64,000 nucleotides of DNA, taken from the NCBI GenBank assembly GCA_012295275.1, contig CM022674.1:16182001-16246000 (forward strand). The letters are read 5' to 3'. The stretch comes from Chrysomallon squamiferum. Taxonomy: Eukaryota > Animalia > Mollusca. The translations under genes and the position numbers were made by a program. This document shows positions 1-64,000 of this stretch, piece after piece. The notes beneath the pieces are model-generated. The model was not told the DNA's origin, did not search any database, and saw nothing but the letters and a program-made list of their open reading frames with translations. How positions within the stretch are numbered: the first letter of the stretch is position 1; each line of letters opens with the position of its first letter.

Positions 1-581
1 GAGCCATAACTGTTGAATGAACTCTTATTTTGTGTCATCTTTGTGTTTATGATGTTCACCATTGTGCCAAGTTGACACTGAATGAGAGATGTGCTAAACA
101 AAGGAGTTGAAAATGTGATATTTGAGCTTGCTGCAGTTAAGAAAAACAAGAAAACATCATACACCGGCCTTTCACAGTGAAATCAGTTGTAACTGTCATT
201 CAGAAACATAGAACATCATTCTGTTGTCAGTCATCACAACTTTGTACTTACTTGTCACATTTTAACTCATTATGTTCAGGTGTATATTGGTAATATTTTA
301 ATTTGTATTGTTTATATAAAATAATTTAGTACAGTTGAAAAGACTAAGAACATTACTTATTAGAAATGTTCATGTTATAGTTATATTTGTATTGTTTATA
401 CAATTTAGTAATAGGTCTGACAAAACTAAGATAGGAATTGATTATAATATTATTAATATGATGCCTCAGACATATCTGAATCCTGAACTATCTGAACTGA
501 CGTAGCTGAGACAGTTCTGCGTATTTTAAAATTAAACACTATTACTCACAGATTATCTTTCTGACTTTCCGTTCTGTTTGC

Positions 582-1040
582 AGACTGATGTTGGTATGTG
601 TTTACAGTTTGAAAAATGCACTAAATGGAAAGTTGATATCATGAAACCTGAATTAATACATTTAATGGCAATGCAGTAATTTTTATGGACTTTTGTTACA
701 GTGCACTGGTTGTGTCATTTACAGTGATTTCTGACATGTGTTATGTTGATTTTTGTCATGTATATTTGTAATGTTTATAAAAAATTGGAATAGCACTTAT
801 AAATCTGTGTTTTTCAGGTTGACTACTCGACAAAGCAGCAGAACAGCTGAGAAACACAGGAACCCAGAGCCAGAACCTGTCCCAGTCAGCCCATCACCAC
901 CCCCTAAAAAGATGAAAAAGAACAAATCCAAAATGAGGTAAGACTAATTAATTAGAACTGTGTTTTTAGGTAACGGTATTGTGAAATTGTGTTTTCTTGA
1001 GTATTTCTAAATAACATGATCAAACACTATTTAAAAAAAT
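582..1040 (+). repeat. Copy 1 of a ~450-bp duplication carrying the PEPEP..SPPPKKMKK exon (copy 2 ~4818-5260)
   Basis: The two regions align visibly from 'agactgatg' onward; ORFs 753..941 and 4972..5160 are near identical. Confidence 0.9.
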
Positions 1041-1466
1041 TAGTAGATTTATTTTAGCTTTTTCTCCATATGACTTCCCATTCTGTAAGCCAGAGGTGTC
1101 CAATACTTCGATTGTGATCGACTGGTCGATGGCCAATGTAATGCGGGTAGATCGCACAGCATTCACTGCAAGTCATCAAAGTGACATAAACATATTCAGT
1201 TGTATTGTGCTATAACGATTCATGCAGTGATGCAAAGTGTGCCAATATATAATTTATATATAAATATATTTAGTACGTATTTAAACATCCCTCGAAATAA
1301 GGATCGTGTCTAGTAACCAACCCATTTAGAAGTTACTGTTTTGTGGTAAGTTTATCAAGTTTACGATTCCCATTATTATTTTTGTGAAATCCCTAACATA
1401 CATGCATGGCGAACAGTATAATATATTTGTAATTTATACACATCACTGTTCTCATTGTATTAATAC

Positions 1467-1503
<37 letters not shown>

Positions 1504-4500
1504 TGTAGTGTACTGCATTTAATGAATAAACAATACAATAAAACAAATTATGACAATTTGTTTTGTTTTTATTGTTTTACTAAACTGAACAAACAATACT
1601 GATATGAGAATCTCAATGATGAACTTTGTTTCAGTTAGCATTTCGAGATGACACTGTCCTCAGTGTCTGAAGTATCAACTGTTTCATTTCGAGCATCATT
1701 CAAGTCCTCTAGATCTGATGTTGTAGCAAGAAAGTTCTCTACACACATTAGTTCATTGCAGGTTATTTTTATTACATCTGAAGAGGGCACAGGTGTCTTT
1801 TGAGTCTGACAATGAGTCTACAGTCAGGTTGTATATTGTACAAGATGCTGTTCTTTTTCTTCGTTTTATATCATTTGTATACTAGGAAACAGCTTTGTCT
1901 GTAAGTTTTTGTTCATATCAAGGGTGACAGCTTATAAGTGCAGGCAGGTTAACTATCACCAGCAAATCATCCAGTGTAGAATTGGACATGTTCAACCTGG
2001 TGTTTCTCAACTGCCGATTCAGAGCACTTATGCCCGTCTCAACACTTGCACTAGCAAGTGCAATCGCCAAGATGATTTCAGTGATAAATGAATGTGTGGA
2101 TATTCAGAGTGATGATGTCTGAATATTTGACACCACTTGCCTTTTTTATTTTGGAAGTGAATGAATTTGTTTGCGACAAGTTTCTTTAAACCCCTCCATT
2201 CAGCAACCACCATATCTAGGGCAAAGTTGTGGTAAGAAAGGCGTTCAGCAAAATGTTTAGATAAGTTTAATTTGTTCCAAGTCATATTTTGGGTTAGATG
2301 TATTCCACTGAGTGTGATCAGCTATTTTCATTGTCTTGAAGATAGGGTCATTGAAAGAATCCATTCATTTAATCAGCTGTGTTAAAATTGCTGGGATCAG
2401 TTTCATTCTTATATCTTTCACAGTCTTTCGTCCCTGGTGAACATGGTTCAGGGCAAACTGTTCTTTTATTGTAGTAACAACTTTTTCAGTTTGTTGTTTT
2501 TTGCTTGTTACTCAACTGATTGTCTTGTTTGAGTCTTAACCTTGCTGTAAGGTTGGTAGCCTCTGCTTAATGGTTGCCTTGTGACCATCTTCGTTCAGCG
2601 TAACTGGAAATGGCAGATCACAATCATCAGCAGCAAGTGTACTGAGTTCATCTACAGTTGTATTTGTTCCAAGCCATATTTTGGATCAGATATATCCCAC
2701 TGACTGTGATCGGCTATTTTCATTGCATCGATGATAGAGTCAATGAAAGAATGCATTTGTTTAATCAGCTGTGTTGAAACTGCTGGGATCTGATTTGTTC
2801 TTACATGATTCACAGTCTGTCGTCCCTGAAGAACATGGTTCAGAACAAACTTCTTTTATTGTAGTAATAACTTTTTCAGTTTGTTGTTTTTTTTGCTTGC
2901 TACTCAACTGATGGTCTTGTTTAAATCTGAAAGTTGCTGTAAGGTTGGTAGCCTCTGCAGTAATGGTTGTCTTGTGGCCATCTTCGTTCAGCGTAACTGG
3001 AAATGTCAGATCACTATCATCAGGAGTAGGTGTACTGTGTTCATCCTCAGTTGATTTTATTGTGTCAATAACATCTGTGATTAATGGAGTTGCATTCTAA
3101 GCAGCATGTGACAAATGGGCAATTTGTTTCAGATTGAGTCTGTAGAGATGCATAGGTGCCACATACCTGTAGCTCAGCCATGTGTTAAGGAACCCCTTTA
3201 GTGTAGGCTTTTGGTCTGGTTTGAAAACTTTGAAGTCTGTATCATATTTTCCGCAAATAAACATAGAGGTAGACAGTTTACGATCATAGATTTGATGGTC
3301 CTGTATTTGTGAATTTGAAATCGTGTACCAGAAGCTTTCGGTATTCTTTGGACTAGAACCGCTAACCTCTGTGCAATAAGTACCAATATTCTCCAACACT
3401 TGCCACTATTCTTGATTCAACATCATGTCATCCACTTTTGGAAAGTCACTAATTTCAGCAAATGCATCTTTGACAGCCCCTTCAATTCTGTGTGCAGAGC
3501 AATGAATTATTAGCAACCATTCCCTGCCTTCAGTTTTCATTACTGTTGGAGCACCAATCAATTTACCTACATTAAGCAATGCTGCATATACACAAGCACA
3601 AATAACACATTTTGTGTATTTTTCGCAGTAATGTCAAATCATGGAAATCATCATCTATAGCATGTTTAATTCTGTCTGCAATTACTGCACCGAAATTAAT
3701 CATTTTTTGACATTTAAATAATAGTTTAACAGGGTGGCCCCTCCTACAATCTTCACATCAATTAATTATTTTTCGTCTCTAGTTTTACGACCTTCTGTGC
3801 TATCTTTTTCGAATGACATAAAGTTGGCACATTGTATCATGTGTTTAATATCATCTCTCATTGCTTGGGCAAAAAAGTGAACAAAACCCCAAACATGATT
3901 GGTCATTGTCCTTTCAACTTACAAACTTCACCCAATTCTTCTTCAGTAAGGCAGTCAGGGACTGGTATTGAGACATAGATCTCTCCTGCATAACCAACCA
4001 CAATGTGTATTGCAATGATTCTTATATTGTTCTTTACTGTTTATTTTCAAATAAGTTTCCAATGGAATTAGAACATGTAATGTTATGATTTACTTTCATA
4101 CTATCAGAAGCTGAATTTGTTTGATAATCTGAACTGTTCTGTGATAATTTCTTTTTTGCCCAGTCGTGAAGGCTACCTGTTTTCACATGCCTTTGCACGT
4201 TTGATTTGTGTGTATAGCCTGTGACGCAATCGATGTAGGCAAGTAATCCGTCAAGCAACTTACAAGTTATACGTCTTAACTTGGCTTCATTTCTTACCGC
4301 CGTTTTGTTTTCAGTACAATTTTTGCATTGTAGTTTTGATTTTTGTTTTTTCATTTACTTCGAACTAAAAGTCATTGGAAAAGTCCCATTTTTTAAACGT
4401 TTACACATGAATGGATTTCATTTGAATAAAACTGGGGCCCGGTAATGCTACGTTTAAATTCAGTACTGTTGCAAACTAAGTAACGTCACACTATGGACCG

Positions 4501-7136
4501 ACCGTCACTAAACATGTGACGTCACACCGTGGATGCATCTAAAAAATGAAAGCATTAAAAATCTCATACGAGACACAGAAGAAAACAACAACCTAATTCC
4601 GGAATCAATCGCTACGATGTTTTTCGGCAAAAGATTCAGAAAAGACATTAGCCATTCATTGAAGGATTGTTGATACGTGGTAACCTGCCGGTAACCTGAA
4701 CGAGAGTTCTCAACTTATTTCGATGCCTGTTTAAAGACAAATATTTAGATCATTTTGACTAGGTTATTTTAAAAGTAGCTCGCAAGCTGAAAAGTTGTGA
4801 GCACCCTTGGTGTATGGAGACTGATGTTTGTATGTGTTTTCAGTTTGAAAAATGCACCAAATTGAATGTTGATATCATTAAAACTAAATTGATCAATTAA
4901 TGGCAATGCAGTAATTTTCATGGACTTTTGTTATCGTTTACAATGATTTCTGACAACTGTTCTGTTGATTTTTGTCATGTTTATTTGTAATGTTTAGAGA
5001 AATGTGGAATAGCTTTAGTAAATCTGTGTGTTTCAGTTTGACTACAGAGCAAAGCAGCAGAACAGCTGAGAAACACAGGAACCCAGAGCCAGAACCTGCC
5101 CCAGTCAGCCCATCACCACCCCCTAAAAAGATGAAAAAGGACAAATCCAAAATGAGGTAAAAATAATTAATTAGAACTATGTATTTGTGTAACTGTATTG
5201 TGAAATTGTGTTTTTCTGAGTATTTCTAAATAATATGATCAAATACGTCTATTAAAAAAATTAGGATATTTATGTAAGCCTTGTTTTATTTGATTAATGT
5301 TAAGCAATGTTCGAGGCATTTATTTATAAATAGTATTATTTATAGTGAATATTTGGATCAATGCCTCCTGATGGAATCTCGAGCCGTTTTCATTTTAGCA
5401 GTGTTCAACACCTGATGTATGAAATAGTTTGTACTGTCTGTGGGTAGGTATAAATGAAACATCACTTGTTGTTAATAAGACAGAAGTGACTGTAGTGGGT
5501 TTCTTGTTTTGTTGTCTGACTGTTCGTAATTCTTATCTCTGACCCCATATAACAGTAAATGAAATAAGTAAGTAAAACATTTTGTTTCTTCCTCGTATAT
5601 AAAAAATCATTATATTATTTTTTACAGCTCAGCCAATATGGATGACAAAAATGAGAGTTCAGAACATTCTTCTAAAACAACAGCTGTTTCGTCCACTGTG
5701 ACAGCTGTTTCTTCTGTAGAGACTGTGGCAGCTGTGTCTCTCTTAGACAATATGTCAAGTCTATCTCTCTCTGGCATCATATCTCAGTCTTTCTTTGACA
5801 TCACTCGTATAGAACATCGTTTACAACTACCTGTGTCAAGCAGTCATGGTAATACACATATTATTTCAATGTGCTGTTAACTTTTTTAATAGGAAATTAT
5901 TAAGAGTCAACATTATTTGTATATTTGTTATAATAGAATATTTCAGTATATTGTATTGTTTATTAAAGATAAATTCTAAATTGACAAATGTACTATTTAC
6001 ATTTGTATCAATACACTGTTGCAATGAATTGTTTATTTACTTCTTAGTCATTAGTAAATTGACAATTAAAAGTTACATTGATAATGAATTAAGTTCATAG
6101 TTTTTTATGGCCTTTTTGTTTAACAGTTTAAAACAGTAAAGCAAAATACACTCTAGTTACTGTTTTGTTGCTTCATCATGACCTTTATAATTAATTTTGT
6201 ATTTACTTATATACATTTTAATACTTTAAATTAATACTTATTTCATAGCACCTGCACATAATTAGTTAAAAACATTTTTAAATGATGTATTGCTATATGC
6301 AGTAATACTTTTAGTAGATTATATTAATACTGTATTCTGTCCTTAAAAATGTATTTACTCTGTTTCACAGGTACTCAAATATTACAACTTGTACAACCAA
6401 CAGTAAACATACATAACTGTGGAAATGTTCTATTTCGAATGGGAAACAAGTTAATTAGTAAGTTGAAAACTGAAAGTTTTCTTTTTCTGTTTATGTTTAA
6501 TATATAAAAGAATAGACATTAGTGTTTTTAATAGTTTAAAGTAATACTTATTTCAGAGCTGCATATAATTAGTTAAAAACATTTTTAAATGATATATTGT
6601 TATATGCAATAATACTTTTAATAGATTGTATTAATACTGTATTCTGTCCTTAAAAATGTTTTTACACATTCACAGATACTCCAAAATTACAACTTGTAAA
6701 TCCAACAGTAAACATACATGACTGTCAACATTTTCAAATAGGAGCCGAAAACAAGTTAATTAGTAAGTTGAAAAGTGAAAGTTTTCTTTTTCTGTTCATG
6801 TTTAATATATAAGAGAATACAGATTAGTGCTTTTCTCTCAGACACTGTTAAATGAACAACATCCACACATGTGAGCACTTATGCTAAAGGAGACAAGTCT
6901 ATTTTTTTCTGAAAGATGAATATATTTGGCATTGACATTGCATGTATTTTGATGTTGAAGCAGTTTTTAATATTGATGTCACCATGTCATCACAAGAAAC
7001 ACATTTGCTAAGAAAAACTGTAAACATTCATAAGTAGCATTACAATAGAATACCTAATCAATAATTTGCCAAAACATTCAGGAATTTTATGTCATAGAAT
7101 TAAGAAGTACAGGTACATTGCGATGGTAATGTTTGC

Positions 7137-7194
<58 letters not shown>

Positions 7195-10100
7195 ATATAT
7201 ACACCTTCCATAGATAATGTGTAAATATGTATGTATGTATGTATATATTTATGTATATGTTTATATCTATATATGTATATATATGTATGTGTGTGTGTAA
7301 TAATAATAATAATATAAACAATAGTAACTATATAACAGTAGTGAGAAATAACAACAGCAGTATATTAATAATATATATTATTTCTTTTGATGTTGTGATA
7401 CAGAGTCTACCAGGTCACAGTTAAACTCAGTTGACAGGAGAGTCTATGTTGAAACAAGAGCAGAAGAAAAAGGAGTAACACTTTTGAAAAAGAATGGTGT
7501 TGTGATTGTAGTAGGATGTCCAGGTTCAGGAAAGACAACTCTAGGTCTGAACATGCTTAAACAGATACAGGAGAAAGAAAAAATAGTCTCTTACATCGTG
7601 ACTCATCACTCTGATTTCAAATACATTCCTGTGTCTAAAGACAAGCCATGTACTGTTCTCATTGATGACATATTTGGTAAAACTAATCTTGTATCAGATT
7701 TTGTGTCGTCTTGGAAACAGCTATTTCCAGAGGTGTGGAGTCTTGTTAAAGATCGGAGTGTGAGATGTATTATTACTTTAAGAAAACAAATATTTACAGA
7801 AATTATAGCCAATCTGAAGGAATTTGATCTGTTCAATGAAAATCATCTCCTTGATCTGCAGAGCGATGAATGTTGTCTGAATTATGAAGAGAAGATAGAA
7901 ATTCTAAACAAGTATCTGGAACAAAAGAATGTTACAATTGATGAAGGTGATAAAGAGACTGTCATTCAGTGTTCATGTATAGATTTAGGATTTCCTCAGG
8001 TGTGTGTGTATTATGTTAATTCAAGTGACGCACAAAAAAGAGGAGTTAAGTTTTTTGAGAAACCTGTAGAATATCTCACAAAACAACTGGACAAATTGAA
8101 AAAGGATAAATCTTCACAGATCGGTTACCTGGTTCTACTGCTGATTTTGTTCCAACAAGGCAGTCTCAGCATTGATTTACTGGACCCATTTAAAAGTGAC
8201 TCTGACAGTCACATAATGAAATTAGTAAGACAGCTAGAGCGATTCTGTCGGTGTGTAAAAAACACTGATCTCAAAGATATAAAGAAAACAGCTGATGAAA
8301 TGTGTGGTACCTATTTGAAGTTCTCTGACAATAAATACACATTTATTCACCAGTCAGTGTTTGACTCATTGTTTCTGATGTTTTCATCAGAGTTTCCAAA
8401 GAAAGCAGCAGAGTTGCTAGAAATGTGTCCTGACTCCATGTTGTTAGAATATGTTGTGACACCTGGAGTGTCTAACAAAAGTCACATTACAATGACTGTG
8501 AAACCTAACTGCTTTGATGTTCTTGCTCGGAGATTTAGTGACTTGTTGGTATCAAGCAATGCTGAAGACATTATTTCACATCCATCATTGAAAGATGAAG
8601 AGTTTGTGAAGTATCTCATAAAAGAAACATACTTTAATGATAAATTGATTGAAATACTGATTCACAAACTACACAAACATGAAAATAAATATTTGTATAT
8701 ATCATCTGTAAACGTAGAGAGTGTAGATGAAATATTTAGCAATATTTCATGTCTTCTTGACAGTTATTCAAAGTGTTCTTTTTACATGTATTTGGATACT
8801 AAAAATTATTTTGAAATTTCATCATCTGTTCAAAGTGAGTGTATTGTGAAGGGATTAAGAACATTATCAAGATTTTTCACTGAAAATCTGTGTAAAATGA
8901 AATTAACAAGTCTGAAAAAAGAACTTTTGAATATGTCTTGTTTGTTTGGTGATGAAGATGTTGTCAGAATGTTGCTACAATCAGGTGTTATTCCAGCATT
9001 TGATACACTGAGTGCAGCTGCCTCTTCAAAAACAGACAGTGTTACCATACTTAAAGAACTGTTACAATGTGAAAAAGAAATGAAATTGAATGACTATTCA
9101 GATCTTTTACTTGCATCTATTTGTTCAGGTAATTTGAAGATTGCATGTCTGTTAGCTGAAATGACAAAAAATGAGAAACACAACAATGAAATCAAGGAAA
9201 AAGCAATTAAACTGTTATTGGTTAGGTTCCATAGACAAGTAACACTTCATTCAAGTAAACGGCATTCTGGGAAGTCGAAGACTTCTGAAGATGTTGATGT
9301 AAGCCATCTTTTTAAAACATTGGTTACCACTGATGTAATAAACAAAATTGAAGACATTGCTATTATTGCTGCTTGTCAGAGTAATTCTGGTGTTATAAAA
9401 GAAATAGTAAAACTTAAACCTGATTGTTTAAATGATGACAACAGAGATAAAGTACTTTTAGCTGCAGCAGTATGGGGAGCCATTGATACAGTGAATTTTC
9501 TCATTCAGCAGAGATGTAATGATACAGATGAGAACTGGAAGAAAAGTCAAGTACTGAAAGTCGCAGTGATGTGTAACAGTGCTGATGTTGTTCAGTGTCT
9601 TCTTGATAAAGGAGCTGATCCTAATGTGAATGTAGCTGTTAATCAGAAATTGATTCAGTTGTTTAAAGATAATTTCGAACTGTTGTCTCATGGCAAAGTT
9701 AATTTAAAATTCTTGCCTTCATACACACCCCTCCACATTTCAGTTCTGCGTGGTAACTTAGATATGTTAGAATCACTAATAAAGAGAAATGCTGATGTTA
9801 ATGCAGTAAACAGCAAGGGAAAAACTCCACTTCATGAAGCTGTAAACGCAGTGACACACAGAAAGGAAATAGCTTTGTTCTTACTGAAAAATGGTGCTTG
9901 TACTGATATAACAGATGATAACAAGAATTCAGCATTGCACATAGCCTCTGAAATTGACATAGATGTTGTGAAAAAAGTAACAAAAAAGGGTGCTGAAATA
10001 AATGCAATTAACACTGAACAGAAAACTCCTCTTCATGTATCTTTGATGTGTCGCAGGCCAGAAATAGCTTTATATTTACTAAACCAAGGAGCTGATCCCA

Positions 10101-12295
10101 ATTTAACAGACAATGATAACAAATCTGTTTTACACATAGCAGCTAAATATGGAAAAGTAGAAATTGTGACAGCACTGATTGAAAAAGGTGTTGATGTAAA
10201 TGTAAAGAACAGCAAAGGTGAAACTCCTCTTTTTACAGCTCTGAATTGTGACAAATTCGATTTTTCAGAACTAGCTATGTCGTCTTATAAGACAGAAGTA
10301 GCTTTGCTTTTACTGGAACAAGGAGCTGATCCTAATTTAACAGACAATGATAACGATTCTGTTTTACACTTAGCAGCTGAACATGGAAATCTAAAAATTG
10401 TATCAGCACTGATTGAAAAAGGTGTTGATGTAAATTTTAAGAACATGCAAGGTGAAACTCCTCTTTTTACATCTTTTAAGTCTGAGCATTACAAAATACT
10501 TTTGTATTTACTAAAACAAGGAGCTGATCCTAATTTAACAGACAATCAGAAGAATTCTGTTTTACACTTAGCAGCTAAAGATGGAAATGTAGAAATTGTG
10601 ACAGCACTGATTGAAAAAGGTGTTGATGTAAATGTTAAGAACAGTCAAGGTGAAACTCCTCTTTTTACATTTCTGAATTACAACAAATATTATTTTTTAG
10701 ATGATCTAGCTACGTCCTCTGATAAGGCAAAAGTGGCTTTGGTTTTACTGGAACATGGAGCTGTTCCTAATGTAACAGACACTAATGATAATTCTATTTT
10801 ACACTTAGCAGCTAAACAAGGAAATGTAGAATTTGTGACAGCACTGATTGAAAAAGGTGTTGATGTAAATATAAAGAACAGAGAAGGTGACACTCCTCTT
10901 TTTATAGCTTTTAAGTGTCAGCATTACAAAATGATTTTGTATTTACTAAAACAAGGAGCTGATCCTAATTTAACAGACAATGATAACAATACTGTTTTAC
11001 ACTTAGCAGCTAAAGATGGAAATGTAGAAATTGTGACAGCACTGATTGAAAAAGGTGTTGATGTAAATGTAAGGAATATGCAAGGTGAAATTCCTCTTTT
11101 TACAGCTGTTAAGTTTCACCATTACAAAATATTTTTGTGTTTACTAAAACAGGGAGCTGATCCTAATTTAACAGACAATGATAGCAATACTGTTTTACAC
11201 TTAGCAGCTGAAAATGGAAATGTAGAAATTGTGACAGCACTGATTGAAAAAGGTGTTGATGTAAATATAAAGAACAGAGAAGGTGAAACTCCTCTTTTTA
11301 AGGCTTTTATGTGTCAACATTACAAAATAGTTTTGTATTTACTAAAACACAGAGCAGATCCTAATTTAACTTACAATGAAAACAATTCTGTTCTACATTT
11401 AGCAGTTGAACATGAAAATGTAGAAATTGTGACAGCACTGATTGAAAAAGGTGTTAATGTAAATGTAAAGAATATTCGAGGTGAAACTCCTCTTTTCTCA
11501 GCTCTGAATTACGACAAATTTGATACTTTTAAAGATCCAACAATATCCTTTGATAAGATACAAATAACTTTGGTTTTACTGGAACATGGAGCTGATCCTT
11601 ATTTAACAGACAATGATAACAATTCTGTTTTACACTTAGCAGCTGGTCATGGAAATGTAGAAATTGTGACAGCACTGATTGAAAAAGGTGTTGATGTAAA
11701 TGTTAAGAACAGAAAAGGTGAAACTCCTCTTTTTGCAGCTGTTCAGTTTCAGCAATACAAAATTCTTTTTTATTTACTAAAACAAGGAGCCGCATCTAAT
11801 TTAACAGACAATGATAAGAATTCTGTTTTACACTTAGCAGCTAAACATGGAAATGTAGAAACTGTGACAGCACTGATTGAAAAAGGTGCTGATGTAAATT
11901 TTAAGAACATTCAAGGTGAAACTCCTCTTTTTACAGCTGTTAAATATCAGCATTACAAAACACTTTTGTATTTACTAAAACATGGAGCTGATCCCAATTT
12001 AACAGACAATAATAGCAATTCTGTTTTGGAGTTAGCTGCTAAACATGCCAATGTAGAAATTGTGACAGAACTGATTGAAGAAGGTGCTGATGTAAATTTT
12101 AAGAACATTCGAGGTGAAACTCCTCTTTTTACAGCTGTTAAATATCAGCATTACAAAACATTTTTGTATTTACTAAAACATGGAGCTGATCCCAATTTAA
12201 CAGACAATAATAGCAATTCTGTTTTAGATGTAGCTGCTAAACATGCCAATGTAGAAATTGTGACAGAACTGATTGAAAAATGTGTTCATCTGTGA
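818..12295 (+). CDS. Spliced NLR-like gene: NLS-like exon x2, S/T linker, RHIM-like exon x2, nSTAND3-type STAND NTPase, helical region, ankyrin array; 5' end probably outside the window
   Basis: AG/GT-bounded exons 818-937 (phase 2-2), 5037-5156 (2-2), 5628-5848 (2-1), 6371-6457 (1-1), 6676-6762 (1-1) and 7404-12295 join in one open frame. The last exon reads KSTRSQLNSVDRRVYVETRAEEKGVTLLKKNGVVIVVGCPGSGKTT (Walker A), VLIDDIFG (Walker B) and FIHQSVFD (winged-helix motif), then ankyrin repeats. Confidence 0.85.
1091..4809 (-). mobile_element. Decayed hAT DNA transposon in an intron, with pseudogenised transposase (~1940-4380)
   Basis: Ends 'cagaggtgtccaa' (1091) and 'gagcacccttg' (to 4809) are imperfect hAT-type TIRs. 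Minus-strand remnants: GREWLLIIHCSAHRIE (CxxH), KASGTRF, and the dimerisation-domain-like EIILAIALASASVETGISALNR. Many stops and frameshifts. Confidence 0.75.
2283..3055. repeat. ~390-bp tandem duplication inside the hAT transposase remnant
   Basis: 2283-2674 and 2675-3055 align (for example 'catcttcgttcagcgtaactggaaatg' occurs twice). Confidence 0.85.
6371..6457 (+). CDS. Paralogous exon with diverged RHIM-like core (GTQILQLVQPTVNIHNCGNVLFRMGNKLI)
   Basis: cacag|...|gtaagt, 87 nt, phase 1-1; part of a ~305-bp tandem duplication that includes the flanking intron. Confidence 0.75.
6676..6762 (+). CDS. Exon encoding RHIM-like motif (NTPKLQLVNPTVNIHDCQHFQIGAENKLI)
   Basis: cacag|...|gtaagt, 87 nt, phase 1-1. 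Matches the RHIM pattern of RIPK3 (VNIYNCSGVQVGDNNYL) and RIPK1 (IQIGAYNYM). Confidence 0.8.
7404..12295 (+). CDS. Large terminal exon: STAND NTPase plus ankyrin repeats
   Basis: Uninterrupted ~4.9 kb frame; acceptor 'gatacag' ends at 7403 and is in frame with the 7484 ORF; P-loop GCPGSGKT, DDIFG, many TPLH/SVLHLAA..G..EIV..L...G ankyrin units; stop TGA 12293-12295. Confidence 0.95.
10088..12290 (+). repeat. Coding tandem array of 11 near-identical 198-bp units (2 ankyrin repeats each), three with 36-39-bp inserts
   Basis: GADP-equivalent codons at 10088, 10322, 10520, 10757, 10955, 11153, 11351, 11588, 11786, 11984, 12182; spacings 234, 198, 237, 198, 198, 198, 237, 198, 198, 198. Confidence 0.95.
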
Positions 12296-13956
12296 AGCAA
12301 TTCATTGTGATGAAGAATTAAATACAGTGTAAATTTGTGTAACTATATTGCTGTGTAGTCTGGTGTATATCTAGGTACTGTAAATTGTTTCTATTGAGAT
12401 ATTCCATTACTGTACTGTTACACTCTGCTGTTTCTATTCAAATATTGTATTCATATATTGTGTAGTTTGTGTTTCTATACAAATGTTGTTACCATATTTT
12501 ATAGCTGCTGCATCTTTAAGCATTTCTTAGTCTCTATTGTATCTGAACATAACAAGAACTATTATAATAACTGTGGCTTTATGAAAATTTCACTTCATTT
12601 TAATTTCATTGAAAGAGTTTATGGTGTTTATTGCACAATTCCATGAAAAAGATGTTAAGAAATGTTTGGTTGCCTAGCAATAATAAAACAACAGTAATAT
12701 TGATGTTAATTTTGAATAGGTTTTTGAGAAAGTGAAAAGTCAGCCAGTTTTTAAATCAGATTTGTTATATTATTCATGATGATTTGATTATTACTTATGT
12801 TGCTATTAGACTGTTTATGTGTGAAAATATCTGCTAAATAGGATGTTATAATTAAAGTTGTGTTTTAAAGTAGAGTGCAGAATATTTAATGTATAGTTTT
12901 TATTTGACAAAATTGTTTTGCATTACTAAATAGTTTACTATGTTTATATTAAGAAAAGTACTATAGTAATGTTGTGTGAAAGTGTTTTTGTTTTTTGTTT
13001 TCTCCTTTACACAATAGTTCTGTAATACTAAATCAAATTTGAATATCTTTGTACTAAGTAAATTTGGATTTTCATTTGGAGTTTATATACATTTTTGTTT
13101 TACAAAATGTTTCTATTCATGCTTTTAATATATAAATGTATATGGTAAAATAAAATGTAATTTTAAATATATATATATATATATATATGTAAAACACACA
13201 AACACACATACACATTTAAGTTAGAGATAGATTATTTTTTTAATAAATTGTTCTGTGGTACTAAATGTTTATTATGTTTAGAATTTTAGATATATAATGT
13301 AATATAGTCTATTTTTTACTGTTATTGTCATACAAAAGAAAATATGAGCATATTTCTCTGTCAATTAGAAGACACGTTCATATAATGTTTGCATTTCACT
13401 AAATTATCATTAGAAAATACTAACAAAATTTATAAAGCAAATGTAAATCTTCATTCATCTGATAGTTTTTACATATAGCTTTAATAATTACAAAATAGTG
13501 GATAATAAAGTAAATGTAAGTTTTAAGTAGGAATATTTATTTAATAATTGAGAAATAGTGAATAATTAATAAAATAAATGTGATTTTAAATTAGAAACAT
13601 GTTTGGCTAATGTTTACATTTATCTCTTTGACACTGAACTGTAAGTGTGGATTTAAACTGATTTAATTTGAGATAAAATTTTAATACTATCTTTATTTTA
13701 TCTGTCAATAAGTTGTATCGAACAAGATTTTTTTTTAAATTTTTTTATTTATTTATTTATTATTATTATTTTTTTTTTTAGGTGATTAGTTATTTTTATT
13801 AAAAAACAATTTTGAGGAATGTGTTGGAGTTACACTGAATGATTTTTTTGTATAAATATCTTGTATTTATTTTGCCTGTCTTGATGATTGTTTCCTTCCA
13901 GAAATTATTTTCAATTAATAATGATTTATTTGTATTGTGTTTGTTGCCATTATTAC

Positions 13957-14019
<63 letters not shown>

Positions 14020-15119
14020 AGCTTTGTAATGATTTACTTTTAATTTACTTGTTTGTTTTTCAGTGATGGAAAACAGAAAGTATTGTCTAATGTGCTAACC
14101 TTTGCTGGTGATGCCACTGTTACATAACTGTATGAAATGTGTCAGTTCATGTATTGTTTTTAAGACACTGATACAAATTTTTTTGGATATATATATTGTT
14201 TATAATACTTGGCTATTGTATTCAATTAATATTTTTCATACATTTATTTTAAATATATATTTATTTGTTTATTTATATTATTATCATTATTATTAATTGG
14301 GAATATATTTATTTATTCTTACTTCTATGTATTTAATCATTAGAATATCCTGATTCAATTTGAATAGCAAATACTTGTATATGTTTCTAATTACAATGAT
14401 TCTTTTTTTCTTATTTAATTTGCATGATAGAATGTTTTTACTATTTTTATTTTGTGAATCAACTAACTTTAGTTCAATCTTCAACTTACATTTTTTAATA
14501 ATTAACATGTTTCTTTAATTAATGGATGAAAATGGACAAATGGTGTTTGTCTATCACATGTTACACATCCCATTTGTTCCATACCTAGAAGTAACAGTTG
14601 AAGTGTAATTAAGTCAATTCCAGTAATATTAGTGTAATAGTTACAGTGCTTTTCATTTGATTTTGTTACTGAATACAATGATAATAAAGAATAAAAAATA
14701 AAAACTTTATATGCAGTAATAATAATAATAGAAAGAAGGAAAGAAAAAATCTTAGGAGAATATCTTCTAGTACAGAAAAGTAAAAATCCTAATTTTTATA
14801 TAGTTAATATATATACATGTTACATATTTTGTTTGTTTTGTATATATAGCTGGACTTTTCATTGTTGCTGACTGGCTTATGAGATTATTTTGTGATAAAG
14901 TGCCACAACAAGTTTTCTCTAGAATTTTTACAATGATAATGAGAATGACATTGATAACGACATCATTTTCATAAACTGTAGGATTACAGTACAGATATAT
15001 AATAACAAAATTAAAATGCACATGCGTGGATGTTTAACATGGAGGACATAACTCTCATATATAGTTCTTATTAAAACACAGCTTTTTTAATACAAATATA
15101 TTTTTTACTGTTAAACAAA

Positions 15120-16780
15120 TTATTATACGAAATTATGTTTGGATGTCTCATATATTTATCAGGTATATCTGTTCTTGCATTTAATAATATAGGATCATTA
15201 CGTTCAAATATATAGTGATAGTCATATCCAATTTTGTTAACATTACAAATATGACATTTTCTGTTTTTAATTAGAATATCAGAACATTGTCCGGTTTCAA
15301 TAGGAAGTTTAGCATTCGCGGTTCCAAATTTACATAAGACATTAGCATTCTTTTGAGGCAGAAAAGTAAGACAGTTTTCTAATTTCAGTTCATTTTTAAT
15401 TTTTGTTTATAATTAATACCTTTTGGAGATGTTTCAATTTATTTTTTCCATAATTGTTGATGTTGATCATGTAATATTTTGGATATCGTTTCACGTAATT
15501 ATTTAACATTATCAAAGATGTGATATGTTAAACATCAATCATCTAAAATATTTTTTTACAAATTTGTTCCAAAAAGAATCGATAGCATGTATTAAATAAT
15601 ATAGTTGTGAGGAAATCTTGTTTTGGGTTTTGCAAATTAGGTTCCTTGAAAAGGTTATCATTCTTACTTTTATAGAAATACAAAGGAATACCGTCCTAGA
15701 TCATCATAGATCATAAAACCAGGGAGACGTTTATTAACATTTAGTAAATACTTACAAAATTTCATATGCAGTCTTTTTATTAGTTATATATTTGTAAAAC
15801 CCCATATTTCACAACCATACAATAAATCAAATATTCAGTGGATCAAGATATTATTCTGACGACTTTTAGCTATTAGGCTATACATAGCTTTCATTGCTTT
15901 TTTATACAGTTATCTTACGTTGTAAATGAATAGACCGTTTCTTGTCAAATGCATGCCCAGATATTCATATTTATCTATAATCTCTCCATCAAATTCAAAT
16001 ATAGAATCACTAGTTTTTCTCTTTTTACTGAATATTCAGTTTCAAGCTGTTCAAAAGCATACACTTTATAGCCAAGAATATTGATGTTATCAGCCTTATC
16101 TGTTTTTGTTTCAACTAAACATATTATATCATACTTACTAATGGTTTCAGTACATATAGTATCTCTGAGCTTACTTACAAACCGCACACGTTAATCTCTA
16201 TCCTTTTTAAAACATAAGAGCTTACTCCTTTATGATTTTTGTTTGGGGTGTTTTTTACAAATGGGAGAGGTTTTGCGCTGACTGAATTGGCTTGTCTTGG
16301 TGAAATTTCAAATCTCCGAGATCTTTTTTATTCCTTTCAAACTGTTTGTTATTATAATTCATACCCGTTTCCACATCTTGTACTGTTTTCTTAATATCAG
16401 TCATTTTACCACCGATATATTAGACAGTTATTTCCATACTATTCAGTCGTTTTTCGATGATGTCCAATTTCTCCAGTTTATCACACATTATATCTAACTT
16501 TGTAGTCAAAGTATCTGATTTTATACTGACATCTTGATTGTGCACAACTAGTGAAATTAAACCAGAATACTGACCGTGAGATCCATAGTGTTGTCCACAT
16601 TGTCCATACTGTGACTGCTGAGACTGCTGGGTGGCTGCTTACTGTTGAATTGGTGTTGACTGATAAAATGGTGCAGATGAACATTTAAGGTCATTTGACT
16701 TTTGTGTATTTTGACATCTTCAGTATGATGACTTCTTGACCAGCTTGGCTACTGCTTACCTTTAATTTCTCTCCACTTAT
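15120..16780 (-). mobile_element. Internally deleted non-LTR retrotransposon (LINE) remnant
   Basis: Minus strand: endonuclease start KYDIICLVETKTD..INILGYK jumps almost directly to post-RT sequence (LYGCEIWGFTN) and a C-terminal RKCHICNVN..G..YHYIFE zinc knuckle; the RT core is missing. Confidence 0.75.
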
Positions 16781-17386
16781 ATTTTCACTCTTATTTGTTT
16801 TCTCTTTTTACCTTTTCTCATTGCATGCTACATACAAACGTATCTTTAGCAATAATTTACATTGATAAATGGATTAAATCCCTTTAATACTAATAAACAT
16901 TATATATTTTCACAAACAGATAAGAGACACGACTTTCATTTCCACAAGATGCTTTTGTTTTCACTTTCAGGAACAGGAAATCAGATTTACAAAATACTTG
17001 GTCTGATTGGATGTGCAAGTCACGTGATAGTGCGGTTGTATTAAGCTGTTGTTTTTATTGGGATTAGCGACGTGGGAAATAACTAACGTTCCAGTATCAC
17101 CAGTAATTTAACTGCTTTGTTTAAACTTCGCTATTTTTTTAGTTTTGGCTTCTGGTAAATCGTAATAGGGATCAATTGGTTAATTATTTCCTAAGCCGAT
17201 TGTGCAACAATTGGGAAGATGAATCCATTATTGTATACCAGATACAGGACATCTGATTACCAGTTAATTCGACCATGACCTTTCTTTCTTATATGACAAA
17301 TGGATGTGTAACAAAAGTGAGAGTATCCATAAATGTAAACCTTGATTTTATTATTTTGAATACAAAATGAGAAATAATTGTTATTA

Positions 17387-17434
<48 letters not shown>

Positions 17435-19344
17435 TGGGGGGGGGACCAATATAACTTAGCTAAATGAGTAAATACTAAATTTGAATGTTGTTGAAATATA
17501 CTAATTTAGAGTTTAATGTTTCACTAGTTTCTTTTAGATTTTTGTACTATTTCATCATAATGGTAATTATTTGAATACTAAATGAGAAATATAATAACAG
17601 TTATTAATGTGTGTGTATATGACAAATATAACAGTTAAATGAGTAAACACTAAATCTGAATTTTATTGAAATATATTAATTTAGAGTACTGTTTCACTAA
17701 TTTCTTTTTGATTTTTGTATTATTTCATTATAATGGTAATTATTAATACGGAGTGCATTGTAATGTTGTTAATAATTAACATAATAAATATCTTTTATAA
17801 AATGTAATTACTTTTGTTTTCTTTATTAGATGAGCGATATTTCCTGTATTCAAGAAAAACACACTACAATGGAATAATGCATTGTACGAGTTCTTGTGAC
17901 TCCTCTGACATCCACCAGTGACATAGTGTTTGTAAGGGAGACAGCAGTCTGCTCTTTAATATGTAACCTTAAGAATTATATAAGCTAACTGACGGAGAAA
18001 GCAATCTCCTGTTTAATATATAATAGATGTTAGATTTTTCTTAAAACTTGTATAAGCTATGGTGAGGTGTTGTTTAGGGGACCCCTGACACCTGTGTCTG
18101 CTAAAGTTCCAACCAGTCTCGACTCCATCTGCGACATCTATGTTAAAAGAGCCGCTATGTGGTCTTTCCTAGGTAATAAAAGCAGAGATCGTGTTTTGTT
18201 TGGGGCAATCAGTTTTTACACCGTACAGAACAGACGTGTGGCTAACCCTCAGATGGACAGTTACACAGATCCAGCTGACTCAGATAACTATAAGTTTTTA
18301 ATGCTCTGTTTGACCAACTGAAAGGTAGTTTGATGTGGTTTTCTAACAAATATCATTTAACTATATATAGTTTGAAGTAGAATAATCATCAAAGTAAACT
18401 GTAATTATTATCTCTAAAACAGCGGGTGAGAATAGCAAGACATTTGATCATCTTGCTAAGTAGTAGATTATATTCATAGACTTGCATATTCAAATACATC
18501 TTCGGATGTGCTATGTTACCTTGAGGGATAAACACATTTAATATCCCCCGTATGTTCACTTATGTGGTGAGAGTCATTTTGTGGCAAGAAACTGTTTGTA
18601 ACCAGTCGTGTAAGCGTTCTAAGTTTACATGGTAAATAACTATTATTAGATCGGATAATACATACAGTTTTAAATCTAAAATTGTGTTGTTGTTTCTGGT
18701 GATTTAAAATTGGCTAAATATAAATTTATATATGATCTTGTTCCCTGAATACCGTCACTGCCGAGCCAAATCGGGTAGCTATCTACCTGATACAGGGAGG
18801 TCTGTATGTATAGTTAGTGGTAATTTGGGGGAGGAGTGTTACGGCTGTTGCGGGGTTCTAATTTGGTTACGTGACGACTGTGTTAATTACGGGTCGCATA
18901 CGACTGCGTTAGACGCCCCGTAGCAGTGTTACATACCAGCGAGTCTGGTAACTCTACTAATGTACAAGTAAATTGTGGAATGATTTAACTAAAAAACCAG
19001 ACATAGTTTATTAGGTTAATTTCCTCATACAGGGTAATAAGTAAATTATTCATGTATATTCTTACATTTTCCTGCATTTTTCACATGGACATATTTCTGT
19101 TCATTGTATATTTCAATGTATAGTGTCTAGGGTTGGTCTATCTTATATGTAATGTTTGGTTTGTGTCAGTATGTGCGAATGCTGATGCGAAACAGTAGCA
19201 CAGAAAATATCGCGGTCGTCCACCAAAGTGTTGACAGTGTTCAAGGTAAAGTTTTGGACGTTTAAAGTATTATTCATGCAACGAATGTATTGAAAATTAT
19301 GTATGTTCTGACATTTTTTCATTGTTCAGGTCAATGCATTTTCT

Positions 19345-19880
19345 AATCAAGAAGTCTCTAAACATATCGTGAAGGCAAGTAACAGCAGTGAACAGTACCT
19401 GGGTTTGAGTGAAGTAACTAAACATATGAACACAAATAACAATAGTGAACAGCACCTGTGTTTAAGTGACGCCACTAAAACGATTAAGGCCAGAAACAAC
19501 AGTGAACAGTACCTGGGTTTGAGTGAATTGACTAAACACATCATGATAACAAGTAACTATAGTCAACAGTACCTGGGTTTGAGTGAAATCACTAAACATA
19601 TCATGATAACAAGGAACTATAGTCAACAGTACCTGGGTTTAAGTGAAGTCACTAAAGCTATGAAGGCCAGTAACAACAGTGAACAGTACGAGGGTTTGAG
19701 AGAAGTCAGCAAACATATCATGAAGGCAAGTACAACAGTGAACAGTACGTGGGTTTGAGTGAAGTCACTTAGGATATCATGAAGGCAGATAACAACAGTG
19801 AACAGTACGAGGGTTTGAGTGAAGTCAGGAAACATATCATGAAGGCAAGTAACAACAGTGAACAGTGCCTGGGTTTGGAA
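19345..19880 (+). repeat. ~60-bp minisatellite, about 9 copies (NNSEQYLGLSEVTKHIMKAS-like)
   Basis: Repeated 'aacagtgaacagtacctgggtttgagtgaagtcactaaacatatcatgaaggcaagt'; only about one unit at the paralogous site 46070-46145. Confidence 0.9.
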
Positions 19881-21720
19881 ATTAAGAATTGTGAAATGAA
19901 ACCTGTAAATGACATAAAGGTAACATATTTACAAACATGCAGATCATTGTTATCATTTGACGACAAGAGTATAATAAACAGTGTATCATTAAAGATATTA
20001 CGTTTTAGTATGAAAAACTTGAGTGAGAGACACAGACAGCGCTTCATTGATTAGAATACAATAGCGATGCAAACATTGGTATATTTTGTTAGCACTCAAA
20101 TTGATGGTATAACTGTAAATGCAGATGTCATAAACCACATTCTTCTACATGATAGCTGCCTGAATTGCAGCCTCATCAATGTATTCATGTCTGTTCAAAA
20201 AAAAACAAAAAAAACATCTGAGAAATCAACATATTCATATAGTAGATTGTGGTTGGTTTGGTCAGAAGATTTTAGTTAATGGTGACAGAGATCAACCAGA
20301 CGGACTTTTGTTAATTACTCTGAAATGCCAGAGAGATTGATAGAAGTAACTGTGGGGTATATGTTTGTGCTATAGCAAAAGCTATTTTAACTAATAAGTG
20401 TATAAGTCAAGAGTAAGACAGAAAATAAATTCAAATAAGGTTAGAGAGAGACACTTTATACAAAAAGAGAGACAGAAAAATCATCTTTGCTGTTGAATAC
20501 TTTTGAGAAGATTAGGGAGTTCCATGAATCTATTTATAGATTTCAGTTTTAGTTATGTTTTCAAAGTCTGGTAGTAAAACTCAGCTGCCTGAAATAAAGA
20601 TAATATTTCAATTTCAAAATAAAATTACTAAAACAGGTAGTCACAGAATAAGAAAAACAAGTAGAAAAAAACAACAACATTCTGGCTTTTTCCTAAGACA
20701 CTGTATATTTTGTTAAATTTCCTAACTTACTACAATCAATCATGAACCATTCTGCAAGGATGAAGCTAAAAAATTCTTATCACTGGACTAATATTAAATT
20801 ATTGAAAAAAGGTTCAGTGTGTTTAGCTGCCGTTTTACTTATTTCAAAATGATCACTTTCCTTCCTGACAAAGTGTGAAGATTTTCGCTAAAATAAAATG
20901 TATAAAAACCTCAGAATGTTTTTTAAAATATGAGCAAAATATTGAAAGAAAGAAAACACACACATGCGTATGCCCTCAAGAAACGCACACACACAGCAAA
21001 ATTCACATTTCAACAGTACTATAATGAGTAATCCACATATTTCATCTAACAGGTTCTTAGAACAAACCCCTGCATTAACTTTTATTCAGAATTAATTATA
21101 GAGATGTAAAATTACTGCACTGTCTGTTTAATCAATCTTCTAACATACTTACACTTTTTTGTTAAAATATGTAAATAAAACATAACAGACTGAATAAATC
21201 ATTAAAAGGTGGTCATATCTTTAGTCTAGAAAGCGTTTTTTCTTTGCACAGTCAGTGCATGACATCACAATAAATGCGATAATATTCGTAAAGAACATAA
21301 TTATATTTCTGATATCATAATTTATTATTAACAAAGGTCAGTGATTTCATTTTTTAAATTAAATAATCATTTGGTTCCACACAAAATGTGCTTAAACTAT
21401 ATTTTTACATTAGTATAATACTAGCTTAAATATTTATTGTTAGGAAAGTGTGGTTTCTGTTAACAAATCAAAACAATATCTAGAAATTACATTAATCATA
21501 TTTATGTACTTTGTTCTTATCATCAAAAAAATAAATTTGAAAACCTAATATCCAGTTCCTGCTTCTAAGAAGATTACTTTGTAGTATTGTTTTTCTCTAA
21601 CCAGGTTTTTACTTTCTTACTGCTCCACATTTTAACTGAGAAAACATCAATGGTGGTCAGAACGGGTGACAGAGGTGGCTCACAAACATGCTTTTTCTTC
21701 TGTAAACAATAATAATAATA

Positions 21721-21771
<51 letters not shown>

Positions 21772-22171
21772 GTAATAACAATAAGATTAATATCTATAAT
21801 AACAACATCAATAACAATAATAATAACAATAATAATCCTAGAATCCCTATATCATATTTAATTTAAAAGTTGGGTTTTACTGGTATGTTGAAATGTCTGT
21901 ATACATAAATCACCATAAATTTAAAGAAATTCAAAGACAGTTTAACGTAAAAGTATTTCTTATTGTTGGATGATATAAAGCAAGACAAAAATGTTGAGAA
22001 TATAAAAAAAAAAAAAAAGACAAAAAACAAATTGCCAGAATTTAATGGACAAATATAATTATTGAAATTATATGTTAAACTATTTTGTTGTTTTATACTT
22101 TCAGTTGACATTACCTTAGCTTACCCATTCCTTCATCTGCCAGAGTTTGAAATTATAGAGATGGTTGACAG

Positions 22172-22303
22172 CAGGGCCTCCAAGAGAAATTTTGAAACGC
22201 TATACAAGACCCCTTTTGGGCCTCGAGACATAACAGATATAACACAATGAAAGAAGCATACGCAGATCAAAGTACCGACTGGACCACACCCTCATAGGCC
22301 CTA
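22172..22303. mobile_element. Short hAT-like MITE (longer paralog at 49075-49267)
   Basis: TIRs 'cagggcct..' and '..taggccct(a/g)'; flanking 8-mers gttgacag and gctggcaa differ only by three transitions (possible decayed TSD). Confidence 0.55.
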
Positions 22304-23210
22304 GCTGGCAACAACGTGATTGTGAGCAAACAGAAGTACCAGGATTTCAGATGCTGTATACACAAAATATGATATCTATCTCCAGTAGGTGCAGTACTGC
22401 TCTTTTTATAAAAAGTAATCTTGCAATATATGTAAAAGTTATAATGTCTGAATGAACTTGTAGTTACGTCAGCAAAATATGAAATCATTTGATTAACCGG
22501 TTGGTTTTAATACCACGTTTCTGACGATCACTGTGTAATTCAGAACACAGACAATGGAAGTATTGAACAATTTGATGACACCTACACTTTAGAACTACAT
22601 AATATTTATCTTAAAAGAAAAAGTATTGACACCAAGAAAAAGAAGATAATTTTGGCAATACACTTTGCAAGTTGTTTAAATATACTAATTTACATATTCC
22701 AAACAGGCATGTTGGTGAATACAGATATTTAAGTAACTTTACCTGTAAAAACTCTAGTTTTGTGGATTACTGTAAAATCTAAACAGAATGTAAATATTGT
22801 TAATGAAAAATATATTGATTTACACATTTTTGAGAAACCAAAAAGTGGGACAATAGTAAAACAAGATGATTTCTGTAATAATATTTATATTAATACAGTG
22901 CATGAACTAAACTATCAGTTAAATAATAACGAGTTTAATATTATAGATGTCATATTTAATAATGAATTAATTGATAAACTCACTAATTTGTTTGTTTATC
23001 CCAAAGATAAGAAAGCCCTACAGGAGACTAATCATAACTTATTCTGCCAGCACTTGCTCCACTGATTACTCCGTTTAAAAAATAAATACTGACCTACACA
23101 GAATAGGAAACAATTGTTATTATTTTTCTATTTTACACCTTTCCCACCTTAAAATGTTTGCCATTATTCGCAATGCAAAAACATTTAATAATAATTTAAA
23201 TTATAGAATA

Positions 23211-23328
<118 letters not shown>

Positions 23329-24073
23329 GAACACATTACCGATCTCAGTACTGAACTGCCTCTGTTACTGAGATCCCTCAGTAGTAACTGAGCCAAAAGT
23401 ACCCGAGTTTGAGCGAAGTCAGAGAAAAAGAACAGAGAGGCTGGTAGGATATGAGAATTACTATACTGACCACAACCTGTCCTTGATGATGTCTGATACT
23501 GCATCAGCTGTTACATTCAAGTGAGAGGGCACATACTGCTCTGTCTCAGTGACAGGATCAGAACTAAATGTTAACAAAACTGATTCTCATTATTGTGGAG
23601 ATCTTTAGGGGAACTTAATACCTGAGTTTCGGCTATGACAGTGGGAAAATCTATGTTGTCTGGACGATCACCAGACTGGATATTTCAAGATATTCCTTGG
23701 GATAATTTATTATGATATAATCTTTACAAACAAATGAATATACTTAAACACTGTACATAACAACGTTAGATTTCGGTGAATATAAACGAAGCAAACGACC
23801 AATATAATTATTGCGATCAACGTCAGGGTAACATATTTTGATAGCTACTAGGCATGCGCAGCGCGCGCACCTGAGAAACAAGGATCGATAGCTTTTCCTC
23901 GCATCCACAAAGCATGGCCACTTTTAAGTGAAACAGGTAATTGTTAATACTGTATTTTAAAATTCAAAAGAAACAGTTTCTATTTCTACAAAAACAGTTT
24001 TTCAAAGTGGGATCTAGTGCTTGCCAATAAAGTTTTGTCTGGATCTTGTTAAGAGTCAATTTAGACCACCTAA

Positions 24074-24430
24074 GTTGTCAAGTTCGTACTCTTAGGGATT
24101 TGGTTTCTGGCAATTCTAGCGGGGATCTTACCATCTATAGAAGCCACCAACGGCAGCCTTGCAAGTGGAGACCATTGCAGATTCCTTCCGTATGAACTGG
24201 GTGACGGCTTTGCAGTGTTTTTCGTTATTCTCACGTGTTTCTCTCTGTGTATCTGTTTCATATGCACCCTGCATACCATGCTGTTGCCGTCGACGTCGTC
24301 GGTGGCAAACAACGGAGTGAATCAGATGGCACATTCGAAATACAAGGAACTAACGTTTTCCTAAGATCTTTGTCGATTGTTAATGTGTGTGTTCACCATC
24401 TGTGCTTGCAGCAACCATCTTCTGTACATT
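24074..24430 (+). pseudogene. Rhodopsin-like GPCR fragment (approximately TM4-ECL2-TM5, degenerate TM6)
   Basis: VVKFVLLGIWFLAILAGILPSIEATNGSLASGDHCRFLPYELGDGFAVFFVILTCFSLCICFICTLHTMLL; ends at donor gtaagt 24431; no start or upstream helices. Confidence 0.65.
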
Positions 24431-24774
24431 GTAAGTAGTTTTTATTATTCTATTTAAATTTTGTCTTCAATAATTCCAGCTTTGAAATGTTAGCATCTGT
24501 GTTAAATTAGAAAATAAATTATATTTATAAATATGTCCATATTTTTACACATTATTTATGTTTGTATGTGAATGTATGCATGTAAGTATTTTATGATTTG
24601 AATATTTTCCGTCTTATGTACATCTGATTAGACTCTGCACATAGACAATATTCGGGAAACAAAGTGCGGTCACGATCTCACAAAATCCGTCAGATGCCGC
24701 TGAGGAAACTTAAACGTATGACACTCATTCGTCCGTACTCGGAAGACGCATGATGTTACCGTTCCGCTATCGAG

Positions 24775-24811
<37 letters not shown>

Positions 24812-25021
24812 AAATGATTCTTCACGTATCCCAGTATGTATGTATGTTTGCATGCATGTATGTATGGATGGATGGATATGTTTGCATCTCTTTCTAAATG
24901 AATGGTTATACATATTATGTGTATGTTGATGGTGAATATTATATTAGTTTATTGTTATCATTATCATCATCATCATCGTCATCGGTAATATCATCGAGCT
25001 AAATGTAGACAACAACAACAT

Positions 25022-25065
<44 letters not shown>

Positions 25066-26033
25066 ATAATAATAATAATACAAATAATAATACAAACAAC
25101 AACAACAACGACGACGACAACACTATATATTAAAAGCCTACAGTAATTACATATAAATATTTCACTTTTTCATGTTATGACTACTTTCTATGTTATGACG
25201 TCATTGTAACATATCTGCGGTATCTCACTACACAGCCACGCGTACGCGCAGCTGTCGTTATGTAGATGAGCAGTGGAGTGTGTTTACTGAACTTATTTAG
25301 TTTATTGTCAAATACAAGTAACTGAACAGTTAGACATAACAAAATAATCAGAATAAATTAGTATTTTAACATACACCTTTGTGAGAAAGAGATAAATTGT
25401 ATTACGTATGCGTCATACAAATAATAATACACCAATGCATTTGTATATACATAGCTATAGTTACAAGTAAATTGAATATATACATACAGAAAGAGAAAGA
25501 GACAATAACGTAATGAAATAATGTATATGTACAAACACAGAGTGTACACAGACAGACAGTTGTACGTGGAGATAGGCAGACACACAGAAAGACAGGTAGG
25601 TAGGTAGATGGATAGAGACAGACAAACGCATATACACAGAAATACCTATACATACACAAAAAATACACCATATATCGGAGAATACGACTATAAAATAATG
25701 AAAATATTGTATTTAGTTTATTCTAGTTTTTCTAGATTATCATATGCAGCTAATAATCACAGCACACAGCTTAATATTTCTGTAACTGGCATTTTAGCTT
25801 TATAATTAAATTAAAATACTGAAGACTGACTTCAAAATGTTTGTAATAATTTTTTCGTGCAGTGATGTTGCTGCTGGTTTTATGTTGTTCATTTTGTTTT
25901 CAAATTTTTTGTTTATTTCTTCTTATTTTTCGTCTTCTTCATCATCATCATCATAATCATCATCGTCGTCGTTATCATCAGTGTTATTATTATTATGATA
26001 TTTCTTACCAGCACTTCTCCTATTCTTCTTCTT

Positions 26034-26120
<87 letters not shown>

Positions 26121-26899
26121 TTGCTACTACTACTGCTATCACCATCATCATCGTCATCGTTATGCATCCTAACACAAAAATTGCACAAGTTGGATCTCGA
26201 TTGTATATTTAATTTATCTTGAAGTTTGTACATGATAGACAATTATTGTAGAACATTATAGATGATAGTATCGTAATTGTAATGCAGAGAATTGGCCAAA
26301 ACGTCTTTCTCTCTTGCCAGATATTCTCTCTTCTTTCTTGAACTCTCTTTCACCCCAGTCACACAGATAACATCCCCCCACGCCTGACCAATACTAGCAT
26401 ATCATTACTGTTCCTTAAAACAGCCTCAGTGACAGTGTTTCCCATATATTAATGTCCGACGTCTCTCTGAGGAATTTTCCAAGTTCTTTAAGGTTAAACA
26501 AAGAGAAATAATGTTATAAAGTATAATCTACAAATATCATAACAAAAAACCCACAAAAGAACAAAAAACAAAACAAACAAACAAACAAACAAACAAACAA
26601 AAAAAAAAAAAAAAAAAAAAAGAAAGAAAGAAAGAAAGGGAAAAAGAAAACTAAAATAGTTGTGTTTGAAGTGGATATCATTTCAGTCATTGTCATGAGC
26701 ATAGCAGTCGGCTCTTTGAAGATAAATCACAGATCAGCTAGACGTATTGCTGCCTTAATCTATTATACTTATCGTGTTGGAATCCCACGTTATTAGGTAT
26801 TTCTGTGACTCAAAACACTACTTACGTGTTTCATTGTCTTTAGCGTTAATGCAACACTAAGTCTGATCAAAACATCATCATTATGTAAATGGGACAAAT

Positions 26900-29400
26900 T
26901 TCTCATCTTTGACCTGCACGTTTGTTATTGCTGCGAGGTTATATGGATTTCTATTTATACGTTTTGTTGTACGCTGACCCGGTGTCAGCAAGGCCCTTGC
27001 TACGTTTTGTACATGATGTGATGCTGTTATATAATTTGCGAAAAATTAATTTGGATCATCATCCGCACTCGATGATGGTCATTTCTGGCACTGTCTGACT
27101 GATGTTCAACCCCATTCAAAAGCACCTTTTTATATCCTTCCATCTTGATCCAGCATTTCAGTGACTCTGTACATTTAACTTCTCAGTGGTCTTGACTCTT
27201 TTTCCTGTCCTGGAGGTTTCAGTTCCTCAGCTATAAAAGAGAATCAATAAGCTGTGATATGATGTTATAACTTCCATAATTTCATTAAACTGTTCAACTA
27301 TGACAGTTGCCTAAGTGACTTTTCTTCCATCACTCTGGAAAACTTTTCTGATTGTTTGTAGAACGTCTGTATGAGTAGCAGCATTTGTCAAAGCAGCTTC
27401 CATTTAAGTAGACGTCTTTCCTTGAAATGTCTTCCTGAATAGATCACAGACATTTTTATTGTGTGGCGCTGAACAATATTTCACATCGAAATTAAATGCT
27501 GCCAGCTGAGACACCCGTCTCTGCTCCTAATTTTACGGTACTGAGATGACTTTATGGATTGTTCTCTTGATATAGGGTGAATTTATGTCAAAGAAGATAA
27601 TCTTTAAACTGTTCAGTCACAACCCAATTCAGAGCAGCAAGCTCTAACTTCATGAAACTGCAATTATTCATGCTCTTCTCAGTGTGTCTTAACAAACGGC
27701 TTGCAGCTGCAGTCACTTTGCTTTGCCCCTTCTTCTCCTGTGACTCTACCCGTCCAGGGCTTTGAAAAAATGCATCAGTTTCCAGAATAAACGGTTCACC
27801 GATTTGAGCTGAATATAACTTTTTTCTTTAATGTTTCGAAACCTTGTTGACAACTCTCATGCCAAGCACTGTTTAACAATGATTGATTTTTCTTATCTCG
27901 TAACCTGTTCGCCAAAGAATTCAAAGGTCTTGCAATATGTAAGCATCCTTTAACATGTCGTCTATAGTAACTGGTAAACCCGAAAAACAACATGAAGTCC
28001 TTTGCTGTCTTTGGAATTTTCCACTCAGCAACTGCTTTTATTTTGTCTGGATCTGTAGCTACCCCATCTCTAGATACCATATGTCCTCGATATTTCATTT
28101 CTTTCATAAGTAAACAGAATTTGGTTGGTTTCAGTTTGAACCCATGCTGTTTTAATATTATAATACCTGTGTTTGTCTCTGTATGTCCAAATCAAATAAA
28201 TTTACAGAAAGTACAGGAACATCTAAAATGTCAGCTCTCTGAAGTAATGTTTCAGGAGAGTTTGAAATGTGGCTGGTGCTGTTGGTAAACCAAAAGGTAT
28301 TTGACTGTATCAAAACAAACTCATTGGAGTCGTGAAAACTGTGTTGTCCTTGTCTTTATCCTGAACTGCAACCTGGTTGTATCCATTGGCCATATCCAAT
28401 AGAGTGGTTTTCAGCAGCCTGTGTGTAGTCCATACACAAACGAATTGTGCTGTCCATTTTTCTCACTATAAGAACAGGAGATGCATATGGGCTTTGGCTA
28501 GGTCGAATTACATTTTGTTTTATATATTTCTTGATGCGCCCTTGAACTTCCTGATACTCAATGGATGAAATTCTTCAGTATGTGTGTGCGTATGTGATTT
28601 CTTACTGTGTCAGAAAAGCCCAAATCAAGGCCATCTTTAGCAAATACATCAGATTATTCAGACTGAATCTAAGACACTTTTCGTCTATTAGACTGTCTGT
28701 AGACTAGTTCTCCAGCTCTGATGTTGAGGCCTGTTAGTCAATTTCCTTAAGACATCCTTACCAAGGTCTTCAGCAAACACTTCTCCACATTCGCTAATAA
28801 CATTCATCCTTAATATACATGCTACTTGTTCCCTCCGTAGACGTGGGGTTCGTTTTTGTGTCTGTTCACAGCAAAGATTCCTCTATCAGGAACTAAACTG
28901 CCTTGTTCTTCGATGTTCAAGTTAATATATTCATTGAAGGAAATATCCTGTCCGCTGGCAGCCTTAAGCGAGAGCCATCCTTGTTTTGTAAGGAGTTCAG
29001 TATACACAGTGGAGCAACGTTATTGTGTAAGAAATCCTCGTTTACTACTGACCCAGTATTTAACAAAATCAACTTGCACACCTACGACGAGCAGTTGAAC
29101 TATAGGACAGTCAGAAACAGTTCTGCTAAATTTTCTCCTGGAAACAGTATGAGGCTGCGTTTTTTCTGTACACTCTAGACAATAACAGAATCATCTCAGT
29201 GATTCATCTTCCTTCTGTGATCGTCCAAAAAAAATTCTGAAATTAATGCACTGATGATCTAACTTTAAACATCTTTTGCAAAATCTGGTAAACCACTTCT
29301 GGGTTTTCTTGGTCTTATTGTGATCTCAACCTAATTTCTTTTTTCGCTTTCAGCTTCAAAGTGAGCTGATATAAAACTCGTCTGCTCCTTTTCTGTAAGT
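26900..29400 (-). mobile_element. Decayed Ty3/Gypsy LTR-retrotransposon pol region
   Basis: RT C-terminus GHMVSRDGVATDPDKIKAVAEWKIPK..FFGFTSYYRR (27796-28107); RNase H ETDA and KLELAAL..VVTEQFKDYL; protease-like LLNTGS near 29060; many stops; LTRs not identified. Confidence 0.85.
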
Positions 29401-29537
29401 ATTGTTTTGAAGTTTTAAAAGGGATCCAGGTTACAATTTGTTGATTGTAAGTAATTTTTCATTTTGTTTAATAATCTGAGCGTATGTTCTACACAGATCT
29501 TCTTTATTATCTCTGTTCTTCTTTAAATTCGATTTGA

Positions 29538-29583
<46 letters not shown>

Positions 29584-29613
29584 TATTATTTATTATTTCA
29601 AAGCTCGATAACA

Positions 29614-36589
<6,976 letters not shown>

Positions 36590-37830
36590 TAATGGCTGCT
36601 GTTCGGTAAGCGTAGCATTTATTTACTTTATGTATTGAATTTAAAGAAGGAAAATATAGATTTCAGATGGAAACTTATTTTATTTTTTAATCTGTACGCT
36701 TTCATTTTCAGTTATTTTATTTTGTTGCATTTACTTACTGTAATTTTTATCATTAAAAACAAGGAACTGTTTAATGTTTCGTTCAGGAAAAAAAGAATTC
36801 AATCCATAAGTGTTAACAGCGTTTTAATATAATCTTAAAGTTAGTGAGACACACTGAAAGTGACTAAGCTGCTGATTAACAGCAACAGTTTTATGTGCAT
36901 CTTTCCATAGACAGAAAAGCACAAACCACAACCTTTTATAAACACACTGATTAGTATTAATGCAGTCATTCAGCGAAACAGAACTCAAAGCTACCTCACG
37001 TTTTTGGTTCATTTATTAAAATATTATTTTCTATAACTAATTGTTTGAACATAGTTAATTAATAATTACATATTCTGTTATAAGTGACATTTGCCAATTT
37101 TTTGTTTGTTTTTGTTTTAAAGCAAACTCTGGGGTTCACTGATAGTATGAAAATAAGGTCAGGAGGGTTAAATGCCCCAGTGTTAATAATACTAATAAAA
37201 GATTATTATAAAAGTAAATACTGGGGTGATAGTAGGTGTTTCAGGGTCTCTGTTGTGGTGTTTAGACATGAAACAGCCATGGATCACATTTAAATAATAA
37301 ACAATAAACTGTAGACAGTTTCAAACATTATTATTTTGCTTTTCGAAAACAACTAAACTAAAGGTATCAAATGTGTGTGTTTTATTTTTTGTTTTGTTTC
37401 TCTCTGAAAATCACTTTATGTACCTTGATTGAATTCGGTCAGTACACTTTTCCAGTTACAGCATTTTGTTGTTAATGCTTGTTTTAAAGAAATTAATTGG
37501 ATAAATGAAAAAAAAAAAAATACAAGGAAAAAAAGTCTTTAGTAATTATTTTGGGCATAATCTATCTAGAATGGGAAAAAGCATTTTCTAATTAACATTT
37601 TATATATTTTTTTTTCAATTTAGTATTTGTTGGGTATAGAAATTTACACTACCTTTTAATGTTAAGTTCAGAAAATAGTTAAATTGTGGTATAATAAGAA
37701 ATTGTTTTAAAACAAAACAATTCGCTAAATATTATTTATTGTTGATTAATAATCAAGAATCTACATTATGTTAATATAAATGCATATAAAGAAATTATTT
37801 CATTTATTTATTTAAAATTATCGATTGGCT

Positions 37831-37872
<42 letters not shown>

Positions 37873-37895
37873 GCATTACTCTTGTGTGTGTGTTG

Positions 37896-37928
<33 letters not shown>

Positions 37929-38733
37929 AATAATAATGTGACCAATAGACTTTGACCAAACCATCTCTGTAAATTATGACACATTTCTTTAACATATTTT
38001 ACATGACTTTTACATTGTAATATAATTATTTGAGCATTATGTTAAGATGTAATCCTTTGTGAATCCTAGTGACTCATTCACCCCATAATGTAGTCCTTTG
38101 TGTATCCTACTGACCCATACACCCTTTTCAATTTAGTTCTTACCATATCCTACATGCCTACTATACCTCTGTAATTTACCCTCTACAACCTTGTAATATA
38201 AACCTGTCTACAGTAAAGTCAAGGCATAACTCATCTACTTGTGAGTATAAATTTGAAACACCCATATGAAATATGAAACAAAAAAAAGAAATCTGTTTTA
38301 TTGTATTTTTCGTTGCAGCAGACGAAACAAATCCTTCCGCACCAGAAAGAAAATAAACAAAAATATCTTAACTGCAGATTACAGCCCTGCAGGTAAAACA
38401 GTTCACTGACGCCATACCTACTCTTGTTATCATAAACAAAATAATATTATTCATTATCTTTAGTAAAACATATATTAAATATGCATTTTTATGACAAATA
38501 TTGAGAGTATAGAATATTATAGTATAGTATACTATAGTATAGTATAGTACAGTATAGTAGTATAATATGGTATAGTATAGTATAGTACTATATATAGTAT
38601 TGTATATCATAGTATTTATCTTTAACAATAAGTCTCAAAATACAGGGTCCTCCTATGCTATAGTTAACCCTGGGAAAGTTTCCAGTATTCTTGTGTGTTA
38701 AGATGTCCCTAACCTAAAACATCAAAACGGTTG

Positions 38734-38777
<44 letters not shown>

Positions 38778-38879
38778 TAAAAAGAAAATTAGAGTCAAAC
38801 AGCGTTTTTAAAAAAAAAAAAAAATAATCCGAGAATCACAAATCGCTTTTGTTTTAGTAGCAGTATCTGTTGAAGATGA

Positions 38880-39450
38880 ATTTCAAGAAGCTGAACTTGA
38901 TGGTGTGTTGGAAATGAAACTGTGAAATGTAGGTTTCCTGTTCAGGAGTATTTACTGTAGAAATGAGATCTGTGAAATGTTGGTGTTGTGCTGGAAGTTT
39001 TTGCTGTAGAAGCTTAACTCTGAAATACTGGTGAAGTCTTGGAAGTGTTTGCTGTAGAAGTAGATCTACGAAATCTTAGTGTTGTGTTGGGAGTGTTTGC
39101 TGTAGAAGTAGATCTATGTAATGTTAGTGTTTGCTGTAGAAGCTGAAAACCGAAATACTGGTGAAGTGTTGGAAGTGTTTGCTGTAGAAGCTGAAAACCG
39201 AAATACTGGTGAAGTGTTGGAAGTGTTTACTGAAGAAGCAGAACTGTGGAATCTTTGTGTTGCGTTGGAAGTATTTCCTGCAGAAGCTGAACTCTGAAAC
39301 ACTGGTGAAGTGTTGGAAGTATTTCCTGCAGAAGCTGAACTCTGAAACACTGGTGAAGTGTTGGAAATATTTACTGCAGAAGCTGAACTCTGAAAATACT
39401 GGTGAATTGTTGGAAGTGTTTACTGAAGAAGTAGAACTGTGAAATGGTTG
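38880..39450 (-). repeat. 48-bp minisatellite, about 12 copies, encoding Ser/Thr-rich SSASAGNTSNTSPVFQ-like units on the minus strand
   Basis: Unit 'tgaagtgttggaagtatttcctgcagaagctgaactctgaaacactgg' repeated with variants. Confidence 0.85.
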
Positions 39451-39627
39451 TTGAATGCTGGCTGTTCTGTTAACTGAAGTGTGCATTTGAATATTTCTGG
39501 TAGGAGTAGATGCGTATAAAATAGGTACTGAAGTGCTCGACGAAGACAATTCTGGGCTTTGTCTTCACAGAATATTCAAGAAGAAACACTGGGTAACTCT
39601 GTGAAGTGTCAAAGATTACAAAATTGA

Positions 39628-39827
39628 NNNNNNNNNNNNNNNNNNNNNNNNNNNNNNNNNNNNNNNNNNNNNNNNNNNNNNNNNNNNNNNNNNNNNNNNN
39701 NNNNNNNNNNNNNNNNNNNNNNNNNNNNNNNNNNNNNNNNNNNNNNNNNNNNNNNNNNNNNNNNNNNNNNNNNNNNNNNNNNNNNNNNNNNNNNNNNNNN
39801 NNNNNNNNNNNNNNNNNNNNNNNNNNN
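39628..39827. other. Assembly gap (200 N)
   Basis: Run of N. Confidence 1.
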
Positions 39828-40946
39828 TTGTTGCTACTTTTCAGTTACGTATGTGAGAGATAGATTATTTTTTTAATAAATTGTTCTGTGGTACTAAATT
39901 TTTATTATTTTTATAATTTTAGATATATAATGTAATATAGTCTATTTCTTACTGTTATTGCCATACAAAAGAAAATATGTGCATTTTTCTTTTATTAATT
40001 AAAAGATACATTCATATAATGTTTACATTTCGCTAAATTATCATTAGAAAATACTAACAAAATGTCAAAAGCAAATGTAAATCTTCATTGATCTAATAGT
40101 TTTTACATATAGCTTTAATAATTACAAAATAGTGAATAATAAAGTAAATGTCAGTTTTAAGTAGGAACATTTAATAATTGTGAAATAGTGAATAAATAAA
40201 ATAAATGTGATTTTAAATCAGAAACATTTTTGGTTAATGTTTACATTTATCTGTTTGACACTGAACTGTAAGTGTGGATTTAAACTGATTTAATTTGAGT
40301 TAAATTTTAATACTGTCTTTATTTTATTTGTCAATAAGTTGTATCAAACAAGATTTTGTTTTTATTTGTTTTTAATTTAATTAATTTATTTATTTATTTA
40401 TTTATTATTATTATTATTCTTTTGGTGATTAGTTATTTTTATTAAAAACAATTTTTAGTAATATATTTGACTTATACTGAATGATTGTCTTGTATAAATA
40501 TGATTGTTTCCTTCAGGAAATTATTTTCTATTAACAATGATTTATTTTTATTGTGTTTATTATAATTATAATTATTATTATTATTATTATTATTGTTATT
40601 ATTACAGCTTTATAATTGTTTATTTTTAATTTACTTGTTTGTTTTTCAGTGATGCAAAACAGAAAGTATTGTCTAATTTGCTAACCTTTGCTGGTTATGT
40701 CACTATTACATAAACTTTATGAAATGTGTCAGTTTATGTACTGTCTTTCATACACTGATACATTTTTTGTTTTGATATATATATATATATATATTGTTTA
40801 TAATACTTGGTTATTGTATTCAATTAATAATTTCCATACATTTATTTTATCTTCATACACTGTATAAGAAGAAAAATATTTATTATTATATTTTTTTTTT
40901 TCATATATTTTTATATATTGTTTTTATTTTTTTATTTTTTTATTTA

Positions 40947-41006
<60 letters not shown>

Positions 41007-42176
41007 AGCTTTATAATGATTTACTTTTAATTTACTTGTTTGTTTTTCAGTGATGGAAAACAGAAAGTATTGTCTAATGTGCTAACCTTTGCTGCTTATG
41101 CCACTGTTACATAAACTGTATGAAATGTGTCAGTTTATGTATTGTTTTTAATACACTGATACATTTTTTTCGGGGGGGATATATATATTGTTTATAATAC
41201 TTTTATTTTATCTTCATACACTGGATAAGAGTGAGAAAGTCTTTTCTCTTTTTTCAAAAAAATATATTTATATATTCATTTGTTTATTTATATTATTATC
41301 ATTATTATTAATTGGGAATATATTTATTTATTTTTACTTCTATGTATTTAATCATTAGAAGATGCTTATTGAATTTGAATAGCCAATACTTGTATATATT
41401 TTTAATTACACTGATTCTTTTTTTCTTATTTAATTTGCATGATAGAATGTTTTTACTATCTTTATTTTGTGTATCAACTAACTTTAGTTCAATCTACAAC
41501 TTACATTTTTTATTAATTAACTGTTTCTTTAATTAATGGATGAAAATGGACAAATGGTGATGGTCTATCACTTGTTACACATCCCATTTGTTGCGTACCT
41601 AGTAGTTACAGCTAAAGACTAATTAAGTCAATTCCAGTAATATTAGTGTAATAGTTACAGTGCTTTTCATTTGAATTTGTTACTGAATACAATGATAATA
41701 AAGAATAAAAAATAAAATCTTTATATACAGTAATAATAATAATAATAGAAAGAAGGAAAGAAAAAATCTTAGGAAAATATCTTCTAGTACAGAAAAGTAA
41801 AAATCCTTATTTTTATATAGTTAATATATATATATATATATATATATGTGTGTTACATATTTTGTTTGTTCTGTATATATAGTTGGACCTTTCATTGCTG
41901 CTGACTCGCTTATGAGATTGTTTTATGATAAAGTGCCACAACAAGTTTTCTCTAGAATTTTTACAATGATAATGAGAATGACATTGATAACGACATCATT
42001 TTCATAAACTGTAGGATTACCATACAGAGAAGAAGGTATTACAGATATATAATAACAAAATTAAAATGCACATGCGTGGATATTTAACATGGATGAAATA
42101 ACTCTCATATATAGTTCTTATTAAAACACAGCTTTTTTAATACAAATATATTTTTTACTGTTAAACAAATTATTAT

Positions 42177-43060
42177 ACGAAATTATGTTTGGATGTGTAT
42201 ATCTGGTATATCTGTTCTTGCATTTAATAATATAAGATCATTACATTCAAATATATAGTGATACTCATCTCCAATTTTGTTAACATTACAAATATGACAT
42301 TTTCTGTTTCTAGTTAATATCAGACCATCGTCCGGTTTCAATAGGAAATTTAGCGATCGCGGTTCCAAATTTACATAAGACATTAGCATTCTTTTGAGGC
42401 AGAAAAGTAAGACAGTTTTGTAATTTCAGTTCATTTATAATTTTTGTTTATAATTAATACCTTTTGGAGACGTTTTAACTTGTTTTCTCCATAATTGTTG
42501 ATATTGATCATGTAATATTTTGGATATCGTTTCACGTAATTATTTAACCTTATCAAAGATGTGATATGTTAAACATCAATCATCTAAAATATTTTTTTAC
42601 AAATTTGTTCCAAAAAGAATCGATAGCATGTATTAAATAATATAGTTGTGTGGAAATCTTGTTTTGGGTTTTGCAAATTAGGTTCCTTGAAAAGGTTATC
42701 ATTCTTACTTTTATAGAAATACAAAGGGATACCGTCCTAGATCACCATAGATCATAAAACCAGGGAGACGTTTATTAACATTTAGTAAATACTTACAAAC
42801 ATTTTACAGTCTTTCTATTAGTTGTATATTTGTAAAACCCCATATTTCACAACCATACAATAAATCAAATATTCAGTGGATCAAGATATTATTCTGACGA
42901 CTTTTAGCTATTAGGCTAAACATAGCTGAATTGGTGTTGACTGATAAAATGCTGCAGATGAACATTTAAGGTCATTTGACGTTTGTGTATTTTGACATCT
43001 TCAGTATGATCTCTTCTTGATCAGCTTGGCTACTGATTACCTTTAATTTCTCTCCACTTA
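42177..43060 (-). mobile_element. Paralogous LINE remnant, more deleted than 15120-16780
   Basis: RNRKCHICNVNKIGDEYHYIFEC (42183-42389 ORF); aligns with 15120-15890, then skips to the 16640 equivalent. Confidence 0.75.
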
Positions 43061-44814
43061 TATTTTCACTCTTATTTGTTTTCTCTTTTTACCTTTTCTC
43101 ATTTCGAGGTTGCATACTCACGTATCTTTAGTAATAATTTACACTGATAAAATGGATAAAATCCCTTTAATACTAATAAACATTATATATTTTCACAGAG
43201 AGATAAGAGACACGACTTTCATTTCCACAAGATGCTTTTGTTTCCACTTTCAGGAACAGGAAATCAGATTAACAAAATACTTGGGCTGATTGGATGTGCA
43301 AGTCACGTGATAGTGCGGTTGTATTAAGCTGTTGTTTTTATTGGGATTAGCGACGTGGGAAATAACTAACGTTCCAGTATCACCAGTAATTTAACTGCTT
43401 TGTTTAAACTTTGCTGTTTTTTTGTTTTGACTTCTGGTAAATCGTAATAGGGATCAATTGCTTAATTATTTCCTAAGCTGATTGTGCAACAGCTGCAAAG
43501 ATGAATCCATTATTGTATACCAGATAGAGAACATCTGTTAACCAGTTAATTCGACCATGACCTTTCTTTGTTTGTGTAACAAAAGTGAGAGTATCCATAA
43601 AAGTAAACCTTGATTTTATTATTTTGAATACTAAATGAGAAATATAATAATTGTTATTAATGTGTGTGTGTGTGTGTGTGTGTCTGTTTGTGTTTGTGTG
43701 TGTGACCAAAATAACTTAGTTAAATCAGTAAATACTAAATTTGAATGTTGTTGAAATATATTAATTTAGAGTTTAATGTTTCACTACTATCTGTTAGAGT
43801 TTTGTATTATTTCAATATAATGGTAATTATTAATACGGAGTGTATTGTAATGCTGTTGATAATTATCCTAATAAATGTTTTATAAAATGTAATTACTTTT
43901 TGTTCTTTATTAGATGAGCTATATTTCTTGTATTCAAGAAAAACACACTACAGTGGAATAATGCATTGTACGAGTTCTTGTGACTCCTCTGACATCCACT
44001 AGTGACATAGTGTTTGTAAGGGAGACAGCAGTCTGCTCTTTAATATGTAACCTTCAGAATTATATAAGCTAAGTGTGACGGAGAAAGAAGTATCCTGTTT
44101 AATATGTAATAGATGTTAGATTTTTCTTAAAACTTGTGTAAGCTATGGTGAGGTGTTGCTTTGGGGAACCTTGGCACCTGTGTCTGCTAAAGTTCCAACC
44201 AGTCGCGACTCCATCTGAGACATCTATGTTAAAAGACCCGCTATGTGGTCTTTCCTAGGTAATAAAAGCAGAGATCGTGTTTTGTTTGGGGCAGTCAGTT
44301 TTTACACCGTACAGAACAGACGTGTGGCTAACCCTCAGATGGACAGTTACATATATCCAGCTGACTCAGATAACTATAAATTTTTAAGACTCTGTTTGAG
44401 GAACTGAAAGGTAGTTTGATGTGGTTTCTAACAAATATCATTTAACTATAGATAGTTAGAAGTAGTATAATCATCAAAGTAAACTATAGTTATTATTTCT
44501 AAAACAGCGGGTGAGAATAGCGGGACATCTGATCATCTTGCTAAGTAGTAGGTTATTTTCATATACTTGCATATTCAAATACATCTTCGGGTGTCCTATT
44601 TTACCTTGAGGGATAAACATATTTAATATCCCCCGTATGTTTACTGATGTGGTGAGAGTCATTTTGTGAAACAAGGTACTTTTCAGCAAGGACCCAAAAA
44701 TAAAATTGAAACGAGAAACAATACCATTAAAATAAAGAACGTATCCAATCTAGTGCATGATCACAGCTGTGAATGTGAGAGAAATGTAAGAAATGGTGAT
44801 ATAGACGTCACTGA

Positions 44815-45690
44815 TACAGGATTCATATGGAGACCTATAAAATATGTTGGCAACACCTGCTGCTTTAATGCAGTGATGGAAGCCCTAGCAGCAAGCGATT
44901 TGTATGGTTAATTCTTTATGAAAATAAATGTGAACCTGCAACTGTATATTCTGATACTTATGTAAAATTACGAGTTCAATTAGTAGAAGAAAGTGTACTG
45001 CAAATAAGGCAACATTTGAAAGATGAAAATAAACACTGCGAAGAAGTACCAGATGATATTTTACACAAAGCTGTATTAAATGTTGCTTACGCAATGGGAA
45101 CAAACATTAATGGTCAGCAAGATGCTTGTGAGTTTTTACTAAAATTATTGGCAATATACTGAAAGAGCTCAAAGTAATATGGTTTTATAACGTAAGTATA
45201 TTTATTTACATTGAAAATTAGGGAAAATAATTATGGGCATTTCATACGTGTCAACTTGATGCAATGGGTTACAGTTCTGTACAACAGTTATTTGATAATT
45301 TTCTTAAATCAAAGACAGTAGAAAAGATCTGGATATGCTCACATAATAAATATTTATTAAAGAACTTTTAGTTTCTTTCTCATCAACTGTTATTTTCACA
45401 ATTCACAGATTTTTATTTGAAGAGTGAATATACGAGAAAAAAAAATCAAATTATATTCAAGTTTCTCCCAATTTTTTCTTGAAAGGTAACGATCAGAGTA
45501 AAAATGCAGAAAAAGCAGAAACTAAATATCAGTTGAAGAGTTTGTTTGAAACCCTGAACATTTCTGCCACCAAAGTCACTATACCGCACTTATTGAACTT
45601 TGTGGTCAGTTTGTTTCATGTGATGATAATTCTGTCTTTTTCAACTGACAACTTTTATCATACATGCTACATGTTATTCCATCATTGAGT
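44815..45690 (+). pseudogene. Decayed intronless ubiquitin-specific protease (peptidase C19) domain
   Basis: Cys box PIKYVGNTCCFNAVMEAL; GQQDACEFLLKLL at ~45112; His-box-like SHYTAL at ~45575; DDNSV; terminal CYMLF. Order and spacing fit a USP; stops and frameshifts present. Confidence 0.7.
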
Positions 45691-46569
45691 AGACAAACAT
45701 CAACCATTATTTACTCAATCTGTTATTAATGCTTGGTGCATCAGCAGTGGTTTCAAAGATATAAAACGTGACATTCAGCTCTGTAAGAACATTTTTTCTA
45801 GTTCTGGACAATTCAACAAGGAAACAGAAAATGACATCAAATTATATATTTGGTACAAAATACAAAAATATGAAAGAATTTCAATGTTATATACCATGTG
45901 AACGTTTATATTTGTATTTAAACAATATATTTAAGATCAGTATTTTTGCTACACTTACTATTGCTGAGAAATCTGAAACACTTCTTTTAAAGTGTTATTC
46001 ATGCAAGGAATGTAATGAACAGTATGTATGTTCTGACACTTTTTCATTACTCAGGTGAATCTATTTTCTAATCAGGAAGTCACTAAACATATCATGGAGG
46101 CAAGTAACAACAGTGAACAGTACCTGGGTTTGAGTGAAGTCTCAGTAGTTTTCAGAGAAAAGATGAACATGTTATGAAAACACTTTTCTTGTGTTTACAA
46201 GCTTAAGTCTTTAACTCTTAATGTATCAGACTGTAGAAGTGTTAGACAAACAAGAAACGAACCGAATAACATGACACGACGTGAAGACTGCCAGAACTTG
46301 ATGGACCATCGTATAGGCTTAATTCATCTGTTGCAGAAAAGAATGGAAAATGAATTCTTGTTGTTGTGAAGTTCATAGTTTGGAAATTAAGAATTGTGAA
46401 ATGAAACCTGTAAATGACATAAACGTAACTGATTTACAAACATGCAGATCATTGTTATCATTTGACGACAAGAGTATAATAAACAGTGTATCATTAAAGA
46501 TGTTACATTTTAATATGAAAAAATGGAGTGAGACAAAGAAAGCGCGTGATTGATTAGAATCCAATAGCG

Positions 46570-46945
46570 ATGGAAACATTGGTATATTTTGTTAGCACTC
46601 AAACTGATGGTATAACTGTAAATGCGGATGTCATAAACCACACTCTTCTACATGATAGCTGCCTGAATAGCAGCCACAGTAATGTATTCTTGTCTGTACA
46701 ACAAAAACAACTGAAAAATCAACATATTCACGTGTTAGATTGTGGTTGGTTTGGTCAGAAGATATTTGTGAACGGTGATAATGATCCACCCATATGGACA
46801 TTTCACGTAATAGAAAGTAAAAGTAAAAGAATGTTTGGTTATGAATACGTTGTTGTTTCTTTGAATGAAAGAAACATTCACTGGAAAATAACCGTAACAG
46901 ACGTATCAAAAAAAAAGTACTGTACTACTGTGATTCATTTGGAGG
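46570..46945 (+). pseudogene. Ulp1/SENP-like (peptidase C48) SUMO-protease fragment; truncated paralog at ~20067-20290
   Basis: VNADVINHTL...IHVLDCGWF...YEYVVVSLNERNIHWKITVTDVSKK then, after a frameshift in an A-run, VLYYCDS; matches the C48 HW...D..K...YYDS pattern. The catalytic Cys region is not seen. Confidence 0.65.
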
Positions 46946-47531
46946 TAAAAACGATGAAGTTATTTTGCATATGTTCAGGTATTTAATGTCTTATGGAAAA
47001 CATCACATTGTGGTGTTTTGTTAATTACTCTGAAATGCCAGACTGATTGATAGCAGTAACTGTGGAGTATATGTTTGTTCTATAGCAAATGTTATTTTAA
47101 TTAATGAGTGTATTCCTAAATATCCAAATTTATTTTTATAGAAAAAAGAAACTGTTAAAGAAATACTGAATTATATTAACAAACAAAACAAATTTAAAAA
47201 AAAACAACAACAACAAAACAAAATAAAATATAATAAAATAAAATAAAATATAATAACAAAATAAATAAAATCAAATGAAAAAAAAAATGTTGTTTCGTTT
47301 TTTGAATGCATTTTGTCATAGAGGATGTACTGATGTATTATAAATAGCAGTAATAAAATAAATAAAATAAAATAACAAAACAAAAACCACAATAACAGTA
47401 GTAATAATACTAATATCAGTAACAATAACAAAAATAAAAACAATAGTAATAATATTAATAACAGTAAGTATATATATATATATAACAACAGCAGCAGCAA
47501 TAATAATAGCATAAAGAAAAGTAATTTTATA

Positions 47532-47565
<34 letters not shown>

Positions 47566-48628
47566 AATAATAGTAATAGTAATAACAACAACAATCATAA
47601 TCCCAGGAAAAAACCCTGATAGCATCAACGAAACGATTGGAAAGACACTAAATGGATGGAAAGAAATAAACCAAGAGTAAGACAGAAAATAAATTCAAAT
47701 AAGGTTAGAAACAGAGATACATTATACAAAAAGAGAGACAGAAATGACGAGAATATTAGTGAATTCCATGATGCTGTTTATAGATTTCAATTTTAGTTCT
47801 GAAGAATAAAGTTGAAGACTTTCACTAAAATAAAATTTAAAAAACCCCCAGAAATATGAGCAAAATATTGAAAGAAAGAAAACACACACATGCATATGCA
47901 TACAAAAAACGCACATACACTCATACACGCACACACACGCGCATACAGACAATATTCACATTTCAACAGTACTATTATGATTAATCCACATCTTTAATCT
48001 AACAAGTTCTTAGATCAAATTTCGGCATCAACTTTTATTCAGAATTAATTATAACATACTTACACTGTTTTGTTAAAATATCTAAATAAAATATAACAGA
48101 CTGAATAAATCATTAAAATGTAGTCATATCCTTAGTCTAGAAAGCGTTTTTTTCTTCAACATGAAATCACAATAAATGCGATAATATTGGTAAAGAACAG
48201 AATTATAATTCTGAGATAATTTATTATTAACAAAGGTTAGTGATTTCATTTTTTAAATTAAATAATCATTTGGATCCACACAAAATGTGCTTAAACTATA
48301 ATTTTACAACAGTATAATACCAGCTTAAAATATTTATTGTTAGTAAAGTGTGGTTTCTGTTAACAAATTCAAACAATATCTTGAAATTACATTAAGTATA
48401 TTTACGTACTTTGTTCTCATCATCAAAAAATAAATTTGAAAACCTAATATCCAGTTCCTGCTTCTAAGAACAATACCTTGTAATATTGTTTTTCACTAAT
48501 CAGGTTTTTACTTTCTTACTGCTCCACGTTTTAACTGAGAAAACATCAATGGTGGCCGAAGCGGGTGACAGAGGTGACTCATAAACATAGTTTTTCTTCT
48601 GTAAACAACAACAACAACAACAAGAATA

Positions 48629-48685
<57 letters not shown>

Positions 48686-49885
48686 GTAATAACAATAATA
48701 GTAATATCTATAATAACAACATCAATAACAATAATAATAACAATAATAATCCTAGAATCCCTATATCAGATTTAATTTAAACGTTGGGTTTTTCTGGTAT
48801 GTTGAAATCTCTCTATAATAAATCACCATAAATTTAAAGAAATTCCAATACTATTCAACGTAAAAGTATTTCTTATTGTTGGATGATATAAAGCAAAAAA
48901 AAAAAAGTGAAACAATGTAACAAAAAAATAAAATTTGCCAGAATTTCATGGACAAATATAATTATTAAAATTATAAGAGAAAAAATGTTGCTGTTTTATA
49001 CTTTCAGTTGACATTAGCTTAGCTTACCCATTCCTTCATCTGCCAGAGTTTGAAATTATAGAGATGGTTGAGAGCAGGGCCTCCAAGAGACATTTTGCAA
49101 GGCTATACGAGACCCCTTTTGGGCCCTGAGACAGGTAAAGATTTTTCTCAGAATTCAGAATCAGAAATAACAGAATGAAACAAGCAGACGCATGGTAGTC
49201 GTGGGTCCCTTCTTAGCTCTTGGGCCCAGATCAAAGTACCGTCTGGACCCCACCCTCATAGGCCCTGGCTGGCAACAACATGATTGTGAGCAAACAGAAG
49301 TACCAGGATTTCAGATGCTGTATACACAAAATAGGATATCTATCTCAAATACGTGCAGTACTGCTCTTTTTGTAAAAAGTAATCTTGCAATATATGTAAA
49401 AGTTATAATGTCTGAATTAACTTCTAATTATGCCAGCTAAATATTAAATTATTTGGTTAACCTGTTGGTTTTAATACCACGTTTCTGACGATCACTGTGT
49501 AATTCATAACACAAACAATGGAAGTATTGAACAATTTGATGATACATACAAATTAGAACTACATAATATTTCTCTTAAAAGAAAAAGTATGGACACCAAG
49601 AAAAAGAAGATAATTGTGGCAATACACTTTGCAATTTGTGTAAATATACTAGTTTACATATTCTAAACAGCCATGTTGGTGAATATAGACATTTAGGTAA
49701 ATTTAACAGTAAAAACTCTAGTTTTGTGGATTACTGTATTCTCACCAGTAGTTTATTATGTTGGTTGATGACTTTTCCATACTAAATTTTTTAAAAGTTT
49801 TTTGATATTCTTTGACACTTACTTACTAAACTAAAATCTAAACAGAACGTAAACCTTGTTAATGAAAAATATATTGATTTACAAA

Positions 49886-50072
<187 letters not shown>

Positions 50073-51781
50073 TTACTGATCTCAGTACTGAATTGCCTCT
50101 GTTACTGTGATCCCTCAGTAGTATCTGAACCAAAAGTACTCGGGTTTGAGCGAAGTCTCAGGAGTTTCCAGAGGAAAATAACAGAGAGGCTGGTTGGATA
50201 TGAGAATTACTATGCTGACCACCACCTATCCTTGATGATATCTGATACTGCATCAGCTGTTACATTCAAGTGAGAGGGCACTTACTGCTCTGTGTTAGTG
50301 ACAGGATCAGATCTAAATGGAATGCGATACGTGATCACTAAATCAAGATGCTCACTTAATAAAAGTTTGCAAATCTGATTCTCATTAATGTGGAAATCTT
50401 TAGGGGAATTTAGTACCTGAGTTTCGGCTATGACAATGGGAAAATCTATGTTGTCTGGAAAATCACCAGACTGGATATTTCAAGATATTACAGTAAATAT
50501 TGTAAATGTTGTTTACTTGATACAACAGGCTCTAATCATTTAAAGCTCTGCAACCACTGATATAATATTGCCTGGGACAGTATCTTTAAAAATGGCCGAA
50601 CCAACGTCATCTGCAAGAAGTAACTATTTTGTTTCTGCTCTGAGTGAAATCTGTAGAGGAAGGCCTTCAATAAGTTTGAAAATGTTGGTGGTTTTAGATT
50701 GGTGAGGAGCTCTAATTTCTGAAGGGCAAAGATTGTCAAATCTCCTTAGTAAATGCAGAACAACTTCACTTTGCTCTTGCTAAGTTCACACGATTATTAT
50801 TCTACCTCTATAACAACTATATGTTCCCACTTGTTTCTTTTTTTTATTTAACTCACAATATAACTATGTGATAGTAATAATAGTGGCATAGAGATATAAC
50901 ATAGACTTGCATTGATCGTAAGGCCCAGATATGAAGCTGGCATATAGGTTTTCGTGCTGACGGTGTAAATACTTCCTGGTACATCAACTTTAATATTTTA
51001 ATTATAACTGTAATGAAAATTCGGCCATATTCTGTTTTGCACTGAAACTGTTATGAAAAGTATACCATGTTTGAAGTAAAAGTGTTTTGTAAGTTCAAAT
51101 GACACAATAGTACTAGCCTAATGAAAACTGAATTATTAATTACAGAAATAAAATATAAATAACGAAATAAAATTCTAACTGACAGTAATGTTTTATTAGT
51201 CAAAATATTGACAACAATGCAGACAAAAAAAGAAAGAAAGAAAATGTTTAAATTGTTTATTTCTTTCAGGATTTATTTCATATAAATCAACGAACTACAT
51301 TTTTGAAACACTTGCTATGTGTAAAATTGTAACACTTGTTAAATATAAATTTACGTAAACAGATGTTCCTGAATTATTTTATTTTAATTTGTCTTCTGGA
51401 TAAAGATAAATTTATGATAATATAAAAAAAAGGAGAACTATTACTGATATTTGAAACGTTTGCCTGATACAGGTAGATTATAAGAATCGATCCCGGCTTT
51501 TTTTCACCTTCACATTCGTGCTTGTTTCTGCTGGTACTGTATACAAGAGTTTGTAAAAAATTCCTAGCTGCTGAACTAAAAGTGTATTTTGTGAAGGAAA
51601 AATTATTGAAATTTCTGCCAGTGTTGATTCTGATTTTAAAAAGTTTGCTATTCTGTCTGTAATAAAATGAAAATATGTTCTTGCTTCATTTATTAATGAT
51701 TTTATTTGTTTATTTATTTGTCTGTTTGTTTGTTTATTTGTTTGTTTGTTGGATTATTCATTGATTTTTTAATTTAATTTT

Positions 51782-51818
<37 letters not shown>

Positions 51819-51820
51819 AA

Positions 51821-51855
<35 letters not shown>

Positions 51856-53120
51856 ATGCTTTGAAAAATACATACAAGAGTCTGATTATAAAAAAAAAGT
51901 ATTAATAATAATAAAACACGTTTTCATTAACGCAAGAGGAAACAAAGAACTAATCAAACAGTAATGATTATACTACTACTGAACATAATACATAAACAAA
52001 CGCACCCTCACACACACACACATATATATCCGGCTGATTGTAAACACAATATCTAGTTTATATAAAAACACATGAATATTTTAAGTAACGAGATTTCTTT
52101 GAAGACAAATCAAAGCTGGGAAAGTCGGTTCAACTGATCCCACGCGATTCAGTTCAGTGGATGATCATATATAGATTGATCAGTGTAACCTTAGTCGATT
52201 TGAAAAAATAACAAAACAGGAGAAGAAAGATAAATTATTTATTTATATAGAGTTAGATAAGTTCTATTTCATTGTTTGTAATAATTTATTGTTAACAATT
52301 TGTTTTTGTTTAATCCCTTACGATATTTTAATGGTGATTAAAGACAGTAAGTTTCTAAGTATGGATTTACAAATTAATACCTACTTACATACGCCTTCAC
52401 ATACATACACACAGAGAAGCACACACACACACACCCAGAAACACATATATATTAATACTTACATACATATATAGCTATATGTACGTATGTATACACACAC
52501 ACACATATATACACAGACATAAAGTATATATATATATATATATATACATACATACATACATATATATATAACAAATAATAATGATAATAAAATAAAATAA
52601 ATAATTAAGACAAAAAAAATATAAAAAAAATATATTTTCAGCCGGAACTCTCACGTCATAGAGCAGAAGGTTAAAACATATTTTATGGCATCTATAAACA
52701 GATAGGATGAAGACTGCAGGATGTCAGTTGAAGAATGGGTTGTATCCACGCTTCACTTAGATATCTCGCTTTTGGAACTAATATGTTGTTGGTCTTCACT
52801 CAGTGTTTACACAGTTTTAATAACTAGTTGTTTAAATCATGTAGATGAGCTTTCGTTTGAACAAACGTTTATTATACTAATGTTAATAATTTCTTGTGCA
52901 ATTCCTTTGCCAGAAAATGTCTATGATATTCTGTATATCCTAACTTGCATTTTGACCATGATTACTGTGCTTAGTTTTCTTCTGACTGCGCATTGCCATT
53001 CTACATAAATAAATATAATAATAATAATAATAATAATAACAACAACAACAATAATAATAGTAACAATAATAATGAAAGTAAATACTAAAATAAAATAAAA
53101 TAAAATGAAAACTTAACTTC

Positions 53121-53156
<36 letters not shown>

Positions 53157-53751
53157 AATAATTTCTTTTTATATGGCCTGAGCAACAACTTACCTTTTGT
53201 TTACTCCTAATACGTATTGTTCCATTCACACCATTCCCATCTTGTCAATCATTCATTACTAATACTGAAAGCAGTACTACACACATATCTAACACCTGTG
53301 TTACATGATATAAGCTTTCCCTTTTAAACGCTATTTTTAAAGTTACTCATTTATCCACTACATAAATGTTTTGCATACATTATGATCCCAATCTGCGGCC
53401 TGGACGGCGATACCAGACCAACTTTTGTTATGAGTCTGTGGATATGATGTGGTAGATCCATGGATATATTAGTGGATAGATAGACAGAGGGATTATTGAA
53501 ATCCTGGAAAAGAAAAGAAAAAGAAAATGAATTTTTGTTTCGATTCATCACACACAATACACATACACAAACGTGATGTAGAAGAAGAAGAAAAATACAC
53601 AAAAATACAGTAAGATTAAGAATAAACACAATAACGAAAGAACCACCCCGCAGAATACCAAATAACCCACAAACATGATTAACCCACAAAAATTAAACAA
53701 TCATTTCGCCCTAAACTAACACCTGAAGCAAAACAGAAAAAACAAGAAATC

Positions 53752-53842
<91 letters not shown>

Positions 53843-54315
53843 AACAAAGCAAAAGGAAGAAAAGAGAAAATGAAAGATATTCTGCTTGTTCAGCAAGCGT
53901 AAATATTAATTTTTCAAAGATAAACAAACCATATTACAAACGGTCTTTTCTCTGATGTCTAATTTACGAATAAGTATAAAGGTATTTACCTTTTTGTTTG
54001 GCTTCTATTTCTTTCAGCTAAACTGAGAAAATCGATGATAATTATTAAAACAAATCTGTGTACGGTTAGTGTATTATTAATTTAATCACCCAAGTGAGAT
54101 ATGTAGATGGACACATGATGAAATATTTCTGCTCCGGACTGAAAACAGAAGCTTGTTTCAAACCTTCAGTATAATTTGAAGAGATCAGTTTGGTATAGTG
54201 CTAGTTACAGTGTCTTGGAAACATTAATAGAAGTAATTAAAATCTCTTTATATATGTAGATTAATTTAATTCCGAACTGACATATCTAAATTTCAGTATT
54301 GATACCGTTTATAAA

Positions 54316-54651
54316 ATGAAGATAATGAAAAAGATCCTCGAGATAATATTCTGTGTTTTAGCAATTCTGATAATCGTTGTTTCTTTAGCCAATTCCGAGC
54401 TTGGTACTCGTAAGACTTTTCGAAAGTTACCACAGTACAAAGATAAGAAACCTGCAGAAGATCCTTCAAAAGAATTGAACGTGTCCAATAAGCTCCACTG
54501 CGACACAGAATGTTCCAGCTACATCAGCTGTAAAGAATTCATCTATAACAACGGCAACGGCATGTGTTTTCTGTACAGTGAAAACTTGACTTGTTTTTCG
54601 TTTGTTAGCGAGGCAGAAACAGAATCACATGGTATGATGTATTCGGTTTAG
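54316..54651 (+). CDS. Secreted PAN/apple-domain protein, or the first coding exon of one
   Basis: Hydrophobic signal peptide, then S..L.C...C.....C..F.Y......C.LY PAN cysteine pattern; possible donor near 54647. Confidence 0.6.
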   Translation: MKIMKKILEIIFCVLAILIIVVSLANSELGTRKTFRKLPQYKDKKPAEDPSKELNVSNKLHCDTECSSYISCKEFIYNNGNGMCFLYSENLTCFSFVSEAETESHGMMYSV

Positions 54652-56164
54652 AAATAATTAATGTTATTGTTAAAGAAAGTGTTTCGTCTAACTGTGTAGA
54701 GATAAATAATGTTAATATTGTCACACAAAGTGTTCCCTATCATTGTGTAGATATTATTTTTATTATTATTTCTACAAAAAGTGTCCCGTCTAGCTGTGTA
54801 GAGATATTTAATTTCATTGCTGTCACAGAAAGTGTTCACTGTGACTGTGTAGAGATAATTATGAATGGATGTAAATCATATTTACATATCGATACAAAAG
54901 AATATATTTATAGATGAAAATAAAAGGCTATATTTATATGAATAAAGCAAAGAAAATAACAATATGTGTAGTTAAAATAATAAATAAAAATATATTTAGA
55001 TATATAGAGGAAACTAATAGATTTATAAGCAAAAACAAATAATATATAATTAAAAAAAATATATATAATTACATAGGCAATTTTACATTTCAGTTATTTT
55101 TTATATATATGTACATATGTAGAAAAAACACAGTATAATTGTACAAGTAAATTAAGCAATATATTTAGATAAATAAATATAATTATATTTATATATGTAA
55201 ATACAACACTGAAACGGCTTATTTAACAGAATTCTAAAAGTATGTGAAAAAAAGAATAGACAGTTGCTTACCACACTCGTTCGTAAATACCATGTCATTC
55301 AAAAACATTAGTTCCCCTCCTGACTGAACTCTCGTGTTGCCCTTTTCCTTCTCTCGTTAATTACCCAATGCGAGCCCTTTTAAAACGATACCATGGATTT
55401 GAAAAATTGACGGCAAAAATAAAAAGCGCGGATGTGATTGAAGTAACAGCTGGTTACGGAATTTTAATTGCATAACATAAAAATAAACAGCCGGGTGTCT
55501 TGAAAGATAAATTTGTTAGGCATTCTGAATTCTGTGACAATTAGCATTATCAGTAAGAAAATGTAAAATGATATTTGTAATTACAAATTACACTTGATTT
55601 AAAACAAAATGTATGTAGAATAATTGTGACATCCCAACTATTATCAATTTGACAATGTAAACTAATAATTATAAAACCAAGTTAGGAATAAGCTGAAGAT
55701 TTTCAATGACTGATAAGTCGTTTAAGGAAAATTCAATTATCTCCGCTTCAGTGACAATATTGGTCTCAGTTATGAAAGGGAGAAGCATTTCATCCATGTG
55801 TAACAATAATTATAATAACATTTTAATATGCGAAAGCAAAGTACCGAAATAATAATTTTCATTAATGTGCAGATATGAAATATAATGAATAAGCACAAGT
55901 ATGAATACAATACCGTACATAATGCTGAGGATAATTTATTATGATATAATCTTTACGAGCAAATAAATATACTTAAACACTGTACATAACAACGTTAGCT
56001 AACAAACCAGGTGAAATGTGAAATAATTATTTGATGTGCTTAATATACATATATTTATATTGTCTACTTATAAACCACCCAAAGAACAGTTATTGCAATG
56101 GGTATTAATAGCAGTTATCACTTTTGTTGTCGTTCCTGGCATTATAATGTATTGTTGTTGTCGC

Positions 56165-56198
<34 letters not shown>

Positions 56199-56479
56199 AA
56201 CAAATCTAACGACCAATAAAATTATTGCGATCAACGTCAGGGTAACATATTTTGATGGCTACTAGGCATGCGCAGCGCGCGCTCCTGAGCAGACGATCGA
56301 TCGCTTTTCCTCGCATCCACAAAGCATGGCCGCTTTTGAATGAAACAGCTAATTTTTAATACTGTATTTTAAAATTCCAAAGAAACAGTTTATATTTATA
56401 AAAAAACAGTTTTTCAAAGTGGGAACTAGTGCTTTGCCAATAAAGTTTTGTCTGGATCTTGTTATGAGTCAACTTTGAC

Positions 56480-56872
56480 CAGTCCTAGGACGTCCTCGAC
56501 ATCGTCATCGTCTCACACTACAAGCCGTTCTTCCATGCGTCGACATAGGGTTACTGTCGTTGTTTGTAACGATGTCTTTAAACGCGGTGATACTCTTACC
56601 TGTACCTGCGGTCATTTACCTGGGGCAGGTAGATTGGACAGAGAAGGTGTGTAATTTGTACGTGTCGGCACCGATAACGTTCAGAGTCGCAGAACTTCTT
56701 ATTTTGATGTGTCTTAGTCTTCACTGGCTGGCGCTGCTCAGATGTCCCAAAGTCAAAAAGTGGTACGGGTCCACCAAAGTTCTCAAGTTTGTACTCTTAG
56801 GGATTTGGTTTCTCGCAGTTCTAGCGGGGATCTTACCATCTATAGGAGCCACCGACGACAGACTTGCAAAGG
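56480..56872 (+). pseudogene. Rhodopsin-like GPCR fragment (approximately TM2-TM4), paralog of 24074-24430
   Basis: LFVTMSLNAVILLPVPAVIYL..W.EKVC (ECL1 W/C)...LILMCLSLHWLALL...KFVLLGIWFLAVLAGILPSIG; 56780-56870 aligns with 24074-24165. Confidence 0.7.
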
Positions 56873-58024
56873 GTACGCTAAGAAGGATTGATCCTACAGC
56901 CTCTTATGATACCATATATCAATATATCTGACACCTGTACCCATATGATTTAATTCTACGTGGTCAGTACACCACTATTATATATAACTACACATGACCC
57001 ATTTAACGTCAGCAATATAATTAATTATACATTGCCTTATAATAAAAATCTCACGTAACAATGAACTTCAAAATGTAATGAAAAGATAACAATACACATC
57101 TGTAACACAATCTGATGTAACTTGTTCCTTTAATGTATTTTGCCTGATTGTAATATTGTTTTTGAGAAATATGCTCAGATCTTCAACGCTGTAATATAAA
57201 TATTTGTCAACCCTACCGACCCATATACCACAGTAATATAATATGTTGCATATCGTACTGACTTTTGTACCTTATAATTTATTCACTTATATAGCCTACT
57301 GACCCAAACACACATGTAATATAATTCTTTGTATATACTACTGACGAACACACCTGTGTAATGTAATTCTTTGTGTCATACTGACTCGTGAATCTGTGGG
57401 TGCCCTCCCAAAAGACTGAGGTCCCATAACGCGGACGCATTAAACAATACAAGACAATGTTGAGCGCATTACTAATAACCTGCCGTTTACCTTGAATAAC
57501 ATGGGATGTCTCCGTATTATTGTTCTTATACAGAACGCTATTGTTCTTATATAGAAATCACTAATACGCGCTAAGTCCTAGTACAATAAGCGAGTATGGA
57601 ATAGTCTGATTCAATAAATAACCTGAAAAAAATCGTTCGATCACTTGATCATTTATTTTACTGCATAGTTAAAATTATAGTGATTCATAATATTTGTTCA
57701 TTTTATTACATCTATAAATAATTGGACATTCATAACCTTCACATAGTTAAAATTATAGATATTAATCACATTCACACAGTCAAAATTATAGTTATTCATA
57801 ACATTTATTCATTTTATTATTTAAGGATGACATACTGATTAAACACCTGTATCTGAGGCAGTACAAATCATATATAATTAATTATTTATGAACTAAGATT
57901 GGATAAAAAAAAATGTTGATAATGATGATGATAAATAAATAAATAAAACATATCTTGAAGTATACATAATGTATTTAGGCTATTTAATTGTATGCAAACA
58001 GCGTCATAAATTGTGTACTCTTAC

Positions 58025-59366
<1,342 letters not shown>

Positions 59367-59749
59367 CTGAAAAAAAAAATGTGTTTATGTCTGTCTATAT
59401 ATACGAGTATAGGTTATAGATATAGATGTAGTAAATTGTAATTAGTGGCACAAAAAAGTAATAGTACAATTGCAATACGATTGACACATAACACGTTTAC
59501 ATATTGTTGTGTAGTATTAAGTAATAAAAATAGTAAAAGAGTATACTTAAAACAAGAGAGGAAATCTTCTGAGATGTCTTAATGAACTATTATTTTTCAA
59601 ATTATTTTTAATACATACTTTTTCAAAAAGATAAAAACTTAGGAAATTGGATCCAAGGAGGACTGAATACGTTCTGAATGATGTACTCTGAAAGAAAAGT
59701 AAAACTACATTCTGATATGTCACTGTTATTAAAACTTATACTTGTTTCC

Positions 59750-60130
59750 ATATTCATTTATCGCTTCTGGTTGTTTCACATTAAGTTGTTTCTGCTGTGA
59801 AACTTGTACTGGATGTACTTTCACTTTAACATCAAGTTGTTTATGCTGTGAAAGTTCAGCTGGATCTGCTTTCACTTTGACATCAAGTTGTTTCTGCTGT
59901 GAAACTTGAGGTCGATTTGCTTTCACTTTTACATGTAGTTGTTCTTGCTGTGAAATTTGTGCTCGATCTGCTGTAACTTTCACGCCAAGTTTTTTCTTCT
60001 GTGCATCTTTTACTGGATAAACTCTCCTCATCACATCAAGCTGTTTCTGCTGTTTTTGAGACGGAATAGTTTTCAGTTTGACATCAAGTTGTTTTTGCCT
60101 TGAAACCTGTTTTAGATCTAGTTTTACTTT
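59750..60130 (-). repeat. ~60-bp coding-like tandem repeat (QVSQQKQLDVKVKA... about 20-aa units)
   Basis: ORF 59729-60133 has about 7 imperfect KQLDVK units in frame. Confidence 0.7.
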
Positions 60131-61180
60131 CAAATCAAGTAGTTTCTCTTCTAAATCTTCTATTGTATCTGCTGAGACTTTCCTGTCAAATTGTTCCTGT
60201 TCTGGAAGATCATCTTGGTAATACCACCCACTCGTTTCGAAGCCGTCATTATCATCAACTTTATTAAAGTGAGATATACTTCTGAAATAAAATATAACAG
60301 TGAATCAGTGATTTCTCTTAAATCTTCAACAGTTGTGGTATTTTCATCATTAAATATAACATTCACAGTTTTTCTATTTTTTAAAATACATTTAATACTG
60401 AATTATCAAAACTTTGGTAAGTTTGTGTACTATTTGTAAAATTCTAGCTGTCGAGCATTCTACCTCTTTCTTGTACATGTTTAAATCCCTGAAAATAGCA
60501 TTATAAATATAAAATAGACAATCGATATTTAAAAAATAATAAGTATAAAATAATTTTGCTACTTGCTTAAAAAAGAGAAAAAGGAAATAATAATAATAAT
60601 AATATTAACACTAATTATAATAAACAAACACAGAAACAAACTAAGTTTCTAGCAAATAAATAAATAAATAAGTAAATAAATAAGTAAATAAGTAAGTAAG
60701 TAAGTAAGTAAGTAAGTATATACGTAAGTAAATAAATAAATAAATATTAACCAATAAAAGCTAAGTTATAAATTTATGTAATCTTGCAATTTCGATCATG
60801 GCCATATCAAGAGATATTTTACTGAATATTTAAATATTTTTTACGATTTGTTCTTGTGCTGCTAGTGATATTTGTAAGGACAGAGAACATCTGACGTAGT
60901 TCAGAGATTAAATACAGAAGTACATACGGGTACTTACCATAAGCATAGAATTGTAGTCTTAGTTATTAAACGTTGCAGAAAACTGAATGTGTCACGATTA
61001 TATTGTTTATCGTTACATGGACTTAAAACCTATTCTCCCACATCAACCTAACACGAGGGTATTTATATCTCCTTTAGCAATATACTATAGCGATATACTG
61101 TAGCGATATACTGTAGCGATACTGATAGCTAAGGGGTTTATGGTGTTCCTTTTTTTGTTTGCCCTTTCTTTCTTAAGATT

Positions 61181-61215
<35 letters not shown>

Positions 61216-61322
61216 CATATATATTTATATATAATGAATAATACGTTTAATGATATATTCAGTGTAAACAACTTCTAATTGCCCTTAAATACTGAGCGAT
61301 TTCCTCCGTACCAGTGCGTAAC

Positions 61323-61426
<104 letters not shown>

Positions 61427-62116
61427 TATGCATGTAATAGGGCACATTTTTCTTACCGTGATTTTATCGTCTGGTGAGATTAGTCAGCATAATAAATCAG
61501 AAGAACAGTTCACCTGATCTGTTACAAGTTTCTGCTTTGTTTTGTTCTTGACGACTATTATCTGTTATTGCGACGCATTCTTCCGGAGAGTAAGGTTCCA
61601 AATCATGGAAAACGAGTCCTTTTTTTCCGGTACATCATTCGTTAGATTTATTTATTTATTTATTTGATTGTTTGTTTGTTTGTTTAATTGTTTACAGATG
61701 ATACCATATAGCAAATGAATGTACAGTTCAAAAATACACTTGGCGCGTTAATTATGTCAGAAAATTATAGCTATGGTTGTTGTTGTTGTTGTTGCTTCTG
61801 ATGTTATTGTTGTTGTTGTTAGAATTATGTATGAAATACTGATATAATGACCGTAAAAAAGGATAGTGAAGCAAATGACGTCTTATCAATTGAGCTAAAG
61901 TCGATCAGGTGGGTAGACACACGCCATGCTATATTTGTATTCGTTATGTCTGTGGCTTATCTTTTGGTCCAGATATTAAATAACTAAAACTAGGTCCTAG
62001 CAGGAGCAAAATAATCCTGAACAAAAGAATCTGCTGTTCCGTAATAAAATAATAATGATGATAATTATGATGATGATGATCGTATAAATATGGACAAGGA
62101 GTACTACTACTACTAG

Positions 62117-62171
<55 letters not shown>

Positions 62172-62172
62172 G

Positions 62173-62220
<48 letters not shown>

Positions 62221-62316
62221 TTAATAATAACAATAATAATGGCAATAACAATAATAATCATAATCATAATCAGTACTCAAAAATAATTACGATGATGGTA
62301 ATAAAAGGATGGATAG

Positions 62317-62356
<40 letters not shown>

Positions 62357-62618
62357 CATAACAACAACAACAATGATAAAACCAATAATTAAGAAAGAAA
62401 ATGATGTCTGACATTTCATTAATTTAAAATGTTTATAATGTCGTTTTATATTTGTCTTTTACTCCTTTCTTTCATCCAATCTTGTTATTCGTTCACTGTT
62501 TATATAATTACAGTACCTGACCTGTATAGGACAGTATTGTCAATAAAATCATAAAACAAAGAAGTTTTCTGAAATATTCTTAATACATTAATAGGTTAAT
62601 AATGTGTTCATTTATCAG

Positions 62619-62720
62619 CAATGGGGAACACCTTCAAGCAGGCGGTTTCGATCTCTGAAACTTTGTGGTTCTTTTTGATCAAACTACTGCGTTTAAGGGC
62701 TTCAACATCGTATAAGGGAG
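62619..62720 (+). pseudogene. Isolated degenerate copy of Tdc exon 11, with its downstream intron
   Basis: 'tttatcag|caatggggaacaccttcaagcaggcggtttcgatctctgaaac...cgtataagggag|gtaagt' aligns with 35019-35118 with several indels. Confidence 0.9.
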
Positions 62721-63594
62721 GTAAGTCTCACAGTCATATTTGGTGAAATAGCAAAGTTCTCGTTCTTAATGAGCTGACAATTATTAGTAGAAGAATACTG
62801 ACAAATAATAATAATGATAATACAAATAATAACACCAATAATAGCAAATATTATGTGTATTAAAATATATATATATATATAAATCGGGTAAATTATATTA
62901 AATTTGTCTTTAAATCTATAACCCAATCACATCGAGTTTAAATAAAATAAATCATATCGCTTGACTATTTTTCCTTTTATATATTCCATAACTTTGCTTT
63001 AGTTGTTTTATTTTTTGAATTATACAGCACTATACCAAGTGGGAAATATAGGCTCGATTGGAATAAACGATATAATTAAGCAATTGTGGACGAATACATA
63101 TCATGAATATTTTAACTGTACAAGTAAATGTAGTGTCTATCATGTACTTACAAGTAACACAAAGTAGTTTCAGTTATTTGCATTTATTTATCTGTGTTTT
63201 TATCTGTATTATTATTTACGAAGCATTTTTAAAAAATATTAATACTTTATGTTAAAGACCCACATTGATCATCCTACACTATCAAAAATATTAATAACCA
63301 GAATGTCCGTGTTCGGCTGAAGGGCTAGGATTTCAGTAGGTAAATAAGCCAGTTAACACTCCATAATACTAATACTAATAGTAATACTAATATTATTATT
63401 ATTATTACAGTCACTGTTTTCTATATTTTTGAGACTCGTGTGTAAAAATGGGTACATCCGGTAAGGGTGGAATTAATTTAGTTTGAAATAAAAGATGTAA
63501 AATGTAGATTTCAGATATTTAGTGTTGAAATAAAAGAAGAAAAATATATATTTTAGAAATAAAATTATTTTGAAAACAAAATGGTGGCAAATGC

Positions 63595-64000
63595 TGTATT
63601 CCTAACCTTAACACTAATCCTTAACCTAGCTCAATTTCTAAACTTAATCCATTGGAAATTCGCAACATGAGTTTTTTCCCTTACGCTAACTCCAATCGTG
63701 ACCCCCAAATTATTTTGCACATTATAAGATCACTAATGATAATATTTTAATCATCCAAACTCTAACCCAAACACAAACCCTAACCCTAACCCCAACCATA
63801 AACGTAGCTCAACTTCTAAACCTAATCCTACGCAGGTCCGGAACATGAATTCTTACCCTTTCGCTACTTCAACTTGACTCACACATTATTTTGCACATGA
63901 TGCTAACACTAGTGATGAAATTTAAACAACCCTAGGTCTAGCCCTAACCCTAACCCTAACCCTTATCCAAACCCTAACCCTAACCTTAACCCTATCTCAA
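63595..64000. repeat. ~180-bp tandem satellite containing degenerate (CCCTAA)n tracts
   Basis: Two aligned units (~63600-63775, ~63780-63950) and a third starting; runs of taaccctaaccc. Confidence 0.7.

Follow-up and report, generated by a model that had tools for sequence, protein, structure and literature searches.

Amyloid signaling by NLR-like receptors has been reported in fungi and filamentous bacteria. A survey from 2022 considered NLR-linked amyloid signaling to be apparently specific to fungi and bacteria (PMC9815663), and a commentary from 2021 listed as open whether the RHIM is the sole signaling amyloid in animals (PMC7889193). In the fungal pairs NWD2/HET-S and PNT1/HELLP, a short amyloid-type motif and no folded effector stands N-terminal to the STAND domain and the sensor repeats. 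The PP motif resembles the RHIM and cross-seeds the RHIMs of RIPK1 and RIPK3 (PMC12881547). The locus described here, from a 64-kb stretch of the Chrysomallon squamiferum genome (the window), likewise has a short motif in front of a STAND module and repeats. It differs from the fungal NLRs in that it belongs to an animal, its NTPase is nSTAND3, not NACHT or NB-ARC, and the window shows no effector gene next to it. Its candidate motif is encoded by a separate exon, itself duplicated, and follows ~70-150 amino acids of leader sequence.

In animals, the closest described protein is BF82280 of Branchiostoma, a RHIM-NACHT-repeat protein reported in 2014 alongside other amphioxus RHIM proteins, in which the RHIM also precedes STAND and repeats and occupies the place where CARD-like domains normally sit (PMC4262963). 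The amphioxus case is a NACHT protein of a chordate and one predicted example, whereas the present locus is an nSTAND3 gene of a mollusc and belongs to a family with several motif classes. In bacterial BASS3 (Bell/NLR) pairs, too, an NLR-like protein carries a RHIM-like motif N-terminally, with the signature G-phi-Q-phi-G (10.1101/2020.01.06.895854); relative to it, exon copy 2 of the locus has His at the first Gly. RIPK1, RIPK3, ZBP1, TRIF, and molluscan RIPK1 share the hydrophobic register of copy 2, which also matches the Pfam RHIM profile just below its cut-off, but none of these mammalian or molluscan proteins is a STAND receptor and the tetrad of the locus starts with Phe. The NTPase family and the effector-NTPase-repeat layout are also those of bacterial Avs5 and of molluscan nSTAND3-ankyrin proteins with HEPN, death, or caspase domains (10.1101/2025.07.08.663546); these proteins carry an enzyme or a folded adaptor at the N-terminus, where the locus appears to have only a short motif.

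According to an earlier note on this DNA, the combination of motif, nSTAND3, and ankyrins is not known to have been characterized. An animal RHIM-STAND-repeat protein, with NACHT, was already known from amphioxus (PMC4262963), but a literature search that covered few subscription journals found no account of a RHIM joined to nSTAND3 or of one in a STAND protein of molluscs. Annelid proteins with a RHIM and a P-loop NTPase may bear on the novelty (10.64898/2026.06.13.731801).

Gene Model and Upstream Exons

All features are located on the + strand. Exons 5628-5848, 6371-6457, 6676-6762, and 7404-12295 each follow an AG acceptor, and all but the last end at a GT donor. They meet in three phase-1 junctions, and the joined four-exon model is a single open frame with its stop at 12293-12295. 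The exon at 5628..5848 is rich in Ser, Thr, and Val, has an in-frame Met at 5638, matches no Pfam family, and is covered by RNA contigs of related copies. The last exon (7404..12295) is single and long, being open over ~1630 codons without internal stop. The earlier note let the model start at 5628, but the gene begins upstream, as two copies of a 120-nt exon join in frame to the model and contigs show the joints 938->5038 (in X1 and X4) and 877->5626. Copy A (818..937), Pro/Lys-rich, of phase 2-2, and in frame between AG and GT, has in-frame Met codons at 912 and 933; copy B (5037..5156), in frame with the AG/GT model and with seven differences from copy A, has them at 5131 and 5152. Between the two lie ~3.7 kb of other sequence. 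It is likely that copy A corresponds to the first coding exon in related genes. No Pfam domain was found in the exons before the RHIM exons, although the gene may have additional exons ahead of position 1 of the window. When the loose ends of contigs were read by eye, the start codon of related transcripts lay within the 120-nt exon, an in-frame stop was located upstream of it in two of three runs, and this start codon appeared to be deleted in both 120-nt exons of the locus.

RNA Evidence from Related Gene Copies

RNA contigs were obtained from four runs (X1-X4) of one study, which contain only 6-9% of the sampled words. The contigs align with 82-85% likeness, have short sides (18-49 letters), and represent related gene copies, not the locus itself. 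In these contigs, exon 5628-5848 is spliced to the RHIM-type exon (5845->6675 in X2, X3, and X4) or to the position of copy 1 (5844/5845->6372 in X1, X2, and X3). No contig spans the whole gene model. The in-frame phase-1 splicing that had been predicted for the four exons is upheld for the AG/GT borders, the frame, and the phase, but neither 6457->6676 nor the direct joint 6762->7404 is among the 15 joints listed of 19. Related transcripts contain one RHIM exon, not two, and a 33-nt linker exon, which stands between the RHIM and STAND exons in the contigs reaching from one to the other (X2 and X4) and is missing from the model first proposed. An intact copy of the linker was not found in intron 6763-7403, and its omission leaves the reading frame intact. 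The best match in this intron, a possible remnant near 6839-6870, was rejected as being at chance level (224 of 2000 shuffles). For a second extra exon behind the RHIM exon in X2, the window holds no match at <=3 mismatches. At 6726/6727, 6729, and 6732, related transcripts have changes to Gly, Asn, and Val, which bring the motif closer to canonical G-x-V-Q; the five listed transcript changes occur at equal contig depth in X3, and likewise in X4. Contigs with 3-4 differences over 6675-6759 are present in X2 and X3.

The RHIM-Like Exon and Its Duplication

RHIM-exon copy 2 (6676..6762, 87 nt, phase 1-1, joined by 5845->6675) encodes the peptide that the earlier note had given. Against Pfam RHIM (PF12721) it scores 19.9 bits (E 5.3e-4), 0.1 bit short of the curated cut-off of 20.0 bits, with an alignment that takes in positions 2-21 of the 22 in the model. 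The RHIM-like core (6708..6752) comprises V6708, I6714, F6732, Q6735, I6738, G6741, and N6750, and its V, I, F, I, and G at 0, +2, +8, +10, and +11 have the spacing of the nucleating residues of RIPK3 (V450/I452/V458/V460/G461; 10.64898/2026.02.19.706818). Copy 2 thus has the hydrophobic register of the RHIM with Gly at +11, one position being aromatic and not aliphatic. The canonical tetrad (V/I)-Q-(V/I/L/C)-G is found in neither copy, since copy 2 has Phe first and copy 1 is devoid of Q and G. The natural variants LQIG, CQIG, TQIG, and VQFG still support ZBP1-dependent death, and FQIG is absent from the same study (PMC12119088). Judged by its sequence, copy 2 is RHIM-like and is not classed as a canonical RHIM. 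In the six frames of the 64-kb window, the core [VIFLM]Q[IVL]G has three matches, one in exon 6676-6762 and two antisense to the STAND exon, and the bare spacing pattern has 42. Solved structures gave 0 matches at E<=10 with the 28-aa exon, and the ESM Atlas gave no usable match with the 45-aa frame.

Copy 1 (6371..6457) keeps the hydrophobic residues at 0, +2, +8, and +10, but its Gln is replaced by Leu and its Gly by Arg, and it has no Pfam RHIM match. With Q and G lost and related transcripts containing a single such exon, to speak of RHIM exons in the plural, as was done before, is too strong. Both copies lie in a tandem duplication of ~307 bp (6216..6834) in which flanking introns are 92% and exons 79% alike. 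Ten of 28 residues differ between the copies, the four hydrophobic positions being common to both. Divergence is greatest in the motif core (pN 0.24 versus 0.08 in introns), which indicates that the core is not under purifying selection between the two copies. Such fast change would either shift the choice of partner to be seeded or put one copy out of use.

The nSTAND3 Module and Ankyrin Repeats

The nSTAND3 NTPase domain (7445..7921) matches PF20720 with 89.4 bits (cut-off 27.2 bits); its Walker A is intact (7514-7537), its Walker B is acidic, and conserved G, G, GK, and D columns are present in the alignment. The profile scoring that had been suggested as a check is positive for nSTAND3, just under the cut-off for the RHIM of copy 2, and negative for copy 1. 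The following segment (7922..8683) is predicted to fold into the helical and winged-helix domains that complete this module (AlphaFold2 model, mean pLDDT 89.2). Top structural matches of the STAND model are MalT (Z 14.0, 321 aligned residues, rmsd 5.2), the NB-ARC domain of NRC1 (Z 13.9), and a STAND-TPR protein, with Z 13.6-14.0 over 272-321 residues, and the Apaf-1 fold was also matched. Ankyrin repeats extend over 8930..12280 (start approximate) and from ~10080 on consist of alternating two-repeat units of high internal likeness; Pfam recognizes 22 Ank stretches in the long exon 7404-12295 after the STAND module. The architecture of RHIM-like motif, nSTAND3, and ankyrins proposed earlier is confirmed, and the locus has the tripartite NLR-like order of effector slot, STAND, and C-terminal superstructure repeats. 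It does not belong to the canonical NACHT-LRR class, as it has nSTAND3 and ankyrins; no NACHT or LRR is among the 25 Pfam families listed of 34. PADLOC gave weak matches only, over the NTPase region. We consider the locus an expressed-type gene for an NLR-like receptor with disordered leader, RHIM-like motif, nSTAND3 switch, and ankyrin repeats.

The Slot before nSTAND3 in Relatives

In molluscan relatives, the slot before nSTAND3 is filled by a caspase, death, SAM, HEPN, or Ig domain, or by a short RHIM-like stretch. Of 98 relatives, 9 have a longer RHIM-like pattern, composed after inspecting the N-termini of the relatives, <=150 aa upstream of STAND (mean of shuffles 0.78; 0 of 500 shuffles reach 9). 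The spacing taken from 10.64898/2026.02.19.706818 fits 6 of 88 (mean 1.69; 6/1000). Neither the strict tetrad (2 of 98; 87 of 500 shuffles) nor the relaxed core (5 of 98) is enriched. Without a RHIM prior, motif discovery on 81 N-termini also arrived at such motifs, in 7 and 8 of them, with scores of 64.9 and 89.8, while ten shuffles used as control score 24.4-42.8. Pfam RHIM is reached by none of 19 hand-picked stretches and matches none of 13 full-length relatives. The de novo profile of the relatives ranks copy 2 at 22 of 58,303, yet with 4.6 bits, below the 9-bit cut-off used. The de novo motif classes of rounds 1 and 2 did not match the exons of the window (ranks 1064-6770), and round 3 yielded a repeat-like stretch that was left out of the count.

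Carriers of the motif include Gigantopelta, Haliotis, Solemya, Potamilus, and scallops. In a FastTree phylogeny of 88 rows, run with long-branch warnings and used only to place the protein of the window, this protein falls into a clade (support 99) in which four of six proteins have a RHIM-like motif. Such motifs recur in at least four separate parts of the tree and vary greatly among paralogs within one species.

Proposed Mode of Signaling

With a probability of roughly 60%, and by analogy, we read the locus as a gene for an NLR-like receptor that would signal by seeding a RHIM-type amyloid onto a separate partner, for example molluscan RIPK1. By analogy with fungal NWD2 and PNT1, binding of a ligand to the ankyrins would be followed by oligomerization of the STAND domains, and the clustered motifs, which lie ~20-30 residues before the NTPase, would then nucleate a cross-beta stack. 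An adaptor such as molluscan RIPK1, with its kinase, RHIM, and death domain, would be drawn to this stack, with NF-kB signaling or cell death as the outcome. A molluscan class of partners exists, since RIPK1 of the zebra mussel requires its RHIM for NF-kB activation (PMC12119088). In agreement with the earlier note, which saw no RHIM-bearing effector in the window, no such partner was found there in the 115 of 236 frames scanned or by the core scan, nor was a Bell-like neighbor gene. A protein database search with the two exon copies returned 119 candidates, none at E<=10, and was weak owing to exact-word seeding with a 47-aa query.

A wider proposal, that molluscs run fungal-style amyloid signaling, is tentative and in our view less likely than not. 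Here a large nSTAND3-ankyrin family would have replaced folded effectors by diversified short motifs, RHIM-like ones and several classes outside Pfam. As small phase-1 exons these motifs would be shuffled, and after duplication they would be driven apart, so that the two exon copies of the locus would stand for two seeding specificities.

Among the rivals of partner seeding, the one that survives best, although we think it unlikely, is that the motif forms a true beta-arch acting only on the receptor or on sister receptors, in self-assembly, auto-inhibition, or as a RHIM decoy, with no separate death effector. The empty partner searches in the window and the protein database would fit, as would the variation among paralogs of one species, which exceeds what a single conserved adaptor should tolerate, and in flies Pirk is a RHIM-like negative regulator (PMC13506858). 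However, the database search was weak for the reasons given, and the interchange of the slot with caspase, death, SAM, and HEPN domains points to signal output.

Somewhat less probable still is that the exon belongs to a disordered linker, evolves fast, and is beta-prone, its likeness to the RHIM being due to chance or decay, with no amyloid role. The borderline Pfam score, the failure of all 19 stretches from relatives, the loss of Q and G in copy 1, and the excess of pN over intron divergence are in line with this, and AT-rich DNA readily yields matches to short motifs. In contrast, related transcripts are closer to the canonical RHIM, not further from it, the four hydrophobic positions are kept in both copies despite ten changed residues, and similar motifs exceed shuffles and recur across the tree. 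Least probable is that the family signals via the motif and that the locus itself, a decaying or rearranged copy, gives a transcript without a working motif, as the missing intact linker, the apparent deletion of the start codon (read by eye), the ~3.7 kb between the first exons, and the want of a spanning contig might suggest, but the 4.9-kb exon has no stop and Walker A is intact, all small exons keep AG/GT and frame with in-frame Met at 912, 5131, and 5638, the 33-nt skip preserves the frame, and X2 and X3 contain the contigs with 3-4 differences over 6675-6759.

Seeding of a partner such as RIPK1 remains the preferred reading. For the two points raised in the survey and the commentary, namely the restriction of NLR-linked amyloid signaling to fungi and bacteria and the RHIM as sole signaling amyloid in animals, the locus and the named relatives supply short peptides and a plausible partner, molluscan RIPK1, for tests in existing assays. 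If this reading is true, the locus would provide a receptor upstream of RHIM signaling in invertebrates and would unite, within a single animal protein, immunity of the necroptosis and NLR types; abalone, scallops, and mussels have a large, unstudied family of receptors, which it would explain in part.

Gene structure and the STAND module

The single long frame of the window (7391-12295) encodes a product whose residues 19-177 match nSTAND3 (Pfam, 89.4 bits; cut-off 27.2) and which bears 22 Ank stretches in the Pfam scan, confirming the nSTAND3-ankyrin assignment of the earlier note. The small exons claimed there, 5628-5848, 6371-6457 and 6676-6762 (+), are likewise real candidates, having AG/GT ends, phase 1 and no stop into the acceptor at 7404. 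That gene model was right in joining exons into the long last exon (7404-12295, the STAND exon) and wrong in its start point, as two 120-nt exons further upstream (818-937 and 5037-5156) both join in frame and place the gene start upstream of 5628-12295. In the exons preceding the STAND exon, the Pfam scan found no domain. The 120-nt exon is borne by a duplicated segment (575-1052 / 4811-5273, 86.5% alike), and the ~3.7 kb between the two segments contains a 392-bp internal repeat and resembles decayed mobile DNA.

The nearest full-length relatives are Gigantopelta aegis proteins (42-45% identity, one further at 37%), and Haliotis proteins reach 27-33%, so that a gastropod is the likely source. 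An AlphaFold2 model of 7403-8800 (68 sequences) has a mean pLDDT of 89.2, and its Foldseek and VIA-align matches comprise MalT, the NB-ARC domain of NRC1, NOD2, NLRP2, Apaf-1 and SAMD9 (top Z 14.0), plain AAA+ proteins scoring slightly lower and across shorter lengths. Of the literature that mentions nSTAND3, two papers treat repeat conservation and bacterial Avs5, whose NTPase is also nSTAND3 (10.1101/2025.07.08.663546).

The RHIM-like motif and its two exon copies

Exons 6371-6457 and 6676-6762 had both been read as RHIM-like. This applies to 6676-6762 (copy 2), which scores 19.9 bits over 20 of the 22 positions of Pfam RHIM, at a cut-off of 20.0, and not to 6371-6457 (copy 1), which has no Pfam RHIM match. 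Mutational scanning of RIPK1 and RIPK3 placed four nucleating residues at 0, +2, +8 and +10, preceding Gly (10.64898/2026.02.19.706818), and Val, Ile, Phe, Ile and Gly of copy 2 fall in this register. Its tetrad FQIG opens with Phe, outside the canonical set; natural single-residue tetrad variants still support cell death (PMC12119088), but FQIG is absent from these variants. Related transcripts carry His, Gly, Asn and Val at 6720, 6726/6727, 6729 and 6732 (among the 40 best-supported difference rows), residues closer to canonical RHIM than those of copy 2. In copy 1 the four positions all remain hydrophobic, but Leu replaces Gln and Arg replaces Gly.

Within the tandem duplication of ~307 bp that contains both copies, exon sequence has diverged more than the flanking introns (18 of 87 sites against 15 of 189; Fisher p 0.004). 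Non-synonymous changes make up almost all of the exon divergence (Nd 15.8, Sd 1.2; pN 0.24, pS 0.065), and 12 of the exon differences are clustered in one 24-nt stretch across the core (3 of 20,000 shuffles); the other duplicated exon pair has pN 0.043 and pS 0.081. As a comparison of two sequences only, this pattern would fit diversifying selection on the core, and it fits equally a conversion tract from another paralog as the source of the core divergence. In the ankyrin array, positions that we take to be ligand-facing by the DARPin convention have pN 0.28 versus 0.085 for the framework in one repeat type and 0.19 versus 0.125 in the other, these values being pairwise comparisons that are not independent.

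Transcripts of related gene copies

Only 6-9% of sampled words were found in four RNA runs of one study (X1-X4), so that their contigs, placed at 82-85% likeness with sides of 18-49 letters, represent related gene copies and not this locus; spurious joints can arise from matches this divergent and this short. Among the claimed junctions, splicing of the 5628-5848 exon to a RHIM-type exon is seen in these related copies, to a copy-2-like exon in X2, X3 and X4 and to a copy-1-like exon in X1, X2 and X3, whereas neither 6457 to 6676 nor a direct 6762 to 7404 joint occurs among 15 of the 19 joints. Given the 79% likeness of the copies, a paralog with a single such exon could map to either. In two further contig rows the 5628-5848 exon is linked to the STAND exon through undefined letters.

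Both contigs with listed letters that bridge 6762 and the STAND exon (X2, X4) contain an inserted 33-nt linker exon, of which no intact counterpart was found in the intron 6763-7403; its omission preserves the reading frame. From the motif end to the NTPase there are ~20 residues, or ~31 with the linker. Some X2 transcripts run from the RHIM exon (behind 6759-6763) into an exon without a match in the window, and the linker thus varies among paralogs. Read by eye, the loose ends before 823 in X1, X2 and X4 carry six extra letters that include a start codon, and in two of the three runs this codon is preceded by an in-frame stop. Coding would thus begin in the 120-nt exon in these related genes, leaving their N-terminus without a folded domain. 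At this locus that start codon is absent, and in-frame Met codons lie at 912, 5131 and 5638.

Relatives and the slot before nSTAND3

A full HMMER search gave 999 representatives at E<=0.001, of which the best 150 were taken; among 164 proteins the STAND start could be placed in 161, and 98 have at least 25 residues ahead of it. The slot before nSTAND3 is interchanged among relatives: in 28 scanned for domains it holds caspase (P0033; P numbers denote database proteins with nSTAND3), death (P0063), SAM (P0135, P0136), HEPN (P0088, P0140), Ig (P0122) or, below cut-off, DED (P0161), and in others just a short beta-prone stretch. P0033, from Haliotis rufescens, is an all-in-one caspase-nSTAND3-ankyrin protein nested among motif-bearing relatives.

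A RHIM-like pattern, composed after inspection of these same N-termini, occurs in 9 of the 98 (shuffled mean 0.78; 0 of 500 reach 9), and the spacing taken from 10.64898/2026.02.19.706818 in 6 of 88 non-redundant N-termini (shuffled mean 1.69; 6/1000). Motif discovery without a RHIM prior (81 N-termini) returned a HEPN motif first and then classes of 5, 8, 4 and 7, the last with RHIM-type register (score 64.9 versus 24.4-42.8 in 10 shuffled sets) and, counted as nine rows including two added members, with at least four changes on the FastTree tree. Motif carriers include Gigantopelta, Haliotis, Solemya, Potamilus, Sinanodonta, Argopecten, Pecten and Ylistrum, and the window's protein clusters with six Gigantopelta proteins (support 99, 88 STAND modules), four of which bear such a motif. 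Against a RHIM identity of these motifs, there is no enrichment of the strict tetrad among relatives (2/98), Pfam RHIM matches none of 19 picked stretches or 13 full-length relatives, and copy 2, although ranked 22 of 58,303 by the profile built from the relatives, scores only 4.6 bits with it; the relatives' motifs are therefore RHIM-like at most.

Seven proteins (P0010, P0012, P0013, P0018, P0019, P0021, P0023; Haliotis where named) form one clade (support 100) with a conserved beta-rich stretch of ~40 aa directly before nSTAND3, apparently two pseudo-repeats without Pfam match and a candidate separate motif class. The close relatives P0002 and P0003 (Gigantopelta aegis) have an N-terminal hydrophobic, membrane-anchor-like segment, a long acidic linker and a Gly-rich stretch before nSTAND3. 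In a bivalve clade of Solemya velum (P0068, P0069, P0101, P0153; support 100), a Q-(I/L/V)-G core precedes nSTAND3 in 4/4, twice in P0101.

Precedents, proposed mechanism and candidate partner

The general idea is already published as a prediction, an amphioxus RHIM-NACHT-repeat protein having been noted before (PMC4262963), and a supplement to 10.64898/2026.06.13.731801 is mentioned as listing annelid proteins that combine RHIM with a P-loop NTPase. NLR-linked amyloid signalling has been called specific to fungi and bacteria (PMC9815663). Oyster STAND, HEPN and ankyrin architectures are covered by PMC8195603, whose accessible text has no mention of RHIM, and the RHIM-nSTAND3-ankyrin architecture is not described in the available portions of 10.1101/2020.01.06.895854, PMC13506858 and 10.64898/2026.06.13.731801. 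No report of RHIM in molluscan STAND proteins was found in the literature searched.

We favor, at a probability of roughly 0.6, a two-component amyloid model for the window's receptor. The analysis itself establishes the architecture, the register of the motif, its splicing in related copies and the interchange of the slot. By analogy with fungal NWD2 and PNT1 (PMC7889193 and PMC12881547), ligand binding would free the STAND domain, oligomerisation would bring the RHIM-like motifs together in a cluster, and the clustered stack would template a partner protein. As the earlier note had stated, no RHIM-bearing effector is seen in the window: none of the 115 stop-free frames scanned, out of 236, had a match of RHIM, death, kinase or MLKL-like type. 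These frames contain only pieces of a pyridoxal-dependent decarboxylase gene (exons within 29527-32306, +; PF00282, best 52.2 bits), 7TM, PAN (54265-54648, +; 27 bits) and a reverse-transcriptase RNase H fragment (27591-27827, -). The 7tm_1-like fragments (24074-24361 and 56479-56928) accompany a large segmental duplication (13217-24164 / 39850-56869, ~84-96% alike in collinear pieces). A weak search of the protein database found no partner.

RHIM-bearing RIPK1 homologues exist in the zebra mussel and other spiralians, and NF-kB activation by the zebra mussel RIPK1 requires its RHIM (PMC12119088). Amphioxus and starfish RIPK1 are annotated without RHIM in one survey (PMC11507063), indicating that invertebrate partners vary; for the window's receptor, RIPK1 homologues with RHIM are a plausible partner class.

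Follow-up and report, generated by a model that had tools for sequence, protein, structure and literature searches.

A tandemly duplicated RHIM exon in a likely RHIM-nSTAND3-ankyrin receptor gene of Chrysomallon squamiferum: a copy with a RHIM tetrad and a copy without one are included in the same transcript

The window analyzed is the whole stretch of 64,000 nucleotides, and all coordinates refer to it. The gene of interest lies in its first part, on the plus strand, with the following features.

818 to 937, plus strand: exon, second copy of the exon at 5037-5156, with which it forms an internal control pair.
5037 to 5156, plus strand: predicted exon, P/K-rich, in frame, farther upstream than the exon at 5628-5848.
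5628 to 5848, plus strand: exon, S/T-rich, upstream of exon A and in frame with it.
6216 to 6526, plus strand: duplication unit 1 (intron, exon A, intron).
6371 to 6457, plus strand: exon A, 87 nt, phase 1-1, RHIM-like, with the non-canonical tetrad VLFR (6427-6438).
6527 to 6834, plus strand: duplication unit 2 (intron, exon B, intron), with a short T-run at the junction.
6676 to 6762, plus strand: exon B, 87 nt, phase 1-1, RHIM, with the tetrad FQIG (6732-6743).
7404 to 12295, plus strand: large last exon of 4.9 kb, with an nSTAND3 NTPase (about 7445-7921) and more than 20 ankyrin repeats.

Read in frame, the S/T-rich exon is followed by exon A, exon B, and the nSTAND3-ankyrin exon. The NTPase matched the Pfam nSTAND3 profile at 89.4 bits against a cut-off of 27.2 and carries the Walker motifs GCPGSGKT (Walker A) and TVLIDD, as expected of a STAND NTPase, and 22 Ank stretches (Pfam) lie C-terminal of it, in the position of the sensor repeats of an NLR-like STAND receptor. 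From its predicted domains, the gene likely encodes a RHIM-nSTAND3-ankyrin, NLR-like immune receptor that, by analogy, would oligomerize upon ligand binding and give an immune output. Splicing of the exon at 5037 to that at 5628 was seen for a relative (run X8, joint 5137 to 5628). No third RHIM exon and no RHIM-bearing partner of the receptor were found within the 64-kb window. A small exon candidate at 6842-6870 (29 nt, stop in frame) was dropped by eye. The gene also contains a second exon-bearing duplication, at 575-1061 and 4811-5282, and the 3.7 kb between these two copies look transposon-derived by eye. The ankyrin units at 10023-12286 are 198 nt each and 84-89% alike at the DNA level; their pooled pN (0.148) is higher than their pS (0.117), with a few very variable columns, like the sensor repeats of fungal NLRs, and their omega of 1.27 is not different from 1 (log-likelihood gain 0.36).

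Protein searches returned nothing above 48% identity and no full relatives from the source species. Named relatives came to nine matches, the best of them gastropod: four from Gigantopelta aegis at 38-41% identity, followed by Haliotis. When 10 homologues were scanned over their full length, no Pfam RHIM match at E up to 0.1 was among those listed. In the homologue set, 152 of 153 sequences could be placed, and a Q-x-G motif at most 80 residues before the NTPase was found in 5 of the 74 homologues with an N-terminal part of at least 40 residues (P0088, P0015, P0056, P0057, and P0150, nSTAND3). The motif lies 21-79 residues before the NTPase, and P0088 has two, 33 residues apart. We regard these Q-x-G motifs in nSTAND3 homologues as a lead only. 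Elsewhere, the window holds a segmental duplication of about 10 kb (13217-23694 and 39850-50489, 84-92% identity, some 26-27 kb apart), an exon encoding a PAN domain and part of a rhodopsin-family receptor (54265-54651 and 56479-56931), and in-frame tandem repeats of 60 nt (19351-19877) and 51 nt (59774-60053) in open frames with no convincing family match. A minus-strand reading frame at 39470-39622, beside a 200-N gap, has no Pfam match; by its motif, it resembles the end of a PARP catalytic domain.

The sequence-only reading had described a duplication of about 305 bp spanning an exon and its introns, and a tandem repeat was indeed recovered at 6216-6834 (period 305, 2.0 copies, 86% matches). 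Its manual counts proved exact. Exons A and B differ in 12 of 28 full codons, all 12 changing the amino acid; 13 nucleotide differences fall in the 30-nt core (NCGNVLFRMG in A, DCQHFQIGAE in B), and the downstream introns hold exactly 6 over their first 70 nt, given there as about 6. Both exons keep the length of 87 nt and their splice sites and are symmetric, as had been noted; each has a CAG acceptor, a GTAAGT donor, and phase 1-1. The exons differ at 18 nucleotides in total, with 5 of 57 outside the core, while the upstream introns of the two units differ at 12 of 149 aligned positions and the introns of both units pooled at 18 of 219 (8.2%). An assembly artefact was ruled out by a contig from a separate run (X5), which joins the two exons with 0 differences on both.

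The RHIM core tetrad is (V/I)-Q-(V/I/L/C)-G, according to the available part of 10.64898/2026.02.19.706818. Against PF12721, the Pfam RHIM profile with its cut-off of 20, exon B scored 19.9 bits (E 5e-4, over positions 2-21 of the 22 in the profile), and its FQIG fits the tetrad at three of four positions, F replacing V/I. Exon A, with VLFR, fits neither profile nor tetrad and gave no Pfam RHIM match at E up to 10. The same source, in that part, gives four buried positions as essential for nucleation (RIPK3 450, 452, 458, and 460) and reports that many substitutions of flanking glycines raise nucleation. At ungapped spacing, the buried positions are hydrophobic in both exons (V, I, V, F in A; V, I, F, I in B). 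Since exon A has kept these four positions and changes of flanking glycines often raise nucleation, it would plausibly still stack and modify nucleation or partner choice.

That the exons are spliced is seen in the X5 contig, of 359 nt and depth 11.7, which covers 6370-6457 and 6676-6762 with 0 differences and a GT..AG joint from 6457 to 6676. Exons A and B are included together in one transcript. Run X5 is labelled "DNA?" and its library is not on record, so that the RNA origin of the contig is taken from its missing introns, and a retrocopy is possible. Upstream of exon A the contig has 154 letters, the last 30 of which are, by eye, the end of the exon at 5628-5848; downstream, exon B is presumably joined to the exon at 7404. 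Because exon A is present in this intronless contig, the idea that it is never included in mRNA, which would have undone the sequence-only reading, fails to the extent that the contig derives from RNA. As a separate observation, relatives in X7 and X8 have, behind 6457 and 6762, about 33 extra coding letters before the NTPase exon that are absent from the gene model of the window.

The same contig bears on the proposal that alternative splicing selects one copy or the other, or keeps both, and so yields isoforms that differ in specificity or act as a decoy. Symmetric exons with near-identical splice sites would suit such a switch, and RNA runs do contain joints that link the upstream exon with 6675 and with 6372, but the letters of these joints differ from those of the window, and most of them come from diverged contigs; in RNA run X8, other letters stand between the upstream exon and 6675. 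One X8 contig joins the end of the upstream exon straight to an exon-B-like sequence with 3 differences in 85 nt, and could represent a paralogue, an allele that lacks exon A, or a form that skips it. Mutually exclusive exons would appear one per transcript, which the joint from 6457 to 6676 contradicts. The only contig with 0 differences passes unbranched through both exons, and no exact exon-skipping form occurs among the contig rows listed, contigs being prone to drop rare isoforms. The switch is therefore not borne out, and we consider it very unlikely. The reading that we favor, with a probability of about one in two, is that A and B are co-spliced in the receptor, B likely being the working amyloid seed and A an attached modifier and not a switchable alternative.

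How strong is the divergence between the copies? The differences are clustered beyond chance (scan permutation p=0.0004), and nonsynonymous change in the core, at 11-13 of about 24 sites, stands against 8% in the introns (p 9e-6 to 2e-7). An excess of this size (p about 1e-5 or lower) is more than relaxation alone would give. Taken alone, the 12 amino-acid-changing codons out of 12 are weak evidence: in a neutral simulation of 17 random substitutions, stop-free trials had no silent codon with a chance of 0.03-0.13, depending on the model. By NG86, dN is 0.29 and dS 0.067, with only 18 synonymous sites and a Fisher p of 0.01-0.23 depending on the mutational path. The stop-free survival of exon A is uninformative, being expected at about 50% under neutral simulation. 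In the control pair (818-937 and 5037-5156), pN is 0.043 and pS 0.081 with flanking introns at about 12%, the exons being less diverged than the introns. A gapped alignment of the core brings FRMG of A onto FQIG of B, where 10 of 12 nt agree (p=0.006 in a post hoc shuffle test), and reads the core as two 6-nt indels and 6 substitutions in 24 nt (p=0.02 versus introns). On this reading, fewer than 13 events may lie behind the 13 core differences. The four nucleotide changes that abolish QIG in exon A all lie inside 6431-6436, within 6 nt, and the loss of QIG may represent one clustered or slip event.

The relatives allow part of this divergence to be polarized. Contigs placed on the region numbered 569, 478, 132, and 175, most of them less than 95% alike, and hundreds of contigs at such distances indicate many paralogues. 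Where junctions are visible, the contigs of relatives mostly have a single RHIM exon. The commonest contigs in X5, X7, and X8 read H-C-G-N-V at the position of D-C-Q-H-F in B (table rows were phased by depth), and one X7 contig reads H-C-G-K-V followed, by eye, by an exact match to the second half of exon B. Over the tetrad of exon A, contigs have I-G or L-G in place of F-R, and loss of the glycine was seen in no other contig among the rows listed. The contig tables cover only part of each exon, and exact cover of the exon A core in X1, X8, and X9 is little or none; absence from contigs shows nothing. Set against the commonest form, HCGNV, A has lost QIG while retaining GNV, and B has altered GNV while retaining QIG. 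The derived changes thus lie in a different half of each copy, and at least two events are needed. It follows that a single conversion or complex mutation, the alternative named in the sequence-only reading, does not account for the whole core, although the four QIG changes within 6431-6436 may be one event.

Among the classified exon rows, 19 of 19 distinct changed codons change the amino acid, a count that is not independent, several of them repeating differences between A and B; a stricter family count, based on 9 codons, has a p of 0.04-0.065. Of the 13 core differences, nine lie in codons at which relatives vary too. Relatives with a single RHIM show changes at these core positions as well, so that the variation is no peculiarity of the A/B pair. 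The suggestion of diversifying selection on the amyloid interface is thus sustained in part: the core excess over introns (p about 1e-5) speaks for it, but the relatives vary likewise and dN/dS is not significant on every path. Across the family, RHIM diversification is probably under positive selection.

Exon A could also be a passenger. It would then have arisen by unequal exchange or conversion between diverged members, or have decayed after duplication, a slip or multi-nucleotide event breaking the tetrad and leaving an in-frame spacer. The 8% difference between the introns of the two units is similar to the distance between a relative and the unit (38 of 356 in one X8 contig), one contig has an exon-B-type core directly after the end of the upstream exon, and both the confinement of the tetrad changes to 6 nt and the shifted match of FRMG to FQIG fit this origin. 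Yet even the gapped reading leaves its 6 substitutions in 24 nt, all in amino-acid-changing codons, and the buried hydrophobic pattern of exon A is retained. A donor tract is missing as well: no copy of either core within 6 mismatches lies in the window, except for a 6-mismatch match to exon A at 37553, and the longest nearby inverted match is only 7-8 nt. We regard this explanation as unlikely, though a serious rival.

Alternatively, positive selection may have co-adapted both copies into a HET-s-like two-rung pseudo-repeat, with complementary strands and a private specificity. The exons are co-translated, 29 residues apart; their derived changes lie in different halves; their aromatics sit at staggered positions (V..F in A, F..I in B), with net charges of +2 and 0, respectively. 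A number of proteins from invertebrates carry two or three tandem RHIMs, and charged residues have been argued to favor alternating strands (PMC4262963, in the part available). Against this, the charges give no column-matched pair between rungs by eye, and a core of the exon-B type apparently exists in the absence of A. As in HET-s-type systems, two related repeats stand in one chain; the double motif is not on an effector, whereas in fungi the effector has the double motif and the NLR a single copy, according to the accessible text of PMC4518210. Co-adaptation of this kind appears distinctly improbable.

To return to the co-spliced seed and modifier, the proposed course of events is modeled on fungal NLR and RIPK signaling. 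The ankyrin repeats would sense a ligand, the NTPase would then oligomerize, and the clustered RHIMs would nucleate an amyloid that would template a putative RHIM-bearing partner. Exon B would supply the seed, and exon A, without a QIG core, would tune signaling by still stacking on exon B and altering nucleation or partner choice. The RHIM loop and surface positions would diversify across the family, which would cover nine of the 13 core differences, and the other four changes would have removed QIG from A, possibly in one event, and been tolerated because B was present.

The RHIM-STAND-repeat architecture is already known. Receptors of the Branchiostoma BF82280 type, as described in the part of PMC4262963 at hand, likewise have an N-terminal RHIM, a central STAND NTPase, and C-terminal repeats; here the NTPase is nSTAND3 and the repeats are ankyrin, the exon duplication is traceable, and the RHIMs are only 29 residues apart, one of them without the tetrad. 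Fungal and bacterial NLRs (NWD2/HET-S, PP, BASS3) resemble the gene in that a short amyloid motif precedes the STAND NTPase and the sensor repeats, here ankyrin, are nearly identical, as far as the available sections of PMC4518210 and 10.1101/2020.01.06.895854 go. In those systems, by the same sections, the double pseudo-repeat is on the effector, whose gene is adjacent, whereas in the present gene the receptor carries the double motif. In mammalian RIPK3, rapidly changing sites surround a conserved tetrad and tetrad variants tune output (PMC12119088, in the sections available), and the vertebrate RIPK3 RHIM is similar to the present case in its fast-changing sites around the tetrad. Exon A departs at three tetrad positions, while the variants tested in those sections were single-residue ones. 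ZBP1, in the available part of PMC4262963, is comparable in having several RHIMs in one protein. Unlike in RIPK3 and ZBP1, it is paralogues within a single invertebrate genome that vary here.

Searched by title, with subscription papers, figures, and supplements outside the scope, the literature held no mollusc RHIM-nSTAND3-ankyrin genes; proteins of this kind may appear in Fig. 1 of PMC4262963. By title, it likewise held no hypervariable-RHIM family of mollusc nSTAND3-ankyrin genes, and no expressed pair of a canonical and a tetrad-less copy from a traceable duplication. The boldest reading would combine a diversified RHIM code across an animal NLR-like family, its paralogues selected for separate amyloid signaling channels, and a HET-s-like two-rung amyloid being born here from one RHIM through exon duplication, with the copy that lacks the tetrad as the complementary rung; we consider this combination quite unlikely.

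In vertebrates, RHIM cores are strongly conserved. If exon A were only a passenger, the case would be no more than an ordinary duplicated exon in a mollusc immune family that evolves fast. How amyloid signaling motifs gain new specificity or become two-repeat folds is a question on which this RHIM family could bear, and its natural single-RHIM variants, together with an expressed gene that holds a canonical and a tetrad-less copy, would offer a ready panel for cross-seeding.
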